This document shows, piece after piece, positions 1 to 64,000 of a stretch of 64,000 nt of DNA. A program made the translations under genes and the position numbers. Within the stretch, counting starts at the first letter, position 1, and every line of letters starts with the position of its first letter. Source of the DNA: a phage. Below the pieces are notes generated by a model, which was not told where the DNA came from, made no database searches, and worked only from the letters and a program-made list of their open reading frames with translations. The DNA is taken from sequence record PZ027503.1; one strand, 5' to 3'.

Positions 1-1
1 T

Positions 2-1117
2 AGCGGTTATATTTTAATTAAACCTGAAGATCTTCATTTATATGTCAACGAAGAAACAATAGCTGCAATTGATTATGATCAGATCGCTTTCCAAGCAGCA
101 TCTGCATTAGAGAAAAGAACAATCATTGCGAAGCACATCCCTTCAGGTGCTCAAAAGGAATTTAAAAATAAGACAGAGTTTTGGGGTAAAAGCAAGACTA
201 AAATTGGAGGTTGGCTAGGAGATACAAATGCAGAAAGAGCCTCCAAAAACAAACGTCCCTTCACAAAGGAAGAGTTCGAAATCATTGATAAGCAATACCC
301 GCCAGAAGATATCGGACACACCTTCCAAGCAGCTAAAACAAAAGTCTTAGGTATTCTAAAACATCTACGTTTAGAAAAATATTGCGGAGTTATTGGCGTA
401 GGAAAAACTTTCAGACACGCCTTCAAAATGCCTGTAGAATATAAGTCTGAACGATTAGATATTAAACCACTTCAGCTTTCAGAAACCAAAGATTATCTTG
501 TGGAGTTCCACAATGGTGATGTTGTTACTGTAATAGAGGCTGACGATGAGTTAGAGAAGTATGGTTTCCAAGGTTATAAAGATTATAAAAGGACGGGTAA
601 ATTTTCTTATATCGTAGTGTCTATAGATAAAGATAGTTTACATACTCCTAGTATCCTTTTTAATTTCTACAAAGAGGATGGAGTATTTAAAAATCCAGAT
701 ATAATTCTTATTGACGAGTCTATTGGCGACATATGGATCGTAGATAAAGGTAAAAAGAAAGAAGTTAAAGGTTGGGGAAGTTATTGGTTAGCCTATCAGA
801 TGCTAATGGGAGATAAAACAGATAGTATCCGACCTTATCAAGATTTTGATATTAAGTTCGGAGATATTACTTGTTTTAATCTTCTTTCAGCTTGTAAAAC
901 TCAAGCAGAACTTTTCCAAACAGTTAAAGATACTTACTACTCATGGTTCCCAGATGGTGTTAATTTTACTTCTTGGGATGGAGAAGAAGTCCATATGACA
1001 ACAGATGAATGGATAGAAACAATTTTCCAGTTGGTATACATGAAACGCTGGGATAATGACGATACAACATTTGAGAGTATGCTTCAGTCATACATCTCAC
1101 AACAGGAGGCAGAGTGA
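2..1117 (+). CDS. 5'-3' exonuclease / flap endonuclease family protein (RNase H-like); 5' end lies upstream of window
   Basis: Frame open from window edge to stop at 1115-1117; LMGDKTDSIRPYQDFDIKFGDITCFNLL resembles the H3TH region of FEN-type 5' nucleases. Confidence 0.45.
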   Translation, partial: SGYILIKPEDLHLYVNEETIAAIDYDQIAFQAASALEKRTIIAKHIPSGAQKEFKNKTEFWGKSKTKIGGWLGDTNAERASKNKRPFTKEEFEIIDKQYPPEDIGHTFQAAKTKVLGILKHLRLEKYCGVIGVGKTFRHAFKMPVEYKSERLDIKPLQLSETKDYLVEFHNGDVVTVIEADDELEKYGFQGYKDYKRTGKFSYIVVSIDKDSLHTPSILFNFYKEDGVFKNPDIILIDESIGDIWIVDKGKKKEVKGWGSYWLAYQMLMGDKTDSIRPYQDFDIKFGDITCFNLLSACKTQAELFQTVKDTYYSWFPDGVNFTSWDGEEVHMTTDEWIETIFQLVYMKRWDNDDTTFESMLQSYISQQEAE

Positions 1118-2073
1118 GCAGATTAACAGAAGAGCAGAAAGCAGATATCCTCAGTATGAGTGCAGAGGGTATGTCTTCTCGCAATATTGCAGCAATTGTT
1201 TTAGGTAGTCCAACAAGAAAAAGCACAGTAAATGATTTCCTTGCACGTTTCGGTGCAAGTAAACAAGAGCCAGTTAAAAAGAAACAACCAGTTATTAAAA
1301 TTATTGATGTTGAAACTGCACCAGAGATTGCATATACTTTCCGTCGATTCAAAGCCTTCATTTCTCCAGACCAGGTAATTCGTAGGGGTTATTTGTTATC
1401 TTACTCTTCTGCTGATTTGTATACAGGTGAAGTAGAAGGTAAGAACTTATCTTCTTATCCTCTTTTCGATATTGATCATACAGATGATTGGGAACTTTGC
1501 CAAGATCTTTGGAATCTTCTGAATGAAGCTGATGTTGTTGTGGCTCACAATGGGTACAAGTTTGACCGTGCATACATTAACCAACGCTTCGCATATCATG
1601 ATATGGCTCCACCTTCTAACTATGTAGTTGTTGATACCTTGAAGGCAGCTAAGAAACAGTTTGCACTTCCTTCCAATTCTCTTAAAGAAATGGGAGCGTA
1701 TTTTGAAACAGAAAGTGAAAAACTGGATAACGAGGGGTTCCCTTTATGGAAAGCATGTTGTGAAGGTGATCGTGATGCTTTTGAACGTATGCAGATTTAC
1801 AATGATGGTGATGTTGTTTCACTTCGTGATTTGTATATGAAAATCCTTCCGTGGATTCCACAGCATCCTAACTTATCCGCTTATTACCCAGACGAGAAAG
1901 TCCGTTGTTCTCGTTGCGGCAGTGATCATGTTCACGTTGTTACTGGTAAGCAATACCACACTGCGGTAAGTTCTTTCGATATCATTCGTTGTGAATCTTG
2001 TGGAGGTTTGTCACGTAGTAGAGCAAACACCAGATCCAAAGATAAACGAGCAGCAACCATTATTGGAATCTAA
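1114..2073 (+). CDS. DEDD-type 3'-5' exonuclease (DnaQ-like) with C-terminal Cys4 zinc ribbon
   Basis: Exo motifs IDVETA, VVAHNGYKFD, YNDGD; C-terminal CSRCG...CESCGG; ATGA overlap with upstream gene. Confidence 0.55.
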   Translation: MSRLTEEQKADILSMSAEGMSSRNIAAIVLGSPTRKSTVNDFLARFGASKQEPVKKKQPVIKIIDVETAPEIAYTFRRFKAFISPDQVIRRGYLLSYSSADLYTGEVEGKNLSSYPLFDIDHTDDWELCQDLWNLLNEADVVVAHNGYKFDRAYINQRFAYHDMAPPSNYVVVDTLKAAKKQFALPSNSLKEMGAYFETESEKLDNEGFPLWKACCEGDRDAFERMQIYNDGDVVSLRDLYMKILPWIPQHPNLSAYYPDEKVRCSRCGSDHVHVVTGKQYHTAVSSFDIIRCESCGGLSRSRANTRSKDKRAATIIGI

Positions 2074-2079
2074 TAATCA

Positions 2080-2102
2080 GGGAGCTTATTGCTCCCTTTT
2101 TT
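2080..2102 (+). terminator. intrinsic terminator
   Basis: GGGAGC-ttatt-GCTCCC hairpin followed by TTTTTT. Confidence 0.6.
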
Positions 2103-2103
2103 A

Positions 2104-2132
2104 TTGACAAAAATTTGATATTAGTGTATACT
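2104..2132 (+). promoter_or_regulatory. sigma70-like promoter
   Basis: TTGACA, 17-bp spacer, TATACT. Confidence 0.5.
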
Positions 2133-2159
2133 CTGCTAACCACAATAAAAGGAGGAAAT

Positions 2160-2387
2160 ATGAGCATTACATTAACAGGTAACGAAATTTTCGAACTGTT
2201 TGAAATGTTAGGTTTAAACTATACCATCGAGAAAGACCCAGATTTACTTGATGTTGAAATAACAATTCAAGAAGATACAGCAATCTACAATGATGATGGT
2301 GATGTTATCTATCAAGGTAGGGTAGCTTATTATACAGACTACCCAGAAGAAGGCGCAGTAGGAATTCAGGAGGAAAATTATGTCTAA
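2160..2387 (+). CDS. hypothetical protein
   Basis: AAGGAGG 3 nt upstream of ATG at 2160; track ORF trimmed to this start. Confidence 0.5.
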   Translation: MSITLTGNEIFELFEMLGLNYTIEKDPDLLDVEITIQEDTAIYNDDGDVIYQGRVAYYTDYPEEGAVGIQEENYV

Positions 2388-2781
2388 TGCTTTTGATAAT
2401 CAGGTTGACGGTGATCACTACACAAAAATGGCAATGCAACCTATTGAACTAGCTTATTTGGTTGGTGGCACACCTTGTTTTTGTAAATTGGCAAAATATG
2501 CAACACGTATTAAAGGTGAACGTCAGATTAACCTAGATAAAGCTATTCATTGTATTGAACTAGAAAGAACCCTTATGCAAAATAACACGTATATGGTTCG
2601 TGAAAATTATCCATCTATGACAAATGCAGCTAAACATGATCAAGCTATGCTTCTTATTGATTTCTTCACAAAAGATCCTTTAATACGAGTAGCACTGAAA
2701 CACATGTATAACTCTTCTTATGTAGATGCAATCGAAGCTATTAAACAACTTAAGGAACGTATTAGTGGCGAGCAATACTAA
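2380..2781 (+). CDS. DUF3310-like phage protein
   Basis: GDHY...IELAYLVGG...KLAKYATRIKG pattern recalled for DUF3310; start overlaps upstream stop. Confidence 0.45.
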   Translation: MSNAFDNQVDGDHYTKMAMQPIELAYLVGGTPCFCKLAKYATRIKGERQINLDKAIHCIELERTLMQNNTYMVRENYPSMTNAAKHDQAMLLIDFFTKDPLIRVALKHMYNSSYVDAIEAIKQLKERISGEQY

Positions 2782-2870
2782 ACAATATGGAGCAGGAGAA
2801 GTTTATAAAATATTCAACCGAAAAGGTGATAAACTTTTACTAACTTTGACTATTCCAGAAACAATGTGCA

Positions 2871-2899
2871 AGGCGGGGTTAGACCGCCTTTTGTTTTTT
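2871..2899 (+). terminator. intrinsic terminator
   Basis: AGGCGG-ggttaga-CCGCCT hairpin followed by TTTGTTTTTT. Confidence 0.5.
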
Positions 2900-2948
2900 A
2901 AACACAATATCCCACCAGGGGAATATACAGCTAAAAAGGTGAGCAATA

Positions 2949-3524
2949 TTGGCAGGTGAACCAAAAATAATGTGGGGTGAAGGAACACCCTGGAAAACAC
3001 AAGCTGAATTTTATACTTATCTTAGGGGATGTTTTAGAAAAGCATGGATGAGACACCCTAATAAAATTAAGGTTATCAATGCAAGGCGTTTTAAAGTTGA
3101 TCGAGTAGATAAAGACGGCAATGTAATGATAGACAAGAAAACTGGAAAACCAAAACAAGTTTGGAATTGTGAGTGCGAAATATGTGGACATAGGGGAGGA
3201 ATGAAAGACTTCCAAGTGGATCATATTCACGCAGCAAAACAACTTCAATGTTTTGATGATATTCCTCTTTTTGTTTTCCGTTTGATCTATGTGAAAGAAG
3301 AAGATTTGCGAATGGTTTGTAAATTGTGCAACTCTATTCTTGCTTATGCAGACAAGCAAGGCATATCTTTTGAAGAAGCAAAAGCTGAAAAAGAAGCGAT
3401 AGCTTTGTGTAGAGCTAAGAAAGATAAGGCATGGCTGAAGAAGCGTAAAATAGAACCTGAAAGCACAGTAGCAAAACGCCGTAAACAAATAGTCAAAATC
3501 CTATTGCAGGAAATTGAAAGTTAG
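2949..3524 (+). CDS. HNH endonuclease-like protein
   Basis: CECEICGH...DFQVDHIHAAK resembles HNH motif; TTG start after AAGGTG, alternative ATG at 2970. Confidence 0.4.
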   Translation: MAGEPKIMWGEGTPWKTQAEFYTYLRGCFRKAWMRHPNKIKVINARRFKVDRVDKDGNVMIDKKTGKPKQVWNCECEICGHRGGMKDFQVDHIHAAKQLQCFDDIPLFVFRLIYVKEEDLRMVCKLCNSILAYADKQGISFEEAKAEKEAIALCRAKKDKAWLKKRKIEPESTVAKRRKQIVKILLQEIES

Positions 3525-3561
3525 TATAAGATAACTATACTAAAAAGAGAGAGGAGGTTTT

Positions 3562-4170
3562 ATGCAGATAGTATGTGATTGGGATTTAGTTGTGGCTCCG
3601 TTAGATGTTGCTTGGTTAGAATGGTTGAATAAGATTAGTGGCCTTGGTGTTAAAATCGACACATTCACAAAAAATGCAGATTACGATCTTACCAACTATT
3701 TTCCTGGTTTCAGGGAAGAGTTCAACATAGATCCTTACGGATTTCTGGATAATCCTCATCTCTACGATACAATGGGTTTTGTTCCAGGTATGCCAGATTT
3801 CTTAAAGTATGTTTCAAGGAAAGGTGGCAATCTTTTGATCGCAAGTGTGACAAAAGGTGGTCACTTAAGTTCTAAACATAAACATGTTTTAAGAACATTG
3901 GACACGATTGATTTTAGCAAAGGATCTGGTAACGGCTTTTTTGCTACAAAAGAAAAATATTTATTGCCTTGTGATATAGCCATAGATGACAGGGCTGATA
4001 ACCTACTATATTTTCCAGATGAAGTGGTTAAAATATATTTTAATACGCCTTATAAAGATAACCATCTAGAAGAACTAAAGAAAAAACCAAATGTTGTGAT
4101 CACAGGTTTAGAAGATCAGTGGCTAACATGTTTGGATGTTTTTAACACTTTGAACAATTTTAAAAACTAA
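3562..4170 (+). CDS. HAD-superfamily phosphatase (possible 5'(3')-deoxyribonucleotidase)
   Basis: N-terminal CDWDLV (DxDxV-like), later IASVT, K, and IDDRADN motifs in HAD order; GAGGAGG RBS. Confidence 0.4.
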   Translation: MQIVCDWDLVVAPLDVAWLEWLNKISGLGVKIDTFTKNADYDLTNYFPGFREEFNIDPYGFLDNPHLYDTMGFVPGMPDFLKYVSRKGGNLLIASVTKGGHLSSKHKHVLRTLDTIDFSKGSGNGFFATKEKYLLPCDIAIDDRADNLLYFPDEVVKIYFNTPYKDNHLEELKKKPNVVITGLEDQWLTCLDVFNTLNNFKN

Positions 4171-4179
4171 GGAGAAAAA

Positions 4180-5178
4180 ATGACAAAACAGATTTCGGCT
4201 AGTATTATTGCACATTCCATCACTGAAGACGGAAAAGAGATTGTAACTTTCGAACTTGAATATCCACGTATTATTCATTCAGAACTGATGACTCACCGCC
4301 TGTTCAGTCGTAATGCTGCTTCTAGCCGTGCTATACCTGTTAAAACACTGATCGAAATGGTTCGAAATCAGCCTGCTCGTCCTTATCGTTTTGGGGCTAA
4401 CCAACCTGGTATGCAGGACAAAGGTGTTGATCATGACGCTCTTATTGATGCAGGTTATACTGCTCAAGAGTGGTGGGATCTTGCCGCGCTTAGTGCAGCA
4501 CGTTTTGCAGAAGAATTCTCTTTGGCAGGGTACCACAAACAAGTTGCAAACCGTCTTCTGGAACCTTTCCAACGAATTAAAACAGTTCTGACAGCAACAG
4601 AATATGAAAATTTCTGGTGGCTACGTGATGACAAAGAAGCCGATCCTACTATCGAAGCTTTGGCTAAAGAGATGCACAAAGAGTATGAAGAATCTACACC
4701 AGAAGTGCTGAAACCAGGGCAATGGCACACACCTTATGTAGACCATTTCTATGATACTATTGGCACAGAAGGTGACGATCATTTTGTTTTTGGTGGATAC
4801 TACGTTCAAGATGAATCTGGAGAAGTCGTTGTGCTTACTTTGGAAGAAGCCAAAGCTATTTCAGCTTCGTGTTGTGCACAGGTTAGCTATCGTCGTTTGA
4901 ATGCAACTAAAGATAAAGCTTTAGATATCTATGGTCGTTTGCTGACTGGGCGCAAGGTTCATGCTTCTCCGTTTGAACATCAAGCCACTCCAATGCAAGA
5001 AACATACGAACAATATGGAGAGAACTGTTTTGAAGATTTGTTTATCAATGCTCCTTGGGATTTTAACTCTTGGGAACCAGGTATTACCCATGTAGATCGT
5101 AATGGTAAGTTTTGGTCTGGCAATTTCAAAGGCTGGATTCAACATCGTCAACTTTTAACAAATCATACTAAATGGTGA
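4180..5178 (+). CDS. thyX: flavin-dependent thymidylate synthase (ThyX family)
   Basis: THRLFSRNAASSRA matches the ThyX RHR...S...S.R signature; AAGGAGAAAAA RBS. Confidence 0.7.
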   Translation: MTKQISASIIAHSITEDGKEIVTFELEYPRIIHSELMTHRLFSRNAASSRAIPVKTLIEMVRNQPARPYRFGANQPGMQDKGVDHDALIDAGYTAQEWWDLAALSAARFAEEFSLAGYHKQVANRLLEPFQRIKTVLTATEYENFWWLRDDKEADPTIEALAKEMHKEYEESTPEVLKPGQWHTPYVDHFYDTIGTEGDDHFVFGGYYVQDESGEVVVLTLEEAKAISASCCAQVSYRRLNATKDKALDIYGRLLTGRKVHASPFEHQATPMQETYEQYGENCFEDLFINAPWDFNSWEPGITHVDRNGKFWSGNFKGWIQHRQLLTNHTKW

Positions 5179-5194
5179 TCTGTTTAAATAGTTA

Positions 5195-5222
5195 TTGACT
5201 TTAGTATTAGTTTTAGTATAAT
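5195..5222 (+). promoter_or_regulatory. sigma70-like promoter
   Basis: TTGACT, 16-bp spacer, TATAAT. Confidence 0.5.
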
Positions 5223-5276
5223 ATAGCACAATACTGGGAGGAGGTGAGTCCTCCCGTTCAAAACGAAGGAGAAAAT

Positions 5277-5687
5277 ATGTCATTAGTAAATACTACAACT
5301 TGGGCTACCGTAAGCATGTCTACTGTAATGTCTACCCCTATCTGGAAACTAGAATCAAATAAACACAATGGCAATATCCCACACGAGAAACAAAATGCTG
5401 TTATTAGAGCGTCGCTTGTAATGCTGGGTATGGCTGAAGATTCACACTATTCTGTTGAGCGTAATGTGAATATCCGAAGCAATAACGATAAGCGGGTAGT
5501 GTTTGCAAATACAACGCTTTTCACTTTCCCTGTTTCACCTAATTGTGGTTTTAAACGAATCTACCAAGAAAATGATATTTTTCATTTTGGTGATGAAGAA
5601 TTTACAGGTTGGGGTGCGTCACATATTAAGATGGATGATTTCGGTAACTCTTATGATCCTGCGAAAGCAGATGATACTAATCAATGA
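5277..5687 (+). CDS. hypothetical protein
   Basis: GAAGGAG RBS before ATG at 5277; 5' UTR hairpin GGGAGG/CCTCCC. Confidence 0.5.
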   Translation: MSLVNTTTWATVSMSTVMSTPIWKLESNKHNGNIPHEKQNAVIRASLVMLGMAEDSHYSVERNVNIRSNNDKRVVFANTTLFTFPVSPNCGFKRIYQENDIFHFGDEEFTGWGASHIKMDDFGNSYDPAKADDTNQ

Positions 5688-5695
5688 GAGGGACA

Positions 5696-5938
5696 ATGAC
5701 TGATAATAAATATGAAGGCTGTGAAATCGAAGTCTATTTTGATGAAACTGTTGGTTGTAATGTAACTGTAATTCTAGACACTTCAAAACGTTTATCTCCT
5801 AAAAGACAAGAAGCAGACCGTCGAGCAAAAGCAAAAGGGTTTGATGACATAACTCATTTTGAAGGTTTTCTATATGCTAATGGACTTTTTAATGAAATGA
5901 AGTTTGGTTATGATGTAGATGTTTTGAATATGCATTAA
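5696..5938 (+). CDS. hypothetical protein
   Basis: ORF with GAGAGGG RBS; start chosen at ATG 5696. Confidence 0.45.
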   Translation: MTDNKYEGCEIEVYFDETVGCNVTVILDTSKRLSPKRQEADRRAKAKGFDDITHFEGFLYANGLFNEMKFGYDVDVLNMH

Positions 5939-5954
5939 TAATAGGGAGGAGAAG

Positions 5955-8195
5955 TTGATTCGTTTTGTAACTAAATCTAACGGTAAGACAGAGGAGTTTA
6001 ATCCAGAAAAACTTCGCAAATGGTCTGAATTTGCAGCAGGTAAACTAAACTGGTCTGAAATTGAATTAGAAGCTGTGAAGCGGTGTTATGACGGTGTGTC
6101 TACACGTGATCTGCATAAAGCAATGATTGCAGCGTGTATTGACAAGAAAACACAAGCTTACAGTGATATGGCAGGAAGACTTCTTCTTGGTATGATTTAC
6201 AAACAGGCTCATGGGGGATACCACAGTATCCCTTCACTGAATACCTTTTATCATGATATGGTAGAACGTGGACATTGGGCTAAAATGGATTATACTGATG
6301 AAGAGATCAAAGAAATAGGTAAGATTGTAAAGCATAATAAAAATCTAACTTATGGTTATTCTGTTTTACGTCAGATGGTAGATAAATATCTTATTCGAGA
6401 TGCAGTAAACGATGTGGTGCATGAGTCTCCACAGTTTCTTTTCATTGGTATCGCAATGAAGGTTATGGAGATCCAACCAAAAGAACGCCGTATAGAAGAT
6501 ATTAAAAAACTTTATACTTATGTTAGCGATCTTAAGATTAATCTGCCATCGCCGTATCTGACAACTCTACGAACTCCAATCAAAGGAAGTGCGTCTTGTT
6601 GTTTATTCCGTGCAGACGATACGGCAGAATCTTTAGCCATTGCTAATTACTTAGCTCATGAGTATACGTTGAATAACGCAGGTATTGGTGTTAATCTTCA
6701 AACTCGTGCCACAGGTCAAGGTGTTAAGAATAATCGTATTATTCATGGTGGTCTTCTTCCGTATCTGAAATGGATGGAAGATAGTGTTGGAGCTTCGAAG
6801 CAAGCAAGCCGTGGAGGTAGTGCTACAGTTACTTTTACCATACTTGAACCAGACTTCGACGATCTGATTCGACTGAAGAATCCAACAACACCTATAGATA
6901 AACGAGTAGACAAACTGGATTATTCTATTGTTGTTAACCGTTCGTTCTTGCGTCGAGCAGCAAAAAACGAAGATTGGATGTTAGTTAGTTGTGATGATGC
7001 TCCTGAACTTTATGAAGCTTTGTATAAAAGTGAAGAAGAGTTTGATGCAGTTTATGACAAAGTAAGCCGTCGCCGCATTAAGAAAAAATTTGTTAAGGCT
7101 CGTGATCTTCTGACAGAGATTATTGTTCAACGTGCAGAAACAGGACGTATTTACATGTTCTTTGCTGACAACGTTAACAACCATACACCTTTCCTGGATA
7201 CGGTGTATCAATCAAACCTGTGTCAAGAGATCTTCTTACCAACTAAAGCTTTCCACAGTATGCCGGATCTCTTTACTGGTGAGAATACAGAAGATCAAGA
7301 ATTGGCTTTATGCTTCTTATCTTCTATTGTTGCTGGTCGTGTCTTACCTGAAGAATATGAGGATGTTGCATACTACACTGTATTGACAATTGACAACGTT
7401 ATTGAAACAATGGATTATCCATTTAAACATAACGAAATAACTGCTAAAGCACGTAGATCTATTGGTGTAGGCATTACAAACTTAGCGCATTACTTGGCAA
7501 GTAATTTTGTAAATTATTCAGATGCTTATGCTAAAAAATTAATGCATGAACTTGCAGAACGTCATTACTTCTGGTTGGCAAAAGCCTCTCTGCGTCTGGC
7601 TAAGGAAAAAGGTAATGCGGAATGGATTGATAAGACCAAATGGCCTCAAGGTTGGCTACCAATTGACACTTATGCTAAAACAGTAGATAGTATCGGTAAT
7701 TTTGATCTTAAAATGGACTGGGAAGGCTTACGTGCTGAAATCATTGAACAAGGTGGTATCCGTAACAGTGTCTTGGCTGCTATCGCACCTAATGAGTCCA
7801 GCAGTTTGGTAAGCAATACTACTAACTCTCTGTATCCTGTTCGTGATACTATTATGTATAAACAAAGTCAGAAAGGTAGTGTATTATTTATTGTTCCAGA
7901 CTACGAAAAACTGAAAATGTTCTACCAGTCCGCCTGGGACACTCCGGCTAAAGACCTTGCAGAAATGTATGGTATCTTTACCAAGTTTACGGACCAAGGA
8001 ATTTCTTGTGATTCTTGGCTAGATTATTCTAAATTGGTAGGTGGACGTTTATCAGTGAAAGCTGAGATGCAGTTTATTCTGAATTTTGCTAGACTGGGTG
8101 GTAAGTCGTTGTATTACCTTAATAGTAGAACAAAATCAGCAGACTCTTTAGCACAAGAAGATTCTGATGGTGGTTGTGAAGCTTGCAAGATGTGA
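5955..8195 (+). CDS. nrdA: ribonucleoside-diphosphate reductase large subunit (class Ia, NrdA)
   Basis: 746 aa; N-terminal ATP-cone (VTKSNGKTEEFNPEKL); length and overall pattern typical of NrdA; TTG start after GGGAGGAG. Confidence 0.9.
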   Translation: MIRFVTKSNGKTEEFNPEKLRKWSEFAAGKLNWSEIELEAVKRCYDGVSTRDLHKAMIAACIDKKTQAYSDMAGRLLLGMIYKQAHGGYHSIPSLNTFYHDMVERGHWAKMDYTDEEIKEIGKIVKHNKNLTYGYSVLRQMVDKYLIRDAVNDVVHESPQFLFIGIAMKVMEIQPKERRIEDIKKLYTYVSDLKINLPSPYLTTLRTPIKGSASCCLFRADDTAESLAIANYLAHEYTLNNAGIGVNLQTRATGQGVKNNRIIHGGLLPYLKWMEDSVGASKQASRGGSATVTFTILEPDFDDLIRLKNPTTPIDKRVDKLDYSIVVNRSFLRRAAKNEDWMLVSCDDAPELYEALYKSEEEFDAVYDKVSRRRIKKKFVKARDLLTEIIVQRAETGRIYMFFADNVNNHTPFLDTVYQSNLCQEIFLPTKAFHSMPDLFTGENTEDQELALCFLSSIVAGRVLPEEYEDVAYYTVLTIDNVIETMDYPFKHNEITAKARRSIGVGITNLAHYLASNFVNYSDAYAKKLMHELAERHYFWLAKASLRLAKEKGNAEWIDKTKWPQGWLPIDTYAKTVDSIGNFDLKMDWEGLRAEIIEQGGIRNSVLAAIAPNESSSLVSNTTNSLYPVRDTIMYKQSQKGSVLFIVPDYEKLKMFYQSAWDTPAKDLAEMYGIFTKFTDQGISCDSWLDYSKLVGGRLSVKAEMQFILNFARLGGKSLYYLNSRTKSADSLAQEDSDGGCEACKM

Positions 8196-8203
8196 TGAAA
8201 CTA

Positions 8204-8222
8204 GGGGCTTCGGCCCCTTTTT
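8204..8222 (+). terminator. intrinsic terminator
   Basis: GGGGC-ttcg-GCCCC hairpin followed by TTTTT. Confidence 0.6.
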
Positions 8223-8239
8223 ATTGAGGAGAATTTTAA

Positions 8240-9325
8240 ATGGCAGCAATTAATTTACACAACGAAGTTTACAAAACAGGAAAATATCCAGTATTTTTGG
8301 GGGAGCAATTAGGGATCTTTGATTCTGTTAACGTAACTTATCCAGAAATGCACAAACTCTACAAACTTCAAAAAGCACAAGATTGGGATGAAAACGAAGT
8401 TAACTTGGATCAGACACGTAAAGATTTCGTAGCTTGTTCTAAAAACAACTATGATGTTATGATTAAAAACTTATCGTTCCAATGGGAAAATGATTCTCTT
8501 GCAAAATCAATCATCACTTTGTTCTCTCCATTCTTGAGTAACAATGAAGCCTGTGCTATGATGATGAAGCAGAGTGAAATGGAAGTTCTCCATGCGTTAA
8601 CGTATTCTGAAATAATCCGTCAATGTACTCCAGATCCAATTGAAGTCATCAATCAGATTATGATTAATGATAAAATTTTCAATCGTATGGGTATCATTGC
8701 TGATATCATGGGTCAGTTGGAAGAAGCTGGTCATAAGTATGCTCTAGGATTGATTGAAACTAACGATGAACTTCGATTGCTGATTCTTAAAGGGATGGTA
8801 GCCCTGATTGGATTAGAAGGTATTCAGTTTATATCTTCCTTCTCTGCTACTTTTGCTATGGCAGAACAACAATTGTTTGTTGGGGCTTGTAAGCTGATCC
8901 AGAAAATTATGCTAGATGAAATCTTGCATGTTAAGATGGATTATGCTGTAATTGATGCATTGATGCATGACCCAATTTGGCGTAAAATTTACGAAGACAA
9001 TATTGAAGAGTTGACTTTGATCCTCGACACTGTTGTTGAACAAGAGGAACAGTGGTGTGACTACCTGTTTAGTGAAGGTCGTTTTATTGTAGGTCTTAAC
9101 GCCGAATTGTCTAAACAGTGGGTTTATTTCAATGCTGCTCCTATTTATCGTCGATTGAAAATGAAAGCCAAGTTTAAAGCACCTAAACATAGTCCTTTAG
9201 CTTGGATGGAAAAATGGTTGAATCCTGATTTGATTCAGTCAGCAGCCCAAGAGATTCAGTTAACTAATTACAAATTGAATTCAGCTAACAAAGATCTCTC
9301 TGATGATGAGGAGCTTGACTTCTAA
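8240..9325 (+). CDS. nrdB: ribonucleoside-diphosphate reductase small subunit (NrdB)
   Basis: 361 aa directly after nrdA; di-iron ligand pattern (MEVLHALTYSE) and length typical of NrdB. Confidence 0.85.
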   Translation: MAAINLHNEVYKTGKYPVFLGEQLGIFDSVNVTYPEMHKLYKLQKAQDWDENEVNLDQTRKDFVACSKNNYDVMIKNLSFQWENDSLAKSIITLFSPFLSNNEACAMMMKQSEMEVLHALTYSEIIRQCTPDPIEVINQIMINDKIFNRMGIIADIMGQLEEAGHKYALGLIETNDELRLLILKGMVALIGLEGIQFISSFSATFAMAEQQLFVGACKLIQKIMLDEILHVKMDYAVIDALMHDPIWRKIYEDNIEELTLILDTVVEQEEQWCDYLFSEGRFIVGLNAELSKQWVYFNAAPIYRRLKMKAKFKAPKHSPLAWMEKWLNPDLIQSAAQEIQLTNYKLNSANKDLSDDEELDF

Positions 9326-9534
9326 TGATTTTGAGATGTGTTGGTATAATCGACACATTCAAAGACGTTTTTGACAAAGGGGCTTCTTATGAAGCCTCCG
9401 AAATGAAGAATGGTTTTTGTGATGTATTCGGTAAACGCCTGAAGAAAAACGGCGATCCTTGGCTAGGAGTTATGTCTTGTGGTCATATTATTGTAAATGG
9501 TGTTGCCAAGTTTGAAATAATTAAGGAGGAATAA
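9325..9534 (+). CDS. hypothetical protein
   Basis: ORF in track; start overlaps nrdB stop. Confidence 0.45.
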   Translation: MILRCVGIIDTFKDVFDKGASYEASEMKNGFCDVFGKRLKKNGDPWLGVMSCGHIIVNGVAKFEIIKEE

Positions 9535-9680
9535 TGGCTGAAAAACTTATTTTTTGTCCTGTGTGCGGTGGGACTGGACAGATGGAAGTGGAAATTATGG
9601 TAACATTTCCTTGCCTGAATTGTCATGGTGAGGGACGAGTAGTAGTCTTTGAAAAAGAAGAGGTGGAAGATGGAGAATGA
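9534..9680 (+). CDS. small zinc-ribbon protein (48 aa)
   Basis: Below track cutoff; CPVCGG...CLNCHG; TAATG overlap with upstream stop; GGAGGA RBS. Confidence 0.35.
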   Translation: MAEKLIFCPVCGGTGQMEVEIMVTFPCLNCHGEGRVVVFEKEEVEDGE

Positions 9681-9834
9681 AAAAGAGTATGTCCGTATTC
9701 CACGAGAATTAACAGATCACATTGCAGAAGCAATAGCTTTCGAAGCTAGATGTTGTGGAGGCATTGCTTACGATATTTATGAAGCAATTATTAAAGCTGC
9801 TCAAGAAGAGGAGGAGATGAAAAATGGGTATTGA
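9670..9834 (+). CDS. hypothetical protein
   Basis: ORF in track; start set at ATG 9670 (track begins at TTG 9649). Confidence 0.35.
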   Translation: MENEKEYVRIPRELTDHIAEAIAFEARCCGGIAYDIYEAIIKAAQEEEEMKNGY

Positions 9835-10150
9835 TATCGAATGGCGTATGTTACAGGGTGCACCTTTTAATAAGTGGGAAGAGGCTGTAGGAGAAGATCC
9901 TAGAATTGAAGAAGAATTTGACGGAGATTTTAACTGGTTCTTACAAGAAGGTCTGGACTTAAGTCGCATCTCTCCTTTCTACGATGCTGATGAGTCTTAT
10001 TGCATATATGGTATTTATTTAGAAGGCGGAGAAGGAAGCGTAGCTGTAGATCTTGAGCAATTAAATGAGAATGCAAAAGAAGCCTATGCAGAGCTACTTG
10101 AAAAATATAACATTAAAACGGAAACTATTATTTCTCAACATGTCTGGTAA
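9824..10150 (+). CDS. hypothetical protein
   Basis: ORF in track; acidic protein. Confidence 0.5.
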   Translation: MGIDIEWRMLQGAPFNKWEEAVGEDPRIEEEFDGDFNWFLQEGLDLSRISPFYDADESYCIYGIYLEGGEGSVAVDLEQLNENAKEAYAELLEKYNIKTETIISQHVW

Positions 10151-10159
10151 GGAGAGAAA

Positions 10160-10726
10160 ATGAAAGTAGAAAAAACAAAAATTGAAGGTGCGGTAATTAT
10201 CAAACCAGACGTTTATAAAGATGATCGTGGTTTCTTTTTAGAAACATATAATGAACAAAAATACGAAGATATTATTGGTAGACAAACTTTCGTTCAAGAT
10301 AACATGTCTAAATCAAACTTCGGTGTTTTGCGAGGAATGCACTTCCAAACAAACAACCCGCAAGGTAAGCTTGTTCGTTGTGTAAGTGGAGAAGTATTGG
10401 ATTTCGCTGTAGATTTACGTAAAGATAGTCCAACTTACGGTGCTTGGGACGGTGTTGTTCTTCGTGCACGACACCATACGCAGTTTTGGCTTCCACCTGG
10501 TTTGGCACATGGTTTTATAGTTTTGAGTATGGATGCTATCTTTGAATACAAATGCACAACTCCATACGACCCTTCTAGCGAACAAAGTTTACGTTGGGAT
10601 GATCCTGATATAGGGATCGATTGGGGATTTGATATGATTTTTGATGAAGATTTTAAACCTATTTTATCAACAAAAGATGCAATGGCTAAATCTTTTCAAC
10701 AGCTACGTAGTGAGGGTGTATGCTAA
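10160..10726 (+). CDS. rmlC: dTDP-4-dehydrorhamnose 3,5-epimerase-like cupin (RmlC-like)
   Basis: DDRGFFLETY, LRGMHFQ, KLVRCVSGEVLDFAVDLRKDSPTYG match RmlC hallmark motifs; 188 aa. Confidence 0.75.
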   Translation: MKVEKTKIEGAVIIKPDVYKDDRGFFLETYNEQKYEDIIGRQTFVQDNMSKSNFGVLRGMHFQTNNPQGKLVRCVSGEVLDFAVDLRKDSPTYGAWDGVVLRARHHTQFWLPPGLAHGFIVLSMDAIFEYKCTTPYDPSSEQSLRWDDPDIGIDWGFDMIFDEDFKPILSTKDAMAKSFQQLRSEGVC

Positions 10727-11562
10727 CATATCTGGTATTAGGTGGTAATGGACAACTGGGACAAGCTTTACGTAAAGTGGTTCCTTCGAATGTATCTTTA
10801 ATTTATCCTAAAGAACGTGTAGATATTACAAATTTTGAAGCTGTGCGAAACGCTATTGTTGAAGATTATGTAGACGGTGTTATTAACTGTGCTGCTTATA
10901 CGGCTGTAGATAAAGCAGAACATGATTTTGCTACTGCTTTGGCTGTTAATGCGTATGGACCTGCAAATATTGCGGCAGTGTGCAGCAAACTTAAAATTGA
11001 TTTTGTGCATATTTCTACAGATTATATTTTTAATTATTCTCATCCTATTTTTGAAGATACTACACCTAACCCAATAAACAATTATGGGTATACGAAAGAA
11101 CTTGGTGAAAAAATGGTGCGAGGAGTTAACCCAAATGCATATATTATTCGAACAGCCTCGGTATATAGCGAATTTGGAAATAACTTTCTAAAAACCATGT
11201 TGTCTCGCTATAATGATGGACAACGTGATTTTATTGTTGTTGCTGATCAGTTCTCTTGTCCAACATATGCTCCAGATTTAGCAGAAGCTATTTTTGAAGT
11301 ATTAAAAACAGGTTGGTCAAGGTCTGTTAAGACTTACCATTTTGCAGGAAGCCATCTTATTTCTTGGGCGGAGTTTGCGGAAAAGATCTTGACACAGATG
11401 CCAGAACCTGTTAAGATATCGGCGGTATCAGCTTCAACCTATAATGCTCCAGCAGCACGTCCGGTGAAGTCACAACTAGTAACCAGTCACTATCTTACAA
11501 AATCAGATTTAAATAAAGGTATTGAACAGTCTTTAGCAGTATTACTTAATAAGGAGAGGTAA
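10720..11562 (+). CDS. rmlD: dTDP-4-dehydrorhamnose reductase-like (RmlD-like) NAD(P)-binding protein
   Basis: N-terminal LVLGGNGQLGQAL Rossmann motif, ISTDYIF; 280 aa; overlaps rmlC-like stop. Confidence 0.7.
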   Translation: MLTYLVLGGNGQLGQALRKVVPSNVSLIYPKERVDITNFEAVRNAIVEDYVDGVINCAAYTAVDKAEHDFATALAVNAYGPANIAAVCSKLKIDFVHISTDYIFNYSHPIFEDTTPNPINNYGYTKELGEKMVRGVNPNAYIIRTASVYSEFGNNFLKTMLSRYNDGQRDFIVVADQFSCPTYAPDLAEAIFEVLKTGWSRSVKTYHFAGSHLISWAEFAEKILTQMPEPVKISAVSASTYNAPAARPVKSQLVTSHYLTKSDLNKGIEQSLAVLLNKER

Positions 11563-11822
11563 TGGAATTTGTAATTTTTGGTAAACCTAACTGTCAATTT
11601 TGCGAAATGTCAAAACAACTATTAACCATGCGCAATAAACAGTTTGAATATTTAAGTCTTGATCAAGACTATGATTTAGAATCAATGACTAAAACAGTTG
11701 TTGATCTTACCGGAGTTCCTCCACGCACATTTCCACAAATTCTGTCTGAAGTGAACGGGGAGGTAACATACGTAGGCGGTTTTACCGAACTGCGTGATCT
11801 CATGGCTCAAATTGCGGAGTAA
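11562..11822 (+). CDS. nrdC: glutaredoxin/thioredoxin-like protein (NrdC-like)
   Basis: CQFC active-site pair near N-terminus, 86 aa, resembles T4 NrdC. Confidence 0.6.
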   Translation: MEFVIFGKPNCQFCEMSKQLLTMRNKQFEYLSLDQDYDLESMTKTVVDLTGVPPRTFPQILSEVNGEVTYVGGFTELRDLMAQIAE

Positions 11823-11827
11823 CAATT

Positions 11828-11977
11828 ATGAAAAGTAAACAGAAACGTAAGATCTTTTCTCGTGCTTTGGCAAATGAGCTGAAGTCCAACATAAAGAAAA
11901 CGAAACCAAAACGTGAAACTTCTCCAGAACATCTGTTGTTTAACGAGTTGGATCACGGAGTAGGAGACGACGAATAG
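11828..11977 (+). CDS. small basic protein (49 aa)
   Basis: Below track cutoff; ATG 11828 to TAG 11975-11977. Confidence 0.3.
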   Translation: MKSKQKRKIFSRALANELKSNIKKTKPKRETSPEHLLFNELDHGVGDDE

Positions 11978-11984
11978 GAAGTAA

Positions 11985-12485
11985 ATGGCTAAAGTAGTAG
12001 ATGAGTTTGATATGCTACGAGTCGATGAAGGACTGAAGCTTACTGTTTATCAAGACCATCTTGGTTATTGGACAGTCGGCATAGGACACCTTCTGACTAA
12101 AATAAAAGATAAAGCAAAGGCTATTCAAATCTTAGATAATCTTCTTGGTCGTAAGACTAATGGAGTTATCACAGAAAAAGAAGCCCGTCAAATCTTTGCT
12201 GACGATGTTGCAAAAGTGAAGAGAGACATAAAAAACAGTACTATCTTATCACCAATCTATGATAAGGTTAGTGATACTCGTAAATTGGGAATAATTAACA
12301 TGGTTTTCCAGTTGGGGTTAAAAGGTGCTGAAGGGTTTCAAAATAGCTTGACTTTAATCAGCAATGCATATTATACTCAAGCAGGTAAAAACATGCGTAA
12401 AAGCCGATGGTATAGCCAGACGCCAAACCGTGCTGAACGAGTAATTAAAGTTCTGACTTCTGGAACTTTAGATGCTTACAACTAA
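11985..12485 (+). CDS. T4-type lysozyme (glycoside hydrolase family 24 endolysin)
   Basis: MLRVDEGLKLTVYQDHLGYWTVGIGHLL and KSRWYSQTPNRAERVIKVLTSGTLDAY closely parallel T4 lysozyme. Confidence 0.9.
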   Translation: MAKVVDEFDMLRVDEGLKLTVYQDHLGYWTVGIGHLLTKIKDKAKAIQILDNLLGRKTNGVITEKEARQIFADDVAKVKRDIKNSTILSPIYDKVSDTRKLGIINMVFQLGLKGAEGFQNSLTLISNAYYTQAGKNMRKSRWYSQTPNRAERVIKVLTSGTLDAYN

Positions 12486-12489
12486 TAAA

Positions 12490-12503
12490 GGGGCTTCGGC
12501 CCC
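12490..12503 (+). terminator. terminator-like hairpin (weak U-run)
   Basis: GGGGC-ttcg-GCCCC then TTCTAAAA. Confidence 0.35.
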
Positions 12504-12522
12504 TTCTAAAAGGAGTGCTACT

Positions 12523-13281
12523 ATGGGAAATAAAACCGCAGCTAAAACACAACGGCAGAAACTGGCTAATTCAGCAAAGATTGAAAGCCGTTATGCAGCA
12601 AAAGCGGTAGGTAATGACGATTACCGTTTAGATGAATTTATGCCTGAAGGGGACCAAAATAAGATTGTTCAAAGCATGATCTGGAATGATCTGACTGTTG
12701 TAAATGCTCCGGCAGGGACTGGTAAAACATCTGTTGCTTTATGGAAAGCTTTGCAGATGCTTCGTTCAGGAGACTTCCGTAAACTACTTTTTATCAAGAA
12801 CCCTACTGAAGTCGGAGATGACCAGATTGGTTTCTTGTCTGGGGATAAAACAGATAAACTAGCAGCACACTATGAATCTACAAAACGTATTTTCCAGCAA
12901 TTCATGACAGCCAACAAATTGGAAAACGATATTGGATCAGGTAAGATCGAATTGAATATTCCTAACTATTTGTTGGGGGCTACCCTGGATAATACAATCG
13001 TCATTATTGACGAAGCACAACTTATGTCAACAGAAACACTTAAACTTCTTATTGAACGTGCAGGTATTAATACGCATGTTATTGTATTAGGCGATGTTCG
13101 CCAGACATATGCAATTAAAAAACGTAGCAATGGTCTGCATCAAATTTTGGAACTTTTATATCCAGAAAATGAAGAAGGTGTTCGTGAGCCAATTGTAGAT
13201 TTTATTGGATACGTTGAACTGACAACGGACGATAATAAACGTGGACGTTTGTCTAAACTGATTACTGAAGTGTTTATTTAA
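12523..13281 (+). CDS. phoH: PhoH-like ATPase
   Basis: Walker A NAPAGTGKT, Walker B-like IVIIDEAQ; start set at ATG 12523 after AAAAGGAG. Confidence 0.85.
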   Translation: MGNKTAAKTQRQKLANSAKIESRYAAKAVGNDDYRLDEFMPEGDQNKIVQSMIWNDLTVVNAPAGTGKTSVALWKALQMLRSGDFRKLLFIKNPTEVGDDQIGFLSGDKTDKLAAHYESTKRIFQQFMTANKLENDIGSGKIELNIPNYLLGATLDNTIVIIDEAQLMSTETLKLLIERAGINTHVIVLGDVRQTYAIKKRSNGLHQILELLYPENEEGVREPIVDFIGYVELTTDDNKRGRLSKLITEVFI

Positions 13282-13316
13282 TAACATGGCAGGGAAGCCA
13301 TTTATAAGGAGGATTG

Positions 13317-13817
13317 ATGGGTGTAGCAACAATAGCTATCGGAAGAAGCGGTATAGATGAGTGCTATCAAACGGGACTCGTAAAACCTAACGAATTTCGT
13401 CAAATTTGTGTAAACCATATTGAAAAAGAGATTGCTCTTACTTTAGAGAATATGACCCTCCGAGATAAACTGGAAATGTTTAAATGTTGGTGTCTAGGAG
13501 AAGATTGGCTTTTAAACCATTTTCAAGAACTTTCTGATAGTAAAGAAAGCTTGTTTGATTGTATAATAGGAATAGCTGGCTCCGATCCTAGCCTTCTGCA
13601 CATAACAGAAGAAGAGGCGAAGTTACTGTTCTTAAGTAATTTGTTTAATAAGAAAGCACTGCTTGTTCGTGATTGCAGTGATCTTCTTAATAACCCGCTC
13701 GCAACGTCTGATCAAATTTTTGTTGACAAAGAGACACTACGTGCGATAGAATACATCTGCAAATATGTGAATGGCGGGAAAGCGGTTCTTAAAACGTTAA
13801 CAGAGGAGGAAGAATAG
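13317..13817 (+). CDS. hypothetical protein
   Basis: ORF in track; AAGGAGGA RBS. Confidence 0.5.
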   Translation: MGVATIAIGRSGIDECYQTGLVKPNEFRQICVNHIEKEIALTLENMTLRDKLEMFKCWCLGEDWLLNHFQELSDSKESLFDCIIGIAGSDPSLLHITEEEAKLLFLSNLFNKKALLVRDCSDLLNNPLATSDQIFVDKETLRAIEYICKYVNGGKAVLKTLTEEEE

Positions 13818-14509
13818 TGACGACAATTATTGCGACCAAAAATAAGATTTTGAGTGACGGTAAGGTAACTTTTGGTGGACGTGTAGATTCTATTAATTTC
13901 AAAAAGGTCCGAAAAATTGGAGATTACCTTGTAGGTGGTGCTGGTCGTCTGACCTCCGTGCTTTCTTTCTTTCAATGGTTTGAACAAAATCTACAGTGCG
14001 AAGCAGCACGTGATGCTGTCCCTGGTTTGATGATTCACTCTGATCCAGATAAAGAAGATGAAGAGTTTATTGCACTTGTTGTTCATCCAGACGGACGTAT
14101 TTTCCTGCACGAAGGTAACAACCCAACACGTGCATATCCGATTGATGAAGAATATTATGCGGTAGGAAGCGGGTCAGACTTTGCTTTAGCTGCTCTTGAT
14201 GCAGGAGCAACACCAGAACAGGCTATGGAAGTAGCTAAAAAGCGAGATGCTTTTTCTGGTGGTGAAACATTTATTGAAGAACAAGATGAGATTATTGAAT
14301 TAACAGATGATGATTTAGAAAACTTCTCCAAAGAAGAATTAATCAATCTTTTGAAATTCGGTAATCCCTACGGTGAAGAAGAACCTCGTAACGTGGCAGG
14401 TAACGAGGCGGATACTGAAGAAAAATCTGTTGCAGAAAACAACTTGACTTCTAAATCTGAAAATATTAATCTCGTAAATGTGGCGGATTTCGAAGGAACC
14501 GCTATTTAA
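13817..14509 (+). CDS. HslV/proteasome-like Ntn-hydrolase peptidase with acidic C-terminal tail
   Basis: N-terminal MTTII (Thr right after Met), KKVRK, GGAG, AVGSGSDFALAALDAG parallel HslV; GTG start after GAGGAGGAAG. Confidence 0.55.
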   Translation: MTTIIATKNKILSDGKVTFGGRVDSINFKKVRKIGDYLVGGAGRLTSVLSFFQWFEQNLQCEAARDAVPGLMIHSDPDKEDEEFIALVVHPDGRIFLHEGNNPTRAYPIDEEYYAVGSGSDFALAALDAGATPEQAMEVAKKRDAFSGGETFIEEQDEIIELTDDDLENFSKEELINLLKFGNPYGEEEPRNVAGNEADTEEKSVAENNLTSKSENINLVNVADFEGTAI

Positions 14510-14515
14510 CAAACT

Positions 14516-14529
14516 GCCCCTTCGGGGGC
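14516..14529 (+). terminator. terminator-like hairpin
   Basis: GCCCC-ttcg-GGGGC then ATTTCTT. Confidence 0.35.
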
Positions 14530-14554
14530 ATTTCTTAAACATAGGAGATTAATA

Positions 14555-14989
14555 ATGTTACAAGTTCCTGCTAAGTTTGTTGAAGGCGCTATCCACTCTT
14601 ACCGTCAAACATGTAAGAGGGCAAGAAACTGTTTAGATGGTCTGGTGGCAAAAACCTATACTGTTGAAAAGAAGAAACGTTGGTTTGGCAAAGATGTTTA
14701 CGAAGTTAATATTTTTGGTGAACATAAACTAAACCATGATACTCCTGAAAACATGTTAGAAATATTTCTAAGAGATGACAAAATATCTCCTATGGATTAC
14801 CAACTTTTAAAATTTTATGATTCTTCTTTGGCTATTGATAAGTTTGTTGAAGATATTCTGTCTAGAAAAACAGATAAAAACACTTATCCTCTAGAAGCTG
14901 ATCAAATAGGATTATTAAACGAGATTTCATCCTTTAAAGAGTTGGATAATATTACAAAAGAGGAGATTTTAGATGGCATTAGATTATGA
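14555..14989 (+). CDS. hypothetical protein
   Basis: ORF in track; GGAGA RBS. Confidence 0.5.
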   Translation: MLQVPAKFVEGAIHSYRQTCKRARNCLDGLVAKTYTVEKKKRWFGKDVYEVNIFGEHKLNHDTPENMLEIFLRDDKISPMDYQLLKFYDSSLAIDKFVEDILSRKTDKNTYPLEADQIGLLNEISSFKELDNITKEEILDGIRL

Positions 14990-15482
14990 TCGCCCAACGA
15001 GCGATTATTATCCGACACCGCAAAAAGCAATCAATAGTTTGTTTAGTGTTATAGATTTCAAAAATCTAAAGGAAGAAGGTTGGGTTTTTGCAGAACCTTG
15101 CAGAGGTGAAGCTGAAGCGATTTATCGCCATTTTCCTGAAGGTTCGGAATATTGCGAACTTGAAGAAGGTAAAGATTATTTTAGTCATGAATGGGAAAAT
15201 CGTCCCGACATTATAATCACAAACCCTCCATTTAAGTTAGCAATGGAGTTCTTGGAAAAGAGCTTAAAAGAGGCGGATGTTTGTATTTATCTTCTTCGGT
15301 TGGGCTTCTTGGAGTCAAAGAAACGACGAGAGTTCCATCAAAAGAATCCACCAACAAACCTTATAGTCCTTTCAGAACGGCCTTCGTTTGTTGCAGGTGG
15401 AACAGATAAGACAGCATACGCTTGGTATGTATACGACCCAAAGAATCGTTTGGGCCTCTCTCAACCATTTTATTTTGTTTAA
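14973..15482 (+). CDS. putative N6-adenine DNA methyltransferase (small phage Dam-like)
   Basis: DYYPTP near N-terminus and IIITNPPF motif; 169 aa. Confidence 0.45.
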   Translation: MALDYDRPTSDYYPTPQKAINSLFSVIDFKNLKEEGWVFAEPCRGEAEAIYRHFPEGSEYCELEEGKDYFSHEWENRPDIIITNPPFKLAMEFLEKSLKEADVCIYLLRLGFLESKKRREFHQKNPPTNLIVLSERPSFVAGGTDKTAYAWYVYDPKNRLGLSQPFYFV

Positions 15483-15494
15483 GGAGTGTGAACT

Positions 15495-15731
15495 ATGGGT
15501 AAACTAATTATGACAGTGGCTATTGATTTTGATGAAGTAGATGAAAGCCTCAACCTTTCACTTTCTACTGACGTAGATGGCGAAATGGATAATATTGAAG
15601 CAGCTACTGCTCTTTTCTTCAAAAAAGCCATTGAAGTTTATGCCGAACATGCTGCAAATCAGGCAGTAGATTACGGTGGTATCGTGCGAGCTTTAGTTCA
15701 CTCTACCGAGGGCAATGACTGGGAAGATTAA
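15495..15731 (+). CDS. hypothetical protein
   Basis: ORF in track; acidic. Confidence 0.45.
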   Translation: MGKLIMTVAIDFDEVDESLNLSLSTDVDGEMDNIEAATALFFKKAIEVYAEHAANQAVDYGGIVRALVHSTEGNDWED

Positions 15732-15934
15732 TGGCTTACAATTATTACTGCATTTATGCACATGAAAAGAAAAAAGGTGACACTGGGACTAACGTTTATG
15801 CGGAGTCCGAATCTCATGCAAAAGAGATTGGTGCTATCCTTTTATCACGCTGGACTGGAAATAATTACAGTGCAGAAGATATGTTTGCAGAAGTGGATTC
15901 TAGTATCCAAGAAGACAACATAACAACTACGTGA
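15731..15934 (+). CDS. hypothetical protein
   Basis: ORF in track; ATGG/TAATG-type coupling with upstream gene. Confidence 0.45.
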   Translation: MAYNYYCIYAHEKKKGDTGTNVYAESESHAKEIGAILLSRWTGNNYSAEDMFAEVDSSIQEDNITTT

Positions 15935-15950
15935 TATACTTATACTCCCT

Positions 15951-15978
15951 TTTCGGAGGGAGTATTTTAAGGAGGGAT
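15951..15978 (+). terminator. intrinsic terminator
   Basis: ATACTCCC...GGGAGTAT 8-bp stem followed by TTTT. Confidence 0.5.
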
Positions 15979-15979
15979 T

Positions 15980-16174
15980 ATGCAGAGCGGAGAAGAACTT
16001 TTAGAGAAACAATTCTCAACGCGTCAACAAGCTTTAAGTTATATGGTTTTTCTAAGCAATCTTGATGTGAATGAGATACTTTTACGGCGCGAAGGTAATT
16101 TCTGGAGCGTTAAATATCATGCAACAAGGTCTGTAATCTACCTGGAAGAGGCGGAATTCTCTTTGGTAGAATGA
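15980..16174 (+). CDS. hypothetical protein
   Basis: ORF in track; GGAGGG RBS. Confidence 0.45.
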   Translation: MQSGEELLEKQFSTRQQALSYMVFLSNLDVNEILLRREGNFWSVKYHATRSVIYLEEAEFSLVE

Positions 16175-16188
16175 TCCTAGGAGTAGTT

Positions 16189-16761
16189 ATGCGTTCAACT
16201 TTCACTGGCAAAATAAATGCTGGTTTGATTTTTACAGCAGTAAGCATTCTTAGCAAAAAGTTTAAAGTTGTTAACTTACCTGTGTGTGTCGATTTCGATC
16301 ATGTTTTTGATCCTTCGAACCCCACTCGTTGCATAGTAAGGAGTAATGTTGAAAACCCAACAGAAAATCTTTTTTATGTAACAAAACCATCTCAAAGCAT
16401 ACTTAACCAGGTTGAGGCGAAATTGATACCTAACGGTAAATATTACTCCTTTTTACCTTGTAAGTCGGTTGAAGTAGAGAATAGCAATACTTTCGCTAAT
16501 AACTTGTCTGTATTCGTTTTCTTTGTTTCACAGGAAGACGAAACAGATGAAATGGTAGCAACAGTGAGATCACTTTATGACTCTTTAGGGGTTGTTTATA
16601 GTCAACAAGTGTGCGAAAATAATAAAGCCTGTGTAGATTTCATTATCAACGGTATTTGTGTTTGTAGAGTAGAATCTTTTTGGCTGCACGATACATATGT
16701 GACTGTAGCAGAGGTTATATCTGAACCAAGATTTAGTCATGCGGTTTCGTTAATAATTTGA
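16189..16761 (+). CDS. hypothetical protein
   Basis: ORF in track trimmed to ATG 16189 after AGGAG. Confidence 0.45.
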   Translation: MRSTFTGKINAGLIFTAVSILSKKFKVVNLPVCVDFDHVFDPSNPTRCIVRSNVENPTENLFYVTKPSQSILNQVEAKLIPNGKYYSFLPCKSVEVENSNTFANNLSVFVFFVSQEDETDEMVATVRSLYDSLGVVYSQQVCENNKACVDFIINGICVCRVESFWLHDTYVTVAEVISEPRFSHAVSLII

Positions 16762-16771
16762 GGAGGAAGGA

Positions 16772-17101
16772 ATGGAAATTACTACAGAACAAGCCCTTAT
16801 CGACGAGGGTCGTAAAATCTTAGAAAAGTATTTAGGGGAGATTCATAAAACCCCTGGCTATTTGGGTTGGAGAATTGTTGAAGCTGTAGATTTCCTTCCT
16901 CGTAACAGTAAAAGCGTCGAAATGCGATCTCTTTTCTTATTAGTAAAGGTGGATGGGGATACACCTTTTAAAGATGCCGCAGAACATATTGAAAAAGTTG
17001 AAGAGAAAGCTTATGCAGAGTTTGCCGATCTTGTTTTAGAACAAGAGATTGAAGGGAAGGTGAATATTTTTATTTTCTTAGATTTTGAGGAGGATAAGTG
17101 A
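16772..17101 (+). CDS. hypothetical protein
   Basis: ORF in track; GAGGAGGAAGG RBS. Confidence 0.5.
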   Translation: MEITTEQALIDEGRKILEKYLGEIHKTPGYLGWRIVEAVDFLPRNSKSVEMRSLFLLVKVDGDTPFKDAAEHIEKVEEKAYAEFADLVLEQEIEGKVNIFIFLDFEEDK

Positions 17102-17841
17102 TCATACACAGAGAAATTACTGTTAAAAGCGATCAAGATCTTTTTATAATTGGAGATCTACACGGTTGTTATAATTTGTATGAAAAAGGAAAGGCAAAGT
17201 TAGGTATCAGAGATACAGATGTGGTTGTATCTCTAGGAGATCTTACTGACCGTGGAAAGCAAAACTTTCGTTGTGTTTTAGAATTTACTCGTAAACACAA
17301 TCGCTACGCTATTCGTGGCAATCATGAAGACATGATGATTAAAGGTATGCTAGAAGGAGATCGTAGCTACTACGAGTGTTGGTATCAAAATGGAGGATAT
17401 ACGGTCTTTGAAGAATGTGGTGAAGAAGGAGCTACAGCCTTAGCAATGATGACAGAAGATTTACCTGTTGTTCTCGTTGTTAACTACAGAGGCATGAAAC
17501 TTGCGTTTATTCATGGTGGGTATCCCTCTTCTTTGGAATATCTCCCTGTAACAGATATTCCAGAATACATTTCGAAGATGACAAAAACACAGGAAAACCG
17601 TTTTGCTGAAGCACTTATGTGGGACAGAGATATGGTAGACTGTGCTAAAGAGGGAATGAAACTTCCTGTTGTGATGGGTGTGGATTATGTGTTTCATGGA
17701 CACTCTTATGTAAAAACACCTATTATCAATGCGAATCGTGTTTATATGGATACTGGATCTGTGTTCAATAATAACTTAACATTTGCTTATTTCGATATGG
17801 ACGGTGGTCTTCAATTTTATTCAACTCTTGAGGAGGATTAA
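17098..17841 (+). CDS. Ser/Thr protein phosphatase (calcineurin-like metallophosphoesterase)
   Basis: GDLHG, GDLTDRG, GNHE metallophosphatase motifs in canonical order. Confidence 0.8.
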   Translation: MIIHREITVKSDQDLFIIGDLHGCYNLYEKGKAKLGIRDTDVVVSLGDLTDRGKQNFRCVLEFTRKHNRYAIRGNHEDMMIKGMLEGDRSYYECWYQNGGYTVFEECGEEGATALAMMTEDLPVVLVVNYRGMKLAFIHGGYPSSLEYLPVTDIPEYISKMTKTQENRFAEALMWDRDMVDCAKEGMKLPVVMGVDYVFHGHSYVKTPIINANRVYMDTGSVFNNNLTFAYFDMDGGLQFYSTLEED

Positions 17842-18149
17842 TGTATAAGATTACAATTATTCAAAGTGTAGGTAATATCCGTAAAGAAGTTATCTTAGAA
17901 ACAGAAGATGTTAATCTTGTTCGTGAGATTGTTCTTAAGGAAGATAACCTGCAAGCTGTAGAATCAGATGCACCGAATCTTATGGTGGATCAAGAATATT
18001 CTGAACTTCGTCGTATTTTTGAAGAGATTCAGAAGAAAGAAACACAACCGACCATAAAACCTTTTGGTCCTTATGATCCGAGCAATCCTAGCAGTCCTTG
18101 GATCATGAGAAATACGGAACCGTATACACCTTTTGAAATTACTTGTTGA
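17841..18149 (+). CDS. hypothetical protein
   Basis: ORF in track; ATGA-type overlap. Confidence 0.45.
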   Translation: MYKITIIQSVGNIRKEVILETEDVNLVREIVLKEDNLQAVESDAPNLMVDQEYSELRRIFEEIQKKETQPTIKPFGPYDPSNPSSPWIMRNTEPYTPFEITC

Positions 18150-18156
18150 GGTGATT

Positions 18157-18738
18157 ATGGCAGAACTGTTCTATACGGGAGTTGGAAGTAGAGACATATC
18201 CGAAGAAGAGTGGGCTTTGATGGTAGGCATAGGGAAATGGCTTTCAAACCTTGGGTTTAAATTAAGGTCTGGGAAGGCAGAGGGTAGTGATTCTGCTTTT
18301 GAAACAGGTGTCCAAGAGTCTGAAAATCCTACTAACAAGGAGATTTATGTTCCTTGGGAAAATTTCAAAGGTAATCAGATTCCAGGGGATGTTATTGTTC
18401 TTGCAAAACCAGATACAATGAACTATGCTATCTCTGTGCAATGGATCAAAGATGTTCACCCAGCCTATGAAAAGCTTAAGCAGGGTGCTAGAAAATTGCA
18501 CCAACGTAATGTGCATCAAGTGTTAGGTAGAGATTTGGAGAATCCTGCTCCATCATGTTTCTTGTTGGCTTGTGCTAATACTGATAAACATGGAGATGCA
18601 AAAGGTGGAACAGCTACGGCTTGGAAGATAGCTAAAGCCAATAATGTTCCTTGTTTAAACATTCGTGGGAAAACAAAACAAGAGATTTACGATTTTCTAC
18701 GACCTTTGGTAATGAGGGCAATAACAAGTGATTCCTAA
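18157..18738 (+). CDS. SLOG-superfamily (DprA/LOG-like) Rossmann-fold protein
   Basis: YTGVGSR...RSGKAEGSDSAFETG...KGGTATAWKIA resembles DprA/LOG glycine-rich motifs; start at ATG 18157 after GAGGTGA. Confidence 0.4.
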   Translation: MAELFYTGVGSRDISEEEWALMVGIGKWLSNLGFKLRSGKAEGSDSAFETGVQESENPTNKEIYVPWENFKGNQIPGDVIVLAKPDTMNYAISVQWIKDVHPAYEKLKQGARKLHQRNVHQVLGRDLENPAPSCFLLACANTDKHGDAKGGTATAWKIAKANNVPCLNIRGKTKQEIYDFLRPLVMRAITSDS

Positions 18739-19240
18739 ACGTAAACGTGGTGAACAAAGAACAAACTTGGCAGAAATCTTAGATTACAACATGGTTAATG
18801 ATGTGACAAAAGAAATTCTGCCTGTTGTAGAAGATATTCTTCAAAGAGGGTTACGATTCTGCTCGGATCGGGTGCATTTCATGTGGACACATAAAAGTGA
18901 CTCCGCTTTGAATTTCTATCCTTTGGATTATACTCTGAACAATACAGAGATGAAAGATATCAACAAATACTTAATGGGATATAAAGATATAACCGAAACC
19001 GTTCTTGGAGAATTGGCAGAAATCTTGGCTAACGATATTCTTAGAAATATTAATAAGGCTCTTGACAGAAGCCCAGCAGGAGTAGTAGTATCTTTTGCTG
19101 TGCCAGATATGGTTAAATATGAGTCTACAATACCTAATAAAGCTTATGCCTTTCTTCGGAGAGACGTTCGTGGAAATGTGTTGGAGATGGAGTCAAACTA
19201 CAAGATTGAGGAGGTTTTATGGCAGAGTTCGGATCAGTAA
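18728..19240 (+). CDS. hypothetical protein
   Basis: ORF in track. Confidence 0.45.
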   Translation: MIPKRKRGEQRTNLAEILDYNMVNDVTKEILPVVEDILQRGLRFCSDRVHFMWTHKSDSALNFYPLDYTLNNTEMKDINKYLMGYKDITETVLGELAEILANDILRNINKALDRSPAGVVVSFAVPDMVKYESTIPNKAYAFLRRDVRGNVLEMESNYKIEEVLWQSSDQ

Positions 19241-19509
19241 CAAGTTTTGAAAGTAACTTCGTTACCGCTTGGGAAGCTTGGGATGAAATGGGTGTTGGGG
19301 AACTTTATTTTTACAATGTAACACTACGTCCAGAGTATGCTTACCTGGTACCAGAAGGAACAGTTCAAATTGGCATGTATCTGTCTTCTCAAGATGGTGT
19401 TGTTCAATTTGAGTTTTATTCAAACACAACGGACAACGAATTTACATATCGTGCATTTCATGTCAACATGTCTTTAGGAGAGGAGAAATTTTATGACGAC
19501 CAAGTTTAA
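19219..19509 (+). CDS. hypothetical protein
   Basis: ORF in track. Confidence 0.45.
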   Translation: MAEFGSVTSFESNFVTAWEAWDEMGVGELYFYNVTLRPEYAYLVPEGTVQIGMYLSSQDGVVQFEFYSNTTDNEFTYRAFHVNMSLGEEKFYDDQV

Positions 19510-19690
19510 AACAGTAGAAGAAGCCGTAAAAGCAGCTTATGAGGCTTTAGCGGAAGCAGAGCAGTTAGCAGATGAGACTGGTAAAGGTTTCCGTTTCTCC
19601 CCTGAATATGGGATGGGTGGCTATTATGATCCAGAAGATGAAAATGAGAATACTGGAACAAATTGGCATCCATCTTCTTTAAGTTGTTAA
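19493..19690 (+). CDS. small acidic protein ending in NWHPSSLSC
   Basis: ORF in track; GGAGAGGAG RBS; C-terminal W-x-SS-x-SC shared with next two small genes. Confidence 0.5.
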   Translation: MTTKFKTVEEAVKAAYEALAEAEQLADETGKGFRFSPEYGMGGYYDPEDENENTGTNWHPSSLSC

Positions 19691-19701
19691 TAGGAGGTAA
19701 A

Positions 19702-19971
19702 GTGGGAATCGAAGATATCAAAGGTTATAAACCGCATACCGATGACAAAATTGGTAAAGTGAATGCTATTAAAGATGCTGAAGTTCGATTAGGATTAATC
19801 TTTGATGCTCTAATGTCTGAATTGTGGGCTGAACTGGATGATTGTGAAGATTTGGAAGAGTCTACCAATATATCCACCCGCCTTGACCAAATTTCAATAG
19901 CAAAGACTAAGTTGAAAGAAGCTTCTATGTGGGCCTGTCGTTCCGTTTTCCAACCAGAGGAGAAATACTAA
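19702..19971 (+). CDS. hypothetical protein
   Basis: ORF in track trimmed to GTG 19702 after TAGGAGG. Confidence 0.4.
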   Translation: MGIEDIKGYKPHTDDKIGKVNAIKDAEVRLGLIFDALMSELWAELDDCEDLEESTNISTRLDQISIAKTKLKEASMWACRSVFQPEEKY

Positions 19972-20189
19972 TGAGTGATCGTAATGTTGAAGAATTAACT
20001 GAAAAAGCCCAAGCTATTATGGCTTTAGTGGACGAACTTACAAAAGAAGCTGAAGATGCTGGTTTTGGTCTTAGTTTAGAAAATGACGCAATCTGTTTTG
20101 AAGATTGGCAATCCTCTTCTTGTTATGGTGAAGGTGATGATGGTTTCGTCGTTAATTCTCAAGGCGTTTGGCACAGTAGTAGCTGTTAA
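19971..20189 (+). CDS. small acidic protein with internal WQSSSC and C-terminal VWHSSSC
   Basis: ATG 19971 after GAGGAGAAA; paralogous N-terminal helix with 19493 gene. Confidence 0.5.
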   Translation: MSDRNVEELTEKAQAIMALVDELTKEAEDAGFGLSLENDAICFEDWQSSSCYGEGDDGFVVNSQGVWHSSSC

Positions 20190-20198
20190 GGAGAGATT

Positions 20199-20471
20199 GT
20201 GGAGTCTGAAGGCGAACTGCTGATAAAAAAGAAAGTTAAAGAGATGGAACAAGCACAAAGAAAGTTTCGTAAGGAGATTGAAGAACTTTGTGAACAGTTT
20301 CAGGAACAAGCTTGGATAGGTGACTACGGTAACGGAGAAACTTATTACCCTACAGGAACGCCAGCCGCAGATCACTATATTGATTTCATTTGTGAAGATT
20401 ATGGTGTAGAGTTGGATGAAAATGGTTTAACCACAAGAGGTGTTTGGATCTCTTCTTCCTCAATGTGTTAG
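20199..20471 (+). CDS. small acidic protein ending in VWISSSSMC
   Basis: GTG start after AAGGAGAG; same C-terminal motif class. Confidence 0.5.
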   Translation: MESEGELLIKKKVKEMEQAQRKFRKEIEELCEQFQEQAWIGDYGNGETYYPTGTPAADHYIDFICEDYGVELDENGLTTRGVWISSSSMC

Positions 20472-20480
20472 TAAATAATA

Positions 20481-20502
20481 ACCCGCTTCGGCGGGTTTTT
20501 TA
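20481..20502 (+). terminator. intrinsic terminator
   Basis: ACCCGC-ttcg-GCGGGT hairpin followed by TTTTTT. Confidence 0.6.
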
Positions 20503-20531
20503 TTGACAGGAATCTGGAAGCTTGATAAACT
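20503..20531 (+). promoter_or_regulatory. sigma70-like promoter
   Basis: TTGACA, 17-bp spacer, TAAACT. Confidence 0.45.
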
Positions 20532-20561
20532 TAACCTATCAACCAATAGAGGAGAAATATT

Positions 20562-21503
20562 ATGGTGTTAATTGGTAGCCGTGCATTACAAATTCATGCT
20601 ATGGACATGGGAAAAGACTTGTATCGCCCTTGTGTAGATTTAGATTACCTGTGTACAGAACAAGAGTGGGAAGAATTATCAAAAATGTTCTCTCAAGATG
20701 AGTTTGTTGAACTTGTAGAACGTAAAGGAAACAAAGGCCATGTCAAAATGATAGCTGGTGCACATTTGGAATACGATATTGCTTCTCAAGGAGATAGCAC
20801 AGAAGCTTTGATTAGTTATTGTGAAGATTCTGATGATGTTCGTCGAACTTACGCTGGACATGTTGTTGCTCCTTTAGATGTGCTCTACCTTCTTAAAATG
20901 AGTCATCGTTTTAAAAAAGATAGTCCTCACTTCTTTAAAACTATGAAAGATATTCATTTCATGCGGTCACTGGGCGCAAAGATCCCAGAAAATCTTAAGA
21001 GTATTTATGAGTTGCGTGAGAAAGAAACATACACTTACTCTCATCCGAACTTAAACGTAAAAAGTAAAGACTTTTTTAAAGGTGATGAGGTTCCGTATGT
21101 TTATGATCATGATTCTATCCATGAAGCAATCGCGGTAATGGATGCTCCGGCATATAAATCTTATATGAAAGATGGAAGTGAAGTTATGACCAGCAAAGAA
21201 AAGTTTTTTGCTCAACCAAAACATGTGCGCCTGTTAGGTGTTTATGAAGAAGCGTGTGTTTTGGCTTTGGAACGTTCACAAATTCCTTTCGGTGGAGAGA
21301 TCGGAGGTCCAACCCCTAAGCAAAGTTTTATAATGGCTTTATCTAAAGTCTGCACATCCATCACTAGTGGTTGGTTTAGGGAATATGCTTGGGAAAACTT
21401 TTATGTTGTTATTAAACTATATGAAAACATGGGCGAAAACGACTATGTTGAACGTTTTAAAGCTAATCAACATGTAGTAAAGCCTTTTGAAGGAGGTTAT
21501 TAA
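20562..21503 (+). CDS. hypothetical protein (possible nucleotidyltransferase-like fold, weak)
   Basis: 313 aa; N-terminal IGSRA...VDLDYL loosely resembles GS...DxD of Pol-beta-type NTases but spacing atypical. Confidence 0.5.
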   Translation: MVLIGSRALQIHAMDMGKDLYRPCVDLDYLCTEQEWEELSKMFSQDEFVELVERKGNKGHVKMIAGAHLEYDIASQGDSTEALISYCEDSDDVRRTYAGHVVAPLDVLYLLKMSHRFKKDSPHFFKTMKDIHFMRSLGAKIPENLKSIYELREKETYTYSHPNLNVKSKDFFKGDEVPYVYDHDSIHEAIAVMDAPAYKSYMKDGSEVMTSKEKFFAQPKHVRLLGVYEEACVLALERSQIPFGGEIGGPTPKQSFIMALSKVCTSITSGWFREYAWENFYVVIKLYENMGENDYVERFKANQHVVKPFEGGY

Positions 21504-21504
21504 T

Positions 21505-21900
21505 ATGTGTGGATATCTTTCAGAAAGTTATTTCAAAGTGACGCATGAGGATTTAGAAAAAGCACGATTGAAACTGACAGCTATTATTGAATACTCTAAT
21601 ACTGTTGATCACAGATTAAAGACTACTAAAGTATCTGTTCCTTGTTGGTTAGGTTTACGGCATAAAATAATGTCTCAACATGACCATGTTGTTCGAGAGA
21701 TGCATGGTTGGTGTTGGTTTCACGATGTGGCTCTGCATTTTGGTTATATTACAGAAGAAGAGCATAGATTCTGTGAACTAACATATCGTATTCCAACCCT
21801 TCACGATTTAGATTTGTGGAAGAAAGCAAACGAGATTTTTCTTACAGAAAGTGATTGGCGTAAAGTTATGGCTTGTCTTGAATGGAGGGGTAATGAGTAA
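21505..21900 (+). CDS. hypothetical protein
   Basis: ORF trimmed to ATG 21505 after GAAGGAGG. Confidence 0.5.
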   Translation: MCGYLSESYFKVTHEDLEKARLKLTAIIEYSNTVDHRLKTTKVSVPCWLGLRHKIMSQHDHVVREMHGWCWFHDVALHFGYITEEEHRFCELTYRIPTLHDLDLWKKANEIFLTESDWRKVMACLEWRGNE

Positions 21901-22576
21901 AACAGTTTTGTCTATGTTTGACGGATCTGGGATCATGGTGTTACGTTATGCCGAAGCAGGTCACAAGTGTTTTTGTGTAAACGCTGATGAAGGGGATCAC
22001 GGTAAATACGAGGTTAGGATGGAGCACCCAAACATAACCTATGTGAATGCCTGGATAGATTCTACATTCAACCCTGAAGATCATGGGATACCTAAACCCG
22101 ATATTATTTTTGGATTTCCACCTTGCACTATGTTAGCAGGTAGTGGTAGCAAACACGAACGCAGCACAGAGGAATTGGATGAAGCTTTAGCTAATATTCG
22201 TGTAGTGGAAGCTTTGGGTAACAAATATAATGTTCCTTGGATGATTGAGAACCCAGTAGGTAAACTTTCAACCTTATGGCGTAAACCCGATTTTTACTTT
22301 GATCCTTATGAGTATGGTGGGTATTTGTTTGAAGAGGAAGGAAGCTTTCATCCTAAAATGCCTACCCGTGATGGGTATACAAAGAAAACTTGTATTTGGC
22401 ACGGCAATGGTTTTGTTCAACCAGTTAAGAAACCAGTAGATCATATAGGCTGCTTCTGGGGTTGGAAAAGCTTAGGTGGAGCTAGTGCAAAAACAAAACA
22501 ACTTAGATCACTAACCGCACGTGGTTTTGCTCGTGCAGTGTTTTTGTCTAACAATCTTCTAGATAAGGAGAAATAA
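21893..22576 (+). CDS. C5-cytosine methyltransferase-like catalytic-core protein lacking a target-recognition domain
   Basis: LSMFDGSG (motif I-like), FGFPPC (PC motif), MIENP (ENV-like); only 227 aa; ATG 21893 after GGAGGGG. Confidence 0.35.
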   Translation: MSKTVLSMFDGSGIMVLRYAEAGHKCFCVNADEGDHGKYEVRMEHPNITYVNAWIDSTFNPEDHGIPKPDIIFGFPPCTMLAGSGSKHERSTEELDEALANIRVVEALGNKYNVPWMIENPVGKLSTLWRKPDFYFDPYEYGGYLFEEEGSFHPKMPTRDGYTKKTCIWHGNGFVQPVKKPVDHIGCFWGWKSLGGASAKTKQLRSLTARGFARAVFLSNNLLDKEK

Positions 22577-23229
22577 TGTCAAATTCAAAACCAGTGGTTG
22601 CTTATCAAGTAGATCGTAATGATGGTGAAGGAAGTGTTGTTATTTTCAGTACACACGGTCTTGAGGCTCGTCGAAAAGGTGCATATCGTTTAGAATGTGA
22701 GTTTGAAGACTGCACAAGCCACCGTGTCAAACAATTCGATCAATATGCTGATAAAGGCTTCGTCCCTATCAAAGCGTTACTGGAAGATGGTTGGTGGGTA
22801 TATTCTGCTTTTGATTACTCAAAACTGGAGGAGTCAGCTTCGTGCGCCTCCGAGATCGAATATGATGATTACTATGACACTCTATACCTTCCAGAATGGC
22901 TTGTCTTTTCTCCTGATGAGAGAAGTGTCTGGAAAACGTGGGAAGAAATGGAGAGACATGCGTATAGCATCAATGAAGCTTTAGATCGTAAAGCTTGGTT
23001 TATTGAGGCAGTAAAGGCGGCATACCCCCAATTCTCATTCTGTGATTTCACTGGTGGCCCAGGATACATTACACATACAGCCTCTTTTGAGTTTCCTGGT
23101 TCACGTTATAAGGGTAATGTTTATTGGGACTGGGATGAAAATAAACAACCTTCGGCTCAAGACTTCCGTTGCTATGTTTGTCAAGGCGATCAAGAAGCCC
23201 TTGACAAATACCTACAAAGTCTGGTATAG
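22576..23229 (+). CDS. hypothetical protein
   Basis: ORF in track; TAATG overlap. Confidence 0.5.
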   Translation: MSNSKPVVAYQVDRNDGEGSVVIFSTHGLEARRKGAYRLECEFEDCTSHRVKQFDQYADKGFVPIKALLEDGWWVYSAFDYSKLEESASCASEIEYDDYYDTLYLPEWLVFSPDERSVWKTWEEMERHAYSINEALDRKAWFIEAVKAAYPQFSFCDFTGGPGYITHTASFEFPGSRYKGNVYWDWDENKQPSAQDFRCYVCQGDQEALDKYLQSLV

Positions 23230-23244
23230 TGCCAGCATCTGAAC

Positions 23245-23276
23245 AAAGCCTCCTGTTTCAGGGGGCTTTTCTTTTA
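23245..23276 (+). terminator. intrinsic terminator
   Basis: AAAGCCTCC...GGGGGCTTT 9-bp stem (one G-U) followed by TCTTTTAT. Confidence 0.5.
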
Positions 23277-23287
23277 TAGGAGGGAAT

Positions 23288-23773
23288 ATGTTTCAAGTAA
23301 ATGTCAATGTGCATAATAGTTACTCTGATTGTGAAACGTGTGGCTATAATTCATCTAATGTTATTCGTATTAGTGGCGATTTAGGAGAAGCTTCTTTTGG
23401 AGAAGAAGCAAGTTGCTTTAGTGGTATGGATGCAGAATGGAATGATATTGCACATTGGTTAGTGAGCAAACTAAAAGAAAAAGAGAAACCATTTCCTACT
23501 CTGCTTGATCGTTCTCTTGTGGAAGATGCAGGTAAAGCATACGCAGACTATGCGTATGCAGACGGGAAATATTTGGAAGATGATAAGGCTAACCATTTGC
23601 TTTATGTTTACTATGAAGCTGAATCTGCCTACGATAATTATTACAGCATGTCTAACATCCTACGTCTGTTTGCAGAGTTTGATATTTATTTCGAAGTAGA
23701 ATTTTCAGAAGATGATACTTACGAGTACAATTCTTATGATCCATTTGAGGAGGAAGAATGCCAAGACGAGTGA
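23288..23773 (+). CDS. hypothetical acidic protein
   Basis: ORF in track; GGAGGGA RBS. Confidence 0.5.
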   Translation: MFQVNVNVHNSYSDCETCGYNSSNVIRISGDLGEASFGEEASCFSGMDAEWNDIAHWLVSKLKEKEKPFPTLLDRSLVEDAGKAYADYAYADGKYLEDDKANHLLYVYYEAESAYDNYYSMSNILRLFAEFDIYFEVEFSEDDTYEYNSYDPFEEEECQDE

Positions 23774-24573
23774 TTTTTGTAAGCGGTGCAGGTTTAAGTG
23801 CAGACAGTGGGATTCGAACATTTAGAACAGACACAGATAGTGGTCGTGCTTTATGGGAAGAATATGATTTAGAAGAGGTCTGCGATATTGGAGCTTTCCA
23901 AGCAGGTTATCGTGTTAGAACATCTCCAGATCTTCCAGTGGTCGGTGGTGTAGACGAGAACGGTATGGATTTGTATGCCAAAACACACGAATTTTATAAC
24001 AAAAGACGTGTTGAGCTTAAAGATGTACAACCTAATGCTGCACATATTCAAATAGCAAAGTGGTTTAAGGAATATCCTAACCAAATAGTAAACTTGACAA
24101 CAAACGTTGATGATCTACTAGAGCGAGCAGGTGTAGACAGAGATTCTGTTATTCACGTACACGGCTATCTTCCTGAAGTAGTTTACCGTATGCATCCTGG
24201 AGATTACAAAACACTGGTAGATATTGGTTACAATAGTATAAACATAGATGATTATAACTGGGTGAAGCCTAATGTTGTATTTTTTGGTGAGGCTGCACCT
24301 TTGTATGCAGATATGGCTCACTTGTTCGATACTTTGACCATGCAAGATTTGGTTGTAGTAGTAGGATGTTCAAACCAAGTTATCAATTTTAATTGGGAAT
24401 TATTTCCTGCACTTAGTATGGGTACAAAAATGGTTGTAGTTAACCCTGGAGTTAATTACGAAGAAACACTTCTCTATGAAGATCGTGGAGTTTTTGTTTA
24501 CCGAGAAAAAGCTGCAACAGCCTTCAGCAATGAAGGTTTCATTAAAATGGTCGAAGACCACTTAAACAAATAA
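23758..24573 (+). CDS. Sir2-family (sirtuin/CobB-like) protein lacking the zinc-ribbon cysteines
   Basis: GAGLSADSGIRTFR, QPNAAHIQIAKW, TTNVDDLLERAG, VIHVHG, VVFFGE parallel CobB; the Cys4 segment is absent. Confidence 0.8.
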   Translation: MPRRVIFVSGAGLSADSGIRTFRTDTDSGRALWEEYDLEEVCDIGAFQAGYRVRTSPDLPVVGGVDENGMDLYAKTHEFYNKRRVELKDVQPNAAHIQIAKWFKEYPNQIVNLTTNVDDLLERAGVDRDSVIHVHGYLPEVVYRMHPGDYKTLVDIGYNSINIDDYNWVKPNVVFFGEAAPLYADMAHLFDTLTMQDLVVVVGCSNQVINFNWELFPALSMGTKMVVVNPGVNYEETLLYEDRGVFVYREKAATAFSNEGFIKMVEDHLNK

Positions 24574-24582
24574 ACCACTCAA

Positions 24583-24605
24583 GGGGCTTCGGCCCCTTTC
24601 TTATT
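24583..24605 (+). terminator. intrinsic terminator
   Basis: GGGGC-ttcg-GCCCC followed by TTTCTTATT. Confidence 0.55.
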
Positions 24606-24616
24606 AGGAGAATAAA

Positions 24617-24889
24617 ATGACTGAAGAAATCCGTGATTACTACCTTGCACATTACGTTTACTACTTTGCCAATGCTACACAAAAAGGGGAAGGTAATCTT
24701 TACTTGGCAACAGGACATGGAACAGGCGTTAGGAAATCAAATATTGATAATGCCTTGGCTCAAGTGGCTGCGGGGCTAGAAGATAAACTTCAAACACCTG
24801 TAGTTGTAGTGATGCAAAATATAAGTTACTTAGCAAGTTGTACTGAAACCGAATTTAACGCGTCTGAGACGCAATCTAACGAAGAATAA
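24617..24889 (+). CDS. hypothetical protein
   Basis: ORF in track; AGGAGAATAAA RBS; last gene of plus-strand block. Confidence 0.5.
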   Translation: MTEEIRDYYLAHYVYYFANATQKGEGNLYLATGHGTGVRKSNIDNALAQVAAGLEDKLQTPVVVVMQNISYLASCTETEFNASETQSNEE

Positions 24890-24924
24890 AACAAAGGCAC
24901 CCACTTGGGTGCCTTTTCTATTTT
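24885..24924. terminator. bidirectional terminator at convergent strand switch
   Basis: AGGCACCC-actt-GGGTGCCT hairpin flanked by A-rich 5' side and TTTCTATTTT 3' side. Confidence 0.55.
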
Positions 24925-24958
24925 AGAGCGTCTCTGTTCGATTTAGGTGGGTTCTAGC

Positions 24959-25189
24959 TTACTTGTGTAGTGCTCTCTCGTATAACTCAATGATCAATTC
25001 ATCCTCTACTGTAATACGCGCCATTTGATCCGTCTTAAGTATTGTTGGTTGGTAGTGGTGCATTTCACTATTGATACTACAATCCCATTCGTCATAACCT
25101 AAATACTCTCCTACATGGACCTTAACCATAAAGGGAAACGGGTTATCTACCAAAAATGCCATACAACCTTCTTCGATTTTATTTAACAC
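24959..25189 (-). CDS. hypothetical protein
   Basis: ORF in track; AGGAGG upstream of GTG start. Confidence 0.4.
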   Translation of the reverse strand: MLNKIEEGCMAFLVDNPFPFMVKVHVGEYLGYDEWDCSINSEMHHYQPTILKTDQMARITVEDELIIELYERALHK

Positions 25190-25214
25190 ACGACCTCCTA
25201 TTGCTACAGATATG

Positions 25215-25236
25215 AAAAAACCCGCCGAAGCGGGTT
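25215..25236 (-). terminator. intrinsic terminator (minus strand)
   Basis: ACCCGC-ttcg-GCGGGTT hairpin followed by TTTTTT on minus strand. Confidence 0.55.
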
Positions 25237-25280
25237 CTATTGCTACGATAGGATCACTATCCTATAGTATTGTTTCTGTG

Positions 25281-25562
25281 TCAAGCCTTAGCGTAGAAAA
25301 ACTTCTCATATTCAGATTTTGTTACGATTGTGGGGCAACCTTTTGTTCCATCCTCGATAACAGGGGCTTCTACCATTCTGGTGTTGAATAAGCAATAAGT
25401 TCCACGCATGTAAATACCCAGTTTTGTTTCTACGATGTGCTCTTTACTTACGCTTGAAAACTTAATCTCACCATCGGAGTCTCTTATAGCAATAAGCGCA
25501 TGTTCGGGCCAATCTTTTCCTTTTGCTCCTAAAGCATTATACAATTCTTGAACGAGTTCCAT
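25281..25562 (-). CDS. hypothetical protein
   Basis: ORF in track. Confidence 0.45.
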   Translation of the reverse strand: MELVQELYNALGAKGKDWPEHALIAIRDSDGEIKFSSVSKEHIVETKLGIYMRGTYCLFNTRMVEAPVIEDGTKGCPTIVTKSEYEKFFYAKA

Positions 25563-25574
25563 GTGACCTCCTTA

Positions 25575-25748
25575 TTAAATAACAAATTTTTCTTCTTCTG
25601 GCTTATCGTAATCTGGAGAATAAACATGTGCGGGATTAAAACCTTTAAAATTTCCGCGACCTTTACGTGGACAGTTGAATGTGCGAGCTTGATGATCCCC
25701 AAAAGATTTCCCACAATGCATACATTTAAAATCAGTGCGTTTAGTCAT
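25575..25748 (-). CDS. small zinc-ribbon protein
   Basis: CMHCG...CPRKG; start set at ATG 25748 after AAGGAG; 5' UTR hairpin at 25769-25791. Confidence 0.4.
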   Translation of the reverse strand: MTKRTDFKCMHCGKSFGDHQARTFNCPRKGRGNFKGFNPAHVYSPDYDKPEEEKFVI

Positions 25749-25800
25749 GCCATATCTCCTTTTAAAAGGCTGCACCTATTGAAGATGCAGCTTTGATAGA

Positions 25801-25902
25801 TTATTTAGATGAGTCTAAAATGTCTTTTACTTTTGCCGTGATAACGTCTTGATATTTGTTAATAAGATAGCCTACAACTACACCTACGATAAATGAAACC
25901 AT
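25801..25902 (-). CDS. small hydrophobic peptide (33 aa)
   Basis: Below track cutoff; AAGGAG RBS; MVSFIVGVVVGYLI hydrophobic stretch. Confidence 0.3.
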   Translation of the reverse strand: MVSFIVGVVVGYLINKYQDVITAKVKDILDSSK

Positions 25903-25911
25903 TATTTCTCC

Positions 25912-26520
25912 TTATTTAAGTGGTGAGAGAACAATCTCTCGGTTTTTTAAGAACCAAAGCATGTCATCTTGATCATAATCTGATCCCTCTGTAGTAGAAT
26001 TTTTGATAGAATCAAAAAACCAACGAGGTATACCAAAACAACTTCCAGATGACTGCATGTCTTTCTGCGACATTTTAAATGTGATTGGAAAATCACAATT
26101 ATCAATCTCTCGGATATCTGCTGAAGATAAGATTGTAACTTCAACCAGTTCGTCGTTAGATGTAGTATCGTTGTCTTCCTGAATAATGTCAAATGCTTTT
26201 TGCACATCTTTTGCATCTAATGTTAAACCTGTGGCTTTCTGAAAAGCCGAAACAAAAATTAGAGCTTCTTCAGAGCAAGGGGCTTCCAGCAAATGAGCCA
26301 TAATAGGTGACAAGCAAATGTTAAGATCTTTGTCATACCAACGAACAATCCACACAGGCGTTGCTCCGTTTTGTTTGTCACGAGCCAAAATTGTAACGTG
26401 CTGACCTTCTTCTGGTATATGATACCAACCAGAAAAACCAGGACCTGTAGTAGATTTTTTGACACGTGCTACGTGTCCAACTTCTAAAGGATCTTTACCA
26501 TCCCAAATCTTCTCTTCCAT
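25912..26520 (-). CDS. hypothetical protein
   Basis: ORF in track, 202 aa. Confidence 0.5.
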   Translation of the reverse strand: MEEKIWDGKDPLEVGHVARVKKSTTGPGFSGWYHIPEEGQHVTILARDKQNGATPVWIVRWYDKDLNICLSPIMAHLLEAPCSEEALIFVSAFQKATGLTLDAKDVQKAFDIIQEDNDTTSNDELVEVTILSSADIREIDNCDFPITFKMSQKDMQSSGSCFGIPRWFFDSIKNSTTEGSDYDQDDMLWFLKNREIVLSPLK

Positions 26521-26528
26521 ATAACCTC

Positions 26529-26792
26529 CTAAATAACATCTTTGAAATAGTGAATCACTTCAATATTATGGTACAAAGTGCTTCGCTCTTTTGTGTACTC
26601 TGTTTTAGTAACAAACACTTTTGCAATACCGTACTTATGTGCTGGTAGGTTTGGATTGGTTTGCATAATTTCTTTCACTACACTTATAGTTTCGTGCTCG
26701 GATTCCCAATAAGTGAAGTAACCCTCACTATCAACGATTAAAGACTCGTTTTCAAGATCTACAAAACAGAAAAATATTGACGGATGGCTCAT
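26529..26792 (-). CDS. hypothetical protein
   Basis: ORF in track; ATGA overlap with upstream small gene. Confidence 0.45.
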   Translation of the reverse strand: MSHPSIFFCFVDLENESLIVDSEGYFTYWESEHETISVVKEIMQTNPNLPAHKYGIAKVFVTKTEYTKERSTLYHNIEVIHYFKDVI

Positions 26793-26956
26793 TCTTTTTC
26801 TTCAACCTTCCTCAAAGCTTTTTGATCGAATATGGCGTGTTGCAATTCCCCGTTTTCATCGAACCAAGTTACTTTACAAGATTCACCATAACTTTCTATT
26901 ACTGTCATTTGTTTGTTTGCACCTTTAAGACAAACCACATCACCTACTTGCATCAT
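26789..26956 (-). CDS. small protein, DUF2158-like (55 aa)
   Basis: Below track cutoff; GDVVCLKGANKQMTV pattern; ATGA overlaps on both sides. Confidence 0.35.
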   Translation of the reverse strand: MMQVGDVVCLKGANKQMTVIESYGESCKVTWFDENGELQHAIFDQKALRKVEEKE

Positions 26957-27402
26957 GATTGAGTTCCTTTTTGTTTTTCAATGGCTGCACGAATTTCTGC
27001 TAAAGGCTCTGCTACCAGATCTTCAACTTCTTGGATTTGTTCATTCATTACGTCACGAACCATTTGAATCCGCTCTTCAAGGGAAACAGCAAGTTCATCT
27101 GCATAAGCCATATTAAGAACGTGGTAGAAATTTTCTTGTGCACTTAAAGCACCAGATAACAAATAATCCTGATCTTCCTCTGGTAAAAGCATGTGTTGCT
27201 CATATTCAGCAAAAGTGTTTTTGTTAATCTCAAGCAAAGCACCCATCATAACATCATACTGATAATCTTTATGGCCAGGGTTGTTTAAAATAACATCTTC
27301 AAAGATATTAAGAAGAATCTTAGTAACAAAAGCATTGTTTTCGGCACCTTCCATCTGACGGATTACCGTGATTACTTCTTTTTCTTTAGCGTTTTGGCTC
27401 AT
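26953..27402 (-). CDS. hypothetical protein
   Basis: ORF in track. Confidence 0.5.
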   Translation of the reverse strand: MSQNAKEKEVITVIRQMEGAENNAFVTKILLNIFEDVILNNPGHKDYQYDVMMGALLEINKNTFAEYEQHMLLPEEDQDYLLSGALSAQENFYHVLNMAYADELAVSLEERIQMVRDVMNEQIQEVEDLVAEPLAEIRAAIEKQKGTQS

Positions 27403-27592
27403 AGTGTTTCTCCTCTGATTCTATTTGGATATAACCTGTGGTTTTGCACGGGTTACACTCGTAAATTTGACCTACATCCGCCATAACATATCCTGCACCA
27501 CCACAATAGGGGCAAGGCATAGGAGAACAAGGTGTGGACGTAGTGATTGTTACGACATTATCAATTTCCAACATTTTCGCCATTATTACCAT
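27386..27592 (-). CDS. small zinc-finger protein
   Basis: CPYCGG...CNPC; ORF in track. Confidence 0.4.
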   Translation of the reverse strand: MVIMAKMLEIDNVVTITTSTPCSPMPCPYCGGAGYVMADVGQIYECNPCKTTGYIQIESEEKHYEPKR

Positions 27593-27834
27593 TCCGCTAT
27601 TAACGTCAAACCAAGTGCATCGTTAAAACGCTCAACATTTGAGTATAGGTATGGAGGGGTTATTTGCTCTAAAATTTGTGCTGCTTCCACTTGGTGTTCT
27701 ATGTTTTGAGAAGTTCGGGCATAAACTAAGACACCCATTTTATTCAAAATAAAAACAGAATCAGACCCATCCAGCTTATCAACGGCTGCATACATTTTAG
27801 TCATATTTTCTCCTGGATTACCATTCAGCAACAA
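27586..27834 (-). CDS. hypothetical protein
   Basis: ORF in track. Confidence 0.4.
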   Translation of the reverse strand: MLLNGNPGENMTKMYAAVDKLDGSDSVFILNKMGVLVYARTSQNIEHQVEAAQILEQITPPYLYSNVERFNDALGLTLIAEW

Positions 27835-28033
27835 GACTGGGATTCATTGCAAAAGCTTTGAAAGTTGTTATGTCATGACTAACATTAAAACTAACACCTT
27901 TTACTTTCTCCAGTATTTGAACTTTTGTCTCTCCGTCCCACGGTAGGATGATAACACCATCTCCTGTGATCAACCACCAATGTTTCTCTCCATCTCGTGA
28001 ATCTTTTGCTTTGTATAGAAAATTGGAACTCAT
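27818..28033 (-). CDS. hypothetical protein
   Basis: ORF in track; AGGAGGAAGA RBS; promoter-like TTGACA upstream. Confidence 0.45.
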   Translation of the reverse strand: MSSNFLYKAKDSRDGEKHWWLITGDGVIILPWDGETKVQILEKVKGVSFNVSHDITTFKAFAMNPSLVAEW

Positions 28034-28393
28034 TCTTCCTCCTGTTCGGTATTATTCACCTGTGAGACACAATGTAACACAAGTTTTGTGAGTTTGTCAA
28101 GGATCTAATTACATTCTATAGAAGAAGAGGGTTAATAACCATAGGAATAATCTTACTATAGGTGCAATACTAGTTAAGAGTTAGATTGATAGGTAAGACT
28201 TATCTTAAACAGATAATTGATAGGTGAATCAGCATTGACTTTTTCAAAAAAATATGGTACCCTAAACATATGTTTACGAGCGATAGCGAGTAGTAGATTT
28301 CTATATAATAATGTTTCATGTTACTCACGATAGTGAGGTATGAAACGTAAGTGAAGGTAGATAAACTATGATCATCTATCTACCATCTATTAA

Positions 28394-28603
28394 TCAATAT
28401 AGATCTAATGTTAGACTAACAGTTATCCAACAAACAATAGCAGTCCATATAACAAGTAATGATCTACAAACTACATCCCATTCAAATACATTGTATGTTA
28501 ACCATTCTCCCATCACAACAGAAGAACCCAACCAACATCCAACAACAACTATAATCCAATAAAAGAATCCTACAGTAGAGTATACAGCAAAAGCTTTTAA
28601 CAT
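28394..28603 (-). CDS. small membrane protein
   Basis: Strongly hydrophobic 69-aa ORF; GGAGGA RBS. Confidence 0.45.
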   Translation of the reverse strand: MLKAFAVYSTVGFFYWIIVVVGCWLGSSVVMGEWLTYNVFEWDVVCRSLLVIWTAIVCWITVSLTLDLY

Positions 28604-29016
28604 CTTTCCTCCAGAAGTTGTTCAACAGTTTGACGAGTATGATTGTCCCAGTAAACCTTAGTGAAGTCAAGAGTTCCTTGTTCGTTTCTCTTAGTTTCGA
28701 AGAAGTATCCGCCTTCTCTTTCTACTCTGTCTCTAATGTGCTCTATAAGGTGCTTTTTACAAGATGCTGATAAACAATAGTCATACTCCCCACGAAGCAA
28801 TGCTATAGCTGCAAGTCTGTTATCACCAACTTGAGATATTGTCCAAGAAAGCATACTACCTTTTATACCTAAAGGTGTTTGTCGAATGGAATATCCACCA
28901 TGCCGACTGATAGAAATTATGGCAAGTGGTTCTCCTGTTAGGGATCTTCCTAATGCACCTTCTGTTGGACTTCCTTCAATAACACGTTTGAAAAAAGCTT
29001 TGATCTTACCTAACAT
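28597..29016 (-). CDS. hypothetical protein
   Basis: ORF in track. Confidence 0.5.
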   Translation of the reverse strand: MLGKIKAFFKRVIEGSPTEGALGRSLTGEPLAIISISRHGGYSIRQTPLGIKGSMLSWTISQVGDNRLAAIALLRGEYDYCLSASCKKHLIEHIRDRVEREGGYFFETKRNEQGTLDFTKVYWDNHTRQTVEQLLEERC

Positions 29017-29034
29017 AAGTCCCCCCTTAAAAAC

Positions 29035-29169
29035 TTACTTGTTTAAAGTATCTCTTACTTGTTCTGCTTGACGTTTAGTAATAAAAGTCCCAACCGAAAC
29101 GTTAAATTCATTGACTACAGAGAACGATCCATCACGATTCTCACGAATATTAAACAATTTCTTACTCAT
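29035..29169 (-). CDS. small protein (44 aa)
   Basis: Below track cutoff; AAGGAGG RBS 5 nt before ATG. Confidence 0.35.
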   Translation of the reverse strand: MSKKLFNIRENRDGSFSVVNEFNVSVGTFITKRQAEQVRDTLNK

Positions 29170-29365
29170 TTCTACCTCCTTCGATGCTTTGTGCCGTACC
29201 ATCCCAAGCCATTAGAATATTTGCCAATAGTTCACGAGGCTCTTTAAACCAAACTTCCATTTCATCAAGAATCTCGTCCGTGTCGTAAGTATAACCTGGA
29301 ACACCAAGTTCGCATTTCTTAAGATAGCTTTCTAACCAGCGGTGATAATTCTTAACCCCATTCAT
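29162..29365 (-). CDS. hypothetical protein
   Basis: ORF in track. Confidence 0.4.
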   Translation of the reverse strand: MNGVKNYHRWLESYLKKCELGVPGYTYDTDEILDEMEVWFKEPRELLANILMAWDGTAQSIEGGRNE

Positions 29366-29738
29366 ACTGTGCTACCTTTTCTTTTACCCAATCTACACGA
29401 TCTTTATCATAATGTTGAGTGCCAAGGAAAAGACCATTGTGGAAACTTTCCTCACCGAAAGGATAAATCGGATCTAAACCATCTTCTTCAAATAACATTT
29501 TTAGTCTCTGTGATGTAGATTTCTTAGTTTCTGAGTTGTAGTTTGTGGTTATAAGCCAATCTTCCAAACAACGACACAAACCTTGACGAGAATCCCAAGG
29601 AAAAACGCAATCTCCGACAGGAGCTTGTTCAGCCCATTTCAACCAGCCTTTAAAAAAGTTATACAGTATGTAGTCTTCAGTGTAATACATTAGCGCCTCC
29701 TTTACGTATACAATAACACCCCGAAGAACGGGGTGCAA
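29352..29738 (-). CDS. paralogous small-protein family A member
   Basis: Shares GLC...PF...VDWVKEKV pattern with six other ORFs; AAGGAGG RBS. Confidence 0.55.
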   Translation of the reverse strand: MHPVLRGVIVYVKEALMYYTEDYILYNFFKGWLKWAEQAPVGDCVFPWDSRQGLCRCLEDWLITTNYNSETKKSTSQRLKMLFEEDGLDPIYPFGEESFHNGLFLGTQHYDKDRVDWVKEKVAQYEWG

Positions 29739-29741
29739 CTG

Positions 29742-30353
29742 TTATTTAATCTGTTTGAAAATTTCGTTTGGAACGGTACCGTTTAAAATACCTTCTACGA
29801 TCTCCTGTGCAGACGTGTAAGAGAGTCCAAAAGAAGCTACGCCTAAAATTGCCTCCTTCAAAGGATCTGGCAGGGGTTCAAAATTACCTGCAACAAAGCC
29901 ACCTGCACAAGCAGCGCCTTCATCATCCCAGAAAACAACTGCTACATCGTTACCATGCGAAGTTGTGCGATGTGCAATAACTTCAACTTCGGTGCCTTCT
30001 TTAGGAACAGAATAAGAACTGTCCCAAGAATATCTTTCCAAATCAGGAACAAAGATAACCTTTTCACCTACTGGTGGCAGTTCACAACGATAGTACCAAG
30101 AATTTTTTTCGTTCATTGTTTTATTTTCCTCCACGTCTTCAAAAGTAACGATCCAATCGTAGCCGTAAGAAAACGGATATTTTAGATCTAAAGAATAAGT
30201 TTGACCTAGATCATCCTCAACAAGAACCATCCTGTCAAAGTTTGCGATGTTAGGATTATGTTTAATGATAGGGTATGTTTCCCCTACAGTAAATTGTCCC
30301 AAATGGTAAAGTTCATCTCTCCAAGTAATTTGGATATGAGTGCATTGAATCAT
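29742..30353 (-). CDS. hypothetical protein
   Basis: ORF in track, 203 aa. Confidence 0.5.
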   Translation of the reverse strand: MIQCTHIQITWRDELYHLGQFTVGETYPIIKHNPNIANFDRMVLVEDDLGQTYSLDLKYPFSYGYDWIVTFEDVEENKTMNEKNSWYYRCELPPVGEKVIFVPDLERYSWDSSYSVPKEGTEVEVIAHRTTSHGNDVAVVFWDDEGAACAGGFVAGNFEPLPDPLKEAILGVASFGLSYTSAQEIVEGILNGTVPNEIFKQIK

Positions 30354-30357
30354 AAAA

Positions 30358-30633
30358 TCACCCCCAAGAAATATTTATATATCTTACAATGTTTGCACTG
30401 TCTAAAGCCATGTTTGCACCACACCCACGCTCGCGCCAGTAACTAACAATACCTTCGCAGATACTTTCTTGTATCTTCTTATCACTTGGCATTTCTAGTA
30501 TAAGACTTGGGTTGTGGATGTTTATGTTATAATATCCTTCCTCTGCGGCTTGAGCTACCAACTTACTTACTTTTTCAAAGTACGGGGAATTAGTAGCATC
30601 TGCCATTGTTTTTAAGGTTTGTCTATCCATCAT
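30358..30633 (-). CDS. hypothetical protein
   Basis: ORF in track. Confidence 0.45.
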   Translation of the reverse strand: MMDRQTLKTMADATNSPYFEKVSKLVAQAAEEGYYNINIHNPSLILEMPSDKKIQESICEGIVSYWRERGCGANMALDSANIVRYINISWG

Positions 30634-31028
30634 TCTACCTCATCATAGAAGAAATCCAACTCTTGTTCCAGTTGTTTAACTCGATCCTTAACCCACTGTA
30701 CACGTTTTTCATTAAACATACAACGTTTTTCCTTACACTCTTGCTCAAAAGATTTTGCTGTGTTAAATGGGAAAGTTGTATCTAAGCCAGCGTTTTCAAA
30801 ACTGGCTAATTGCATACCATAAACAGAATATGCTAAAGAATGCTCTGCCCGAAATTCATCACTTATATACATACGCAGACCTCGGCATAAGCCAACATCA
30901 GCGTAACCACTTTCTCTTGGAAAGAGACGGAGGTGTTCTAACCAATTATTATAGAAATCTAAAAGAATCCTCTTACACTTCAAATCAATTGTCATAAAAA
31001 GTTTCTCCTTCATCAAACAAGTTGGCAA
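30630..31028 (-). CDS. paralogous small-protein family A member
   Basis: GLCRGL...PFN...RVQWVKDRV pattern. Confidence 0.5.
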   Translation of the reverse strand: MPTCLMKEKLFMTIDLKCKRILLDFYNNWLEHLRLFPRESGYADVGLCRGLRMYISDEFRAEHSLAYSVYGMQLASFENAGLDTTFPFNTAKSFEQECKEKRCMFNEKRVQWVKDRVKQLEQELDFFYDEVE

Positions 31029-31395
31029 GATTGTTCATGGCAATCTGGGTGGAAAGAAGACAACTGTTTGCAGACACATAAGCACGAGCTATTTTGTAAA
31101 CATAGACTTTCGTATTACAATTGTCTAGGATCGGAAGGCTTTCGTCGATAGCATCTATAACACTAAACATCACATCTAAAACTTTAATGGTGAGTGTTGT
31201 ATTTGTATCTTCGTAACCTTTTTCAATCAGACCTGAATAGAAGGTATAGTCCTCAACAGTTCGTCGTTTAAATTGGCGCATAAAATCGGAACCATCTGTA
31301 GCAGAATTGAACAAATTTTCAAAAAATACGTCCCATCCGGCAAAAAGGGCTGACAGCATGATTAAGTGATCTACAGATTCATTTTCTTGTTTCAT
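30985..31395 (-). CDS. hypothetical protein
   Basis: ORF in track. Confidence 0.45.
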   Translation of the reverse strand: MKQENESVDHLIMLSALFAGWDVFFENLFNSATDGSDFMRQFKRRTVEDYTFYSGLIEKGYEDTNTTLTIKVLDVMFSVIDAIDESLPILDNCNTKVYVYKIARAYVSANSCLLSTQIAMNNLANLFDEGETFYDN

Positions 31396-31403
31396 ATCCT
31401 CTC

Positions 31404-32075
31404 CTATTTAATGTTAAGTCTGGCACACAAACGAGAAACAGTTTTAGCATCCCATTTACCACCACGTGCTGTTGCTATTTTCTTACTGTTGAATTTTTCA
31501 GCAATAGTTTTGTAAGGTGTATTTAAATCTCTAAGGATCTCCAAACGTTCACGGAATGTCTCTGCAAAAGCATCTGCTTTAACAGAGTTGTATTCCATTT
31601 TTCCTTTTCTACGCGCAGCGGCAGTTTTAGGATTAGCACTGCCTAATAAAACACCTTTGCTTTTTGCTACAGCAAGACCCTTTTTAATACGATCAGCAAT
31701 ACCTCTAACCTCTTGTTCAGCCAGAACAGACAGAAGCTGTATAACCATTTTATCTGCATCTGGCATAATGGCTATCTTAACATCAATCATTTCTAGAAGA
31801 GTTGCTACGGAGGCGTTGTTACGACCCAAGCGGTCAACTTTAGCTACCAATAAAGTTGCTCCGGTAGCTTTACACATTTCAACCGCTTTAACCAGTTCCT
31901 TACGTTGCTTCCAATCGCCCTTACCCGAATAGTATTCAGAAAATTGACCAATAACTTCCGCATCAGGCACAGAGTCTAAGAAGTAACGGATATCGTTCTC
32001 TTGGCTCTCCATACCATATTGTGCCTCGCCTTTTTTCTGTTTAGAAAGACGACTGTAAACAACAAACTTTTTCAT
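31404..32075 (-). CDS. small serine recombinase (resolvase/invertase family)
   Basis: YSRLS...SQE catalytic region, KVDRLGRN, LAEQEVRGIADRIKKGLAVAKSKG, C-terminal HTH; start ATG 32075 after AGGAG; TTGACA-17-TAAAGT upstream. Confidence 0.8.
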   Translation of the reverse strand: MKKFVVYSRLSKQKKGEAQYGMESQENDIRYFLDSVPDAEVIGQFSEYYSGKGDWKQRKELVKAVEMCKATGATLLVAKVDRLGRNNASVATLLEMIDVKIAIMPDADKMVIQLLSVLAEQEVRGIADRIKKGLAVAKSKGVLLGSANPKTAAARRKGKMEYNSVKADAFAETFRERLEILRDLNTPYKTIAEKFNSKKIATARGGKWDAKTVSRLCARLNIK

Positions 32076-32145
32076 AACCACTCCTAAACCATTGCTGTAT
32101 TCTCACTTTACAAAATGAATAAACACTTGTCAAGGTATTTATTAT

Positions 32146-32358
32146 TTACAGCCATTCTACTCTTAAGCAGTATTCCTCGACATGTTGTTTACGCTTGTTT
32201 TTGTCTATGTAAGTGTATTCAACAAATGTCCCAAGATAGTCCTTGTCTACATTGTGTGGGCTATTGATTGGACATTTAGTACGACAAACCCGTTGCCACT
32301 GACGAAGAATTACGGCTTTGTTTTTAGGATCAAACGGATGAGGGTAATATACCTTCAT
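32146..32358 (-). CDS. hypothetical protein
   Basis: ORF in track. Confidence 0.45.
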   Translation of the reverse strand: MKVYYPHPFDPKNKAVILRQWQRVCRTKCPINSPHNVDKDYLGTFVEYTYIDKNKRKQHVEEYCLRVEWL

Positions 32359-32682
32359 TCACGCCCCCTGTTTTAGTCGAAAAATATTTTGAATAACTAG
32401 AGATGTATAGTTATCACCTAGTCCCATAAGTTCTACTTCCAAGTTTCGAATATCTTCCACCGTAGGAGGATATGTTGGTAAAAATGCTTGAGCATTGCCA
32501 GATCCAACCTCATTGCTGTAAGCAGTTGTAAAATTGTAAGATACAAAACATGAAACACCTTTTTGTCGGTACCCGATTAATCGACGAATACACCAGATAA
32601 GAGCCAAACCTATGAGAACACCTCCTAAACCAGCTAACAAGAAGGATAAGTTCATAATAGCTTCGTTAACAACTGCTTGCAT
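32359..32682 (-). CDS. membrane protein (one predicted TM helix)
   Basis: NLSFLLAGLGGVLIGLALIWCI hydrophobic segment. Confidence 0.45.
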   Translation of the reverse strand: MQAVVNEAIMNLSFLLAGLGGVLIGLALIWCIRRLIGYRQKGVSCFVSYNFTTAYSNEVGSGNAQAFLPTYPPTVEDIRNLEVELMGLGDNYTSLVIQNIFRLKQGA

Positions 32683-32692
32683 TCTTTTCTCC

Positions 32693-32992
32693 TTAGTTAT
32701 GTAAACCCAAATGTGCTACAACTTCTCTACGATAAGATAACTGCATAGCGATTTTATAGCCAGGATGAAAACCATTTACATCAATGTCATCAAACCAAAC
32801 CTCAAACGAACCGTGCTTAAGAGTCATTAAGTTGATATACCATTCGATAGTATAATGATCGTCAGCAATACCTTCGATGTAAAACTCTCGGCAACAATGA
32901 GATAAATCTTCACTTGTTTCACGTTTCCAGTCTTTGATAGCACCCTTCTCTTTAGCTTTATTCAGAATGTGGATCAGGTCTTCAACTTGCAT
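32693..32992 (-). CDS. hypothetical protein
   Basis: ORF in track. Confidence 0.45.
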   Translation of the reverse strand: MQVEDLIHILNKAKEKGAIKDWKRETSEDLSHCCREFYIEGIADDHYTIEWYINLMTLKHGSFEVWFDDIDVNGFHPGYKIAMQLSYRREVVAHLGLHN

Positions 32993-33044
32993 ATTCTCTC
33001 CTTTGTGGTTAATCTTTATATTTTAAATATTGTACCGTCTTCTG

Positions 33045-33458
33045 TCAAATAGTCTCTTTCTCTAAAACAACTCTTTGGATCACAACATCTTCAATGTTTG
33101 CCAAACAATGACCCAAAGTCAATCCCGCCTTGAAAGGTGCTTGTAGTTTGGATTCGGCTTCTACGCGAACAGAATGTTCCGCTCCGCACATGGTGTAATC
33201 TACACGGTAAACGTTTAAACCTAAGAACATAGATTCTTCTTCCTCACAACAAGGATGAAGTTCAGCCCAGTCCCAAGCATCTCCTTCTAAAGCAAATGGA
33301 GTATTGTAATTGAAGAAAGTGCAGCGCGGATATTCCCCGTTGAAAGAATCTTTCAGCAGAATATATTTCTTACCGTTTGCATGGAAGAGTTCTCCTTTGA
33401 TAACTTTACCTACAAGGATATCACTGTTAGTGGAACGGGTGCAAATAAACTTTTTCAT
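33045..33458 (-). CDS. hypothetical protein
   Basis: ORF in track. Confidence 0.45.
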   Translation of the reverse strand: MKKFICTRSTNSDILVGKVIKGELFHANGKKYILLKDSFNGEYPRCTFFNYNTPFALEGDAWDWAELHPCCEEEESMFLGLNVYRVDYTMCGAEHSVRVEAESKLQAPFKAGLTLGHCLANIEDVVIQRVVLEKETI

Positions 33459-33512
33459 GATTTTCTCCTCTCTGTTTCGATGAGATGATTATGACAAAGA
33501 CAGATCCTTCTG

Positions 33513-33839
33513 TCAACCAATTATTTCTTCTGCTACACGTTCTTTTACCCAGTTCACACGATCCACATTCAAATGACAACGGCCTTTTTCCGCTTCTAAG
33601 GTGTACTTTCCAAAATTACTGTTGAAAGGCAACACCATAACCAAACCTTTGAGGTAGAACTGCTCATGCATTTCATCCAGTACAGGTTCGTATCGTTCGC
33701 TTTCTCCTATGTCGTAAAAATCATAGAGGTTCGTGCACAAACCTGTGCAACGGGTGAACGGTTCACCTTCAGGAGCACCAGCTTCCAACCATGCCAAATA
33801 CGTGCGGTAAAATGTTAATAGCTCTTCGCTCATTTCCAC
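33513..33839 (-). CDS. paralogous small-protein family A member
   Basis: FYRTYLAWLEAGAP...GLC...QFY.KGL...PFN...CHLNVDRVNWVKERV. Confidence 0.55.
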   Translation of the reverse strand: MEMSEELLTFYRTYLAWLEAGAPEGEPFTRCTGLCTNLYDFYDIGESERYEPVLDEMHEQFYLKGLVMVLPFNSNFGKYTLEAEKGRCHLNVDRVNWVKERVAEEIIG

Positions 33840-34042
33840 TCTCCTTCGTGATAGTAAACCTCAAAAGAATAGTAAGTGAACATGCTCATTGTAACACCTG
33901 CCATTTCTGGATCAAAGGGGGTGTTGTTATACATGTCAACTACTGCCTGACCCGCTGCTTTGGCATGTGCTGCTGAATCACAGGCACAAACATCTTTCTC
34001 CCACGGAAACTTGCCATCATACTTAAGACGGACAATCCACAT
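33830..34042 (-). CDS. hypothetical protein
   Basis: ORF in track. Confidence 0.4.
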   Translation of the reverse strand: MWIVRLKYDGKFPWEKDVCACDSAAHAKAAGQAVVDMYNNTPFDPEMAGVTMSMFTYYSFEVYYHEGEWK

Positions 34043-34044
34043 GC

Positions 34045-34272
34045 TTATTCCTCCATCTCAAACCATTCAGGGAACACTTTATGGAAGACACGGGTTGTTT
34101 CCAAAAGGAATTCCAATTCTTTTTCCAGATCTGCGTTCCAATCGTGCACTTTAACATTGATTGCCAATGCACTTGCACGGCGACTCAATTCTTGACAGAT
34201 TGGATCACGCAGAACTATTGAGTCATAAAACTGACAAACAGCCTCAAGTTCATACCAGTTATAATCCGACAT
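34045..34272 (-). CDS. hypothetical protein
   Basis: ORF in track. Confidence 0.4.
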   Translation of the reverse strand: MSDYNWYELEAVCQFYDSIVLRDPICQELSRRASALAINVKVHDWNADLEKELEFLLETTRVFHKVFPEWFEMEE

Positions 34273-34598
34273 TATTCATCCTCCTCTGCAATACGATCTC
34301 TTACCCAATTAATCCTGTCCACGTTCAGGTGACATACCTCTGCATCTGATTCTAAGACATATGCATCGTAGTTCTCATTGAAAGGGAGTTCTTGACTCAA
34401 CCCTTTGTGGTAAAACTGTGAGTGCATTTCATCTGACAAGGTTGTTATAAGAGGATTGTAGCCATCCGCGTGCACATAGTCGAATAAGTTGGCACACAAA
34501 CCGCAATCCCGCCGAAAAGGTTTACCATCAGGAGCACCAACATCAATCCACGCTAGATAAATTTTATAAAACTCCATCAACCTTGCACTTGTTTTCAT
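34272..34598 (-). CDS. paralogous small-protein family A member
   Basis: Near-colinear with 33513 gene (FYKIYLAWIDVGAP...CHLNVDRINWVRDRI). Confidence 0.55.
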   Translation of the reverse strand: MKTSARLMEFYKIYLAWIDVGAPDGKPFRRDCGLCANLFDYVHADGYNPLITTLSDEMHSQFYHKGLSQELPFNENYDAYVLESDAEVCHLNVDRINWVRDRIAEEDE

Positions 34599-34836
34599 TT
34601 AGCCACCTCGTTAGTTTTTCTTGCTCTTTGTTTGCGCGTTCTAAGCTTCTGAACTTTAAACAGAGGGAACGAGAATCCCTACCCATGCACAAGCTTTCAT
34701 CTAAGCTGTGCTCCCCAACCAACCAAAGAGAGTATGTTTGAACATCTAACCCATAGTTTCTGTCTTTCCATAATCTCACCCCAAGAACATCAAAAGGCGC
34801 TTCCGCGACTAAAGAAAGAAACCGATCTTTATTCAT
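34564..34836 (-). CDS. hypothetical protein
   Basis: ORF in track. Confidence 0.4.
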   Translation of the reverse strand: MNKDRFLSLVAEAPFDVLGVRLWKDRNYGLDVQTYSLWLVGEHSLDESLCMGRDSRSLCLKFRSLERANKEQEKLTRWLNENKCKVDGVL

Positions 34837-34898
34837 ATTACACCACCTTGCTCACGTTGATAATGTATGTATACCATACATAAAATAAATGTCAAGGC

Positions 34899-35099
34899 TT
34901 ATCGACACAGATAGTTGTAACGATCTGCTTTATCCTCTGCTTCAGCAAAGTCAGCAATCAAGGAAGTTTTGAGTTCTTCCAACTCTTTCACCCAAGAGTC
35001 GTAATCGTTCTGTGTTTCTCCAATAGTTTGGAGAAAACAATCGTCGTAGCCAATAGACATGGCTAACTCGATAATACGTTCCAGTTTTTCTTCCATCAT
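34899..35099 (-). CDS. hypothetical protein
   Basis: ORF in track. Confidence 0.4.
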   Translation of the reverse strand: MMEEKLERIIELAMSIGYDDCFLQTIGETQNDYDSWVKELEELKTSLIADFAEAEDKADRYNYLCR

Positions 35100-35458
35100 T
35101 TCTCTCCTTCTACAGGCTTCTGTTTAACATAAAAGTAAGCACCACGAGCAAGATACAAATCATGTTCAATATCGCTCACAGGAAAACCATCTGGATTTTT
35201 AAAACCATCTTCTACAGCCAAAATGAGAGATCGTAAACTGATAGCTAACAACTCCATTTGATCTTGTAGTTTTCTATTTTCTGCGTAAAGGTTTTTGCAT
35301 TTTTGTTCTGCATTTTTCCATTGTTCTAATGCATGATCATAGCGGTGCATAAGAATAGCTTTTTCTTGTTCACGCTTAAAAGTTTCTTCGCAAATGAAAC
35401 CTGTGCCTAAACCAGTTTCTTCGTCTTTGACAAACACTTCAACAAAATCTTTAGACAT
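35096..35458 (-). CDS. hypothetical protein
   Basis: Track ORF trimmed to ATG 35458 after AGGAG, removing overlap with upstream gene. Confidence 0.4.
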   Translation of the reverse strand: MSKDFVEVFVKDEETGLGTGFICEETFKREQEKAILMHRYDHALEQWKNAEQKCKNLYAENRKLQDQMELLAISLRSLILAVEDGFKNPDGFPVSDIEHDLYLARGAYFYVKQKPVEGEK

Positions 35459-35459
35459 A

Positions 35460-35750
35460 TTATCTCCTATTTGCTTTAGGATACTCCCAACCCTCTGGGA
35501 GATCTTCTTTACACATCCACTCAAAAGGCCAGCGACAATAACTGTGCCATTTTCCATTGAGATACAAACAATCTTCATCTACTGGTCCACAAGGGTTGAT
35601 AACTACAACACACCCTTTCGCTCGCCAATATTGAACTATTTCAGGGTAAAAACAAGAAACGTCGGTCCACTCCCAAATACGTTCATCATTCAGACGGTAG
35701 GCTGCTGGTAATGTTTCTTTCATAGTATTAAACCTGAGCCAAGGAGTCAC
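35460..35750 (-). CDS. hypothetical Cys/Trp-rich protein
   Basis: ORF in track. Confidence 0.4.
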   Translation of the reverse strand: MTPWLRFNTMKETLPAAYRLNDERIWEWTDVSCFYPEIVQYWRAKGCVVVINPCGPVDEDCLYLNGKWHSYCRWPFEWMCKEDLPEGWEYPKANRR

Positions 35751-36183
35751 GCCAATTACGGCTATCTCCTTCTCCTAAATACCAGTAATCCGCAGCATTA
35801 AAAACTTGATAAGGAATACGCCACGCATAAGCGAAATCTGGAATCTCCGGTTTATGACTGTAACCATAACGCTCGCCATTCGAATCTGTTGCAATATAAT
35901 TAACAAATTCAGGAACCTCTAAAGTTTCACCTTGATACTCTACACGCTTGAAGCCATCTTCCACTTGTTCCTCCCCTTCTACCAGAAGGGCAAGAAGTTT
36001 GATGTGAGGGCAAGTGAAATCTTGTCCTGGATAACGTGAACGGATATCAGTTAACAATGCGATCACAGCATCCGATAACTCTTTATAATCCTCATATCTT
36101 ACAAATGTGCCTTCTGTCGGATCATCAGGACATAAACGCCAAACATCGTTGCAGTTTACAGCATAATGTCGCATTTTAGTCAT
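35728..36183 (-). CDS. hypothetical protein
   Basis: ORF in track. Confidence 0.45.
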   Translation of the reverse strand: MTKMRHYAVNCNDVWRLCPDDPTEGTFVRYEDYKELSDAVIALLTDIRSRYPGQDFTCPHIKLLALLVEGEEQVEDGFKRVEYQGETLEVPEFVNYIATDSNGERYGYSHKPEIPDFAYAWRIPYQVFNAADYWYLGEGDSRNWRDSLAQV

Positions 36184-36193
36184 AAATACCCCC

Positions 36194-36592
36194 TTATCGT
36201 TGCGTACAATCAGCTTCTAGAGTAAGAACATTCGTTATTGTTTTATCATTTTTTAGAAATGCAAACCAAGCCAAAGTGTCTCGATACTCTGTGCGCATCA
36301 TTACTACTTCAGTAGTGCCAATAAACTGTTGTGAACCGTACATAGCACTACCATCTTTACTTTTTTCTCCTGTGTATTGCAGAATGCCACTCATCAAAGC
36401 ACCACCTGAATTTTTAAGGATAAAGGAGTTATCTTTGTTAATGACAACAGAAGCCATTTTCTTAGGACCAGAAATAACTTCACCTTTCAGATTTTTAACA
36501 ACCACCTCTGACACACACTCATAAACTTGAGACGCATTTGCTGTTCCAAGTGATGCAATGAGTAACAATAAACCTACAATGATCTTTTTCAT
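36194..36592 (-). CDS. secreted protein with N-terminal signal peptide
   Basis: MKKIIVGLLLLIASLGTANA then polar mature region; GAGGAG RBS. Confidence 0.5.
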   Translation of the reverse strand: MKKIIVGLLLLIASLGTANASQVYECVSEVVVKNLKGEVISGPKKMASVVINKDNSFILKNSGGALMSGILQYTGEKSKDGSAMYGSQQFIGTTEVVMMRTEYRDTLAWFAFLKNDKTITNVLTLEADCTQR

Positions 36593-36687
36593 ATAAACTC
36601 TCCTCTTTATTTACCCGACGCGCCCCTGTTGGGCGGAAAGGGTTGTACGCAAAATTTTTAGCTCCAATCGTCGGGTGTCCCGACTCC

Positions 36688-36894
36688 TTACGCTTTTAAT
36701 GTTTTAACAGAATGACAAGCTTTGCAAACCATAACCGGAACAAGTTCATCTCCATTATCCGCATAAATCACTGTTTTCTTCATTCTGCCACCACATGAAC
36801 AATACTCCGTATGATCCACTGGAATATTAAATATTCCGTAATCACTTTCATACTGTTTCTTACATATGGACACTGCTTTTGTAAAACAAGACAT
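36688..36894 (-). CDS. small zinc-binding protein
   Basis: CSCGG...CKAC pairs. Confidence 0.4.
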   Translation of the reverse strand: MSCFTKAVSICKKQYESDYGIFNIPVDHTEYCSCGGRMKKTVIYADNGDELVPVMVCKACHSVKTLKA

Positions 36895-36896
36895 AC

Positions 36897-37118
36897 CTAC
36901 TCCGAAAGAACATTCACTTCATCAGAGAAAAATACGTAATCACAACCTTCCCAAACATCTTCTTCAAACCACTCCCATCCCTCAACTTTGGACATTTCTT
37001 CTATCGTAACAAAGAATGTTGTCATGTCATCGCTAACAAGATGTGCTTCAACAACAAAAGGAATCTGAACATTCTCAAAACCAACATAACCCAATACATC
37101 GCAAACTCTAATTTTCAT
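36897..37118 (-). CDS. hypothetical protein (paralog of 42078..42308)
   Basis: Shared KIR...EWF.E...EG.DYVFF pattern. Confidence 0.45.
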   Translation of the reverse strand: MKIRVCDVLGYVGFENVQIPFVVEAHLVSDDMTTFFVTIEEMSKVEGWEWFEEDVWEGCDYVFFSDEVNVLSE

Positions 37119-37119
37119 A

Positions 37120-37320
37120 TTATGCTCCTTTGTAGATTATGTTGGTGCGTTCACACTCTGCCACCAGCAAGCGATTAGCAATGTTGTCCATAGGAACATC
37201 AATCTCTACGCTCCAGGCATTGATATACACTTCTTCAATCTTTGCTCCAAGCGTTTGTGCGATCAGAGCAACAGCCCCAGCATATTCAAGTTTAATCTCA
37301 ATTACCATTTTGCACCTCAA
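37120..37320 (-). CDS. hypothetical protein
   Basis: ORF in track. Confidence 0.4.
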   Translation of the reverse strand: MRCKMVIEIKLEYAGAVALIAQTLGAKIEEVYINAWSVEIDVPMDNIANRLLVAECERTNIIYKGA

Positions 37321-37322
37321 GG

Positions 37323-37559
37323 TTATTTATCTTGCTTGTATCTTACAAGGCGATCACACTCTAGGTCAAGAAATTTCTCCGCATTTCGTTCATGTTTGAG
37401 CACAATACATTGTTCTTTCCAGTCTGTAGCTCTTTGCTGCGCTGCTCCTGGGTCAAAATCCCAAAGCCATGCCGCGAAAAGAACTACCATAACAATTACT
37501 AAGAAACTAAACACTATTGGCATTGCACATCCTCCTGTGTGGCATGGTCTTTTACCCAT
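37323..37559 (-). CDS. small membrane protein
   Basis: MPIVFSFLVIVMVVLFAAWLW hydrophobic helix. Confidence 0.4.
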   Translation of the reverse strand: MGKRPCHTGGCAMPIVFSFLVIVMVVLFAAWLWDFDPGAAQQRATDWKEQCIVLKHERNAEKFLDLECDRLVRYKQDK

Positions 37560-37828
37560 TTTATACGGGCAGCATTCAAATGCAATAGCCCGTTTCTTTG
37601 TGCAAAATCATATTTAAACCAGTCTCCGTCATCAAACGGGTATTCTTCAGACAATCCTGCCTCACGGAATTGCATTTGCATTTCATAATTTAGATCATCA
37701 TAACCTCCAGTCCAAAGGTAGAGGCAACTACATAATCCTTTATCATGCCAGAAAGGATTATTATCTGGAGCACCAGCTAACAGCCAGTTATGATATGCTT
37801 GATAAAATTCTTTAAGTTCTTCTGACAT
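37514..37828 (-). CDS. paralogous small-protein family A member
   Basis: FYQAYHNWLLAGAP...GLC...QF.EAGL...PFD...LHLNAARIKWVKDH. Confidence 0.5.
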   Translation of the reverse strand: MSEELKEFYQAYHNWLLAGAPDNNPFWHDKGLCSCLYLWTGGYDDLNYEMQMQFREAGLSEEYPFDDGDWFKYDFAQRNGLLHLNAARIKWVKDHATQEDVQCQ

Positions 37829-38005
37829 TTAACCTCCTGTGTACAGGGTTGAAAGATACACAGCAAACGCATTCTCGGCTGTTTTCACCTCCTCTTCAAG
37901 ATCTTCACGCTCTGCTGGCGTTAATGCATTCCGCACAGCAGCGTCTGCTTCTCGGATTTTTCTTACTAAACGTGAAACATCTTTCAATTGTTGAAAAGTA
38001 GCCAT
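37829..38005 (-). CDS. small protein (58 aa)
   Basis: Below track cutoff; AGGAG RBS; TAAATG junction with downstream gene. Confidence 0.35.
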   Translation of the reverse strand: MATFQQLKDVSRLVRKIREADAAVRNALTPAEREDLEEEVKTAENAFAVYLSTLYTGG

Positions 38006-38019
38006 AATTTTCTCCTGTT

Positions 38020-38379
38020 TTAGTGAGTATCACGCCATTCGGCAATCTCTTCGGCTAAACGATCACAAGAATCGAAAGCCACTTTACCTTCACCAGGGTA
38101 GTTCCAGAAGACACCCCGTGAATCTGTAATGTTTATATGATACTTGTCCCACATCTCTTTTGCAAGTGGTCGATCAACATATCCTTCAAAATATATTTCA
38201 GTTTCTGCTGAATATGGAGTGTAATCACTGGCAGCAAAAGCATCCTGGAAGATCACCATCACGTTACGTGTTGTGCTTGGGTACATCAATTGGTGAAATT
38301 TCAACAACCTTCCGTTGATCCTAACAACATCTCCTTCAAACAAGGAGATATCTTTTACTTTACGAAATTCTCCGCTCAT
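38020..38379 (-). CDS. hypothetical protein
   Basis: ORF in track. Confidence 0.45.
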   Translation of the reverse strand: MSGEFRKVKDISLFEGDVVRINGRLLKFHQLMYPSTTRNVMVIFQDAFAASDYTPYSAETEIYFEGYVDRPLAKEMWDKYHINITDSRGVFWNYPGEGKVAFDSCDRLAEEIAEWRDTH

Positions 38380-38388
38380 TTTACCCCC

Positions 38389-38580
38389 TTAATACACATC
38401 TCCTACAAACCAGATTTCTGGATCGCCATACTGATCCTTCTCGTAAGATTTATAGACATTACAGCAATATTTCAAAACACCATCGACAAAGATTGTTGAT
38501 CTTTCTTCTGGAATCTCTGTGATTTCACCTTTACGGGTTTCGAAGATGGTATCACCATTTTCAATTAGTCTGATTTTCAT
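38389..38580 (-). CDS. hypothetical protein
   Basis: ORF in track. Confidence 0.4.
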   Translation of the reverse strand: MKIRLIENGDTIFETRKGEITEIPEERSTIFVDGVLKYCCNVYKSYEKDQYGDPEIWFVGDVY

Positions 38581-38779
38581 ATCGTACTTCCTTCAATGCG
38601 AGTAATGCATTCACCAGATTATCAACACCTTGATCATCCAGTGCAATAACATCAAAGTTAAACCCTGTATCAGTTGGGACTTTACGTTTTATGGTGTAAT
38701 AGTCTCCTTCATGACGTTCAACATCCGCGTATGGGTAACTGCTGTTTGGATCATGTTTTACGCGAATAGATGTTTTCAT
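38561..38779 (-). CDS. hypothetical protein
   Basis: ORF in track. Confidence 0.4.
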   Translation of the reverse strand: MKTSIRVKHDPNSSYPYADVERHEGDYYTIKRKVPTDTGFNFDVIALDDQGVDNLVNALLALKEVRYENQTN

Positions 38780-39249
38780 GTTTTGTTCTCCTCTTTAATT
38801 GCAACACGGAACTTATTAGCTTCTCTCACCTGGTGCATGAAGTCTTTCTTCTTCATAATCCAGATGGACATTTCATCCAGTTCTTCTGGGTGAATCTGAA
38901 GATTACGGCGATCAGACAGGAACCAAGTTTTCTCCCACCAGAAGCGTTGATCCTCCTCTTCGTGATATTTATATGTCTCTTTTTCTTCTTCTGTGAGAAG
39001 TTTGAATCGGTTTTTCGCTTCGTACCTCATTGGGGTATGAAAAGGAATGCCATTATCACCATTATACACCGCAGACGTACCCAGACAATAACCAGTTTCT
39101 GCGTCGATCATTTGGTAGTGAAACTCACACTCCAGTTCAACATACTCTAAATCCCCATAAAAATCACTAATCAAGAAAGCAATGTAAGTTTCACCGTGTT
39201 CGGGAACAAATTCTTGCTTTGTCAACATCTCCAGTTTCAAACCTGCCAT
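38776..39249 (-). CDS. hypothetical protein
   Basis: ORF in track, 157 aa. Confidence 0.45.
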   Translation of the reverse strand: MAGLKLEMLTKQEFVPEHGETYIAFLISDFYGDLEYVELECEFHYQMIDAETGYCLGTSAVYNGDNGIPFHTPMRYEAKNRFKLLTEEEKETYKYHEEEDQRFWWEKTWFLSDRRNLQIHPEELDEMSIWIMKKKDFMHQVREANKFRVAIKEENKT

Positions 39250-39261
39250 TGCTTTTTCCTT

Positions 39262-39513
39262 TTAGTCAAACCAGTTGTATTCAGAAGGGTAACGAGCGTA
39301 GTTTGGCTTGTACCCCAGCCTTTTCATCTTAACAGACATACGAGTGAAGCCAAAGGTTGTTTTGCCCTTAGACATAAACTTCTTCCCACTCTTCATTGGC
39401 TTCTTAGGGTCTTTGATCGTCTGGTGTAACGCTCGCGCAAGCCATAAAGTGTATGCGCTCGGCACTTGATTAACTTTCATCTTGTTACCTTTCATCATTT
39501 CACCTCGGACCAA
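39262..39513 (-). CDS. small basic protein
   Basis: Lys/Arg-rich 83-aa ORF. Confidence 0.4.
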   Translation of the reverse strand: MVRGEMMKGNKMKVNQVPSAYTLWLARALHQTIKDPKKPMKSGKKFMSKGKTTFGFTRMSVKMKRLGYKPNYARYPSEYNWFD

Positions 39514-39794
39514 TCAATAGTGATCCACTCATATGCTCCGTTTAGGTCCATTTCTTTATAAACAACAAGCCCACGCTCACGAAGAATTGCTACTGCTTCA
39601 TCCATCCACTTCACCTGATTGTAGATCTGCTCTGGGTGGGTGGGAGAATTATTCAGACCAAAATCAGATGGCGTGAAATTTCTTGAAGAGTTTCCCGCTC
39701 GTGCTTCAGCAAAACATGTCTCGATCACTTCTTCAACAGGGAAGTTGAAGGAAGCTTCTTTTGCAATACGGCGTAACTGTTCGGTCAGATTCAT
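39495..39794 (-). CDS. hypothetical protein
   Basis: ORF in track. Confidence 0.45.
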   Translation of the reverse strand: MNLTEQLRRIAKEASFNFPVEEVIETCFAEARAGNSSRNFTPSDFGLNNSPTHPEQIYNQVKWMDEAVAILRERGLVVYKEMDLNGAYEWITIDWSEVK

Positions 39795-39821
39795 CTTATT
39801 CTCCTTTCGTTGTGCGAAACA

Positions 39822-40259
39822 TTACAGCAGATCTAATGCTTTCAACTCTTCTTTCAATGATTCAGGCAGGTCACATTCAATGTCAATCAGAGATAACAAG
39901 TGACCAACAATGCCTTCCAGATGTTGATACTCACTATAACTTATAAATTCAGAATTGTAAACAGAAACATCCTTAGTTTCTTTCACAACTTCCCCCGCAG
40001 ACACGCACATAAAAAAGTTACGCTCTCCGCGAGCTAACAATATCTCCCAACTCCTGAACGGATACTGTCCAGCTTCAATAATATCCCCGCTGTCCAATAA
40101 AGTCAATGAGCAAACAGACCCTGATTCACTAACATCTTCGACGCGGAAACAAGACCCTTCAATCAAAGCTGCCATTTTGAAATTTTCATCAGAGATCATA
40201 GAGAAAGCTTCACATGCAGCTTTACTTTTGAAACAGTAAACAGCATTAACTTTAAACAT
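39822..40259 (-). CDS. hypothetical protein
   Basis: ORF in track. Confidence 0.45.
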   Translation of the reverse strand: MFKVNAVYCFKSKAACEAFSMISDENFKMAALIEGSCFRVEDVSESGSVCSLTLLDSGDIIEAGQYPFRSWEILLARGERNFFMCVSAGEVVKETKDVSVYNSEFISYSEYQHLEGIVGHLLSLIDIECDLPESLKEELKALDLL

Positions 40260-40271
40260 AACATTCCCCTT

Positions 40272-40727
40272 TTAAACAAAAGATACGCCGATGGTAGCAA
40301 CAACCAAACGTTTATAAACTTCAACCTCTTCTGTAGGATTAGCCATTTTATGCTCTGCTGCTTCTTTCAAAGCTTCTTCATAACTTTCAAATCCAGAAAT
40401 ACAGGTGTCATCAGTCATTACAACATACCACTCTTCTTTTGTTGTATCAACAGGTTCTTCTTGGGGTTTTCCACGACCACCACGAATACCACCGTCAACA
40501 AAATAATCTATATGAGCAGAATTGATTATGTAACGATCCCCATCACTAGCAGTGATAATACCGTCTCTCCCTATCACAACAATTGACAAGATATTACCAT
40601 TTGCATCAGTGCTCAACACCTCGAAAAAATTCTCTCCAATGATAGCAGCCATACTGTTATCAAAGGTAGAATATAATTGCATATAATCTTCATCCTGGAA
40701 ACGGTAGACATGACCTTCTTTGAACAT
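40272..40727 (-). CDS. hypothetical protein (tandem paralog B1)
   Basis: C-terminal WYVVMTDD...EVYKRLVVATIG resembles adjacent gene. Confidence 0.45.
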   Translation of the reverse strand: MFKEGHVYRFQDEDYMQLYSTFDNSMAAIIGENFFEVLSTDANGNILSIVVIGRDGIITASDGDRYIINSAHIDYFVDGGIRGGRGKPQEEPVDTTKEEWYVVMTDDTCISGFESYEEALKEAAEHKMANPTEEVEVYKRLVVATIGVSFV

Positions 40728-40732
40728 TGGCT

Positions 40733-41269
40733 TTACTCCTTATCAATAGTGATTGTGGCGTTTGCTACTGCAACACGAGCGTAAATCTCAACCGTCTTCG
40801 ACGGATAATCCTTCTTAGCTTTTGTAGCGACTTCAGAAGCTTTTTCAAAACTAGAACAAACATCTACACACTCTGATCCTACGATCACAACATGCCATTG
40901 TGGTTCTGCTTTACCCATTGTTTCCTCCTTTACTTCTTCAAAATATTTAAATTCTTCGTTATCAATCAAATAAGTATACGAATTAAACCCTGGGGTAACA
41001 CCTGCTGTATAGAGGGTACCATTGATATAAAACTCAAGAACATGACCATACTTATCATCTGTATTCATAACTTTGAAAACTTCGTTTCCAATTGCTTGAC
41101 AAACAGCAATATTTGCTTTGTCCTGTGTTGCCATAGCTCCTTGGTCAGCAACGCTTTTGAATTTATAAGTAAACCCTACTTTAAACACGATGTGCTCCTT
41201 CTTGTTCAAGAGTAAAAGGAATGATTTCACCGTAGCTGTATCGCATAGCATCCACTTCTTCTTCTGCAC
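40733..41269 (-). CDS. hypothetical protein (tandem paralog B2)
   Basis: C-terminal WHVVIVGS...EIYARVAVANAT resembles adjacent gene. Confidence 0.45.
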   Translation of the reverse strand: MQKKKWMLCDTATVKSFLLLLNKKEHIVFKVGFTYKFKSVADQGAMATQDKANIAVCQAIGNEVFKVMNTDDKYGHVLEFYINGTLYTAGVTPGFNSYTYLIDNEEFKYFEEVKEETMGKAEPQWHVVIVGSECVDVCSSFEKASEVATKAKKDYPSKTVEIYARVAVANATITIDKE

Positions 41270-41375
41270 GTTGTGCTAGTTCTAATGTTGCACAGATTTT
41301 GTAAGGGACAGTGCTGCATTGGCTCCAGCCTGGGGTATTCTTTGTTACTAAATATACAGTAGTTCCTTTATTCAT
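41181..41375 (-). CDS. hypothetical protein
   Basis: ORF in track; overlaps upstream ORF end, start uncertain. Confidence 0.3.
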   Translation of the reverse strand: MNKGTTVYLVTKNTPGWSQCSTVPYKICATLELAQRAEEEVDAMRYSYGEIIPFTLEQEGAHRV

Positions 41376-41829
41376 AACTTTCTCCTCCTAGTTCATCATA
41401 CCATTTCAAAGCGTCTTTTGGAAGCATACCAAAATCTTCTTTCAGTTCTTTTTCAATCTCTTCTTGCATTTCCATCAGCGTTTTCAGTTGACGGACTTTT
41501 TTGTGCATAGCCACATTCCTTTCATTAAGGTTTGTCACTACATTATTTGCACGACTCGGTGGAAATGACAAAGGTTTCACGGGAAGATAATCTTCGATAT
41601 TATCTAGTGCGTTACGAAAATTATGATCCAAGAAACGCACATCTACACGATTGTAATCAGCAGCTACAACAGTGAACACTTTAAACGGCACGTTGGATAA
41701 AGTATGTTGCACACAGACAGTACCCATATTACCTTCAATTTTACTGGTAACTTCCAGCAAACCTGTATGAGCACTAACATAATCGTGAACACATTGCACA
41801 TAAGCTGCCAGTATAGTGAATTGTCTCAT
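41368..41829 (-). CDS. hypothetical protein
   Basis: ORF in track. Confidence 0.45.
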   Translation of the reverse strand: MRQFTILAAYVQCVHDYVSAHTGLLEVTSKIEGNMGTVCVQHTLSNVPFKVFTVVAADYNRVDVRFLDHNFRNALDNIEDYLPVKPLSFPPSRANNVVTNLNERNVAMHKKVRQLKTLMEMQEEIEKELKEDFGMLPKDALKWYDELGGESYE

Positions 41830-42074
41830 TTTCTACCTCCCCATAATGCTAACATTTTATTGAAAATGGAAACGCGTCGTGCGCGAGATGCCATATCATA
41901 GTTCATTCTTTCCGTCTCTGCAAGAAATTGATCTACTGTAATCAACGCTTCTGTTTTCTCTTTCAGAGTTTGCATATTCATCCATTCACATTCGGAGTAC
42001 CAATTATCGAAATACAAACTATCAAGAAGATCCATTGCTGCTTCGTTCTGTTGTGGTGTGATCATTGCACACAA
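41826..42074 (-). CDS. hypothetical protein
   Basis: ORF in track. Confidence 0.4.
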   Translation of the reverse strand: MCAMITPQQNEAAMDLLDSLYFDNWYSECEWMNMQTLKEKTEALITVDQFLAETERMNYDMASRARRVSIFNKMLALWGGRK

Positions 42075-42077
42075 CCT

Positions 42078-42308
42078 TTAATAGACAATTTCATATTCGT
42101 GAGGAAAGAAAACATAATCTTCCCCTTCTCGTGCATCTATCTCGTCCCAAAACCACTCCTGCACTTCCATCATCTTCGAGAATCGCACATGAGCAAGCCC
42201 ACTGTATTCCACTGTAGCTTCCAACACAAGTGGAAATTTTGCATGTGCCAATCCTTTATAACCACCATCATTCTCAATACGAATTTTCATACGTTTCATG
42301 TTATGCAT
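42078..42308 (-). CDS. hypothetical protein (paralog of 36897..37118)
   Basis: Shared EWFWDEIDAREGEDYVFF pattern. Confidence 0.45.
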   Translation of the reverse strand: MHNMKRMKIRIENDGGYKGLAHAKFPLVLEATVEYSGLAHVRFSKMMEVQEWFWDEIDAREGEDYVFFPHEYEIVY

Positions 42309-42510
42309 CTTTCATATTCTCCACGAAGTGACGAGCAACAGGATTCCCGTGGAAATATTCATTGATGAAATCGATCACACACGTTTCACTGCCTGTCACA
42401 ACGGACGGTGCGAAGTTTCGGAACTGCACGAGTACACGACTTGCATTAGCAAGGGTGTGCACACGATCAGTGTTAGCTAAATACAAGGATACAGTTTTCA
42501 TATTTGACAT
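42301..42510 (-). CDS. hypothetical protein
   Basis: ORF in track. Confidence 0.4.
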   Translation of the reverse strand: MSNMKTVSLYLANTDRVHTLANASRVLVQFRNFAPSVVTGSETCVIDFINEYFHGNPVARHFVENMKDA

Positions 42511-42569
42511 TTCAATCTCCTCATTGGCTATCTGTTATGTGCGGTATGCAAACCACTATACAGACATTT

Positions 42570-42953
42570 TTATTCAATGCAAGCATTATTTGCATCTTCA
42601 ATGCGATCTTTCACCCATTGAAGACGTAACGTGTTGGTATGACACGCCAAGTTTATACACTCTGAAAGGTAATCCATGCAATCTGCATTGAACGGAAGAT
42701 TGTAGTCCAGCCCTGCACATGTAAATTGTTTCCTCATTTCATATTTCAAACGGTCTAACAAACTATCCCGCCATCTTCTATCTTCTTCTCTAGTTGTCTC
42801 ACCAACAAAATCATCTACATAATCTACCAGACAACCACATAAGCCACTCGTTGTGCGATTCATTGCAGGATAGTTGGCAATCCATGCTTTATAGAAGCGA
42901 AGCAATGTTGCACTACTCAACGGAATATTATTTGTCATTTTTCTCTCCTTCAT
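42570..42953 (-). CDS. paralogous small-protein family A member
   Basis: FYKAWIANYP...SGLCGCL...QF.CAGLDYNLPFN...RLQWVKDRI. Confidence 0.5.
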   Translation of the reverse strand: MKERKMTNNIPLSSATLLRFYKAWIANYPAMNRTTSGLCGCLVDYVDDFVGETTREEDRRWRDSLLDRLKYEMRKQFTCAGLDYNLPFNADCMDYLSECINLACHTNTLRLQWVKDRIEDANNACIE

Positions 42954-43272
42954 AATCCTGAATTCTATCTAACACCCATTGTATACGATGTTTGTTTTTA
43001 TGGCAAATATGTTTTTTATGTTCGAAGGTGTATTCTTCATAACCACCTTCATTAAACGGGAAATTGTAATCTAGTCCTGCACTAATAAACTGTGATTTCA
43101 TCTCCTGTTGTAGACGAGGTAACAGTTCATCAGGGTATGTTCCCTCTACATACTTAATCAAACATATGCACAAACCACTCGTTGTGTGACCTTCTACCTC
43201 ACCAGTAAGCCAAGCTTTGTAAAACTTCATTAGACGTAAGCTACTCAACGGAACATTTCTACTCTCTTGCAT
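42928..43272 (-). CDS. paralogous small-protein family A member
   Basis: FYKAWLTGE...SGLCICL...QF.SAGLDYNFPFN...RIQWVLDRI; GAGAGGAG RBS. Confidence 0.5.
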   Translation of the reverse strand: MQESRNVPLSSLRLMKFYKAWLTGEVEGHTTSGLCICLIKYVEGTYPDELLPRLQQEMKSQFISAGLDYNFPFNEGGYEEYTFEHKKHICHKNKHRIQWVLDRIQDYEGEKNDK

Positions 43273-43793
43273 GATAATCTCCTCTCATTCTTAGCCATCT
43301 TTCATGGCAATCATCAATCACCAACATCATACGATCAATCTTAGGGAATTACAATCGAATTATCATAGGGGATTCCTATCAATTATCCCATATATACCGA
43401 TTATTTTTGACACCCCACTCTTGTATAAAAAGTAACCCAAAATATCTACGGGGAGAGATTATTTCGGGACACCCTGTTTCATGGCAATCATGGCAAGAAT
43501 ATCTAATAGAATCAATATGATATGGCAAAAATCATGGCGCATACGTAAGAAGTGCTTAACGCGAACTTTCGGGCCGTCAGGTCCACGCAGCGACAATTCC
43601 CAAATATCATGCGAATGAGAATAATTATCATTCGTATTCAATGACTTATGCAAGGCTCATGCCAACATAGCGACAAGGTGGGCCACTTGATTATAAATCA
43701 CACAAACACTTATTTATCAATAGGTTGGCAACTTCATCATATGACGGAACAATGTCAACTAATCCCGCTCATAACAGACAGACTATTATTTAT

Positions 43794-43807
43794 ATGAGAA
43801 TGATTAT
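43794..43807. repeat. ATGAGAATGATTAT direct repeat, copy 1
   Basis: Identical 14-mer at 56494-56507; both within near-palindromic AT-rich sites. Confidence 0.4.
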
Positions 43808-44202
43808 TATTTAAACGTTTATTAACATAAAACCAGAATAAATCAAGAATTTTCTGATTTTATTTACGTTTAAGAGAAGATGCTCAACATCCTACCGGAT
43901 CGCCGTTGGCAATCCTGCGGATATTTACGCCCCCATGATTAAGGTTTATCTCTTTTCTTAGTGCTCAACATTCCCGCCCGTGGCGGTAACATTTCGCCCC
44001 CAAAATTATTGACTTTTATTCTATTATGTGCATAGTGTGCAATGTATCGGAATGATGATAATCATCCTCCCATTGCCCCCAATAATTATTGCCATGCTAA
44101 TGATCTCATATTGTAATTATTACAATGATTATTGTTATTGCGCTAATGTTATGATCTTGGTAATTACATATAATGCTAATAATAAGCCAGCGCAATGAGT
44201 GT

Positions 44203-44218
44203 AAGCGTAATTACGCTT
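44203..44218. repeat. perfect 16-bp palindrome AAGCGTAATTACGCTT
   Basis: Self-complementary over 16 bp. Confidence 0.5.
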
Positions 44219-44379
44219 GCAATTATTGCAAGCTACGCAATAACAAGAAATAACCGTCACCGATGGTTATGATTGTTGGGGTGTAGTTGGCTTATTATTA
44301 GCTCGCTATGTGTCCGGCATAGCGTGCTAATGATGATCCTGGGAATGATTCGTTTTGTAATGATTTCATTCAGTCACTA

Positions 44380-44620
44380 TTATGGCAATAGTTATTATTT
44401 TAATGGTTTCGTTTGTTATTGTTCGTTAGTTGGTTGTTTTGTCGTGTTATCGTTATTTTGCTTAGTATTCATCATGGTTTGATTGTTTGTCGTTATCAAT
44501 CATCTTGCTATTATTCCTTTGATTATGATTAGTTTGCTTATTGTTTTATGTTGTTTGTTGGTTAGTTGTTGCGAACTATTATCAACATTATAATTATGCG
44601 CTTATATTGCATAGATAATC
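44380..44620. repeat. strand-skewed GT-rich low-complexity tract
   Basis: About 240 bp composed mostly of T and G on the plus strand with degenerate GTT/ATT repeats. Confidence 0.4.
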
Positions 44621-44852
44621 ATGGGTAGATGATAATGGTTATCATTGCACTAGAAAGGAGGTAGAAGGGTGTTTTTGATGGTTTGTTGTTGGTTGTTGAT
44701 CGATTTTAACCGCTATAAATGGCTCTCTAACAGCCTGTTACCCTGGGAGGTATGGTTATTCGTTTAATGGTTGATTAGCTCGATACCGCGATTTATTCAA
44801 TTTTGTTCTGTGTCGGTTTTTCATAGGCGAAAGCTATCAACATTGTTCGGGC

Positions 44853-44889
44853 AAAAAGAAAGGGCGCTTGGTGCGCCCTTGTTTTGTTG
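44853..44889. terminator. bidirectional terminator
   Basis: GGGCGC-ttggt-GCGCCC hairpin flanked by AAAAAGAAA and TTGTTTTGTTG. Confidence 0.5.
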
Positions 44890-44893
44890 TCAA

Positions 44894-45313
44894 TTATAAC
44901 GCTTCATAGATTGAGTAGATCCGGTTTGCCAGGTCATTACGAAAGCGGAATTTTTCATCACGTTTGATCATCAGATCCTTAAAACCGCATTCTTTCAGTG
45001 CTTCATTAACTTTACTGCGGCATACTTTCATATTGTCCTGCGCGTCACCAATAAACTTGTTACTATGATGCATTGCTTTGATCTCTTCTTCCAGGACCAG
45101 GGCAACTACACGGATCGGATCAAGCTGATACGCGGTAACATCCATGCGGCATTGTAAACGGCTTTTAACGTCTGCCACCGGATATACTGCAACCTCTTCC
45201 CCGTCAACGTTCACAATAACCAATTTACCATCGATTTCGAAGCCTTTAGCGGCGCTACCGTGACAAAAAGCGTTGTCGAAGGAGTAAGCTGGATTATTTG
45301 ATTTAATGTTCAT
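44894..45313 (-). CDS. hypothetical protein
   Basis: ORF in track; first gene of the GC-richer sub-region. Confidence 0.5.
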   Translation of the reverse strand: MNIKSNNPAYSFDNAFCHGSAAKGFEIDGKLVIVNVDGEEVAVYPVADVKSRLQCRMDVTAYQLDPIRVVALVLEEEIKAMHHSNKFIGDAQDNMKVCRSKVNEALKECGFKDLMIKRDEKFRFRNDLANRIYSIYEAL

Positions 45314-45453
45314 GGTGTTGTCCTTTGTTTCGTTTCGTTGTTTGCTGCCAGTGAGTTAAATATAATATAACGCCGATCCCCTGTCAATAGGGGATAGCGC
45401 ATTATTTACATTTCTTTACGTTAAAGGGCGCTTAGTGCGCCCCTTGTACAATC

Positions 45454-45822
45454 TTACTTTGTGCGGTTGTGAACGTTATCGCGTTCAACCATCAGGGCAA
45501 GGCGGATCAGTTGATCAGTTGTATCGCGTAAATTGTCGGGCCATGTTTTACTGTTCCAGCTATCCATGTTTGATTGTATATAGGTTTCAATGGCTTGATC
45601 CATATTATCAAACAAGTTTTCCTCCAGGCTCTCGGCTGTTTCACACTGGAAAGCATTAGCGACACTATTAATCAATAAGCAAGCCAGTAAATCAGCATTA
45701 CGCCAATTTTTACGGATAGTTTCATCTGTCAGATAACCAACGAGATTAACCTTTGCGCCAGTGGTTGACGTTGCGATCACTTCTTGTGCTTTTTCAAGTG
45801 CTTTAATTGCTGATTTGCTCAT
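45454..45822 (-). CDS. hypothetical protein
   Basis: Track ORF trimmed to ATG 45822 after AAAGAGGAAAA. Confidence 0.45.
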   Translation of the reverse strand: MSKSAIKALEKAQEVIATSTTGAKVNLVGYLTDETIRKNWRNADLLACLLINSVANAFQCETAESLEENLFDNMDQAIETYIQSNMDSWNSKTWPDNLRDTTDQLIRLALMVERDNVHNRTK

Positions 45823-46206
45823 TTTATTTTCCTCTTTGTGGGCTTGCTGTATTGCTCGCCCTACGTGATAAATAATAATGTAAGCGTGATCCGGTGTCAA
45901 TAGGTAGCATTGTAAAGATTTGATAGTTTATTCCTTTGATGTTTTGTTGTTTGATAGATGTTAGCTATCAATATATGGCGGGGTCGTCCGGTGATTATCT
46001 TCCCCTGCTCCCAGGTGCCGCCCGTTCAATAAGTATAACAAAAAACAGGACAAAAACAAGCCCTGTTTATTTATCTTAAAACCAGTTGCCAACCGTTTCC
46101 AATAGGTCACTGACTACCAGGACAACATTGATCAGCACATATTTAATCAGGAAGGGGATTAGCGCCAGCGCCGCTACTATGATCCCCATTGTCATGATTA
46201 CCTTTC

Positions 46207-46497
46207 TCATTGTTGGCGGTTTACGTAAGCTTTACCGTTTACGGTCATCTGTATGGCTTCAAGGTCTGGATCTTCCTTAAGGTCGCGTGCAAGCTCACCG
46301 CAGCGGATACCCTCGAATCCGTAGTATTCTGTTTCCCCGTCCTTAAAAGTTTTAGCGGCAAGGCATAGGCGATAATTAACGCCGATCCGGTTTACCGCGT
46401 TGATATCGGTTAACGCGATGGATTCAGGCAAATCATTAGCCATTACAGGCGCGTTAATACCAACAACCAGGGCAACTACTGCGATCATCTTTTTCAT
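46207..46497 (-). CDS. secreted protein with N-terminal signal peptide
   Basis: MKKMIAVVALVVGINAPVMA signal-like N-terminus; hairpin GGGGCGGTAACGCCCC in leader. Confidence 0.5.
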   Translation of the reverse strand: MKKMIAVVALVVGINAPVMANDLPESIALTDINAVNRIGVNYRLCLAAKTFKDGETEYYGFEGIRCGELARDLKEDPDLEAIQMTVNGKAYVNRQQ

Positions 46498-46552
46498 GCT
46501 TTCTAGCCTCTTCCTATTGCGTTTAATGGGGCGTTACCGCCCCGCTTATGGT

Positions 46553-46789
46553 TTATTGATTGATGTTATAATGAAAATTATTTTCTTCAATAGCTTTTAA
46601 AATAAAAGCCGTGATCGCTTTCGTGTCTACTTGTTCGAACGTATCGGAATAGCACCAATAATGATCATCCCCTACTTTCGGCGGGTAAACCTGGACAAGG
46701 AGATCGCCACCTGGTTGATCTATAAGCTCAACATGTAAGCCGGATGATTCAGCGGTTTTAACGGCGTTTAATACTGTTGCAATACTCAT
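46553..46789 (-). CDS. hypothetical protein
   Basis: ORF in track; AAAGGAA RBS; leader hairpin. Confidence 0.45.
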   Translation of the reverse strand: MSIATVLNAVKTAESSGLHVELIDQPGGDLLVQVYPPKVGDDHYWCYSDTFEQVDTKAITAFILKAIEENNFHYNINQ

Positions 46790-46833
46790 AATCTTTTCCT
46801 TTCTGATGTGGGGCGTTGCCGCCCCTTTGTTGA

Positions 46834-47133
46834 TTAGATCGCTGTTTCCAGTAGTTCGGCTAACGTCTTACCGCCTGATAGTTGGTCTAACGTTTGCTCT
46901 TCTGGCAAGAAATTAGCTGATATTAATCCGACTTGATTCCCTTTGTGCCAATTGGCTTGACGGATGATTCCATCCTTTAAAGATTTTACCGCCATTGTGC
47001 AACCGTCGCCAAATGATTCATTTTTATGATCCATTACTTCATAAGCGCCCAGCTTGCTGCTGTTAGGCACCATCAACGCGAATACATCACCAACAACCAG
47101 TTTTTCTACGGTAACAATAGCGATAGTTTCCAT
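46834..47133 (-). CDS. hypothetical protein
   Basis: ORF in track; GAGGAAAG RBS; leader hairpin. Confidence 0.5.
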   Translation of the reverse strand: METIAIVTVEKLVVGDVFALMVPNSSKLGAYEVMDHKNESFGDGCTMAVKSLKDGIIRQANWHKGNQVGLISANFLPEEQTLDQLSGGKTLAELLETAI

Positions 47134-47151
47134 TTTACTTTCCTCATTATC

Positions 47152-47169
47152 GGCGGCACCATTGCCGCC
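47152..47169 (-). promoter_or_regulatory. 5' leader stem-loop of promoter/stem-loop cassette
   Basis: GGCGGCA-atgg-TGCCGCC on the sense (minus) strand, no U-run, preceded by TTGATC/TATATT promoter-like elements. Confidence 0.5.
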
Positions 47170-47211
47170 CTACGCATTAAATATAAGTTATCTAAGAGAT
47201 TAGATCAAGGA

Positions 47212-47403
47212 TTATTTTGTAAAGATTACAGCTTCATCAAAATTTTCAACATAGTAAGCAAGCTCCTCATTTGCTGCAACCATTCCTAAAAGTTGGCTAT
47301 AAGATAAACCTTTGATCCCTTCCTCGTTGTTTAATGCTTCGATGATTTCATCAACGGGCGCAAAAAACATGTTATTCGATTCCAGGTAGGAGATGGTTTT
47401 CAT
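47212..47403 (-). CDS. hypothetical protein
   Basis: ORF in track. Confidence 0.45.
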   Translation of the reverse strand: MKTISYLESNNMFFAPVDEIIEALNNEEGIKGLSYSQLLGMVAANEELAYYVENFDEAVIFTK

Positions 47404-47424
47404 AATGTTTACCTTTTTCGGGGA

Positions 47425-47480
47425 GCGGCACCATTGCCGCCCTACGTGGTAAATATTAGCACACTGGCGATCTGTGTCAA
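47425..47480 (-). promoter_or_regulatory. promoter plus 5' stem-loop cassette
   Basis: TTGACA (plus tgtcaa 47475-47480), -10-like AT-rich hexamer, then GCGGCAATGGTGCCGC hairpin. Confidence 0.5.
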
Positions 47481-47486
47481 TACTTT

Positions 47487-47873
47487 TTATTCAATATAAA
47501 TCAAATTATCTTCACCAATGTAAGCCGACACGTTCGGCATAAACTTAGCTGCATTGGTTAGGCGGTTCGCCGTGTTAGTGGTGTATATTTCAGGGCGATC
47601 CCAAAAGCCTACGCCGTGACTGTTACGGGTAAAATGTAAATCATTCCCGATCTGGTTGGCTGTTGCGCCGTCGCTCATTGCCTCAGAGATAGCGGCAAGA
47701 TTAGCATTAATAAAGGCTGTTACATCCTGGGCGATCCGTTGATCCGCACTAGGAGAAAAATCATAATCGTCTAAGTTATCAATAAAATTACCTTCATAAT
47801 CCCTTGCTGATTCAGCAAAAATAAAGGCTTCTTTATAGCCGTTGATGATTTCAATAATGATTTCTGTTTTCAT
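47487..47873 (-). CDS. hypothetical protein
   Basis: ORF in track; ATGA overlap. Confidence 0.5.
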   Translation of the reverse strand: MKTEIIIEIINGYKEAFIFAESARDYEGNFIDNLDDYDFSPSADQRIAQDVTAFINANLAAISEAMSDGATANQIGNDLHFTRNSHGVGFWDRPEIYTTNTANRLTNAAKFMPNVSAYIGEDNLIYIE

Positions 47874-48085
47874 GCTGTACGCTCGACAATAATAATAGTT
47901 TGCGGGATCTCGTTTTCTACTACTAACAAGGCTTTTTTCTGTGTGATAGATATTTTAACACGTTGTAAAGTAGCGGTAAAATCTTTCATTTCATTATGCG
48001 CGGATTTAGTACAATGCCAGATCTCAGGTTTACCAACTTGCAAGCCGCGTAAAAATTCCGTTTTACCTGTCTTATTCGTGATCAT
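47870..48085 (-). CDS. hypothetical protein
   Basis: Track ORF trimmed to ATG 48085 after AAGGTGA. Confidence 0.45.
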   Translation of the reverse strand: MITNKTGKTEFLRGLQVGKPEIWHCTKSAHNEMKDFTATLQRVKISITQKKALLVVENEIPQTIIIVERTA

Positions 48086-48095
48086 TTGTTTCACC

Positions 48096-48200
48096 TTAAC
48101 CGATACCGTGGGAAGATAGGATCATATTAGCCATAGTTGCAACTACTCCAACCGATAACGCCAGGCCAACCACTGCAACCGTGAAAATTTTCTCTAACAT
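48096..48200 (-). CDS. small hydrophobic peptide (34 aa)
   Basis: Below track cutoff; GAGGG RBS; directly downstream of a cassette. Confidence 0.35.
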   Translation of the reverse strand: MLEKIFTVAVVGLALSVGVVATMANMILSSHGIG

Positions 48201-48218
48201 GATTCTACCCTCATTAAT

Positions 48219-48280
48219 GGGCGTTGCACCATTGCCCCGCCCTACGTAATACACTTTACCAGATAACAAACCATTGTCAA
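48219..48280 (-). promoter_or_regulatory. promoter plus 5' stem-loop cassette
   Basis: TTGACA at 48275-48280 (minus), nested hairpin GGGCG..GCA-ccat-TGC..CGCCC. Confidence 0.45.
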
Positions 48281-48338
48281 GGTTTATTTACTACATCTTT
48301 TAAGCTGTATTTTTAAAATACAGCTTTCAGGCTGTCAA

Positions 48339-48509
48339 TTACTCTTCATCGTCGCCGTTATAGTATTCAATGCCGTTTTCATCGGTTACGGTGATGTTAA
48401 CGCCACCGATAGCAACACGATCACGGGCAAACGTCATAGCTTCGTTTAAATCTTCAGACCAAAAAATATTGTGACCTTTGCGCGATACATAAAACATAGT
48501 TGGGATCAT
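48339..48509 (-). CDS. hypothetical protein
   Basis: Track ORF trimmed to ATG 48509; the longer N-terminus would translate the leader hairpin. Confidence 0.4.
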   Translation of the reverse strand: MIPTMFYVSRKGHNIFWSEDLNEAMTFARDRVAIGGVNITVTDENGIEYYNGDDEE

Positions 48510-48594
48510 GATTTGTTTCTCTTCTGTTGTGAGCGGTGGACCATTCCGCCGCTCTATGTAATAAACTTTACTACGTTGTTTGCCTACTGTCAAA

Positions 48595-48879
48595 TTATTT
48601 TTTAATGTTTTGCCCTACAAAATTGATCACTTCCTTAAGCTGTCTCTCTGTCATGATCGTACCTGGTAACTCTTCTTTAATTTCTTCCGGTAAATAAATA
48701 TTACCGCGCCAGGTTAACAAACAACCGTTTTGATCTTCGCAGATAGAATAAGAAAACATCCACTCGCAATCATTCTCAAGCTCCCAAAAACACAAAAAGT
48801 CTTCTTTCCCTAAGTTTTCAACGGTTAAACATAATCCGCGACGTGCTGCATAATTAGTTAGGCTTTTTGTGATTTTCAT
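48595..48879 (-). CDS. hypothetical protein
   Basis: Track ORF trimmed to ATG 48879; track start at 48912 lies inside the hairpin loop. Confidence 0.45.
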   Translation of the reverse strand: MKITKSLTNYAARRGLCLTVENLGKEDFLCFWELENDCEWMFSYSICEDQNGCLLTWRGNIYLPEEIKEELPGTIMTERQLKEVINFVGQNIKK

Positions 48880-48959
48880 GATTTTTCTCTCTTCTGTTGT
48901 GAGCGGCACCATTGCCGCCCTACAAGATACATATTATCAGACTACGCGGACTTGTCAAA

Positions 48960-49070
48960 CTATTTTTTCTTTTTCTTTGCTTCCAACCGTCTAAGGTTAC
49001 GGCTTGACTTATTGCGCAAGGCGCTTAGATCGTCGTACCCTTTCCATGCTTGCATATCTTTCGGATTCAT
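48960..49070 (-). CDS. small basic protein (36 aa)
   Basis: AAGGGGGA RBS before ATG 49070; the longer track ORF would overlap the upstream gene by 150 nt. Confidence 0.35.
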   Translation of the reverse strand: MNPKDMQAWKGYDDLSALRNKSSRNLRRLEAKKKKK

Positions 49071-49080
49071 GTTATCCCCC

Positions 49081-49359
49081 TTAACGATTATAAACATTAT
49101 GGATGGCTTCAAAGGCAAGATGACCATAAGCCGCCAAATCGGGATTGATCCAAGCGTTATCCAACATCGTTTCAAGGACTGTGGAATCATCGTATAAAGC
49201 ATCATAGAAATCTGCACGGATGATCGTTTCAATGTCGTCCGGTGTTAGTTTGTCGTTCAACTTGCACACTGTTTCAACGTCAACACCAATTTTCCAATTT
49301 TGTAAATTAGTGGTTAACATTGTTTTCATTTCTTCGGTTGTTAATTTAACGATGGTCAT
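49081..49359 (-). CDS. hypothetical protein
   Basis: ORF in track; cassette immediately upstream. Confidence 0.5.
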   Translation of the reverse strand: MTIVKLTTEEMKTMLTTNLQNWKIGVDVETVCKLNDKLTPDDIETIIRADFYDALYDDSTVLETMLDNAWINPDLAAYGHLAFEAIHNVYNR

Positions 49360-49383
49360 GATTTTTTCTCTCTTCTGTTAGGC

Positions 49384-49400
49384 GGGGCGCTTGTCGCCCC
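49384..49400 (-). promoter_or_regulatory. 5' leader stem-loop (cassette variant)
   Basis: GGGGCG-acaag-CGCCCC with TTGACA about 40 nt upstream on minus strand. Confidence 0.45.
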
Positions 49401-49439
49401 TATGTGATACATCTTATCAGGTTGATTCAGCTTGTCAAA

Positions 49440-49601
49440 CTATTTGTTAGCCGGATTATATGCCAGGACCGCGCCGCTTGCTTTCACGCTTTCCGCTTCA
49501 TAGTTGCGCAGATCGTTTTCTGTAAGATTGAGCGCGATCACTTCCTCAATCTCAACACCAGCGGCAATGGCGATCTCTTTGATAATGTCTGCTGTTTTCA
49601 T
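49440..49601 (-). CDS. hypothetical protein
   Basis: Track ORF trimmed to ATG 49601. Confidence 0.4.
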   Translation of the reverse strand: MKTADIIKEIAIAAGVEIEEVIALNLTENDLRNYEAESVKASGAVLAYNPANK

Positions 49602-49611
49602 GGTATGTACC

Positions 49612-49731
49612 TTATAAGATGATTGATAAGATAGTGACAACGAAAGCGATTATACTGATGGCAAATGTCATCTTTTTACCTTCGGATACTGCCGGATTTT
49701 CTACCGTGTATTCTACTGTGTACTTGCTCAT
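49612..49731 (-). CDS. small hydrophobic peptide (39 aa)
   Basis: Below track cutoff; GAGAGGA RBS; C-terminal hydrophobic helix. Confidence 0.3.
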   Translation of the reverse strand: MSKYTVEYTVENPAVSEGKKMTFAISIIAFVVTILSIIL

Positions 49732-49829
49732 CGTGTAATCCTCTCGTTTGCTTTGGGAACTATTCCCGCCGCCCTATGAATTAAATATACACTATCTCAA
49801 AATGATTGCAAGCCTTTTTCTAAATTATT

Positions 49830-50114
49830 TTATGCAGTAAACAAACCATCATTTACAACGGCGGCGATGATCTCCCGTGCCATTGATTCAGGGAAAGGGG
49901 CGCTATAGTCCTGGCTTGTCTCATCGGTATCGGTGATCCAATGATAAGCTAACGAGTAAAAGCCTTTACTAACTGTTTTCAGTGAGATGATGATCACTCG
50001 GTCAAGCTTATTGGTGAATGTTGCCGTTAATGTGTCACCCTCCTGCGTCATGTTGGACAAGTAAGCGGGATCATTAATCAGGGAAAACATTAGCACGGTG
50101 TTAGCTTTACTCAT
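49830..50114 (-). CDS. hypothetical protein
   Basis: Track ORF trimmed to ATG 50114 after GAGGA. Confidence 0.45.
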   Translation of the reverse strand: MSKANTVLMFSLINDPAYLSNMTQEGDTLTATFTNKLDRVIIISLKTVSKGFYSLAYHWITDTDETSQDYSAPFPESMAREIIAAVVNDGLFTA

Positions 50115-50186
50115 GATTGCATCCTCAAAGGGGGCGCGGCACCATTGCCGCCCTACACGATAACTATAACACAATATAAAACAGGA

Positions 50187-50393
50187 TCAACCTTTATTTT
50201 TCCACGGTGTCAGCTTGTTAATCATTGGTGATAAATAGCGTTTACCAACGTAAAACAGCACGCCAACTGATGCAACGGCGGCGACCTCATGCATAGCCGA
50301 CGGGAAACGGGTATCATAATAAGATCCAATAATAGCAATAGCGGCAACGGCTGCAACGTCGATAATGATTTTTTCTTGTTTTGCGGTGATCAT
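50187..50393 (-). CDS. small membrane protein (two hydrophobic segments)
   Basis: IIIDVAAVAAIAIIG and VAAVASVGVLFYVG segments. Confidence 0.45.
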   Translation of the reverse strand: MITAKQEKIIIDVAAVAAIAIIGSYYDTRFPSAMHEVAAVASVGVLFYVGKRYLSPMINKLTPWKNKG

Positions 50394-50478
50394 AATATTT
50401 ACCTTTTTGTATGGTGGGGAACTATTCCCCGCCTGATGTAATACAGTTTAACAGGTCCGGTTATGGTGTCAACCACTT

Positions 50479-50664
50479 TTAAAGATATTTTATGTTAATG
50501 ATGTTTTCAGGTTTTACCTTGTTATGATGTGCATCAACATAGATCAAACCATCGTCAGAAAAGCCCAGGATCACGCCCTGCGCAATAAAACCGTATTCGT
50601 CACGGTAACGCACGGCTATTTTTAATGTTGCGCTGTAGGCTGTTTTAAGCTCGTTTAAAGTCAT
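50479..50664 (-). CDS. hypothetical protein
   Basis: ORF in track; GAGGA RBS. Confidence 0.45.
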   Translation of the reverse strand: MTLNELKTAYSATLKIAVRYRDEYGFIAQGVILGFSDDGLIYVDAHHNKVKPENIINIKYL

Positions 50665-50685
50665 TTTTGTTTATCCTCTACATGT

Positions 50686-50711
50686 AAAAAGAAAGGGCGC
50701 TTGGTGCGCCC
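50686..50711 (-). terminator. intrinsic terminator (minus strand)
   Basis: GGGCGC-accaa-GCGCCC followed by TTTCTTTTT on minus strand. Confidence 0.55.
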
Positions 50712-50719
50712 TTGTTATG

Positions 50720-50866
50720 TTAATCCTCTAAATCCATCCAATTATATTTGTCACTCTTCCCGCGCTTTGTTTTATTGCGCTTGTCGCCTTTGCGGATCAC
50801 TTCCTCGTTCCAGGCCTTGCGGATCTTGGAAGATTGAATTTTTTCTGCGCGATTAGATGTATTCAT
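50720..50866 (-). CDS. small basic protein (48 aa)
   Basis: Below track cutoff; AAAGAGGAAA RBS. Confidence 0.35.
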   Translation of the reverse strand: MNTSNRAEKIQSSKIRKAWNEEVIRKGDKRNKTKRGKSDKYNWMDLED

Positions 50867-50945
50867 TTTGTTTCCTCTTTATATGAGCGGCACTATTGCC
50901 GCTATATTGTTAATTTAAACTGTTTTGTAAAATTGTCAAGGTTTA

Positions 50946-51299
50946 TCATTCATAAGAGCAAGCAAGGATCACGCCTGCAATATAAAGCCAATAATTTTCC
51001 CTTTCTCGTTGGATTTTATCATCGCTGCTATTCTCTTTAATGTATCCCCAGGATGTTAACAACCGATCTACTTCCCAATACTCGAAAGCTATATTAATAT
51101 TTGACGGTAAACCTTGTAACCATGATGCTATTGCTCTGATAATGTTATGATCGTAACGTTTTTGATTATCGGTGTACCAATATTCAGATTTAAAACAGCG
51201 CATCAATTCCGCGATCTTCTCTTTCTCTTCTGTGATGCCATACTCGCTATAATCAATTGAGGCCAGAATATAAAGTTTAATTGCATTTTGTGCTTTCAT
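50946..51299 (-). CDS. hypothetical protein
   Basis: ORF in track; cassette upstream. Confidence 0.5.
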   Translation of the reverse strand: MKAQNAIKLYILASIDYSEYGITEEKEKIAELMRCFKSEYWYTDNQKRYDHNIIRAIASWLQGLPSNINIAFEYWEVDRLLTSWGYIKENSSDDKIQRERENYWLYIAGVILACSYE

Positions 51300-51319
51300 G
51301 GTGTCTCTCTTCTGTTGTT

Positions 51320-51337
51320 GGCGGCACCATTGCCGCC
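51320..51337 (-). promoter_or_regulatory. 5' leader stem-loop of cassette
   Basis: GGCGGCA-atgg-TGCCGCC. Confidence 0.5.
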
Positions 51338-51376
51338 CTATGTGTTACATCTTACCGGATTTTTAAAACTTGTCAA

Positions 51377-51598
51377 TCATTTTTCTACTATCATTTGATA
51401 CCCTGTTTCCAGGTTAGTAAACACCGTGATCCCGTCCTGGCGTTCACTCATTAGCATACAAGGCGCTAACATCCTTTCTACTGCCTTGCACTCATTGTAA
51501 ACGGCGGTTATGTCTCCTGCGGCCTTGTCTTCTGTGGTGAATGTATCGTTTACGTAAACCTGACCAGCGACAACGGCGACAATAGCGAAAGTGATCAT
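51377..51598 (-). CDS. hypothetical protein
   Basis: ORF in track; N-terminus MITFA shared with next small ORF. Confidence 0.45.
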   Translation of the reverse strand: MITFAIVAVVAGQVYVNDTFTTEDKAAGDITAVYNECKAVERMLAPCMLMSERQDGITVFTNLETGYQMIVEK

Positions 51599-51665
51599 GG
51601 TGTTTCCTTGTTAGTAGTGGTTTCTCTTCTCTATAGCGCCCATTGTAAGGCGCTATAACGAAAAG

Positions 51666-51839
51666 TCAACGATTATTTTTAAGGCTTAAAGTACCTAACT
51701 TGTCAGCATGACGCAGACCAGGGAAGATCCATTTGCCTGATTCATCTTTTACAGGTGCTTTAAACGTAGCGCCCAGGTTGGCGGCGTTAATTTTACGGGC
51801 AACGTTGCGAGCGGCTTCACGGGTAGCGAAAGTGATCAT
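51666..51839 (-). CDS. small protein (57 aa)
   Basis: Below track cutoff; begins MITFA like neighbouring gene. Confidence 0.3.
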   Translation of the reverse strand: MITFATREAARNVARKINAANLGATFKAPVKDESGKWIFPGLRHADKLGTLSLKNNR

Positions 51840-51931
51840 GGTGTTTTCCTCTTCTCTTTGTTAGGCGGTGGACCATTCCGCCGCCTTGATGTAATACAGT
51901 TTACTTTATTTTTGCAGTATTGCAAGCGGTT

Positions 51932-52144
51932 TTATGAAATAATCGTCAAAGTAAAATTGTAATCACCTGATTGATACAATACTTTATCACCGAACGTTCC
52001 AACACGTTTAACATTGCAATATATACCCATAACACTTTTTACATCTTTGATATTCTTCACGCCTGTAATATCTTTATTAAAATGATCGTGATCAGAAAAT
52101 AAAACTTGACTTGCATTTTTTAACAGTGTGCGGATATTAGCCAT
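51932..52144 (-). CDS. hypothetical protein
   Basis: ORF in track; cassette upstream. Confidence 0.45.
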   Translation of the reverse strand: MANIRTLLKNASQVLFSDHDHFNKDITGVKNIKDVKSVMGIYCNVKRVGTFGDKVLYQSGDYNFTLTIIS

Positions 52145-52234
52145 CGTAATAATCTCTCTTCTGTTGTGAGCGGCACCATTGCCGCCCTACGTAATATAGT
52201 TTACTCTTTTTCTTTCCCGTGTCAACAATCTTTT

Positions 52235-52462
52235 TCAGATTAATTCATCCAGGCATAACAGGCGATCAACGTTGAGATCGGTTAGGCTGATGGTTGGCAC
52301 CTGGTAGGATTCGATGTACTCGACGCTTGCATATTCCCCAAAATTAGCAATAGCCCACTTATTCAAGATCTCACATACATCATTAATCTTTTTGTTTGTT
52401 ACGACTGCAATAACCTGGGAAGTGCCAACGGTGCCGGATACGCGAACAATATTGATAGCCAT
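52235..52462 (-). CDS. hypothetical protein
   Basis: ORF in track; N-terminus MAINI shared with 52882 gene. Confidence 0.45.
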   Translation of the reverse strand: MAINIVRVSGTVGTSQVIAVVTNKKINDVCEILNKWAIANFGEYASVEYIESYQVPTISLTDLNVDRLLCLDELI

Positions 52463-52552
52463 AATCTTTAATCTCTCTGTTTTGGCGGGAAACCACTTCC
52501 CGCCCTATGTGATACATCTTACACTAATTTTAAACGTTGTCAACTGTTTTTA

Positions 52553-52792
52553 TTACATTCCAACCATCGCGGCACGGATCGCAGTAGTGCTATATTTGAA
52601 ACCGTCTGGCGTTTTATCTTGTCCAGTTTGTTCCAGAAAAAGCATCATATCCCGCGCCGCATCATTACGATTAGCATTAGCGTTAATAAAATCTTGGGCC
52701 AACCGGTATAACGATTCATCGTTATTAATCCAAAGGCTTACATTCCAATGAGTTTTGTTTTTGTGACCGTTGTACATTTTAGATTTAGCCAT
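52553..52792 (-). CDS. hypothetical protein
   Basis: ORF in track. Confidence 0.45.
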   Translation of the reverse strand: MAKSKMYNGHKNKTHWNVSLWINNDESLYRLAQDFINANANRNDAARDMMLFLEQTGQDKTPDGFKYSTTAIRAAMVGM

Positions 52793-52881
52793 GATTTTTC
52801 TCTCTTTTTCAGTGAGGCGGGAAGTGTTCCCGCTCTCTATGTAATACAGTTTACTCTTTTTATTCGTGCTGTCAATGCTTT

Positions 52882-53247
52882 TTATAAATCTTTTTTACGT
52901 TTTACATCGCTCGCATGACTGTATACAGTGATCCCATTGTCACGGCAAAAACGGGAAAGGTAGGCATAATTTGAAAACTCTTTACCTTCCAGGTTGATAA
53001 CCTTGCTAAACTCTTCTAGGGCAACGGTATCAAAATGATCACCATAGCCATATTGAAACGGAACGTTAACCACCTCGATCAGTTTACCGCCGATCTCAAC
53101 GTCAACCATTAAAGAGAAATATGTGTTACCGTAGGACCGTTGAAACCAGCGACGGGCGCTAATGTGCACCGCTTCAATGCTGGATAATTCAATTTTAGCC
53201 GTGTTAGCCAGGGTAGCATAAGCGGAAACATTGATATTAATAGCCAT
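52882..53247 (-). CDS. hypothetical protein
   Basis: ORF in track. Confidence 0.5.
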   Translation of the reverse strand: MAININVSAYATLANTAKIELSSIEAVHISARRWFQRSYGNTYFSLMVDVEIGGKLIEVVNVPFQYGYGDHFDTVALEEFSKVINLEGKEFSNYAYLSRFCRDNGITVYSHASDVKRKKDL

Positions 53248-53344
53248 GATGATAATCTCTCTTTTTGGTTAGTGGGAAGTATTCCCGATAAAAGTTATTA
53301 TGCTTATACTATCACTCATTGTCAATAGTATAAGACTAAAACTT

Positions 53345-53524
53345 TTAACGATAATCGTTATAGGCTTTATTGACCTGGCGAATGTAACATTCGAAAGCAA
53401 GATCAATGTATTCGTATTCACGCACATAATCACCATAGGTCACTACATACATTTTTAAAGTTTCCTCATAAGCCAGGAGGATCGAATCTAAACCTATAAT
53501 CTCAGTTTTTGCAATGATAGCCAT
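53345..53524 (-). CDS. small protein (59 aa)
   Basis: Below track cutoff; begins MAII; cassette directly upstream. Confidence 0.35.
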   Translation of the reverse strand: MAIIAKTEIIGLDSILLAYEETLKMYVVTYGDYVREYEYIDLAFECYIRQVNKAYNDYR

Positions 53525-53544
53525 GATGTTAACCTTTTATTGTT

Positions 53545-53602
53545 GGCGGCACCATTGCCGCCCTACGTGATAAACTATACCAGAAGTTTAAACAGTGTCA
53601 AC
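53545..53602 (-). promoter_or_regulatory. promoter plus 5' stem-loop cassette (best-resolved copy)
   Basis: Minus strand: TTGACA (53602-53597), 17-bp spacer, TATAGT (53579-53574), 11 nt, GGCGGCA-atgg-TGCCGCC (53562-53545). Confidence 0.55.
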
Positions 53603-53607
53603 CGTTT

Positions 53608-53970
53608 TTATTCGTAAATTTTACCGCTTTCGGCCCATACCATAACGCGGCGCATACTATCCCAAGTGTTTTGATCCAGGTTTAAGCCGTGCAACTCTTC
53701 GGTACTTCCCAGACCAGGTACCGCTTTGTTGTAAGTCGCATATAAGCGCCCTTGATACTCATACGCCAGAGTAAGATCCGTTTGAATCATCTTTTTAAGC
53801 ATAGCATTAAGCATCATATTAGCGGCATGTTGATCACGTTTTAGCGGTAACATATCAATAAGGGCGCGATAAGCTGAAACATGGATATCAACCGTTTCAC
53901 GTGGTAAATTTTTCATATCATCGCGGAAAGATACCAGATTAAATATGATAGTATTGATTTGCTTGCTCAT
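53608..53970 (-). CDS. hypothetical protein
   Basis: ORF in track. Confidence 0.5.
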   Translation of the reverse strand: MSKQINTIIFNLVSFRDDMKNLPRETVDIHVSAYRALIDMLPLKRDQHAANMMLNAMLKKMIQTDLTLAYEYQGRLYATYNKAVPGLGSTEELHGLNLDQNTWDSMRRVMVWAESGKIYE

Positions 53971-54185
53971 TGTGTTACCCTTTTTTGTTTTGGCGGGGAA
54001 GTATTCCGCCGCCCTATGTGATACATCTTATCAGATTAAAAAACGTTGTCAAGAATATTTTTAGAAAATAATATCCGCTACTACAACCCAAAATGGAACG
54101 GCTAGAATGATAGCGTTAATCGTTCCAACCGTCAAGCTATTTTCTTTATTAATCATTGTAAGCCTCTTGCATAATTTCACTATGA

Positions 54186-54201
54186 GCGGCACCATTGCCG
54201 C
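54186..54201 (-). promoter_or_regulatory. 5' leader stem-loop of cassette
   Basis: GCGGCA-atgg-TGCCGC. Confidence 0.45.
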
Positions 54202-54238
54202 CCTACGTGGTAAATATTATGCCAGTGGCGGCGATATG

Positions 54239-54805
54239 TCAAAGACTATTTTCAAAGTTTTCTAGTGCGATCCTTTTTTCTTCCTCTGTCGGCTGATAAT
54301 CAGGAAAAGCATCAACACACAACAACGGCGGGATCTCTTCGTACTCTTCCTCTTCCGTTGTCTCCTCGTCTTCCTCCTGGGCTATGGCTGCAATTTTGGC
54401 TAATTTTCTTTCGGCTTGAATCAATTTACCATCAAGTACGTTTTTTGCCATGTTGTAAGCGGTCCAGGTGATGCGCTTACTTTCCAACGCTTCATCAAGC
54501 GCCGCTATCTTGCTGGGGTATTCATCCAGGACACGAAAAGCCGGATCAATTTTGTACAAAGGATTATCTTTCGCGCCGTCGCTTGCATCTTCCGCACTGG
54601 ATAAATCAGCGTTACCATTTGCCAGCCAGCCAGGGCGCACATAACGCGCTTTTACGTTGCCGTTACTACGTGCTAATCTGTTACCTATTTGCTCACCGCT
54701 ATATCCCGTGGATTCATCGATAAGATGATCGGGAATGATGCGCGGATCATCTGCTTCATGTTTTACCCAAGACTGGATCACATATTCGCGGCCCATATTA
54801 ACCAC
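54239..54805 (-). CDS. hypothetical acidic protein
   Basis: ORF in track, 188 aa with Glu-rich segment. Confidence 0.5.
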   Translation of the reverse strand: MVNMGREYVIQSWVKHEADDPRIIPDHLIDESTGYSGEQIGNRLARSNGNVKARYVRPGWLANGNADLSSAEDASDGAKDNPLYKIDPAFRVLDEYPSKIAALDEALESKRITWTAYNMAKNVLDGKLIQAERKLAKIAAIAQEEDEETTEEEEYEEIPPLLCVDAFPDYQPTEEEKRIALENFENSL

Positions 54806-55055
54806 CTTTTTTCAACAATTGGCATACTTTAAAAAGACTTGCTGAATCCTTGCAAGGGTAGAAAGATGTACGATAATCACGTACGCCAACCTTGCGGATC
54901 TCGATGTTCTCGCATGTTGTTTGATCAAAGATATTTATTTCATCACGCCCCCTTATATAAACATAGTGGGGATGTATTAACGCATATTTTGCTAATCTGT
55001 AAAAAGCGTTATCTTTGAACGCGATCACGTGACCTTTTAATTTGATGTAAAACAT
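54798..55055 (-). CDS. hypothetical protein
   Basis: ORF in track; cassette upstream. Confidence 0.45.
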   Translation of the reverse strand: MFYIKLKGHVIAFKDNAFYRLAKYALIHPHYVYIRGRDEINIFDQTTCENIEIRKVGVRDYRTSFYPCKDSASLFKVCQLLKKGG

Positions 55056-55131
55056 TCTACCACCTTACAAATAGCGGGAACTATTCCCGCTTTATGTAAC
55101 ATATTAACAAATTATTCGTTAATGTCAAGCC

Positions 55132-55404
55132 TTAAAGCAAAAACGCTACATCTTGCGCTTTTAGTGTAGTATCAACCATTTTCGGGCTTTTATAATCAAC
55201 AAAGCGCGCGGTTTTTTCAATAGCGAAACCGAGATAATCTTGCTTGTTGAAATTACACTCTTTCTTAAATGTTTCCCGTGCAATGGCAATCGCTGCGTCC
55301 AGGGATAAACGCCCGTCAATATTGATATTAGCGAAAGATCCGCCACCGCTCATAGGTTTACCAGTTGTGCCAGCTACGATCATTGTTGCGCTATATGATG
55401 CCAT
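55132..55404 (-). CDS. hypothetical protein
   Basis: ORF in track; cassette upstream. Confidence 0.45.
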   Translation of the reverse strand: MASYSATMIVAGTTGKPMSGGGSFANINIDGRLSLDAAIAIARETFKKECNFNKQDYLGFAIEKTARFVDYKSPKMVDTTLKAQDVAFLL

Positions 55405-55494
55405 GATGATAATCTCTCTTCTGTTACGAGCGGGAAACCACTTCCCGCCCTATGTGATACATCTTATCAGGTTGTTGTTTGTTGTCAATACTTT

Positions 55495-55692
55495 TTATTC
55501 TATCCCTGCAATTTGATTAACGCGCTTGCATTTTGTAGCGTGCTGGTCTTCTGTAATGACTCCCATTTCTAACAGGGAATCAATGAAAGATAAAACCGTT
55601 TCATGATCATCCTGGGGATGACTGAACTCAGTAAAACCGTTTACCACGACGCTGATTTGTCCTGCTTTCGCCACAATGTGCAATGTTGCCAT
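55495..55692 (-). CDS. hypothetical protein
   Basis: ORF in track; last gene of the cassette array. Confidence 0.45.
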   Translation of the reverse strand: MATLHIVAKAGQISVVVNGFTEFSHPQDDHETVLSFIDSLLEMGVITEDQHATKCKRVNQIAGIE

Positions 55693-55891
55693 GATTTTAA
55701 CTCCAGGTGATGAATGATGTTTTTTGTTGGTGGACGGTGGATTATGGAGATCCTCACCTTTGCCCGTCCTGCATTGCGCCCCTCCTGTTGTTTATTGTCG
55801 TTGTGCCGCGCCCCCCTCGACAAGATGAATACTACGCCACCAGGTGAGGAACGTCAACCACTTTTTCAATCTTTTTTATTTTCTTTTTTGC

Positions 55892-55920
55892 TTGCTGTAT
55901 ATGAAGGAAACGGCTATCAT
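55892..55920 (+). promoter_or_regulatory. possible sigma70-like promoter
   Basis: TTGCTG, 17-bp spacer, TATCAT upstream of lone plus-strand gene. Confidence 0.3.
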
Positions 55921-55967
55921 CTTTCTACCGCGCCAACCAGGGCGCACAACAAAGAAAGGGCGATACC

Positions 55968-56234
55968 ATGACAAATACTACATTACACCTTATGCACTCA
56001 TTGGGCTGGCAAGGCGGCACGGTGCACCAGGTAGCAAGCGCAACGGGCTTAAAGGTTGAAACAGTTCTCAACCTGGGCGATCATAAGGTGGAAGAGATAG
56101 ATCATTTTGATTCGTTCGCTGATGGTTATTTATGGGCTTGCAGTGGCGGCGGGGAAAGCAAGATACCGCCAGGGGAGCGGGGTAATATGTATTTTTGGTT
56201 AGGTGTCCTATCCTGGCAAGAAGATAAAAAATAA
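55968..56234 (+). CDS. hypothetical protein (lone plus-strand gene inside minus-strand block)
   Basis: 88-aa ORF with AAGGG RBS; GC-richer than surroundings. Confidence 0.45.
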   Translation: MTNTTLHLMHSLGWQGGTVHQVASATGLKVETVLNLGDHKVEEIDHFDSFADGYLWACSGGGESKIPPGERGNMYFWLGVLSWQEDKK

Positions 56235-56262
56235 TCTTGACAAGCCCAGGGATCGGGCTTAT
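56234..56262 (+). promoter_or_regulatory. sigma70-like promoter
   Basis: TTGACA, 17-bp spacer, TATACT; no sizeable ORF downstream. Confidence 0.5.
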
Positions 56263-56269
56263 ACTGTTT

Positions 56270-56480
56270 TACATACAGAAGAGGAAGCGCCACCCCACGG
56301 CGTAAAGGCGGGGCTAACATACCAGGGCGCTGGTTGGAAGGTTGATCGCCGGTAGGCTGGGCGCTATATATTTGTAAAGAAATGTAAAGATAAAATAATC
56401 GCTTGCTTTCCTGGCTGGATCTGTTATTCTTATTACATGGCGAGGGGACACGGGAGCGCGAGACAAACACCACCCCTGCG
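56270..56480 (+). ncRNA. candidate non-coding transcribed region (unclassified)
   Basis: Downstream of consensus promoter; GC-rich with several potential helices; no ORF over 20 codons. Confidence 0.2.
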
Positions 56481-56493
56481 CGTCATTCTCTAG

Positions 56494-56507
56494 ATGAGAA
56501 TGATTAT
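56494..56507. repeat. ATGAGAATGATTAT direct repeat, copy 2
   Basis: Identical to 43794-43807; lies in Fur-box-like near-palindrome GAGAATGATTATCATTC. Confidence 0.4.
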
Positions 56508-56617
56508 CATTCACCTTATTAAATAAGAATCAATCTCATTTATAAACTTAAATGCGAATCATTATCATTTGCATTTCCATATGAGAACTCTTCTCATTCT
56601 CACCTGCATAAATTTTT

Positions 56618-56660
56618 GTAAACTTTAAATTTTGCTTTTGTACTTTCATTTTTGTAAAAG
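56618..56660. repeat. about 40-bp direct repeat, copy 1 (AAACTTTAAATTTTG...TTTTGTAAA)
   Basis: About 35 of 39 positions identical to copy at 56756-56798; period about 138 bp. Confidence 0.5.
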
Positions 56661-56755
56661 CAAAAAAACTTTAAATACTGTGGGCGCGCAAAATTTTTAA
56701 AATTTTCCTTGACTTTTGAGTTTTGTTTTGTATCTAACATTTTAAGATAATTTTC

Positions 56756-56798
56756 CTAAACTTTAAATTTTGGTTTTCAACTTTCACTTTTGTAAATT
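56756..56798. repeat. about 40-bp direct repeat, copy 2
   Basis: See 56618-56660; each copy followed by a shorter related AAAACTTTAAATA motif. Confidence 0.5.
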
Positions 56799-56957
56799 CT
56801 TAAAAAGTTTAAATAATTTGAGGGATTTTTGAGATAATGGATAGTGGGAATTTGATATAACCTTTAATCTTATTAGTAGACCTTCAGGAACCCACTTAGA
56901 TCGAATCCTAGTGATGCAAACTGAAAAAGATAAGGGTTTGTATAGGACAAAATAACA

Positions 56958-56990
56958 GGCTCTCTACGGTGCTGTAGGAGCCTTATTTCT
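56958..56990. terminator. bidirectional terminator-like hairpin
   Basis: GGCTC.CTAC-ggtgct-GTAG.GAGCC followed by TTATTTCT (plus) and TGTTATTTTG (minus). Confidence 0.45.
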
Positions 56991-57038
56991 ATGCTACAAA
57001 GTGACACCTTTGTTCTAAAAATGAAAAAAGTTAAAATA

Positions 57039-57581
57039 TCACAAATATCGTCTTTGCGGTATTTTGTCTGGGAAAAGTATTTCGATCAGTTTATTATGAT
57101 ATTTACCTAAAAGATTCTGCCCTTTCCAGGTGGCAGGGTTTAGCACCCCTGGTTCATACATCCCCATTCCAATTCCGTAAACCTTATCGTAGGGGCTTGC
57201 TTCAACAAACGTTTTGTATTGGTAAAGGTGTAAGTCTGCATACAAATCTGGATTCTGTACATATTTCAAGCATAAACCTCGCATAACAATACGCTCACGG
57301 TTCTCTTCCCATACGTTGTTATCAAAATCCGACACTGCCCTACCCATACGTTTGTAATAAGCTTGGATCTTCTCATCTTTCCGTATCAAACTATGAGTCA
57401 GAATAGCCTGTGCAGTGTTGTGATCATTAAAAAGCAAAGCTTTACGCCACATCATGTATTGTTCGACACAATTAAATGTCTGATTGTAACCTGGTTCGGT
57501 TTCTGTAAAGGGTGCAATATACCAATTACTAAAAACATCTTTATGTGAAAAGAAGAATACATAATCATCAGTTATTCGCAT
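57039..57581 (-). CDS. NADAR-domain protein (YbiA-like, DUF1768)
   Basis: FFFS...FSNW, VEQYMMWRKALLF, KRMGR, VEASPYDKVYGIGMG, NLLGK follow the YbiA/NADAR pattern. Confidence 0.75.
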   Translation of the reverse strand: MRITDDYVFFFSHKDVFSNWYIAPFTETEPGYNQTFNCVEQYMMWRKALLFNDHNTAQAILTHSLIRKDEKIQAYYKRMGRAVSDFDNNVWEENRERIVMRGLCLKYVQNPDLYADLHLYQYKTFVEASPYDKVYGIGMGMYEPGVLNPATWKGQNLLGKYHNKLIEILFPDKIPQRRYL

Positions 57582-57756
57582 TTTTCATACTCTCCAAAAT
57601 TTCACGTTGCCCTTGCTGATAGGCTTTCATCAGAACTACTTTAAGGTTTGTCTCCAAGAGGTCTTCATTGTAATTATACCGCTCCACAACATATGTCAAT
57701 TCATCATAAAGATCAAGAACGGGGTAGAATACAGGGTTATCTGCTAAACGTGCCAT
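57568..57756 (-). CDS. hypothetical protein
   Basis: Track ORF trimmed to ATG 57756 after AAAGGAGAAA. Confidence 0.4.
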   Translation of the reverse strand: MARLADNPVFYPVLDLYDELTYVVERYNYNEDLLETNLKVVLMKAYQQGQREILESMKNANN

Positions 57757-57769
57757 AATTTCTCCTTTG

Positions 57770-58135
57770 TTAGTCCATCCACCAGTAGCCATAAACTGCG
57801 TCTGCGTCGATGAGTTTGTGTTTGTTGTTTCGCATGTAGTCTAAGATAAGTAGACGTTTATTGTATCTGGAGAGATTATGACCCTCTTTTCCGCCATAGT
57901 CAAAATATTTTGCAAGATCTTTGCACTCAAACAAAATTAGTTCGGGAGTTTCTTCACACTGGTCTGTCTGGTACACTTGACGAATGATCATGTATACATC
58001 ATCGTCTTCCGCTAAATGCTCTACTGGTCCACATCCAGCAGGAACAAATTCATAGTCCCATCTGATCAGATGTTTCTCTACTGCTTCAAAGAAGTCCATT
58101 CTTTCGTTGCGCATAATTTGAACGTCAACTAACAT
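57770..58135 (-). CDS. hypothetical protein
   Basis: ORF in track; AGGAGGAAAC RBS. Confidence 0.5.
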   Translation of the reverse strand: MLVDVQIMRNERMDFFEAVEKHLIRWDYEFVPAGCGPVEHLAEDDDVYMIIRQVYQTDQCEETPELILFECKDLAKYFDYGGKEGHNLSRYNKRLLILDYMRNNKHKLIDADAVYGYWWMD

Positions 58136-59136
58136 GTTTCCTCCTGTAATATTCCACCATAAAGTTTATAAATGTTTTGTATTGATGCCAGACAAGATAG
58201 CTCCACTGTTTCTGTGTAGCCGTCTGGCATAGCATATTTGCTCACTGCTTCTGTGTCTAACACCTTTTTGCAATACTTTTCTGAATTTTTGCACTGCTTC
58301 ACAGTGGGGAACTGCCACACTTGAACTTGTCTCATAGTAAACACATTGCGGCTATTCTGTTCTTTGATACGGCGATCACTACTATTGGCAATACCAAACT
58401 TCAGTGCACAAAGAATACCATCTTCATCATAAATATGATTAATGTAACATTGTTGTTGGTTTTGGCCCCCGCACTGCGGACACCCACTCCCCTTATGTAG
58501 CAAACCATCTGCACGCCCTATCTGTTCCCCGTGCTCCTTACATCCATATTTAAACTTACCCATTGTTGAAGGTTTACCGATCCATCCTACCCATATATAT
58601 CCTCTCCTTTCTACTTCCTTTCTTGTTCTATAGGTGGTCTGATCCTCTGTGTATTTGTAACTTGTAGAACAGCGGCAAGGGAGACACCCACGTTTAAGAT
58701 GACTTCCGGTAGCATAGAATTTACCATCACACACCCCAGCTTCCACATATTCATCATGAGAGCAAACAGGACATTCAACCATCCATACTATATCACACCC
58801 TTTACGTTCCCCTGTATTGGTGAAAATAGTGCCTTCCTTAAATTTACCTACCTTCATAAAATCTTGTATGTGTTGCTGGTCTGGAATAGTGATAGCTTTG
58901 CTTCTCTTTTTCGAACGTTCCCTGTAGGCGCACTTAGGACAACCTCGACCATCTTTAAAACTGTGAAACGTTGTAGTATTCCATTCATGACCATGCTCAC
59001 AACGATTGATCATCTTCGTATGCACACCTTTATCTTCTCCATACGTGCCGAGAATGGTAATCCCTTTAGCCTCAGCTATCGGCTTACATTCTTCCATATA
59101 TGTTTCAATACTCTTCTTTACTGGCATATCTAACAA
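58129..59136 (-). CDS. Cys-rich protein with repeated G-x-G-C-P-x-C zinc-ribbon-like motifs
   Basis: CEHGHEW...GRGCPKC, ECPVC, RGCLPCRC, GSGCPQCGG; 335 aa. Confidence 0.45.
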   Translation of the reverse strand: MLDMPVKKSIETYMEECKPIAEAKGITILGTYGEDKGVHTKMINRCEHGHEWNTTTFHSFKDGRGCPKCAYRERSKKRSKAITIPDQQHIQDFMKVGKFKEGTIFTNTGERKGCDIVWMVECPVCSHDEYVEAGVCDGKFYATGSHLKRGCLPCRCSTSYKYTEDQTTYRTRKEVERRGYIWVGWIGKPSTMGKFKYGCKEHGEQIGRADGLLHKGSGCPQCGGQNQQQCYINHIYDEDGILCALKFGIANSSDRRIKEQNSRNVFTMRQVQVWQFPTVKQCKNSEKYCKKVLDTEAVSKYAMPDGYTETVELSCLASIQNIYKLYGGILQEETC

Positions 59137-59164
59137 TTCTCTTCCTATTAAACTGAAATCAATA

Positions 59165-59188
59165 TAACAAAACCCGCCGAAGCGGGTT
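59165..59188 (-). terminator. intrinsic terminator (minus strand)
   Basis: ACCCGC-ttcg-GCGGGTT followed by TTTGTT on minus strand, just after ATPase stop. Confidence 0.5.
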
Positions 59189-59205
59189 TAGCTATTTGTG
59201 CTGTA

Positions 59206-60345
59206 TCAGAATACGCTACCCAGTGTGGTAGATCGCTGCGTTACAGGCTCCAGCACCACTCGCAGAGTGTTTCCTGGTGTAGTGCTCATCACCAGGATCT
59301 TACCACCTTCAATCAGATCACAAGTTAGACCATCAGCAGTTGCACATAGATCAATATGTGGGTCGCCATCTTCGTCTAGGATAACATAACTATTGGTTTC
59401 CATTGCTTCCACTTCATCATCTTTCAAGCTTTGTAGATAGATGTTCAAGGAACAAGCACCCGACAAAAACTTAGTAGGGGTAAAGTCGTGCCAGTTATTG
59501 ATCCAATTCACCTTCAAGGTTTTACCATTAGCTACAATAGAAGCCACATTCCATTTAGCATCATTGCCTAAAGAAATACCCATCATTTCAAGACATTCTT
59601 TAAAAGTCATTTTTGGATAGAAATTCAATTCTTCTACAATGCCTTGAATAACATCGAAAGACAACTCTGTGCTAACATCCCATAAACGTTGGAAGTTATC
59701 TACGTGTTTTTTATTTACCAAGTTCTTATCCAAGTAATCTAACATAGTTTCACTAGACAGTTTATCGTAATTGAAACTGTAGTAGATACGACTAGGACGG
59801 TTTACAAAATATTCCGAGATATAGCCACTATTTTTAGTGAGGATGTAAAGTTTATTCCCACTTCCTGTTCCATCCAACAAGGTCAACAGTGCTTCCTGAT
59901 CTTCTTTCTTAGCGTACACTTTATCAAATTCGTCAAATAAAACAACAGCACGATCTGTAATTTTACTCATAAATTCTAAGAAGCCAGCATCTGTGTAAGG
60001 CTGTGTAACCAAAATGGTTGGAATACCTAAACCTTCTGTGGACATTAGAGACATGCTAATCAGTTTAGCTAACATCGTCTTACCACTGCCTTTTGTCCCT
60101 GTCAGTAACACCCCAGTATTTTTACCTTCTTTACTACGACGAGCAAATGTTTTAATAACATGTGCGGCGCGATCTTTAGTTTCCCCATAAAGAGTGTTCG
60201 GAAGAGAGAAACTTTCGCCACGCACTAAAGAGTAGTTACCGTGCGGATCGCAGTTGACAACCCAAACTCCAGCAGGAAGTTTATTAGCTTCAACACCATA
60301 TTCCTTATTTACAACAGCCACATCTCCAAAAATAGTGTATTTCAT
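59206..60345 (-). CDS. P-loop ATPase (AAA-like)
   Basis: Walker A LTGTKGSGKT, Walker B VVLFDEFD; 379 aa; TAATG coupling to upstream gene. Confidence 0.6.
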   Translation of the reverse strand: MKYTIFGDVAVVNKEYGVEANKLPAGVWVVNCDPHGNYSLVRGESFSLPNTLYGETKDRAAHVIKTFARRSKEGKNTGVLLTGTKGSGKTMLAKLISMSLMSTEGLGIPTILVTQPYTDAGFLEFMSKITDRAVVLFDEFDKVYAKKEDQEALLTLLDGTGSGNKLYILTKNSGYISEYFVNRPSRIYYSFNYDKLSSETMLDYLDKNLVNKKHVDNFQRLWDVSTELSFDVIQGIVEELNFYPKMTFKECLEMMGISLGNDAKWNVASIVANGKTLKVNWINNWHDFTPTKFLSGACSLNIYLQSLKDDEVEAMETNSYVILDEDGDPHIDLCATADGLTCDLIEGGKILVMSTTPGNTLRVVLEPVTQRSTTLGSVF

Positions 60346-60701
60346 TAGAACGTTTCTCCTTTTAAAATAATTACTGTAAACTTTGCAGTTTTTTCACTCT
60401 TAATATTCTTGATTAATAAGTACTCTCCTCCAGGGGCATCTTTGTATTGTTTAATAGCTACTATTTCATTTTTGCAAGTAGCTATAATCGAATAAAAAGG
60501 ACGTTCCGTGTTATCTTCTTTTCCTGTATATGCCTCAACATCTTGGCACTCTTCTAGAACACCATTTCCAGGTGTATAGTAAAATTTGTTGCCTGTGATC
60601 ACAACATCTTTACCAATATCTGTTTTAACTGCTACAAATTTTTGAGCGTAAGTGGTGAAGCTTACGGTAGCCAGCAATGTGGCTAAGATTAATTTTTTCA
60701 T
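60345..60701 (-). CDS. secreted protein with N-terminal signal peptide
   Basis: MKKLILATLLATVSFTTYA signal-like N-terminus; AGGAGGGAAG RBS; start set at ATG 60701. Confidence 0.5.
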   Translation of the reverse strand: MKKLILATLLATVSFTTYAQKFVAVKTDIGKDVVITGNKFYYTPGNGVLEECQDVEAYTGKEDNTERPFYSIIATCKNEIVAIKQYKDAPGGEYLLIKNIKSEKTAKFTVIILKGETF

Positions 60702-60712
60702 AAACTTCCCTC

Positions 60713-60877
60713 CTATTCCCACAACATACAAATCGCAGCGACAAACATATTAGCAATAGCTGCACCAAGAACTATAAACATCGCCAGTTCAGAACAATAT
60801 TCACCAACCAGAGGGGATACTATTGCACAGAGTAGTCCCAATGTCAAACACAAGTTGATGATGAAGTTTAAAATCAT
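60713..60877 (-). CDS. small hydrophobic membrane protein (54 aa)
   Basis: Below track cutoff; AAGGAGAGAAT RBS; two hydrophobic segments. Confidence 0.4.
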   Translation of the reverse strand: MILNFIINLCLTLGLLCAIVSPLVGEYCSELAMFIVLGAAIANMFVAAICMLWE

Positions 60878-60886
60878 ATTCTCTCC

Positions 60887-61078
60887 TTACAACCAACCCT
60901 TTGCCTGGTAGCCTTTAGAAAATCCATTTTCCCATTCTTCGAATTCCTTTTTGTGTGTCATTGGACAGTATGGATTTACTTTATTAAACATACCAAACTT
61001 GAACCCTGCGGTATACCCTTTCTTAAAAGCTATTGATTCTAAAGAGATCATATTCTTTCTCCTCTTAGAACTCGACAA
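60887..61078 (-). CDS. hypothetical protein
   Basis: ORF in track. Confidence 0.4.
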   Translation of the reverse strand: MSSSKRRKNMISLESIAFKKGYTAGFKFGMFNKVNPYCPMTHKKEFEEWENGFSKGYQAKGWL

Positions 61079-61316
61079 TGATTTTGTCTAAGTGTTCTGC
61101 TTCAACTTGGGATAATGTTAACACCTGCACCAAACCTCTGTCAATGCCTAATTTGATCACTTGCAAATAATCACCGAAAAGATCAGAGATTTCAATCTGG
61201 TGTTCAGTAACCACCACGACCTCGTTACCCTTGGTATACTCTCTCCAGATTCGTCCACACTTGTAAATGAAATCTTTCTGGTCTTCACTGATCATCTTAG
61301 GCTTAACGCTTAACAT
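61065..61316 (-). CDS. hypothetical protein
   Basis: ORF in track. Confidence 0.4.
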   Translation of the reverse strand: MLSVKPKMISEDQKDFIYKCGRIWREYTKGNEVVVVTEHQIEISDLFGDYLQVIKLGIDRGLVQVLTLSQVEAEHLDKIIVEF

Positions 61317-61672
61317 TACATACTCCCGTATTCTGGTTCAATATTATGTTTACGACAAATGGTATCCCAACGTTCATTACCAAAACTTCTTCCATGTAGA
61401 GCGTTAAATGCGAAATGCTCTGCCAACCACAATACTACATCATCAGGATCTGTGTCAAGAGGAATTCTAAACTCTCGATCATAACGCATACGCAGAATAA
61501 AATCCTTATCATCTTCAAGGAGATACATGTGACTTTTAGCCCGTGATGCCAAATCAAAGAAAGGAGGCTCATCTTTCCAAACGTGACGCTCAACTTCAAC
61601 ACCATGATCAACTACCAGAGTAGCGATTACCTCTCTCATTTCTTTACTAAACATATTACCTCCATTAACCAA
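61316..61672 (-). CDS. hypothetical protein
   Basis: ORF in track. Confidence 0.45.
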   Translation of the reverse strand: MVNGGNMFSKEMREVIATLVVDHGVEVERHVWKDEPPFFDLASRAKSHMYLLEDDKDFILRMRYDREFRIPLDTDPDDVVLWLAEHFAFNALHGRSFGNERWDTICRKHNIEPEYGSM

Positions 61673-61853
61673 TTAGTTCAACCGATTTGCAAATGTAAAT
61701 CCAAACTGGAGTGAGCATAAGAGCTATACCGAATGCACAATTCCACTTAATTCCCATTTCCTCTATTAGAGACATGATTAAGCCAACAGCACTAATAATC
61801 AGATAGATCCCTAAGAAAGCCATTGTGAAGAATTCAGACATATTTAGCTCCAA
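61665..61853 (-). CDS. small membrane protein
   Basis: Two hydrophobic segments (FFTMAFLGIYLIISAVGLIM, FGIALMLTPVWIYI). Confidence 0.45.
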   Translation of the reverse strand: MELNMSEFFTMAFLGIYLIISAVGLIMSLIEEMGIKWNCAFGIALMLTPVWIYICKSVELIG

Positions 61854-62200
61854 AGATTATCAAAATAACTAGCGAATAAAAGACGGCCCTCTAACCGTGC
61901 CTTCCTTTGATCTTCAGCATACACGATTTCTGGATTACCACTATCAATAAAAGCATTCTCCATCTTTTCTAAAATATTTAACCACTCTCTTCTACCTGTC
62001 TCCTCTTCTTCATCTGTATACGGCGCACTTCTATTTGGATACAAAACACGCATCAGTTTAGTGGGGATCATGACAAACGTGCTATTGTTTGCCTTCTCAC
62101 GGAAGGCTTTAATTCCTGCATAGATTACCTTCCCCAAAGCTGCATCCAAATCCATCAGGTCACTTTCTTCTATTTGAATTTCATCGTGTACAATTTTCAT
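61844..62200 (-). CDS. hypothetical protein
   Basis: ORF in track. Confidence 0.45.
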   Translation of the reverse strand: MKIVHDEIQIEESDLMDLDAALGKVIYAGIKAFREKANNSTFVMIPTKLMRVLYPNRSAPYTDEEEETGRREWLNILEKMENAFIDSGNPEIVYAEDQRKARLEGRLLFASYFDNLWS

Positions 62201-62484
62201 CGTGCCTTCTCCCGATCTGCATCTAATTTCAACAAGAAAGCTGTATACTCTTCCGAACCTTGGTGTAAAAACATGTGATAAGAGCTTACCAGTTTCTTCG
62301 TTGTCGTATAACGTTCCATTTCCCCAACAACACCTCCACCTAGTGTGTAGAGCACAATACCTTCAACTCCAACATAGGTTACTACTTCAACCAAGTCTGT
62401 GTTATCCCAATAGTAGTTAGGTGACACAATAAGATCGCCAACTGCCAGTTTAATGTTTGCTACTTCATCTTGTGAATAATACAT
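62197..62484 (-). CDS. hypothetical protein
   Basis: Track ORF trimmed to ATG 62484 after AGAGAGGAGAA. Confidence 0.4.
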   Translation of the reverse strand: MYYSQDEVANIKLAVGDLIVSPNYYWDNTDLVEVVTYVGVEGIVLYTLGGGVVGEMERYTTTKKLVSSYHMFLHQGSEEYTAFLLKLDADREKAR

Positions 62485-62521
62485 TTGGTTCTCCTCTCTT
62501 AATTGATGGAAATAGTATACC

Positions 62522-63013
62522 TTACCACATAATCTCGCGCAACTCTTTTTCTTCTTTAAAATTACGCAAGTTTTCCAGTGCACGGTTTAGGTCTTCTTCC
62601 GTCTCTGCTTTCTGGACTTTTTCCATCATTTTCGCAACAATATTTTTCTTAACTTGCAAATCTGGAACAGGCATACGTTTTTCCATTTCATAAACTTCTC
62701 GTTTATGACGTTCCTCCATCTCTGCTTTTTCTTTTACCCAATCCGCCTCGTCCATTGCACCTTTGCAGACACAAGTGTAACCTTTAATAGTATAATCACC
62801 ATGTTCAATACCAGGTTGAAGAGCTAAGGCTTCATTACCACAATACGCGCACAACGGACGACCTGGCATTTTCAAAGTTTTGGTAGCCTTAGCGCCACAT
62901 TGACTATCCCAGCTTGTTTTATAACTGGAACCGTTGTCTCCGTGAGAACGACCAACCAAGAAGTTACGGAAGAAACCCATAGCACGTTCGTCAATGTAAT
63001 CAGGGTAAGCCAT
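62522..63013 (-). CDS. hypothetical protein with Cys cluster
   Basis: ORF in track; CAYCG...CVCKG. Confidence 0.45.
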   Translation of the reverse strand: MAYPDYIDERAMGFFRNFLVGRSHGDNGSSYKTSWDSQCGAKATKTLKMPGRPLCAYCGNEALALQPGIEHGDYTIKGYTCVCKGAMDEADWVKEKAEMEERHKREVYEMEKRMPVPDLQVKKNIVAKMMEKVQKAETEEDLNRALENLRNFKEEKELREIMW

Positions 63014-63025
63014 TATATTCTCCTT

Positions 63026-63319
63026 TCACATTAAGACACGTTTTGTGTCGATGGGTGCATTATCAAACATGTTAAGAACATTGTCAAGCAGTTTTACTAA
63101 TTCGTTTGTAATTTGTTCCTTTGAACGGGAGGAAGTGAGCACTTTGCTTTCACCAACAATATGCATAACTTTTATAGGAGCGTCTAAAATGATGTTGTGC
63201 TGACGATCCTCTTCAAAAGAAGCCAACCATTTCTCATTGTTACCGTGCAAGGCTATAATCACACCAAAACCGTTAATTGTTTCAGAAATATTCTTAGTTG
63301 CTAAAGTAATGTTCATCAT
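63026..63319 (-). CDS. hypothetical protein
   Basis: ORF in track; first gene of minus block; TTGATC-16-TATCAT promoter-like element upstream. Confidence 0.45.
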   Translation of the reverse strand: MMNITLATKNISETINGFGVIIALHGNNEKWLASFEEDRQHNIILDAPIKVMHIVGESKVLTSSRSKEQITNELVKLLDNVLNMFDNAPIDTKRVLM

Positions 63320-63375
63320 CTACCTCTCTTGTTAATGTTCATACATGATACCTGAAAATAATTTCAGATCAAGTG

Positions 63376-63403
63376 TTGACATGCTTTTTAGTCCTGTTAA
63401 GAT
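63376..63403 (+). promoter_or_regulatory. sigma70-like promoter at divergent junction
   Basis: TTGACA, 16-bp spacer, TAAGAT. Confidence 0.45.
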
Positions 63404-63433
63404 CAACTCATACAAAACGAGAGGAGAAAACAA

Positions 63434-63862
63434 ATGCAAAACATGACTTGGACCGAAGCTAAAGAAGCGATGCAGAATGGCAAACGTGTGAAGCACGAAT
63501 ACTTCTGTAGTGATGAGTGGTTTGAGATGCAATACGGTGTTATTCTGGATGAGCATGGCTACAATATGTCAAACTGGTTCCGAGGGGAAGCTTGGCAGGA
63601 ACAGGGTTGGTTTGTAATTGAAAAAGAAGACAGTAAGGAAGAAGGCGTGTTGTCTAATGTAGAACGCGAGATGAGGGAAACAAAGATACCTGCTTTGGAT
63701 TTTGTATACCTGGAAGAACTTGTGGCAGCATCTTTTGTAGCAGGAAACCTTTGGAATACACCTGTTAGCCGACTGGAGAACCAAAATAACCCGTCTGCTC
63801 GTAATCACAAGCTTTATAAGGGTAAAGGTCACAACAAATTAAAGAAAGGAAAGAAGAAATGA
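63434..63862 (+). CDS. DUF2829-like protein with basic C-terminal tail
   Basis: N-terminal MTWTEAKEAMQNGKRVKHEYF...GWFVIE resembles DUF2829 pattern; GAGAGGAGAAAAC RBS. Confidence 0.4.
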   Translation: MQNMTWTEAKEAMQNGKRVKHEYFCSDEWFEMQYGVILDEHGYNMSNWFRGEAWQEQGWFVIEKEDSKEEGVLSNVEREMRETKIPALDFVYLEELVAASFVAGNLWNTPVSRLENQNNPSARNHKLYKGKGHNKLKKGKKK

Positions 63863-63999
63863 TCTACAAAAACAAGTTCACTGGTTGTCTCCGTAAATTT
63901 ATCGATAAGAAAGGGTATGTTTCTCTTGACAACGGGGCTACATGGATAGAGAATGGTGCTTCAGAACAATTGATTAAAGCTTTGCCTTACTACGAGGAG
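63859..63999 (+). CDS. hypothetical protein, 3' end beyond window
   Basis: ATGA overlap with upstream stop; frame open to window end. Confidence 0.4.
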   Translation, partial: MIYKNKFTGCLRKFIDKKGYVSLDNGATWIENGASEQLIKALPYYEE

Positions 64000-64000
64000 G

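Follow-up and report, generated by a model that had tools for sequence, protein, structure and literature searches.

Promoter, hairpin and leader cassettes in front of most small genes of one block in a phAPEC8-like coliphage

The 64,000-nucleotide stretch of DNA analysed here (sequence record PZ027503.1, hereafter the window) comes from a Phapecoctavirus, a phAPEC8-like coliphage (myovirus), and carries a block of small genes repeatedly preceded by promoter-like hexamers and a GC hairpin. The question raised by this locus is whether the hairpin belongs to the gene that follows it, ends the one before it, or serves some other purpose. The repeat is already on record, as the GenBank entry of phAPEC8 (JX561091) labels the hairpin 20-mers 'putative promoter determined with PHIRE'.

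Module anatomy and distribution

Of the 34 small minus-strand genes between 45.8 and 55.5 kb, 22-23 were found to be headed by a single module (Table 1). The order is TTGACA, 16-17 bp of spacer, a -10 box (TAAGAT, TAATAT, TAAACT or TATAGT in the array) and, some 10 nt further on, a GC hairpin, followed by an A/C-purine leader that runs to the ATG. In a strict scan for TTGAnn or TTGCAA followed after 16-17 nt by TAnnnT, with a stem of five or more base pairs, four or more of them GC, beginning 5-16 nt past TAnnnT, the minus strand yielded 18 modules at 45.3-56.0 kb, where 200 dinucleotide shuffles gave 0.005 on average, and none in the remainder of the window. Covariance-model matches in the window were confined to 45832-55465, and in tuntematon, a close relative, no match came up in the other 89 kb. 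The count of more than 20 cassettes in the preliminary description holds when degenerate copies are included and not without them, and its statement that nearly every gene has a cassette is too strong, since the rest of the 34 genes are translationally coupled or follow a true terminator or a promoterless hairpin. All 16 of the hairpin positions it listed coincide with hairpins located here; those before genes 50866, 52792 and 53970, and degenerate ones before genes 53247, 49731 and 45822, are additional. For the ten largest proteins of the block the only matches are to PHROG families of unknown function, and no Pfam domains were found in them. A single isolated cassette precedes a TerC-like gene.

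The intergenic gaps measure 67-98 nt, and in several cases the stop codon adjoins or overlaps the -35. The 20 nt 5' of the -35 have an AT content of 76%, compared with 61% in the window, and the -10 is extended (TG) in 10 of 23 cassettes. Of the promoter parse proposed previously, TTGACA and TATAGT were recovered, the spacer is 16-17 and not 17-18 bp, and the -10 'TATGTA' proved to be a wrong parse of TAAGAT-GTA. The leader CACAACAGAAGAGA, put forward as a general feature, does occur in cassettes but only in a subset. The shared N-termini MITFA and MAI-I/N were found as described, the sharing being limited to the first ~5 codons.

In 19 of the 23 cassettes the eighth nucleotide past the -10 is a purine (A or G), and the start site is predicted there, so that the hairpin would begin at about +4 of its own transcript; its earlier placement in the 5' leader depends on this prediction. 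No transcript-end mapping for this phage group was found in the searched literature, and both start site and RNA fold are accordingly predictions. The distance from the -10 to the hairpin is 8-15 nt with a mode of 10 (163 modules, 12 loci). In the same modules the 10 nt past the stem comprise 53% A and 14% T, and no more than two T occur in the first 8 nt in 140 of the 163, in agreement with the previously reported lack of a U-run, while the true terminators of the block carry a T-run. The cassette hairpins are not canonical terminators. At the first promoter of the array the window phage has a 122-nt structured leader (55706-55827) in place of the hairpin, and a canonical hairpin is kept there in phAPEC8, tuntematon and UP17.

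Table 1 Features of the block. Cassettes, promoter, terminators and promoterless hairpins are on the minus strand; junctions are those of gene gains and losses among relatives.
Feature	Coordinates	Sequence	Hairpin position	Remarks
First array promoter	55693..55857	TTGACG-N17-TAGTAT
Cassette, gene 55404	55405..55488	GGGCGGGAAG-tgg-TTTCCCGCTC	55450-55428	-35 TTGACA at 55488; TG-extended -10 TAAGAT at 55466; covariance-model match
Cassette, gene 55055	55056..55128	AGCGGGAA-tag-TTCCCGCT	55091-55073
Cassette, gene 54156	54157..54242	GGGCGGCA-atgg-TGCCGCTC	54203-54184	-35 overlaps TGA stop of upstream gene
Cassette, gene 53970	53971..54052	GGCGGCGGAATACTTCCCCGCC	54013-53992
Cassette, gene 53524	53525..53601	GGCGGCA-atgg-TGCCGCC	53562-53545
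Degenerate cassette, gene 53247	53248..53325	GGGAATACTTCCC	53286-53274	Weak hairpin
Cassette, gene 52792	52793..52875	GAGAGCGGGAA-cac-TTCCCGCCTC	52837-52814
Cassette, gene 52462	52463..52543	GGCGGGAAG-tgg-TTTCCCGCC	52504-52484
Cassette, gene 52144	52145..52225	GGGCGGCA-atgg-TGCCGCTC	52187-52168
Cassette, gene 51839	51840..51925	AGGCGGCGGAATGGTCCACCGCCT	51886-51863	-35 TTGCAA; C.A mismatch
Variant cassette, gene 51598	51599..51669	TATAGCGCC-ttacaat-GGGCGCTATA	51657-51632	Hairpin over -10
Cassette, gene 51299	51300..51376	GGCGGCA-atgg-TGCCGCC	51337-51320
Cassette, gene 50866	50867..50939	AGCGGCA-atag-TGCCGCT	50903-50886
Cassette, gene 50393	50394..50472	GGCGGGGAA-tag-TTCCCCACC	50433-50413
Cassette, gene 50114	50115..50190	GCGGCA-atgg-TGCCGC	50151-50136	-35 TTGATC
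Degenerate cassette, gene 49731	49732..49811		49772-49750	-35 TTGCAA; weak hairpin
Cassette, gene 49359	49360..49438	GGGGCG-acaag-CGCCCC	49400-49384
Cassette, gene 48879	48880..48958	GGGCGGCA-atgg-TGCCGCTC	48920-48901
Cassette, gene 48509	48510..48593	GAGCGGCGGAATGGTCCACCGCTC	48554-48531
Cassette, gene 48200	48201..48280	GGGCGGGGCAATGGTGCAACGCCC	48242-48219	Internal loop
Cassette, gene 47403	47404..47480	GGGCGGCA-atgg-TGCCGCTC	47442-47423
Cassette, gene 47133	47134..47208	GGCGGCA-atgg-TGCCGCC	47169-47152	-35 TTGATC
Degenerate cassette, gene 45822	45823..45900	GGGCGAGCAATACAGCAAGCCC	45861-45840
Canonical intrinsic terminator	50693..50713	AAGGGCGC-accaa-GCGCCCTT then TCTTTTT		Within array
Canonical bidirectional terminator	44860..44880			Just past low-coordinate end of block
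Promoterless intercistronic hairpin	46810..46825	GGGGCG-gcaa-CGCCCC
Promoterless intercistronic hairpin	46527..46544	GGGGCG-gtaa-CGCCCC		Possible half-cassette
Junction	47183/47392			62 bp overlapping cassette homology
Junction	51911/52155			59 bp overlapping cassette homology
Junction	53278/53517			38 bp overlapping cassette homology
Junction	47173/48903			21 bp homology inside two hairpins; 1.7 kb removed
Junction	45874/45857			18 bp overlapping cassette homology

Hairpin structure and covariation

The same module is present in Justusliebigvirus, Vequintavirus and Certrevirus phages, and the 12 loci contain 163 sense modules as compared with 12 antisense. Across copies and genera the stem is 5-10 bp, the loop 3-9 nt and the stem sequence widely different, with for example GGGCA/TGCCC, GGGCC/GGCCC, GGGAG/CTCCC and GGGGCAA/TTGCCCC in the FV3 and phiTE loci. 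As 44 distinct hairpins occupy the same offset in these genera, the comparison argues for a module in which structure, rather than a fixed sequence, is conserved. In the model-fitted alignment paired cells amount to 93.8%, and stem exchanges include CG to GC (9 sequences) and GC to AU (6 sequences). The observed covariation score was reached by none of 500 shuffles, with slid controls much lower, although these statistics overstate independence, the compared sequences being mutually related. At one position of the stem before the MITFA gene, phi92 has U-A and the window a C.A mismatch, and in PsgM04F the stem that corresponds to it, before gene 55404, has C-G. Loops vary freely (CAC, TAG, TAC; ATGG, ATAG), and the sense fold was more stable than the antisense one in 31 of the 44 distinct sequences. 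The compensatory and wobble changes in the alignment confirm the covarying stems anticipated in the preliminary description. In the coliphage copies the core GCGG/CCGC is invariant and the 5' flank RTAGGG nearly so; this conservation of GCGG/CCGC and TAGGG exceeds structural need and leaves room for a sequence-specific partner.

Gene gain, loss and hairpin exchange among relatives

Comparison of the window with eight relatives disclosed that hairpin types are swapped at orthologous genes. Gene 55404, with 90-100% identity in its coding sequence, is headed by up to five hairpin alleles, the phAPEC8 hairpin before gene 52462 is a chimera, and the position before gene 53247 has full hairpins in relatives and a weak one in the window. 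At least five gene gains or losses have their junctions in cassette homology (Table 1); gene 47403 and its cassette are missing in three relatives, and in two an extra gene is inserted at the cassette before gene 45822. The cassette-bounded gain and loss suggested beforehand was thus found, as was an exchange of hairpin types. The cassette makes up 18.7% of the sequence but holds 24 of 49 breakpoints, an excess partly expected of any intergenic DNA since breaks inside genes are selected against.

Role of the hairpin and of the cassette

The closest known kind of element is the PeSL of T4-type phages; its stem-loop, which serves as a terminator or attenuator, is placed immediately before the promoter, within the -35/-10 interval or across the -10 (PMC2839356, PMC4122927). 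In the window the promoter precedes the hairpin and the phage is not T4-like, so that the equation with PeSL made at the outset stands as an analogy and not as an identity, and the cassettes may be regarded as a variant of those known from T4-like phages; the cassette before gene 51598 (51669-51632), with its hairpin over the -10, has the RB49-type PeSL geometry. It is possible, if rather doubtful, that the hairpins are such terminators or attenuators, chiefly stopping or damping transcription from the upstream cassette and so leaving each gene to be expressed mostly from its own promoter, and that tight packing places them in the gene's own leader as a side effect. In a lacZ assay PeSL stem-loops that lack a classical U-run behaved as strong terminators, and one in RB49 (G-run, loop, C-run) lowered reporter expression to about the same degree as a strong terminator did (PMC2839356), so a missing U-run is compatible with attenuation. 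Moreover, with stops adjoining or overlapping the -35, the hairpin past the next promoter is the only possible 3'-end signal of the upstream gene, and both the RB49-like variant and the promoterless hairpins between genes would suit such a role. However, a terminator past the start site would abort the cassette's own transcripts too, the stems lack the T-run that canonical terminators of the block have where an end is evidently wanted, and the fixed offset from the -10 suggests a constraint linked to the start site.

It seems unlikely that the hairpin, together with its TAGGG flank, is recognised by a phage-encoded regulator, be it an RNA-binding protein or endonuclease by which all early mRNAs would be switched off or processed jointly, or a DNA-binding repressor with the palindrome over the start site as its operator. 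The unvarying core, the nearly invariant flank in coliphage copies, a palindrome at +4 to +22, which is a classical operator position, and a motif common to the whole early gene set would suit it, but variable stem length, loop length and sequence fit poorly to a dimeric DNA binder with fixed half-site spacing, FV3 and phiTE keep the architecture only and not the sequence, and G.U pairs and sense-strand stability favour RNA over duplex DNA. No candidate regulator was found, the neighbouring proteins having NADAR, CapR-domain and AAA domains. A dedicated hairpin-directed recombination or mobility, as for integron attC or the PeSL mini-circles detected in RB49 and phi1 (PMC2839356), with expression secondary, would account for the crossovers inside hairpins (e.g. 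the 21-bp overlap within two type-A hairpins), for the chimeric hairpin joined in the loop and for the inverted loop of the SKA64 locus. It is nevertheless quite improbable, as the neighbourhood of the array yielded no integrase or other recombinase and the 38-62 bp homology of several junctions runs past the hairpin into promoter, leader or first codons, which matches the prediction of ordinary homologous recombination. That the 20-mer RTAGGGCGGCAATGGTGCCG is itself a phage-specific promoter, as the phAPEC8 annotation has it, is scarcely credible: PHIRE detects merely repeated 20-mers, and every copy in the window lies at a fixed distance behind a sigma-70-type -35/-10, never alone. The motif is a GC palindrome lacking a -10-like element, and only 15-27 nt separate it from the ATG. 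Besides, phages of this group reportedly encode no RNA polymerase (PMC7344957, Certrevirus), and rV5 has host-type promoters throughout (PMC3606486).

The reading we prefer, with a probability of roughly 0.6, is that of promoter/5'-hairpin/leader cassettes whose hairpin is structural and generic and which also provide portable homology. The block would be an early, host-takeover-type module in which most small genes, whose functions are unknown, own a self-contained expression cassette, starting with an AT-rich stretch that adjoins or overlaps the upstream stop and continuing with a near-consensus sigma-70 promoter. The RNA would display the GC hairpin at about +4 to +25, then an unstructured A/C-purine leader, a Shine-Dalgarno sequence and the ATG. 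Promoter activity, start site and folding in vivo are what we infer, as is a stabilising or insulating role: at the 5' end of the own-promoter transcript the hairpin may delay decay that depends on RppH and RNase E and shield the ribosome-binding site from upstream context, and on transcripts reading through from upstream promoters, 3' of the preceding gene, it may act as an exonuclease barrier or weak attenuator. Indeed, a 5' hairpin is able to hinder RppH and to stabilise mRNA in E. coli (review PMC3997798, citing Emory 1992, Bouvet and Belasco 1992, Deana 2008). RppH and RNase E require a minimum of 2 unpaired nucleotides, with a preference for 3 or more, a pyrimidine at position 2 being only mildly unfavourable to RppH (PMC8833179); given the predicted start, about 3 nucleotides (R-U-A) are unpaired before the stem, so protection may be partial and is not guaranteed. 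Independently of hairpin function, the 45-90 bp of common cassette sequence would serve as portable homology, and recombination between cassettes would delete, insert and re-head genes with expression unbroken, which would account for the high variability of the block between close relatives.

Organisation and distribution of the block of small genes

The 10.4-kb region carrying the block of small minus-strand genes is 94-97% identical to the Phapecoctavirus genomes UP17, Mt1B1_P17 and tuntematon, and matched 274 phage records in total, the matched phages being myoviruses of the subfamily Stephanstirmvirinae, with genomes of about 150 kb, and kin of phAPEC8 and phi92. Thirty-four genes were delimited between 45313 and 55692, and are designated here by the window coordinate of their ATG. 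No tRNA gene was found in the window, and Rfam gave no match at the gathering score across its whole length; at E <=1 the sole match within 44.8-56.5 kb was at chance level (18.8 bits vs a cut-off of 37.8).

The preliminary description placed a module of promoter and hairpin ahead of nearly every small gene, in more than 20 copies. The copy number holds if degenerate copies are included, with 22-23 packed into 10 kb, and all 16 hairpin positions that it listed were correct, but the module precedes 22-23 of the 34 genes. Spacers ahead of module-bearing genes are uniform (67-98 nt), while genes devoid of a module are translationally coupled to the preceding one (spacer of at most 10 nt) or come after another element, a canonical terminator in the case of gene 50664 and a promoterless hairpin in that of genes 46789 and 46497. 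Scanned mechanically under strict criteria, the minus strand at 45.3-56.0 kb gave 18 modules, while 200 dinucleotide shuffles averaged 0.005; the scan returned none on the minus strand of the rest of the window and two, unrelated, on the plus strand. Matches to a covariance model of the cassette were confined in the window to 45832-55465, and the remaining 89 kb of tuntematon contained no match to the model. One solitary cassette belonging to this family (TTGACA-N16-TAAGAT ... GCGGGGAA-tag-TTCCCCGC) was seen in that phage at L012:15968, about 39.27 kb in its record, where it precedes the gene of a TerC-like membrane protein, distant from the array.

The stop codon of the upstream gene abuts or overlaps the −35 box. 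A-tracts are frequent right after this stop codon, and the A-rich DNA preceding the −35 box is 76% AT over 20 nt, compared with 61% for the window. TTGACA forms the −35 box of 18 of the 23 cassettes; 16-17 bp of non-conserved sequence separate the −35 box from a −10 box of the general form TAnnnT (TAAGAT, TAATAT, TAAACT or TATAGT), extended in ten of the 23; these promoters were the top matches of a generic promoter scan. A conserved (G/T)TAYCAC-R-TA follows, with a purine at the eighth nucleotide past the −10 box in 19 of 23 cassettes, which is likely the +1 position on this prediction. The GC hairpin (−11 to −16 kcal/mol) begins about 10 nt past the −10 box and is succeeded by an A-rich leader, often CACAACAGAAGAGAGA, in which the ATG lies 14-27 nt from the stem, the cassette ending in a Shine-Dalgarno sequence and the start codon. 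Across the 163 sense-strand modules of 12 loci, the hairpin starts 8-15 nt past the −10 box in 162 and at 6 nt in the remaining one. Since the conserved core is independent of the spacer, a recent plain duplication of the cassettes is ruled out.

The distribution across phages was taken from a search of INPHARED; one cassette, used as BLAST query, retrieved 152 phage records (Phapecoctavirus, Justusliebigvirus, Vequintavirus, Certrevirus and others). In phi92 the array adjoins the right terminal repeat. The ten largest proteins of the block matched only PHROGs of unknown function and no Pfam domain was found in them; scans of the array proteins and their neighbours with Pfam and PHROG disclosed no function for the array genes. 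The distribution of the cassette, its position in phi92 and the proteins devoid of Pfam domains fit an early, host-takeover-type module. The NADAR-domain protein encoded near the array may provide a link to anti-defence functions.

Several elements of the window depart from the common layout, and their coordinates are collected in the table together with those of the terminators and junctions. In the first cassette the hairpin is replaced by a structured leader of 122 nt, an allele that about 20 further phage records contain at full length; in phAPEC8, tuntematon and UP17 this position is occupied by a normal hairpin. The two promoterless intercistronic hairpins may be half-cassettes or RNA stability elements. 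An Acinetobacter-named record has the cassette and the 122-nt leader at 97.8% identity, and Campylobacter-, Pseudomonas- and Klebsiella-named records show 89-95% identity to the coliphage block; the host labels of all these records look doubtful.

Features of the window and junctions with related genomes (window coordinates; strand in brackets)
Coordinates	Feature	Sequence or overlap	Difference in relatives
5195-5280 (+)	Same design as the cassette, unrelated stem	Stop codon, TTGACT-N18-TAATAT, 10 nt, TGGGAGGA-ggtgag-TCCTCCCG, leader, ATG	
23201-23280 (+)	Near-consensus promoter; canonical terminator hairpin and T-run within 14 nt	TTGACA-N18-TATAGT	
44860-44880	Canonical terminator with T-run		
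45823-46075 (-)	Unusually long spacer (253 nt)	Terminator, then long imperfect GC-rich hairpin GGGCGGCACC...GACCCCGCC	200-524 bp extra sequence exactly at 46066-46068
45874/45857	Junction	18-bp overlap	Extra gene in tuntematon, ECO340P2
46043-46068	Canonical terminator with T-run		
46527-46544 (-)	Promoterless intercistronic hairpin, GNRA-type loop, no U-run	GGGGCG-GTAA-CGCCCC	
46810-46825 (-)	Promoterless intercistronic hairpin, GNRA-type loop, no U-run	GGGGCG-GCAA-CGCCCC	
47173/48903	Junction	21-bp overlap inside two identical hairpins	1.7 kb, six genes, missing in nieznany
47183/47392	Junction	62-bp overlap	Gene 47403 missing in tuntematon, ECO340P2, Ro121c4YLVW
50693-50713	Canonical terminator with T-run		
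51632-51669 (-)	Hairpin over the −10 box, geometry described for RB49-type PeSLs; outside the 163-module scan	TATAGCGCC-ttacaat-GGGCGCTATA	Insertion of an additional gene, about 310 bp, at 51605-51618
51911/52155	Junction	59-bp overlap	Gene 52144 missing in nieznany
53278/53517 and 53258/53517	Junctions	38- and 19-bp overlaps, leader and shared first codons	Gene 53524 missing in SKA64, ECO340P2
55706-55827 (-)	122-nt structured leader of the first cassette (promoter 55857)	Mini-ORF MQDGQR behind strong AGGAGG	
57039-57581 and 58129-59136 (-)	NADAR-domain protein (E 8e-36) and CapR homology domain protein, then AAA ATPase, beside the array		

Structure of the hairpin and its predicted place in the transcript

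No structure emerged when RNAalifold was run on 22 full cassettes aligned with MAFFT alone, a consequence of misaligned 3' arms where the hairpins differ in length; this approach was replaced by a covariance model built from 17 copies of equal geometry and by structure-aware scans. Across the window and five related loci the model gave 53 matches, which all fall on the gene-sense strand, and in the alignment fitted to it 93.8% of the cells pair, a value that drops to 33-68% in slid controls. Compensatory changes in the stem, as claimed from the window sequence, are indeed present: double changes occur at two pairs, CG to GC in nine sequences and GC to AU in six, and G.U is common at one stem pair. 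As the four core pairs GCGG/CCGC are invariant, the covariation among coliphages is modest.

Stronger evidence for structure comes from the breadth of distinct hairpins. A sequence-agnostic scan of the 12 loci counted 163 modules in sense and 12 in antisense orientation, with 44 distinct hairpins. Vequintavirus FV3 and Certrevirus phiTE display the same layout with unrelated stems (GGGCA/TGCCC, GGGCC/GGCCC, GGGAG/CTCCC and GGGGCAA/TTGCCCC), each followed by ACACAA. Ahead of the gene with the N-terminus MITFA, one stem position that pairs as U-A in phi92 is mismatched (C.A) in the window, and the equivalent stem ahead of gene 55404 in PsgM04F has C-G. Loops vary freely. A site for a dimeric DNA-binding protein is disfavoured by the variable length of both stem (5-10 bp) and loop (3-9 nt). 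The predicted RNA fold is more stable on the sense than on the antisense strand in 31 of the 44 distinct sequences, which weakly supports a role at the RNA level.

The question of whether the hairpins are terminators or leader elements was approached through the sequence that follows the stem. Over the 163 modules this tail is 53% A and 14% T, and 140 modules have at most two T in the 8 nt past the stem, in agreement with the earlier observation that no U-run is present. Given this A-rich, T-poor tail and the occurrence in the same block of terminators that do carry a T-run, the cassette hairpins, judged by their sequence against the established model of intrinsic termination, are not canonical intrinsic terminators. 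They are poor candidates for terminators of antisense transcription too, their plus-strand tail being only weakly T-rich. A sigma-70-dependent pause element, a CsrA site, an Hfq site and a lambda-operator-like site were each rejected for want of a consistent motif, the resemblance of TATCAC to the latter being coincidental, and the stems are too short for an RNase III site.

Counted from the predicted start, the hairpin would lie near nucleotide +4 or +5 of the RNA made from its cassette. In E. coli, a hairpin at the 5' end is able to stabilise mRNA and impedes RppH (PMC3997798), while RppH and RNase E need two unpaired nucleotides and prefer at least three (PMC8833179). The free 5' nucleotides, counted from a start site that is predicted only, number about three (R-U-A), and fewer are predicted where G+1 and U+2 can pair with ..AC past the stem. 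Three being borderline for these enzymes, a role of the hairpin as 5' stabiliser is plausible but not secure. Because nothing separates the stop codon from the −35 box, RNA reading through from the upstream gene necessarily carries the next hairpin on its 3' side, where the hairpin may have a further function as an exonuclease barrier or an attenuator. In the searched literature on Phapecoctavirus, Vequintavirinae and Stephanstirmvirinae, neither transcript-end maps nor descriptions of the cassette were found.

Junctions between related genomes

Comparison of the block by BLAST with seven relatives disclosed 25 distinct junctions. The cassette, which makes up 18.7% of the sequence, contains 24 of the 49 breakpoints (binomial p ~1.6e-6, for events that are not independent and with any intergenic DNA being favoured). 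More telling than this enrichment are the junctions at which cassette homology overlaps, by 18-62 bp, and they bear out the suggestion of gene gain and loss bounded by cassettes. Where orthologous genes share 90-100% identity over their first 100 nt, the hairpin type differs among phages: five hairpin alleles occur ahead of gene 55404 and four ahead of gene 52462, and the phAPEC8 hairpin at the latter is a chimera with the 5' half of one type and the 3' half of another. Such allele swaps and the chimeric hairpin indicate that the cassettes behave as exchangeable linkers.

At the ortholog of gene 52144 in SKA64 (L009) the loop is inverted, GGGCGGCA-CTAT-TGCCGCCC vs ...ATAG..., and a flip of the palindrome at the DNA level would produce this arrangement. 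No site-specific recombinase or integrase, as would be expected beside the hairpin sites of an integron-like array, was found in the annotated flanks or in Pfam scans of the neighbouring proteins. A more far-reaching proposal is that the hairpin with its TAGGG/GCGG core is a handle, either of a phage-wide early regulon, in which a phage factor would bind or cleave it and silence all early mRNAs together, or of a hairpin-directed recombination moving gene cassettes as units, in the manner of integrons or of the mini-circles of promoter-early stem-loop (PeSL) cassettes, in a second, unrelated group of large myoviruses; this is considered improbable.

Relation to known cassettes and promoter clusters

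The nearest described system is that of the PeSL cassettes of T4-type phages, reported for RB49/phi1, PST/T4 and nt-1/KVP40 (Arbiol et al. 2010, PMC2839356; Comeau et al. 2014, PMC4122927). In both systems an intergenic unit of about 80-100 bp is repeated, made up of an AT-rich stretch, a stable stem-loop, the boxes of a strong early promoter of sigma-70 type, and a Shine-Dalgarno sequence with its start codon. Both cluster in a plastic region with many small genes of unknown function; in both, the repeats delimit the indels that distinguish close relatives, and crossovers have been mapped in or beside the loop. The PeSL stem-loop lies between the −35 and −10 boxes, over the −10 box or immediately ahead of the promoter, and was described, and tested, as a terminator or attenuator (PMC2839356, PMC4122927), whereas here the hairpin is found about 10 nt past the −10 box, within its own transcript if the predicted start is correct, in all but one copy (51669-51632). 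In addition, the consensus of the stems found here (GGCGGCA, GCGGGAA) shows no relation to the stems of PeSL, and the phage belongs to the Stephanstirmvirinae, with relatives including Vequintavirinae, and is not T4-like. Circular cassette DNAs, the mini-circles, are a feature of PeSL. As the defining stem-loop position before or within the promoter, that is the order terminator then promoter, is not the one found here, the cassettes are not classed as PeSL and the equation of the two was abandoned; by analogy, they would work like PeSL in their evolutionary role. The earlier interpretation was largely right apart from this equation and from the leader function, which rests on the predicted start.

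Further likenesses concern parts of the cassette. The 5' stabiliser stem-loops of E. coli, which impede RppH and 5'-end-dependent attack by RNase E, also place a short stable hairpin at the extreme 5' end (here predicted), followed by an unstructured leader and the ribosome-binding site, but the known ones (ompA and papA leaders, engineered examples; PMC3997798) belong to single genes whereas here the element is part of a repeated mobile unit with a predicted start. Clusters of sigma-70-like early promoters have been described in rV5-like phages (rV5, PMC3606486; Certrevirus CB7, PMC7344957), and these, together with the promoter features of the phAPEC8 record, cover the same genomic region and the same promoters as the cassettes, with no mention of a hairpin, of a composite cassette or of a role in recombination: the word 'hairpin' is absent from the CB7 paper (PMC7344957), and 'stem-loop' appears once in the rV5 paper (PMC3606486), in the legend of a terminator figure. 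The GenBank record of phAPEC8 gives the hairpin 20-mer as 'putative promoter determined with PHIRE' and annotates a MEME promoter for the sigma-70 part; thus, the repeat had been seen previously and read differently.

Lambdoid morons and the SPO1 host-takeover module are likewise small accessory or early genes, each with its own transcription signals. In SPO1 a large set of small early genes is packed beside a genome end, together with multiple strong early promoters; in phi92 the equivalent array adjoins the right terminal repeat. In neither the morons nor the SPO1 module is a conserved flanking repeat known as shuffling vehicle, nor a leader hairpin.

This reading, if true, opens no new class of mechanism. 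It would correct a current database entry that labels the hairpin as a promoter, and would provide about 20 natural, compact and near-standardised expression cassettes, each with a promoter, a leader hairpin and a ribosome-binding site open to testing and reuse. The rV5/phAPEC8 group comprises many candidates for therapy, and its early genes are almost entirely uncharacterised; shuffling at the cassettes would account for the differences in gene content of the block between phages that are 95% identical. Regulatory repeats doubling as recombination linkers would then not be peculiar to T4-like phages, and would have arisen in the rV5/phAPEC8 group with a different internal layout.

Follow-up and report, generated by a model that had tools for sequence, protein, structure and literature searches.

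Two conserved, promoter-driven candidate RNA modules in a non-coding hub of the early region of a phAPEC8-like phage

Introduction

What does a large lytic phage encode in the gap behind a lone plus-strand gene of its early region: an RNA, a protein, or only sites on the DNA? The question arises in the window analysed here, a 64,000-nucleotide stretch (PZ027503.1) of a large E. coli phage which is phAPEC8-like (Phapecoctavirus). ORFs of at least 100 aa occupy the plus strand up to ~24.6 kb and, beyond 25.9 kb, the minus strand as far as the end of the window. Within this minus-strand block, a first-pass annotation had singled out one plus-strand gene in a GC-richer patch, followed by a consensus promoter and a stretch with self-complementary segments, and had suggested a phage small RNA or a structured leader.

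The rV5, PVP-SE1 and phAPEC8 groups contain phages that are widely isolated, enter therapy cocktails and are represented in the BASEL collection. The products of their early regions are nearly all annotated as hypothetical proteins, and the non-coding RNAs are unstudied. The literature searched contained no RNA-seq for this phage group and no account of a replication origin or of the two elements named RNA1 and RNA2 below. From comparative sequence analysis, we consider it reasonably probable that positions 56272–56490 hold two conserved, promoter-driven structured RNA modules, of which RNA1 would be a small RNA acting in trans and RNA2 a leader acting in cis.

Results

The lone gene is present as described, an 88-aa ORF standing alone in the minus-strand early block (Table 1). 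The GC-richer patch is real as well, with a GC content of 0.48–0.53 over 55925–56450 versus ~0.40 in the left flank and 0.25 over 56525–56850; the plus strand is G-rich, with a GC skew of +0.17 to +0.43 over 56000–56450. The encoded protein matches phrog_19316 (E = 1e-56), has 21 homologue clusters with identities down to 41% and a conserved N-terminal block, and gives a structure model with a pLDDT of 93.7. On this sequence and model evidence, the ORF is a real gene. Its product has no Pfam or NCBIfam family, and a PDB fold search returned no significant match. A helix-turn-helix regulator was considered for this protein and rejected, as neither profile nor fold searches found such a motif.

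The gene had also been credited with its own promoter. The candidate, P0, does begin at the place indicated, but it is weak in this phage. A sigma70-like promoter occupies the same place in anhysbys, A73 and Av-05 and, by eye, in PVP-SE1, K45, 4MG and phi1_175008. At the other end of the gene, the GC-rich hairpin within the spacer of the next promoter, P1, is likely its terminator; the P1 spacer of relatives is also GC-rich and mostly hairpin-forming at the equivalent place, with a different sequence.

Table 1. Features of the locus, with positions in the 64,000-nucleotide window
Feature	Position	Strand	Basis or remark
Early promoter TTGACG-17-TAGTAT	55857-55829	-	Divergent from P0
P0, candidate sigma70 promoter of the 88-aa gene, TTGCTG-17-TATCAT	55892..55920	+	Read from sequence
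Lone gene, 88 aa, predicted small five-helix protein	55968..56234	+	ORF, PHROG match, homologues, model
ORF of 115 aa	56126-56473	-	Annotated CDS phAPEC8_00257 in phAPEC8
P1, sigma70 promoter TTGACA-17-TATACT	56237..56265	+	11/12 consensus positions; predicted start ~56272-56273
GC-rich hairpin AAGCCC...GGGCTT within P1 spacer	56242..56260	+	Terminator-like site
RNA1, predicted	~56272..56375	+	Alignments, pair table of 33 distinct sequences, covariation counts with controls
RNA1 hairpin H1, 3-4 bp	56288-56291 with 56299-56302	+	
RNA1 pseudoknot, H1 loop with downstream run	56293-56296 with 56310-56313	+	Comparative pairing
RNA1 junction, CU with AG	56314-56315 with 56339-56340	+	
RNA1 bulged hairpin C	56318-56336	+	Compensatory changes
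RNA1 18-mer AAGGTTGATCGCCGGTAG, almost invariant	56338-56355	+	
Direct repeat TGTAAAGA-N2-TGTAAAGA between RNA1 and P2	56373..56390	+	
P2, candidate promoter TTGCTT-16-TATTCT	56403..56430	+	Weak here (7/12); predicted start ~56437
RNA2, predicted	~56437..56490	+	Alignment, closing-helix pair changes, paralogues
RNA2 closing helix, AUGGCG with CGUCAU	56437-56442 with 56481-56486	+	
RNA2 self-complementary segments GCGAGGGG and CCCCTGCGC	56441-56448 and 56473-56481	+	
Four Fur-box-like palindromes, 29-bp spacing (repeat family D1)	56491..56598		Box 1 at 56496-56514
AT-rich region (25% GC) with 72-nt direct repeat	56611..56820		Copies 56611-56682 and 56749-56820, 138 bp apart
Hairpin with T-runs on both sides	56958..56982		Read from sequence; ARNold terminator annotation in phAPEC8

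Beyond the gene, sequence analysis delimits a non-coding hub of ~1.3 kb, in the early region of the phage, that contains both RNA modules. The ORF list of the window has no plus-strand gene from 56234 to the ~56980 terminator. This last hairpin plausibly ends the upstream minus-strand unit and would be the earliest plausible end point of plus-strand transcripts started at P1 or P2. A dedicated search found no tandem repeats in the hub.

The consensus promoter that had been read at 56234–56262 exists, although its true position lies 3 nt further on (Table 1). P1 is found in all 39 distinct homologous sequences, those of Aeromonas phages included, with a score of 9–12 of 12 and a spacing of 17–18 nt, and across this set the spacer sequence varies while hexamers and spacing stay. 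Because P1 is kept in every homologue with a changing spacer, and the stretch downstream is conserved across subfamilies, the observation exceeds chance. The non-coding stretch was aligned across 13 genomes; positions 56270–56510 have 70–76% identity in Vequintavirinae genera and other Stephanstirmvirinae. The stretch comprises two modules rather than one.

Does the first of these modules fold as an RNA? Single-sequence folding of 56272–56520 is no better than that of shuffled sequences (z = -1.0), and this holds for both strands, so comparative data are needed. The comparative fold is an H-type pseudoknot, in which the C-rich loop of hairpin H1 pairs across an A-rich linker with a G-run that lies 7 nt further on; it has the order 5′a-5′b-3′a-3′b, with covariation in both helices, which assigns it to a structural class and not to a homology family. 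With the pseudoknot included, 90.5% of cells are paired, versus 81.5% in shuffles; nine pairs have changed on both sides versus 4.5 expected, and the covariation score is 0.221 versus 0.073. These values were reached by none of 500 shuffles, and shifting the 3′ partner columns by 1–3 positions lowers pairing to 25–48%. Among the 33 distinct sequences, position 3 of the pseudoknot is C:G in 23 and A:U in 10, while position 4 is C:G in 23, A:U in seven, G:C in one and U:A in one, with one mismatch; few independent events may lie behind this covariation. H1 itself has a single compensatory change (C:G to A:U). Helix C has compensatory changes in five pairs, and its length and sequence vary freely. 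An alternative to H1, pairing CGGCG with the CGCCG of the 18-mer and mutually exclusive with it, is 98% paired with no compensatory change and may form in its place. Conservation and structure in relatives, on which the first-pass annotation had staked its idea of an RNA, are thus both found, and comparative evidence supports a phage small RNA or structured leader; the comparative fold bears the idea out and the single-sequence fold does not.

The 18-mer shows no covariation and is nearly unchanged between Aeromonas phages and E. coli phages; its complement occurs nowhere else in the window. The direct repeat behind RNA1 is kept as TTTGTAAAGAnnTGTAAAGA in nearly all enteric-phage homologues and could be either the tail of RNA1 or an upstream element of P2. 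The plus strand is assigned to RNA1 because its G-U pairs sit on that strand and because the Aeromonas homologue ends in a plus-strand intrinsic terminator.

RNA1 is common to three groups of large lytic phages, including the Aeromonas Plateaulakevirus, with one copy per genome. In Aeromonas phages it lies 1.7 kb away from the module of gene, RNA2 and boxes, with no boxes near. It has a promoter of its own there (TTGCTT-17-TATAAT), and 35 nt on, an intrinsic terminator (GCCAGC-ttgttag-GCTGGC and a T-run), followed by the end of an opposite-strand gene. Some of these phages carry an insertion of ~50 nt placed exactly in the pseudoknot linker. Among the traits of a small-RNA gene, all homologues have the promoter, whereas the terminator is present in the Aeromonas homologues and not in the window. 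Here, no terminator directly follows RNA1, and the first plausible plus-strand one is ~700 nt downstream; the product may therefore be one long transcript.

Is RNA1 a known RNA? The Rfam check that had been proposed was run and returned no match in 56200–56900 at E-values up to 10; an E-value search over 54–59 kb gave nothing relevant, and across all 64 kb no Rfam 15 family was matched at its gathering threshold. Judged by these searches, RNA1 matches no described RNA family. By eye, the 18-mer bears some likeness to the Shine-Dalgarno sequence, 16S rRNA, 4.5S RNA and the pistol ribozyme. These likenesses were judged unconvincing and rejected: either the agreement falls on the variable positions, or the Rfam models fail to match. 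Scans of metagenomes and genomes with the pattern GGCTN{10,40}AGGTNNATCGCNGGNAG, which is too loose, yielded by nhmmer no true homologue among the matches listed.

The second module, RNA2, is predicted to start at P2. This promoter scores 6.5–7 in Phapecoctavirus and 9–10 of 12 in Vequintavirinae (TTGCAA-17-TATATT, TTGACC-17-GATAAT). The closing helix of RNA2 alternates AU, GC and GU pairs when read on the plus strand. The self-complementary segments noted earlier, GCGAGGGG and CCCCTGCGC, are indeed present and belong to its GC-rich interior; the loop region GAGACAAACACC is conserved, and the alignment gave no single consensus fold for the interior. Paralogues of RNA2 occur elsewhere in this and other genomes, in the 5′ leaders of genes. 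At nine early sigma70 promoters in the window, a leader hairpin, GGGCGGC-AAUGGU-GCCGCUC, starts 6–7 nt past the -10 hexamer, and RNA2 looks like an enlarged form of it. Of the two readings, ‘structured leader’ fits RNA2 better than ‘small RNA’.

RNA2 is followed by four box-like palindromes. Box 1 agrees at 16 of 19 positions with the Fur consensus GATAATGATAATCATTATC, a match unique within the 64 kb (0.04 expected); the consensus from 77 instances is AATGAGAATGATT(A/C)TCATT. In gamma-proteobacteria, the Fur box is this 19-bp sequence, with the 7-1-7 motif TGATAATnATTATCA. Only one symmetric position separates the phage consensus, TGAGAATnATT(A/C)TCA, from the latter, and the right half often matches a Fur half-site perfectly. 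The left half, however, has a strong preference for G at position 4, seen in 60 of 77 instances, so a regulator other than Fur may bind. In contrast to Fur sites, the phage boxes lie downstream of RNA2 and not over a mapped promoter. The identical motif occurs in phages of E. coli, Erwinia, Pectobacterium and Aeromonas, a constancy across hosts that is expected for a conserved host protein. We regard the boxes as a putative Fur-like operator array.

Behind the boxes lies the AT-rich region with its direct repeat. Relatives have other iterated units at the equivalent place, such as ...CGATCGAGAACC... in Vequintavirinae and, in phiTE, CGATCGAGA(A/C)CC with at least seven repeats. RNA2, boxes and repeats are kept together as a module from Aeromonas phages to E. 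coli phages.

Discussion

How might the two modules work? RNA1 would be made early from P1 by host RNA polymerase, and our best guess is a stable small RNA that works in trans. Its pseudoknot may serve as a scaffold, with the 18-mer and the GGCUA junction as the surface for a binding partner, possibly a protein or an RNA, conserved across gamma-proteobacterial hosts. RNA2 would begin at P2 or arise by read-through from P1 and could act in cis as a 5′ leader, either protecting the 5′ end or modifying the polymerase, on a transcript that enters the Fur-like operator array and the AT-rich repeats.

A comparable system is pseudo-ToxI of Pectobacterium phage phiTE, a mimic of the ToxI antitoxin with a 36-nt tandem repeat (PMC3475682). 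Like RNA1 and RNA2, it occupies a gap between genes of a large lytic myovirus that is rV5-like; pseudo-ToxI is a non-coding RNA expressed in infection, as RNA1 and RNA2 are predicted to be. PhiTE itself has both RNA1 and RNA2, and its pseudo-ToxI lies at a separate locus (106,714–106,772). Pseudo-ToxI mimics a host antitoxin; RNA1 is single-copy and non-repetitive. Identity of RNA1 or RNA2 with pseudo-ToxI was rejected in view of the different locus and of the finding that no ToxI-like sequence lies near either.

In architecture, RNA1 resembles the compact H-type pseudoknot RNAs, among them the T4 gene 32 leader and the aptamers of the preQ1 and SAM-II riboswitches, in having a short hairpin whose loop pairs downstream across a short A-rich linker. 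The T4 leader shares with it the location within a phage early region. Unlike these RNAs, with which it has no sequence or model similarity (Rfam, E up to 10), RNA1 has an extra bulged hairpin and the invariant 18-mer, and no regulatable gene follows it. RNA2 invites comparison with promoter-proximal elements such as lambda nut (boxA/boxB) and HK022 put, and with the ompA leader, a 5′ stabiliser hairpin. As in these, RNA2 and the nine leader hairpins lie a few nucleotides from the predicted 5′ end, here of sigma70 early transcripts, and they recur at many promoters. The leader element is one GC-rich hairpin rather than the two stem-loops of HK022 put, and we know of no antiterminator protein in these phages.

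Could the region instead encode a protein, regulate one, or act as DNA only? The stretch had been called free of ORFs. Mechanical ORFs do cover it, and the 115-aa one is annotated in phAPEC8, but its frame is not conserved, and both close and distant relatives lack it. Many relatives have a minus-strand ORF of 60–115 aa across the 18-mer, and three of the four variable 18-mer positions fall in one codon phase, which chance would produce in an estimated ~1 of 3 cases. The open frame, however, is f0, f1 or f2 depending on the phage and is missing in L028, L049, A73 and the Aeromonas phages; close relatives differ by indels of 1, 2 and 4 nt inside it, and variation over the whole element has no single codon phase and no 3-periodicity. 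In the frame most often open, moreover, the variable 18-mer positions are first codon positions, and the ORF has no Pfam or PHROG family and overlaps the 3′ end of the well-supported plus-strand gene. A minus-strand protein is thus highly improbable, and we reject this coding assignment. It is also very unlikely that the RNA is a cis-acting leader or riboswitch for a plus-strand gene downstream. The conservation of RNA1, with invariant junctions and covarying helices, is riboswitch-like, A73 has a second plus-strand ORF downstream, and paralogues of RNA2 sit in 5′ gene leaders. Against this, the window offers no such gene before the ~56980 terminator, Aeromonas RNA1 runs into its terminator and the end of an opposite-strand gene, and Rfam gave no riboswitch match at E up to 10. 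Another reading attributes the conservation to DNA alone, that is, to dense promoters and sites for host Fur or a phage regulator, with a functionless RNA; we think this improbable, if somewhat less so than a riboswitch. It would account for boxes that are DNA palindromes near the Fur 7-1-7 motif, for the TGTAAAGA direct repeats just upstream of P2, for a hairpin after RNA2 whose 3′ arm is the left half of box 1, and for an 18-mer that is invariant and shows no covariation. Yet what the compensatory changes of pseudoknot and helix C preserve is pairing and not sequence, helix C is free to change in both length and sequence, G-U pairs are strand-specific, and RNA1 of Aeromonas phages has the classic layout of an RNA gene, from promoter to terminator, with no box in its vicinity.

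The main rival, which we regard as unlikely, is that the hub is a transcription-primed replication origin, in which G-rich transcripts run from P1 and P2 into the operator-like boxes, iterated repeats and 25% GC unwinding region and prime or activate DNA synthesis, and the structured RNAs are parts of the primer or leader. Transcription-primed origins include T4 oriE and oriF, the T7 primary origin and ColE1 RNA II, and the hub is like them in that promoters fire into an AT-rich repeat region beside a small phage gene. The order of parts suits an origin: small gene, promoters, G-rich plus strand, boxes, and AT-rich region with direct repeats. Differing iterated units at one place in relatives are the pattern expected of phage-specific initiator sites; the RNA2/box/repeat module stays together from Aeromonas to E. 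coli phages, and no plus-strand gene lies downstream. In rV5, skew analysis was uninformative on the position of the origin (PMC3606486). On the other side, RNA1 in Aeromonas phages stands apart from the module and ends at a terminator of its own, a layout unlike that of the T4, T7 and ColE1 origins, so RNA1 at least need not run into the repeats. RNA2-like elements also occur in ordinary 5′ gene leaders, the hub has no DnaA boxes, and covariation indicates that a folded RNA is under selection, whereas a simple primer requires no such fold. The Fur-like boxes likewise set the hub apart from these origins, and to our knowledge Fur sites are not a component of transcription-primed origins.

Returning to the reading of two RNA modules, a bolder version of it, which we offer tentatively and would not ourselves call probable, is that RNA1 represents a new class of pseudoknotted RNA expressed early in large lytic myoviruses of Enterobacterales and Aeromonas. 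It might act as a decoy or sponge that neutralises or re-programs a conserved host protein, RNA or signalling molecule, in host takeover or anti-defence, and the Fur-like array might couple the hub to host iron status. If RNA1 does bind a host factor, this phage group, which already has pseudo-ToxI, would have a further RNA that serves takeover or anti-defence; if the boxes bind Fur, the early programme or the origin of a lytic phage would be linked to iron. In either case, a gap that was unannotated or misannotated now has defined parts: a pseudoknotted RNA with an 18-mer, an early-promoter leader family and a Fur-like array.

Two database annotations are corrected by this analysis. One is the CDS phAPEC8_00257. 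The other concerns tRNA-Ile and tRNA-Met features over the homologous stretch of OY978796.1 (Klebsiella phage K45PH128C2), which ARAGORN did not reproduce; since it finds no tRNA there, nor any tRNA or tmRNA in the window or in loci L001–L007, these features look like a shifted annotation.

Conserved layout around a lone plus-strand gene

Between 55700 and 56900 the sequence is 93–98% identical to phAPEC8-like E. coli myoviruses (genus Phapecoctavirus, Stephanstirmvirinae), whose genomes measure ~150 kb. Up to ~24.6 kb, ORFs of 100 aa or more are on the plus strand, and from 25.9 kb through the window end they are on the minus strand, so the minus-strand block described around a lone gene in the first-pass annotation is real. 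That gene is indeed the sole plus-strand ORF of a 1.3-kb gap (the hub), and it sits, as noticed earlier, in a GC-richer patch (0.48–0.53 around the gene), after which GC falls to 25% over 56525–56850. The promoter TTGACA-17-TATACT proposed next to it (P1) is present and matches at 11 of 12 positions, but its true site is shifted 3 nt rightward from the position first assigned.

The plus-strand ORF is a real gene. Its product matches PHROG 19316 along the full length (E=1e-56), has 21 homologue clusters with identity down to 41% and an invariant N-terminal block, and gives a confident five-helix predicted model with a pLDDT of 93.7. Its sigma70-like promoter is kept in relatives, and a GC-rich hairpin within the P1 spacer looks like its terminator.

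A sensitive BLAST search with 55880–56520 found 307 phage records, in which the gene was matched in close relatives only. The non-coding stretch ~56268–56513 recurs at 70–76% identity in genera of the Vequintavirinae (Seunavirus PVP-SE1 and 4MG, Certrevirus CR8, Henunavirus and Mydovirus) and in the unclassified Pectobacterium phage POP18, while its left half alone was matched in some Klebsiella Mydovirus phages (KB57-like) and its right half alone in rV5-like Vequintavirus phages. The phages sharing the stretch have a common layout, a lone short plus-strand ORF in a gap of ~1 kb or larger within a minus-strand block, with several hundred gene-free bases after the ORF in all of them. According to a 13-genome alignment, the order of the elements is P1, the pseudoknotted RNA1, a TGTAAAGA direct repeat, a second promoter (P2), the structured RNA2, one to four palindromic boxes and iterated repeats.

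Features of the hub and related elements in the window
Feature	Position	Strand	Remark
Gap (hub)	between 55495–55692 (−) and 57039–57581 (−)		1.3 kb; single plus-strand ORF inside
Candidate promoter of plus-strand gene	55892–55920	plus	sigma70-like
Plus-strand gene	55968–56234	plus
P1	56237–56265	plus	sigma70 promoter
RNA1	~56272–56375	plus	pseudoknotted element
18-mer	56338–56355	plus	almost invariant segment of RNA1
P2	56403–56430	plus	weaker candidate promoter
RNA2	~56437–56490	plus	second structured element
Four palindromic boxes	56491–56598		29-bp spacing; repeat analysis, after RNA2
Direct repeat, 72 nt			downstream of boxes; 138-bp spacing; inside 25% GC region
Two-sided hairpin	56958–56982		first plausible plus-strand terminator
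RNA2 paralogue	45955–46059	minus	terminator hairpin overlapping TTGTTT-17-TATACT promoter, then paralogue
Early leader hairpins	47171, 47443, 48921, 50154, 50905, 51339, 52188, 53564, 54204	minus	nine copies

Two existing annotations of the stretch were rejected. A minus-strand ORF of 115 aa, annotated in the phAPEC8 record, is not a real gene: the frame open over the 18-mer differs among phages, the ORF is missing in L028, L049 (both relatives' loci), A73 and the Aeromonas phages, indels of 1–4 nt separate close relatives, the variation has no single codon phase and the ORF has no protein family match. In OY978796.1 (Klebsiella phage vB_Kpn_K45PH128C2), tRNA-Lys, tRNA-Ile and tRNA-Met are annotated over the RNA1 and RNA2 homologues (tRNA features at 2074–2769). 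ARAGORN finds none there, and the feature coordinates of this record therefore appear shifted relative to its sequence; most of its CDS are flagged as pseudogenes.

Fold, covariation and distribution of RNA1

The fold of RNA1 was parsed from 33 distinct sequences. Hairpin H1 (CGCC...GGCG) has a 3-bp core with a compensatory change from C:G to A:U in one lineage, and its loop pairs with the four bases immediately 5′ of an invariant CUA to form a pseudoknot, for which CCCC:GGGG, CCAA:UUGG, CCAG:CUGG and CCAU:AUGG were observed. Helix C is a bulged hairpin whose sequence, length and loop (GNRA in several) vary while pairing is kept, with compensatory changes at five pairs. On a MAFFT alignment, with 500 shuffles as control, the whole structure is 90.5% paired versus 81.5% in shuffles, the pairs changed on both sides number 9 versus 4.5 expected, and the covariation score is 0.221 versus 0.073; the observed values were reached by 0 of 500 shuffles. 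Shifting the 3′ partner columns by 1–3 positions lowers pairing to 25–48%. The G-U pairs belong to the plus strand, and the copy number is one per genome. The earlier suggestion of a structured RNA behind the promoter, either a phage small RNA or a leader, is thus upheld as regards structure, both by conservation in other genera and by pairing above shuffles, and a covariance search found nothing resembling RNA1 in Rfam 15.

The 18-mer, AAGGUnRAUCGCYGGKAG, is variable at four positions only, and no covarying partner for it was found in the alignment. An alternative helix between the 18-mer and the 3′ strand of H1 is 98% paired. It shows no compensatory change, and the lineage with the H1 covariation disrupts it; RNA1 may switch between H1 and this helix.

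Scanning IMG/VR for the 18-mer pattern brought up ~25 further homologues, along with strongly diverged ones in Aeromonas phages (genus Plateaulakevirus). In the latter, TTGCTT-17-TATAAT is followed by the conserved core, an AU-rich spacer and a GC hairpin with a T-run, which by sequence reads as a textbook RNA gene from promoter to terminator. This RNA gene is flanked by two minus-strand genes, to which it is antisense, with the module of gene, RNA2 and box 1.7 kb away. The A-rich pseudoknot linker tolerates a ~50-nt insertion in some of these phages; in 4L372XY, 4L372D and PhAER-4 it consists of three small hairpins. The insertion point is exactly the linker from H1 to the 3′ pseudoknot strand, consistent with a tolerant loop.

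The 5′ leader of RNA1 (ACAUACAGAAGAGGAAGC, 56280–56290) is similar to the early-gene ribosome-binding region (ACAACAGAAGAGAGA...AUG, as in the 5′ UTR at 48880–48900, minus strand), with no start codon after it. RNA1 may have originated within what was once an early transcription unit.

RNA2 and the early leader hairpins

The first six bases of RNA2 from its predicted start, AUGGCG, pair with CGUCAU ~40 nt downstream, and these closing pairs alternate between A-U, G-C and G-U among 20 sequences, in agreement with the plus strand. The GC-rich interior includes a conserved GAGACAAWCACC segment and could not be reduced to a single consensus fold; the self-complementary GC-rich segments pointed out in the first-pass annotation were located at 56441–56448 and 56473–56481. 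P2 scores 9–10 of 12 in Vequintavirinae and is weak in the window phage (TTGCTT-16-TATTCT), where RNA2 may therefore be made mainly via read-through from P1.

An RNA2 HMM found paralogues in the window and at L017, L023, L037, L039 and L047. The window paralogue reads GAACGGGCGGCACC...GAAGATAATCACC...CCCCGCC after its promoter, carries the palindrome TTGATAG-N7-CTATCAA where RNA2 has a Fur-like box, and lies just upstream of a minus-strand gene with its ATG read at 45909. The rV5-like Vequintavirus phages have no RNA1 and two tandem RNA2-like units; in one of them, Escherichia phage slur16 (2280–2640), a P1-equivalent promoter drives the additional unit, which has its own Fur-like box.

The phAPEC8 annotations "promoter determined with PHIRE" are hairpins AGGGCGGCAAUGGUGCCGCUC after early sigma70-type promoters. 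Nine copies (AGGGCGGCAATGGTGCCGCTC) occur in the window over 47151–54204 (47.1–54.2 kb) where none is expected; in eight of them the hairpin starts 6–7 nt past the −10 of a clearly recognisable sigma70-type promoter, and a small gene with a short 5′ UTR comes after every copy. The hairpin looks like a leader element shared by all early transcripts at their 5′ end, with two proposed roles, a stabiliser or a site like nut/put. The starts of RNA2 and its paralogue (CAUGGCG... and ACGGGCGGCA...) are related to the early hairpin start and closure lies much further downstream, hence both are read, by a resemblance judged by eye, as enlarged early leader hairpins.

Fur-like boxes and repeats

Box 1 matches 16 of 19 positions of the E. 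coli Fur consensus and no other site of this quality occurs in the 64 kb, where 0.04 would be expected. Taken over all loci, 77 instances give the consensus AATGAGAATGATT(A/C)TCATT, which differs from the Fur 7-1-7 motif by a single symmetric change; in Aeromonas phages, too, this box comes after the RNA2-like element. In place of the 72-nt repeats, Vequintavirinae carry another iterated unit (...CGATCGAGAACC...). Many copies of (GAT)CGAGA(A/C)CC, embedded in ~75-bp repeats, lie downstream of their boxes, with at least seven in phiTE (~1880–2130 in RNA1 orientation) and others in OY978796.1 (2800–3000); these iteron-like units are unlike the AAACTTTAAATTTTG-type repeats of the window. No DnaA boxes were found in the hub.

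Alternative explanations and proposed roles

If conservation acted on the DNA and the RNA had no function, the compensatory changes and the promoter-to-terminator gene of Aeromonas phages would both be left unexplained. A cis-leader or riboswitch acting on a downstream gene lacks that gene. The serious rival is that the hub as a whole is a transcription-primed origin, given that promoters, G-rich transcript, boxes, iterated repeats and AT-rich region stay together across genera. It explains RNA1 poorly, however, because in Aeromonas phages RNA1 lies apart from the rest and ends in a terminator of its own.

Building on the conservation, promoters, fold, strand, copy number and context established by these comparisons, we infer that RNA1 is an early, abundant and stable small RNA, whose scaffold of pseudoknot and hairpin would display the GGCUA junction together with the invariant 18-mer to a putative partner conserved across gamma-proteobacterial hosts. 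RNA2 would act in cis as a leader, like those that all early transcripts carry, and would head a transcript that enters a putative Fur-like operator array.

No description of RNA1 or RNA2 was found in Rfam or the searchable literature. The only non-coding RNA reported in this phage group is pseudo-ToxI of phiTE (PMC3475682), which has a different locus. RNA1 and RNA2 are read as phage-encoded structured small RNAs, an already known kind; what sets the finding apart is how widely the elements are conserved, the pseudoknot and the invariant 18-mer.

Neighbouring regions

The product of the hub-adjoining gene 57039–57581 has a NADAR domain (Pfam PF08719, E=8e-36), and nicotinamide phosphoribosyltransferase and PRPP synthetase are annotated nearby in relatives, so NAD and ADP-ribose metabolism is represented among the genes of this early region. 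phAPEC8 and many relatives align to 55700–56900 only from query position 121 onward, hence the leader at 55700–55820 differs; after the minus-strand promoter 55857–55829 the window has GGGGGGCGCGGCACAACGAC..., versus the standard early hairpin in phAPEC8, which looks like a local leader replacement. A second large region without an ORF of at least 70 aa (43272–44894, 1.6 kb) holds Fur-like boxes at ~43611–43634, 43793–43815, 44051–44072 and 44625–44646 as well as odd T/G-rich repetitive sequence, with a terminator-like hairpin at its right end.
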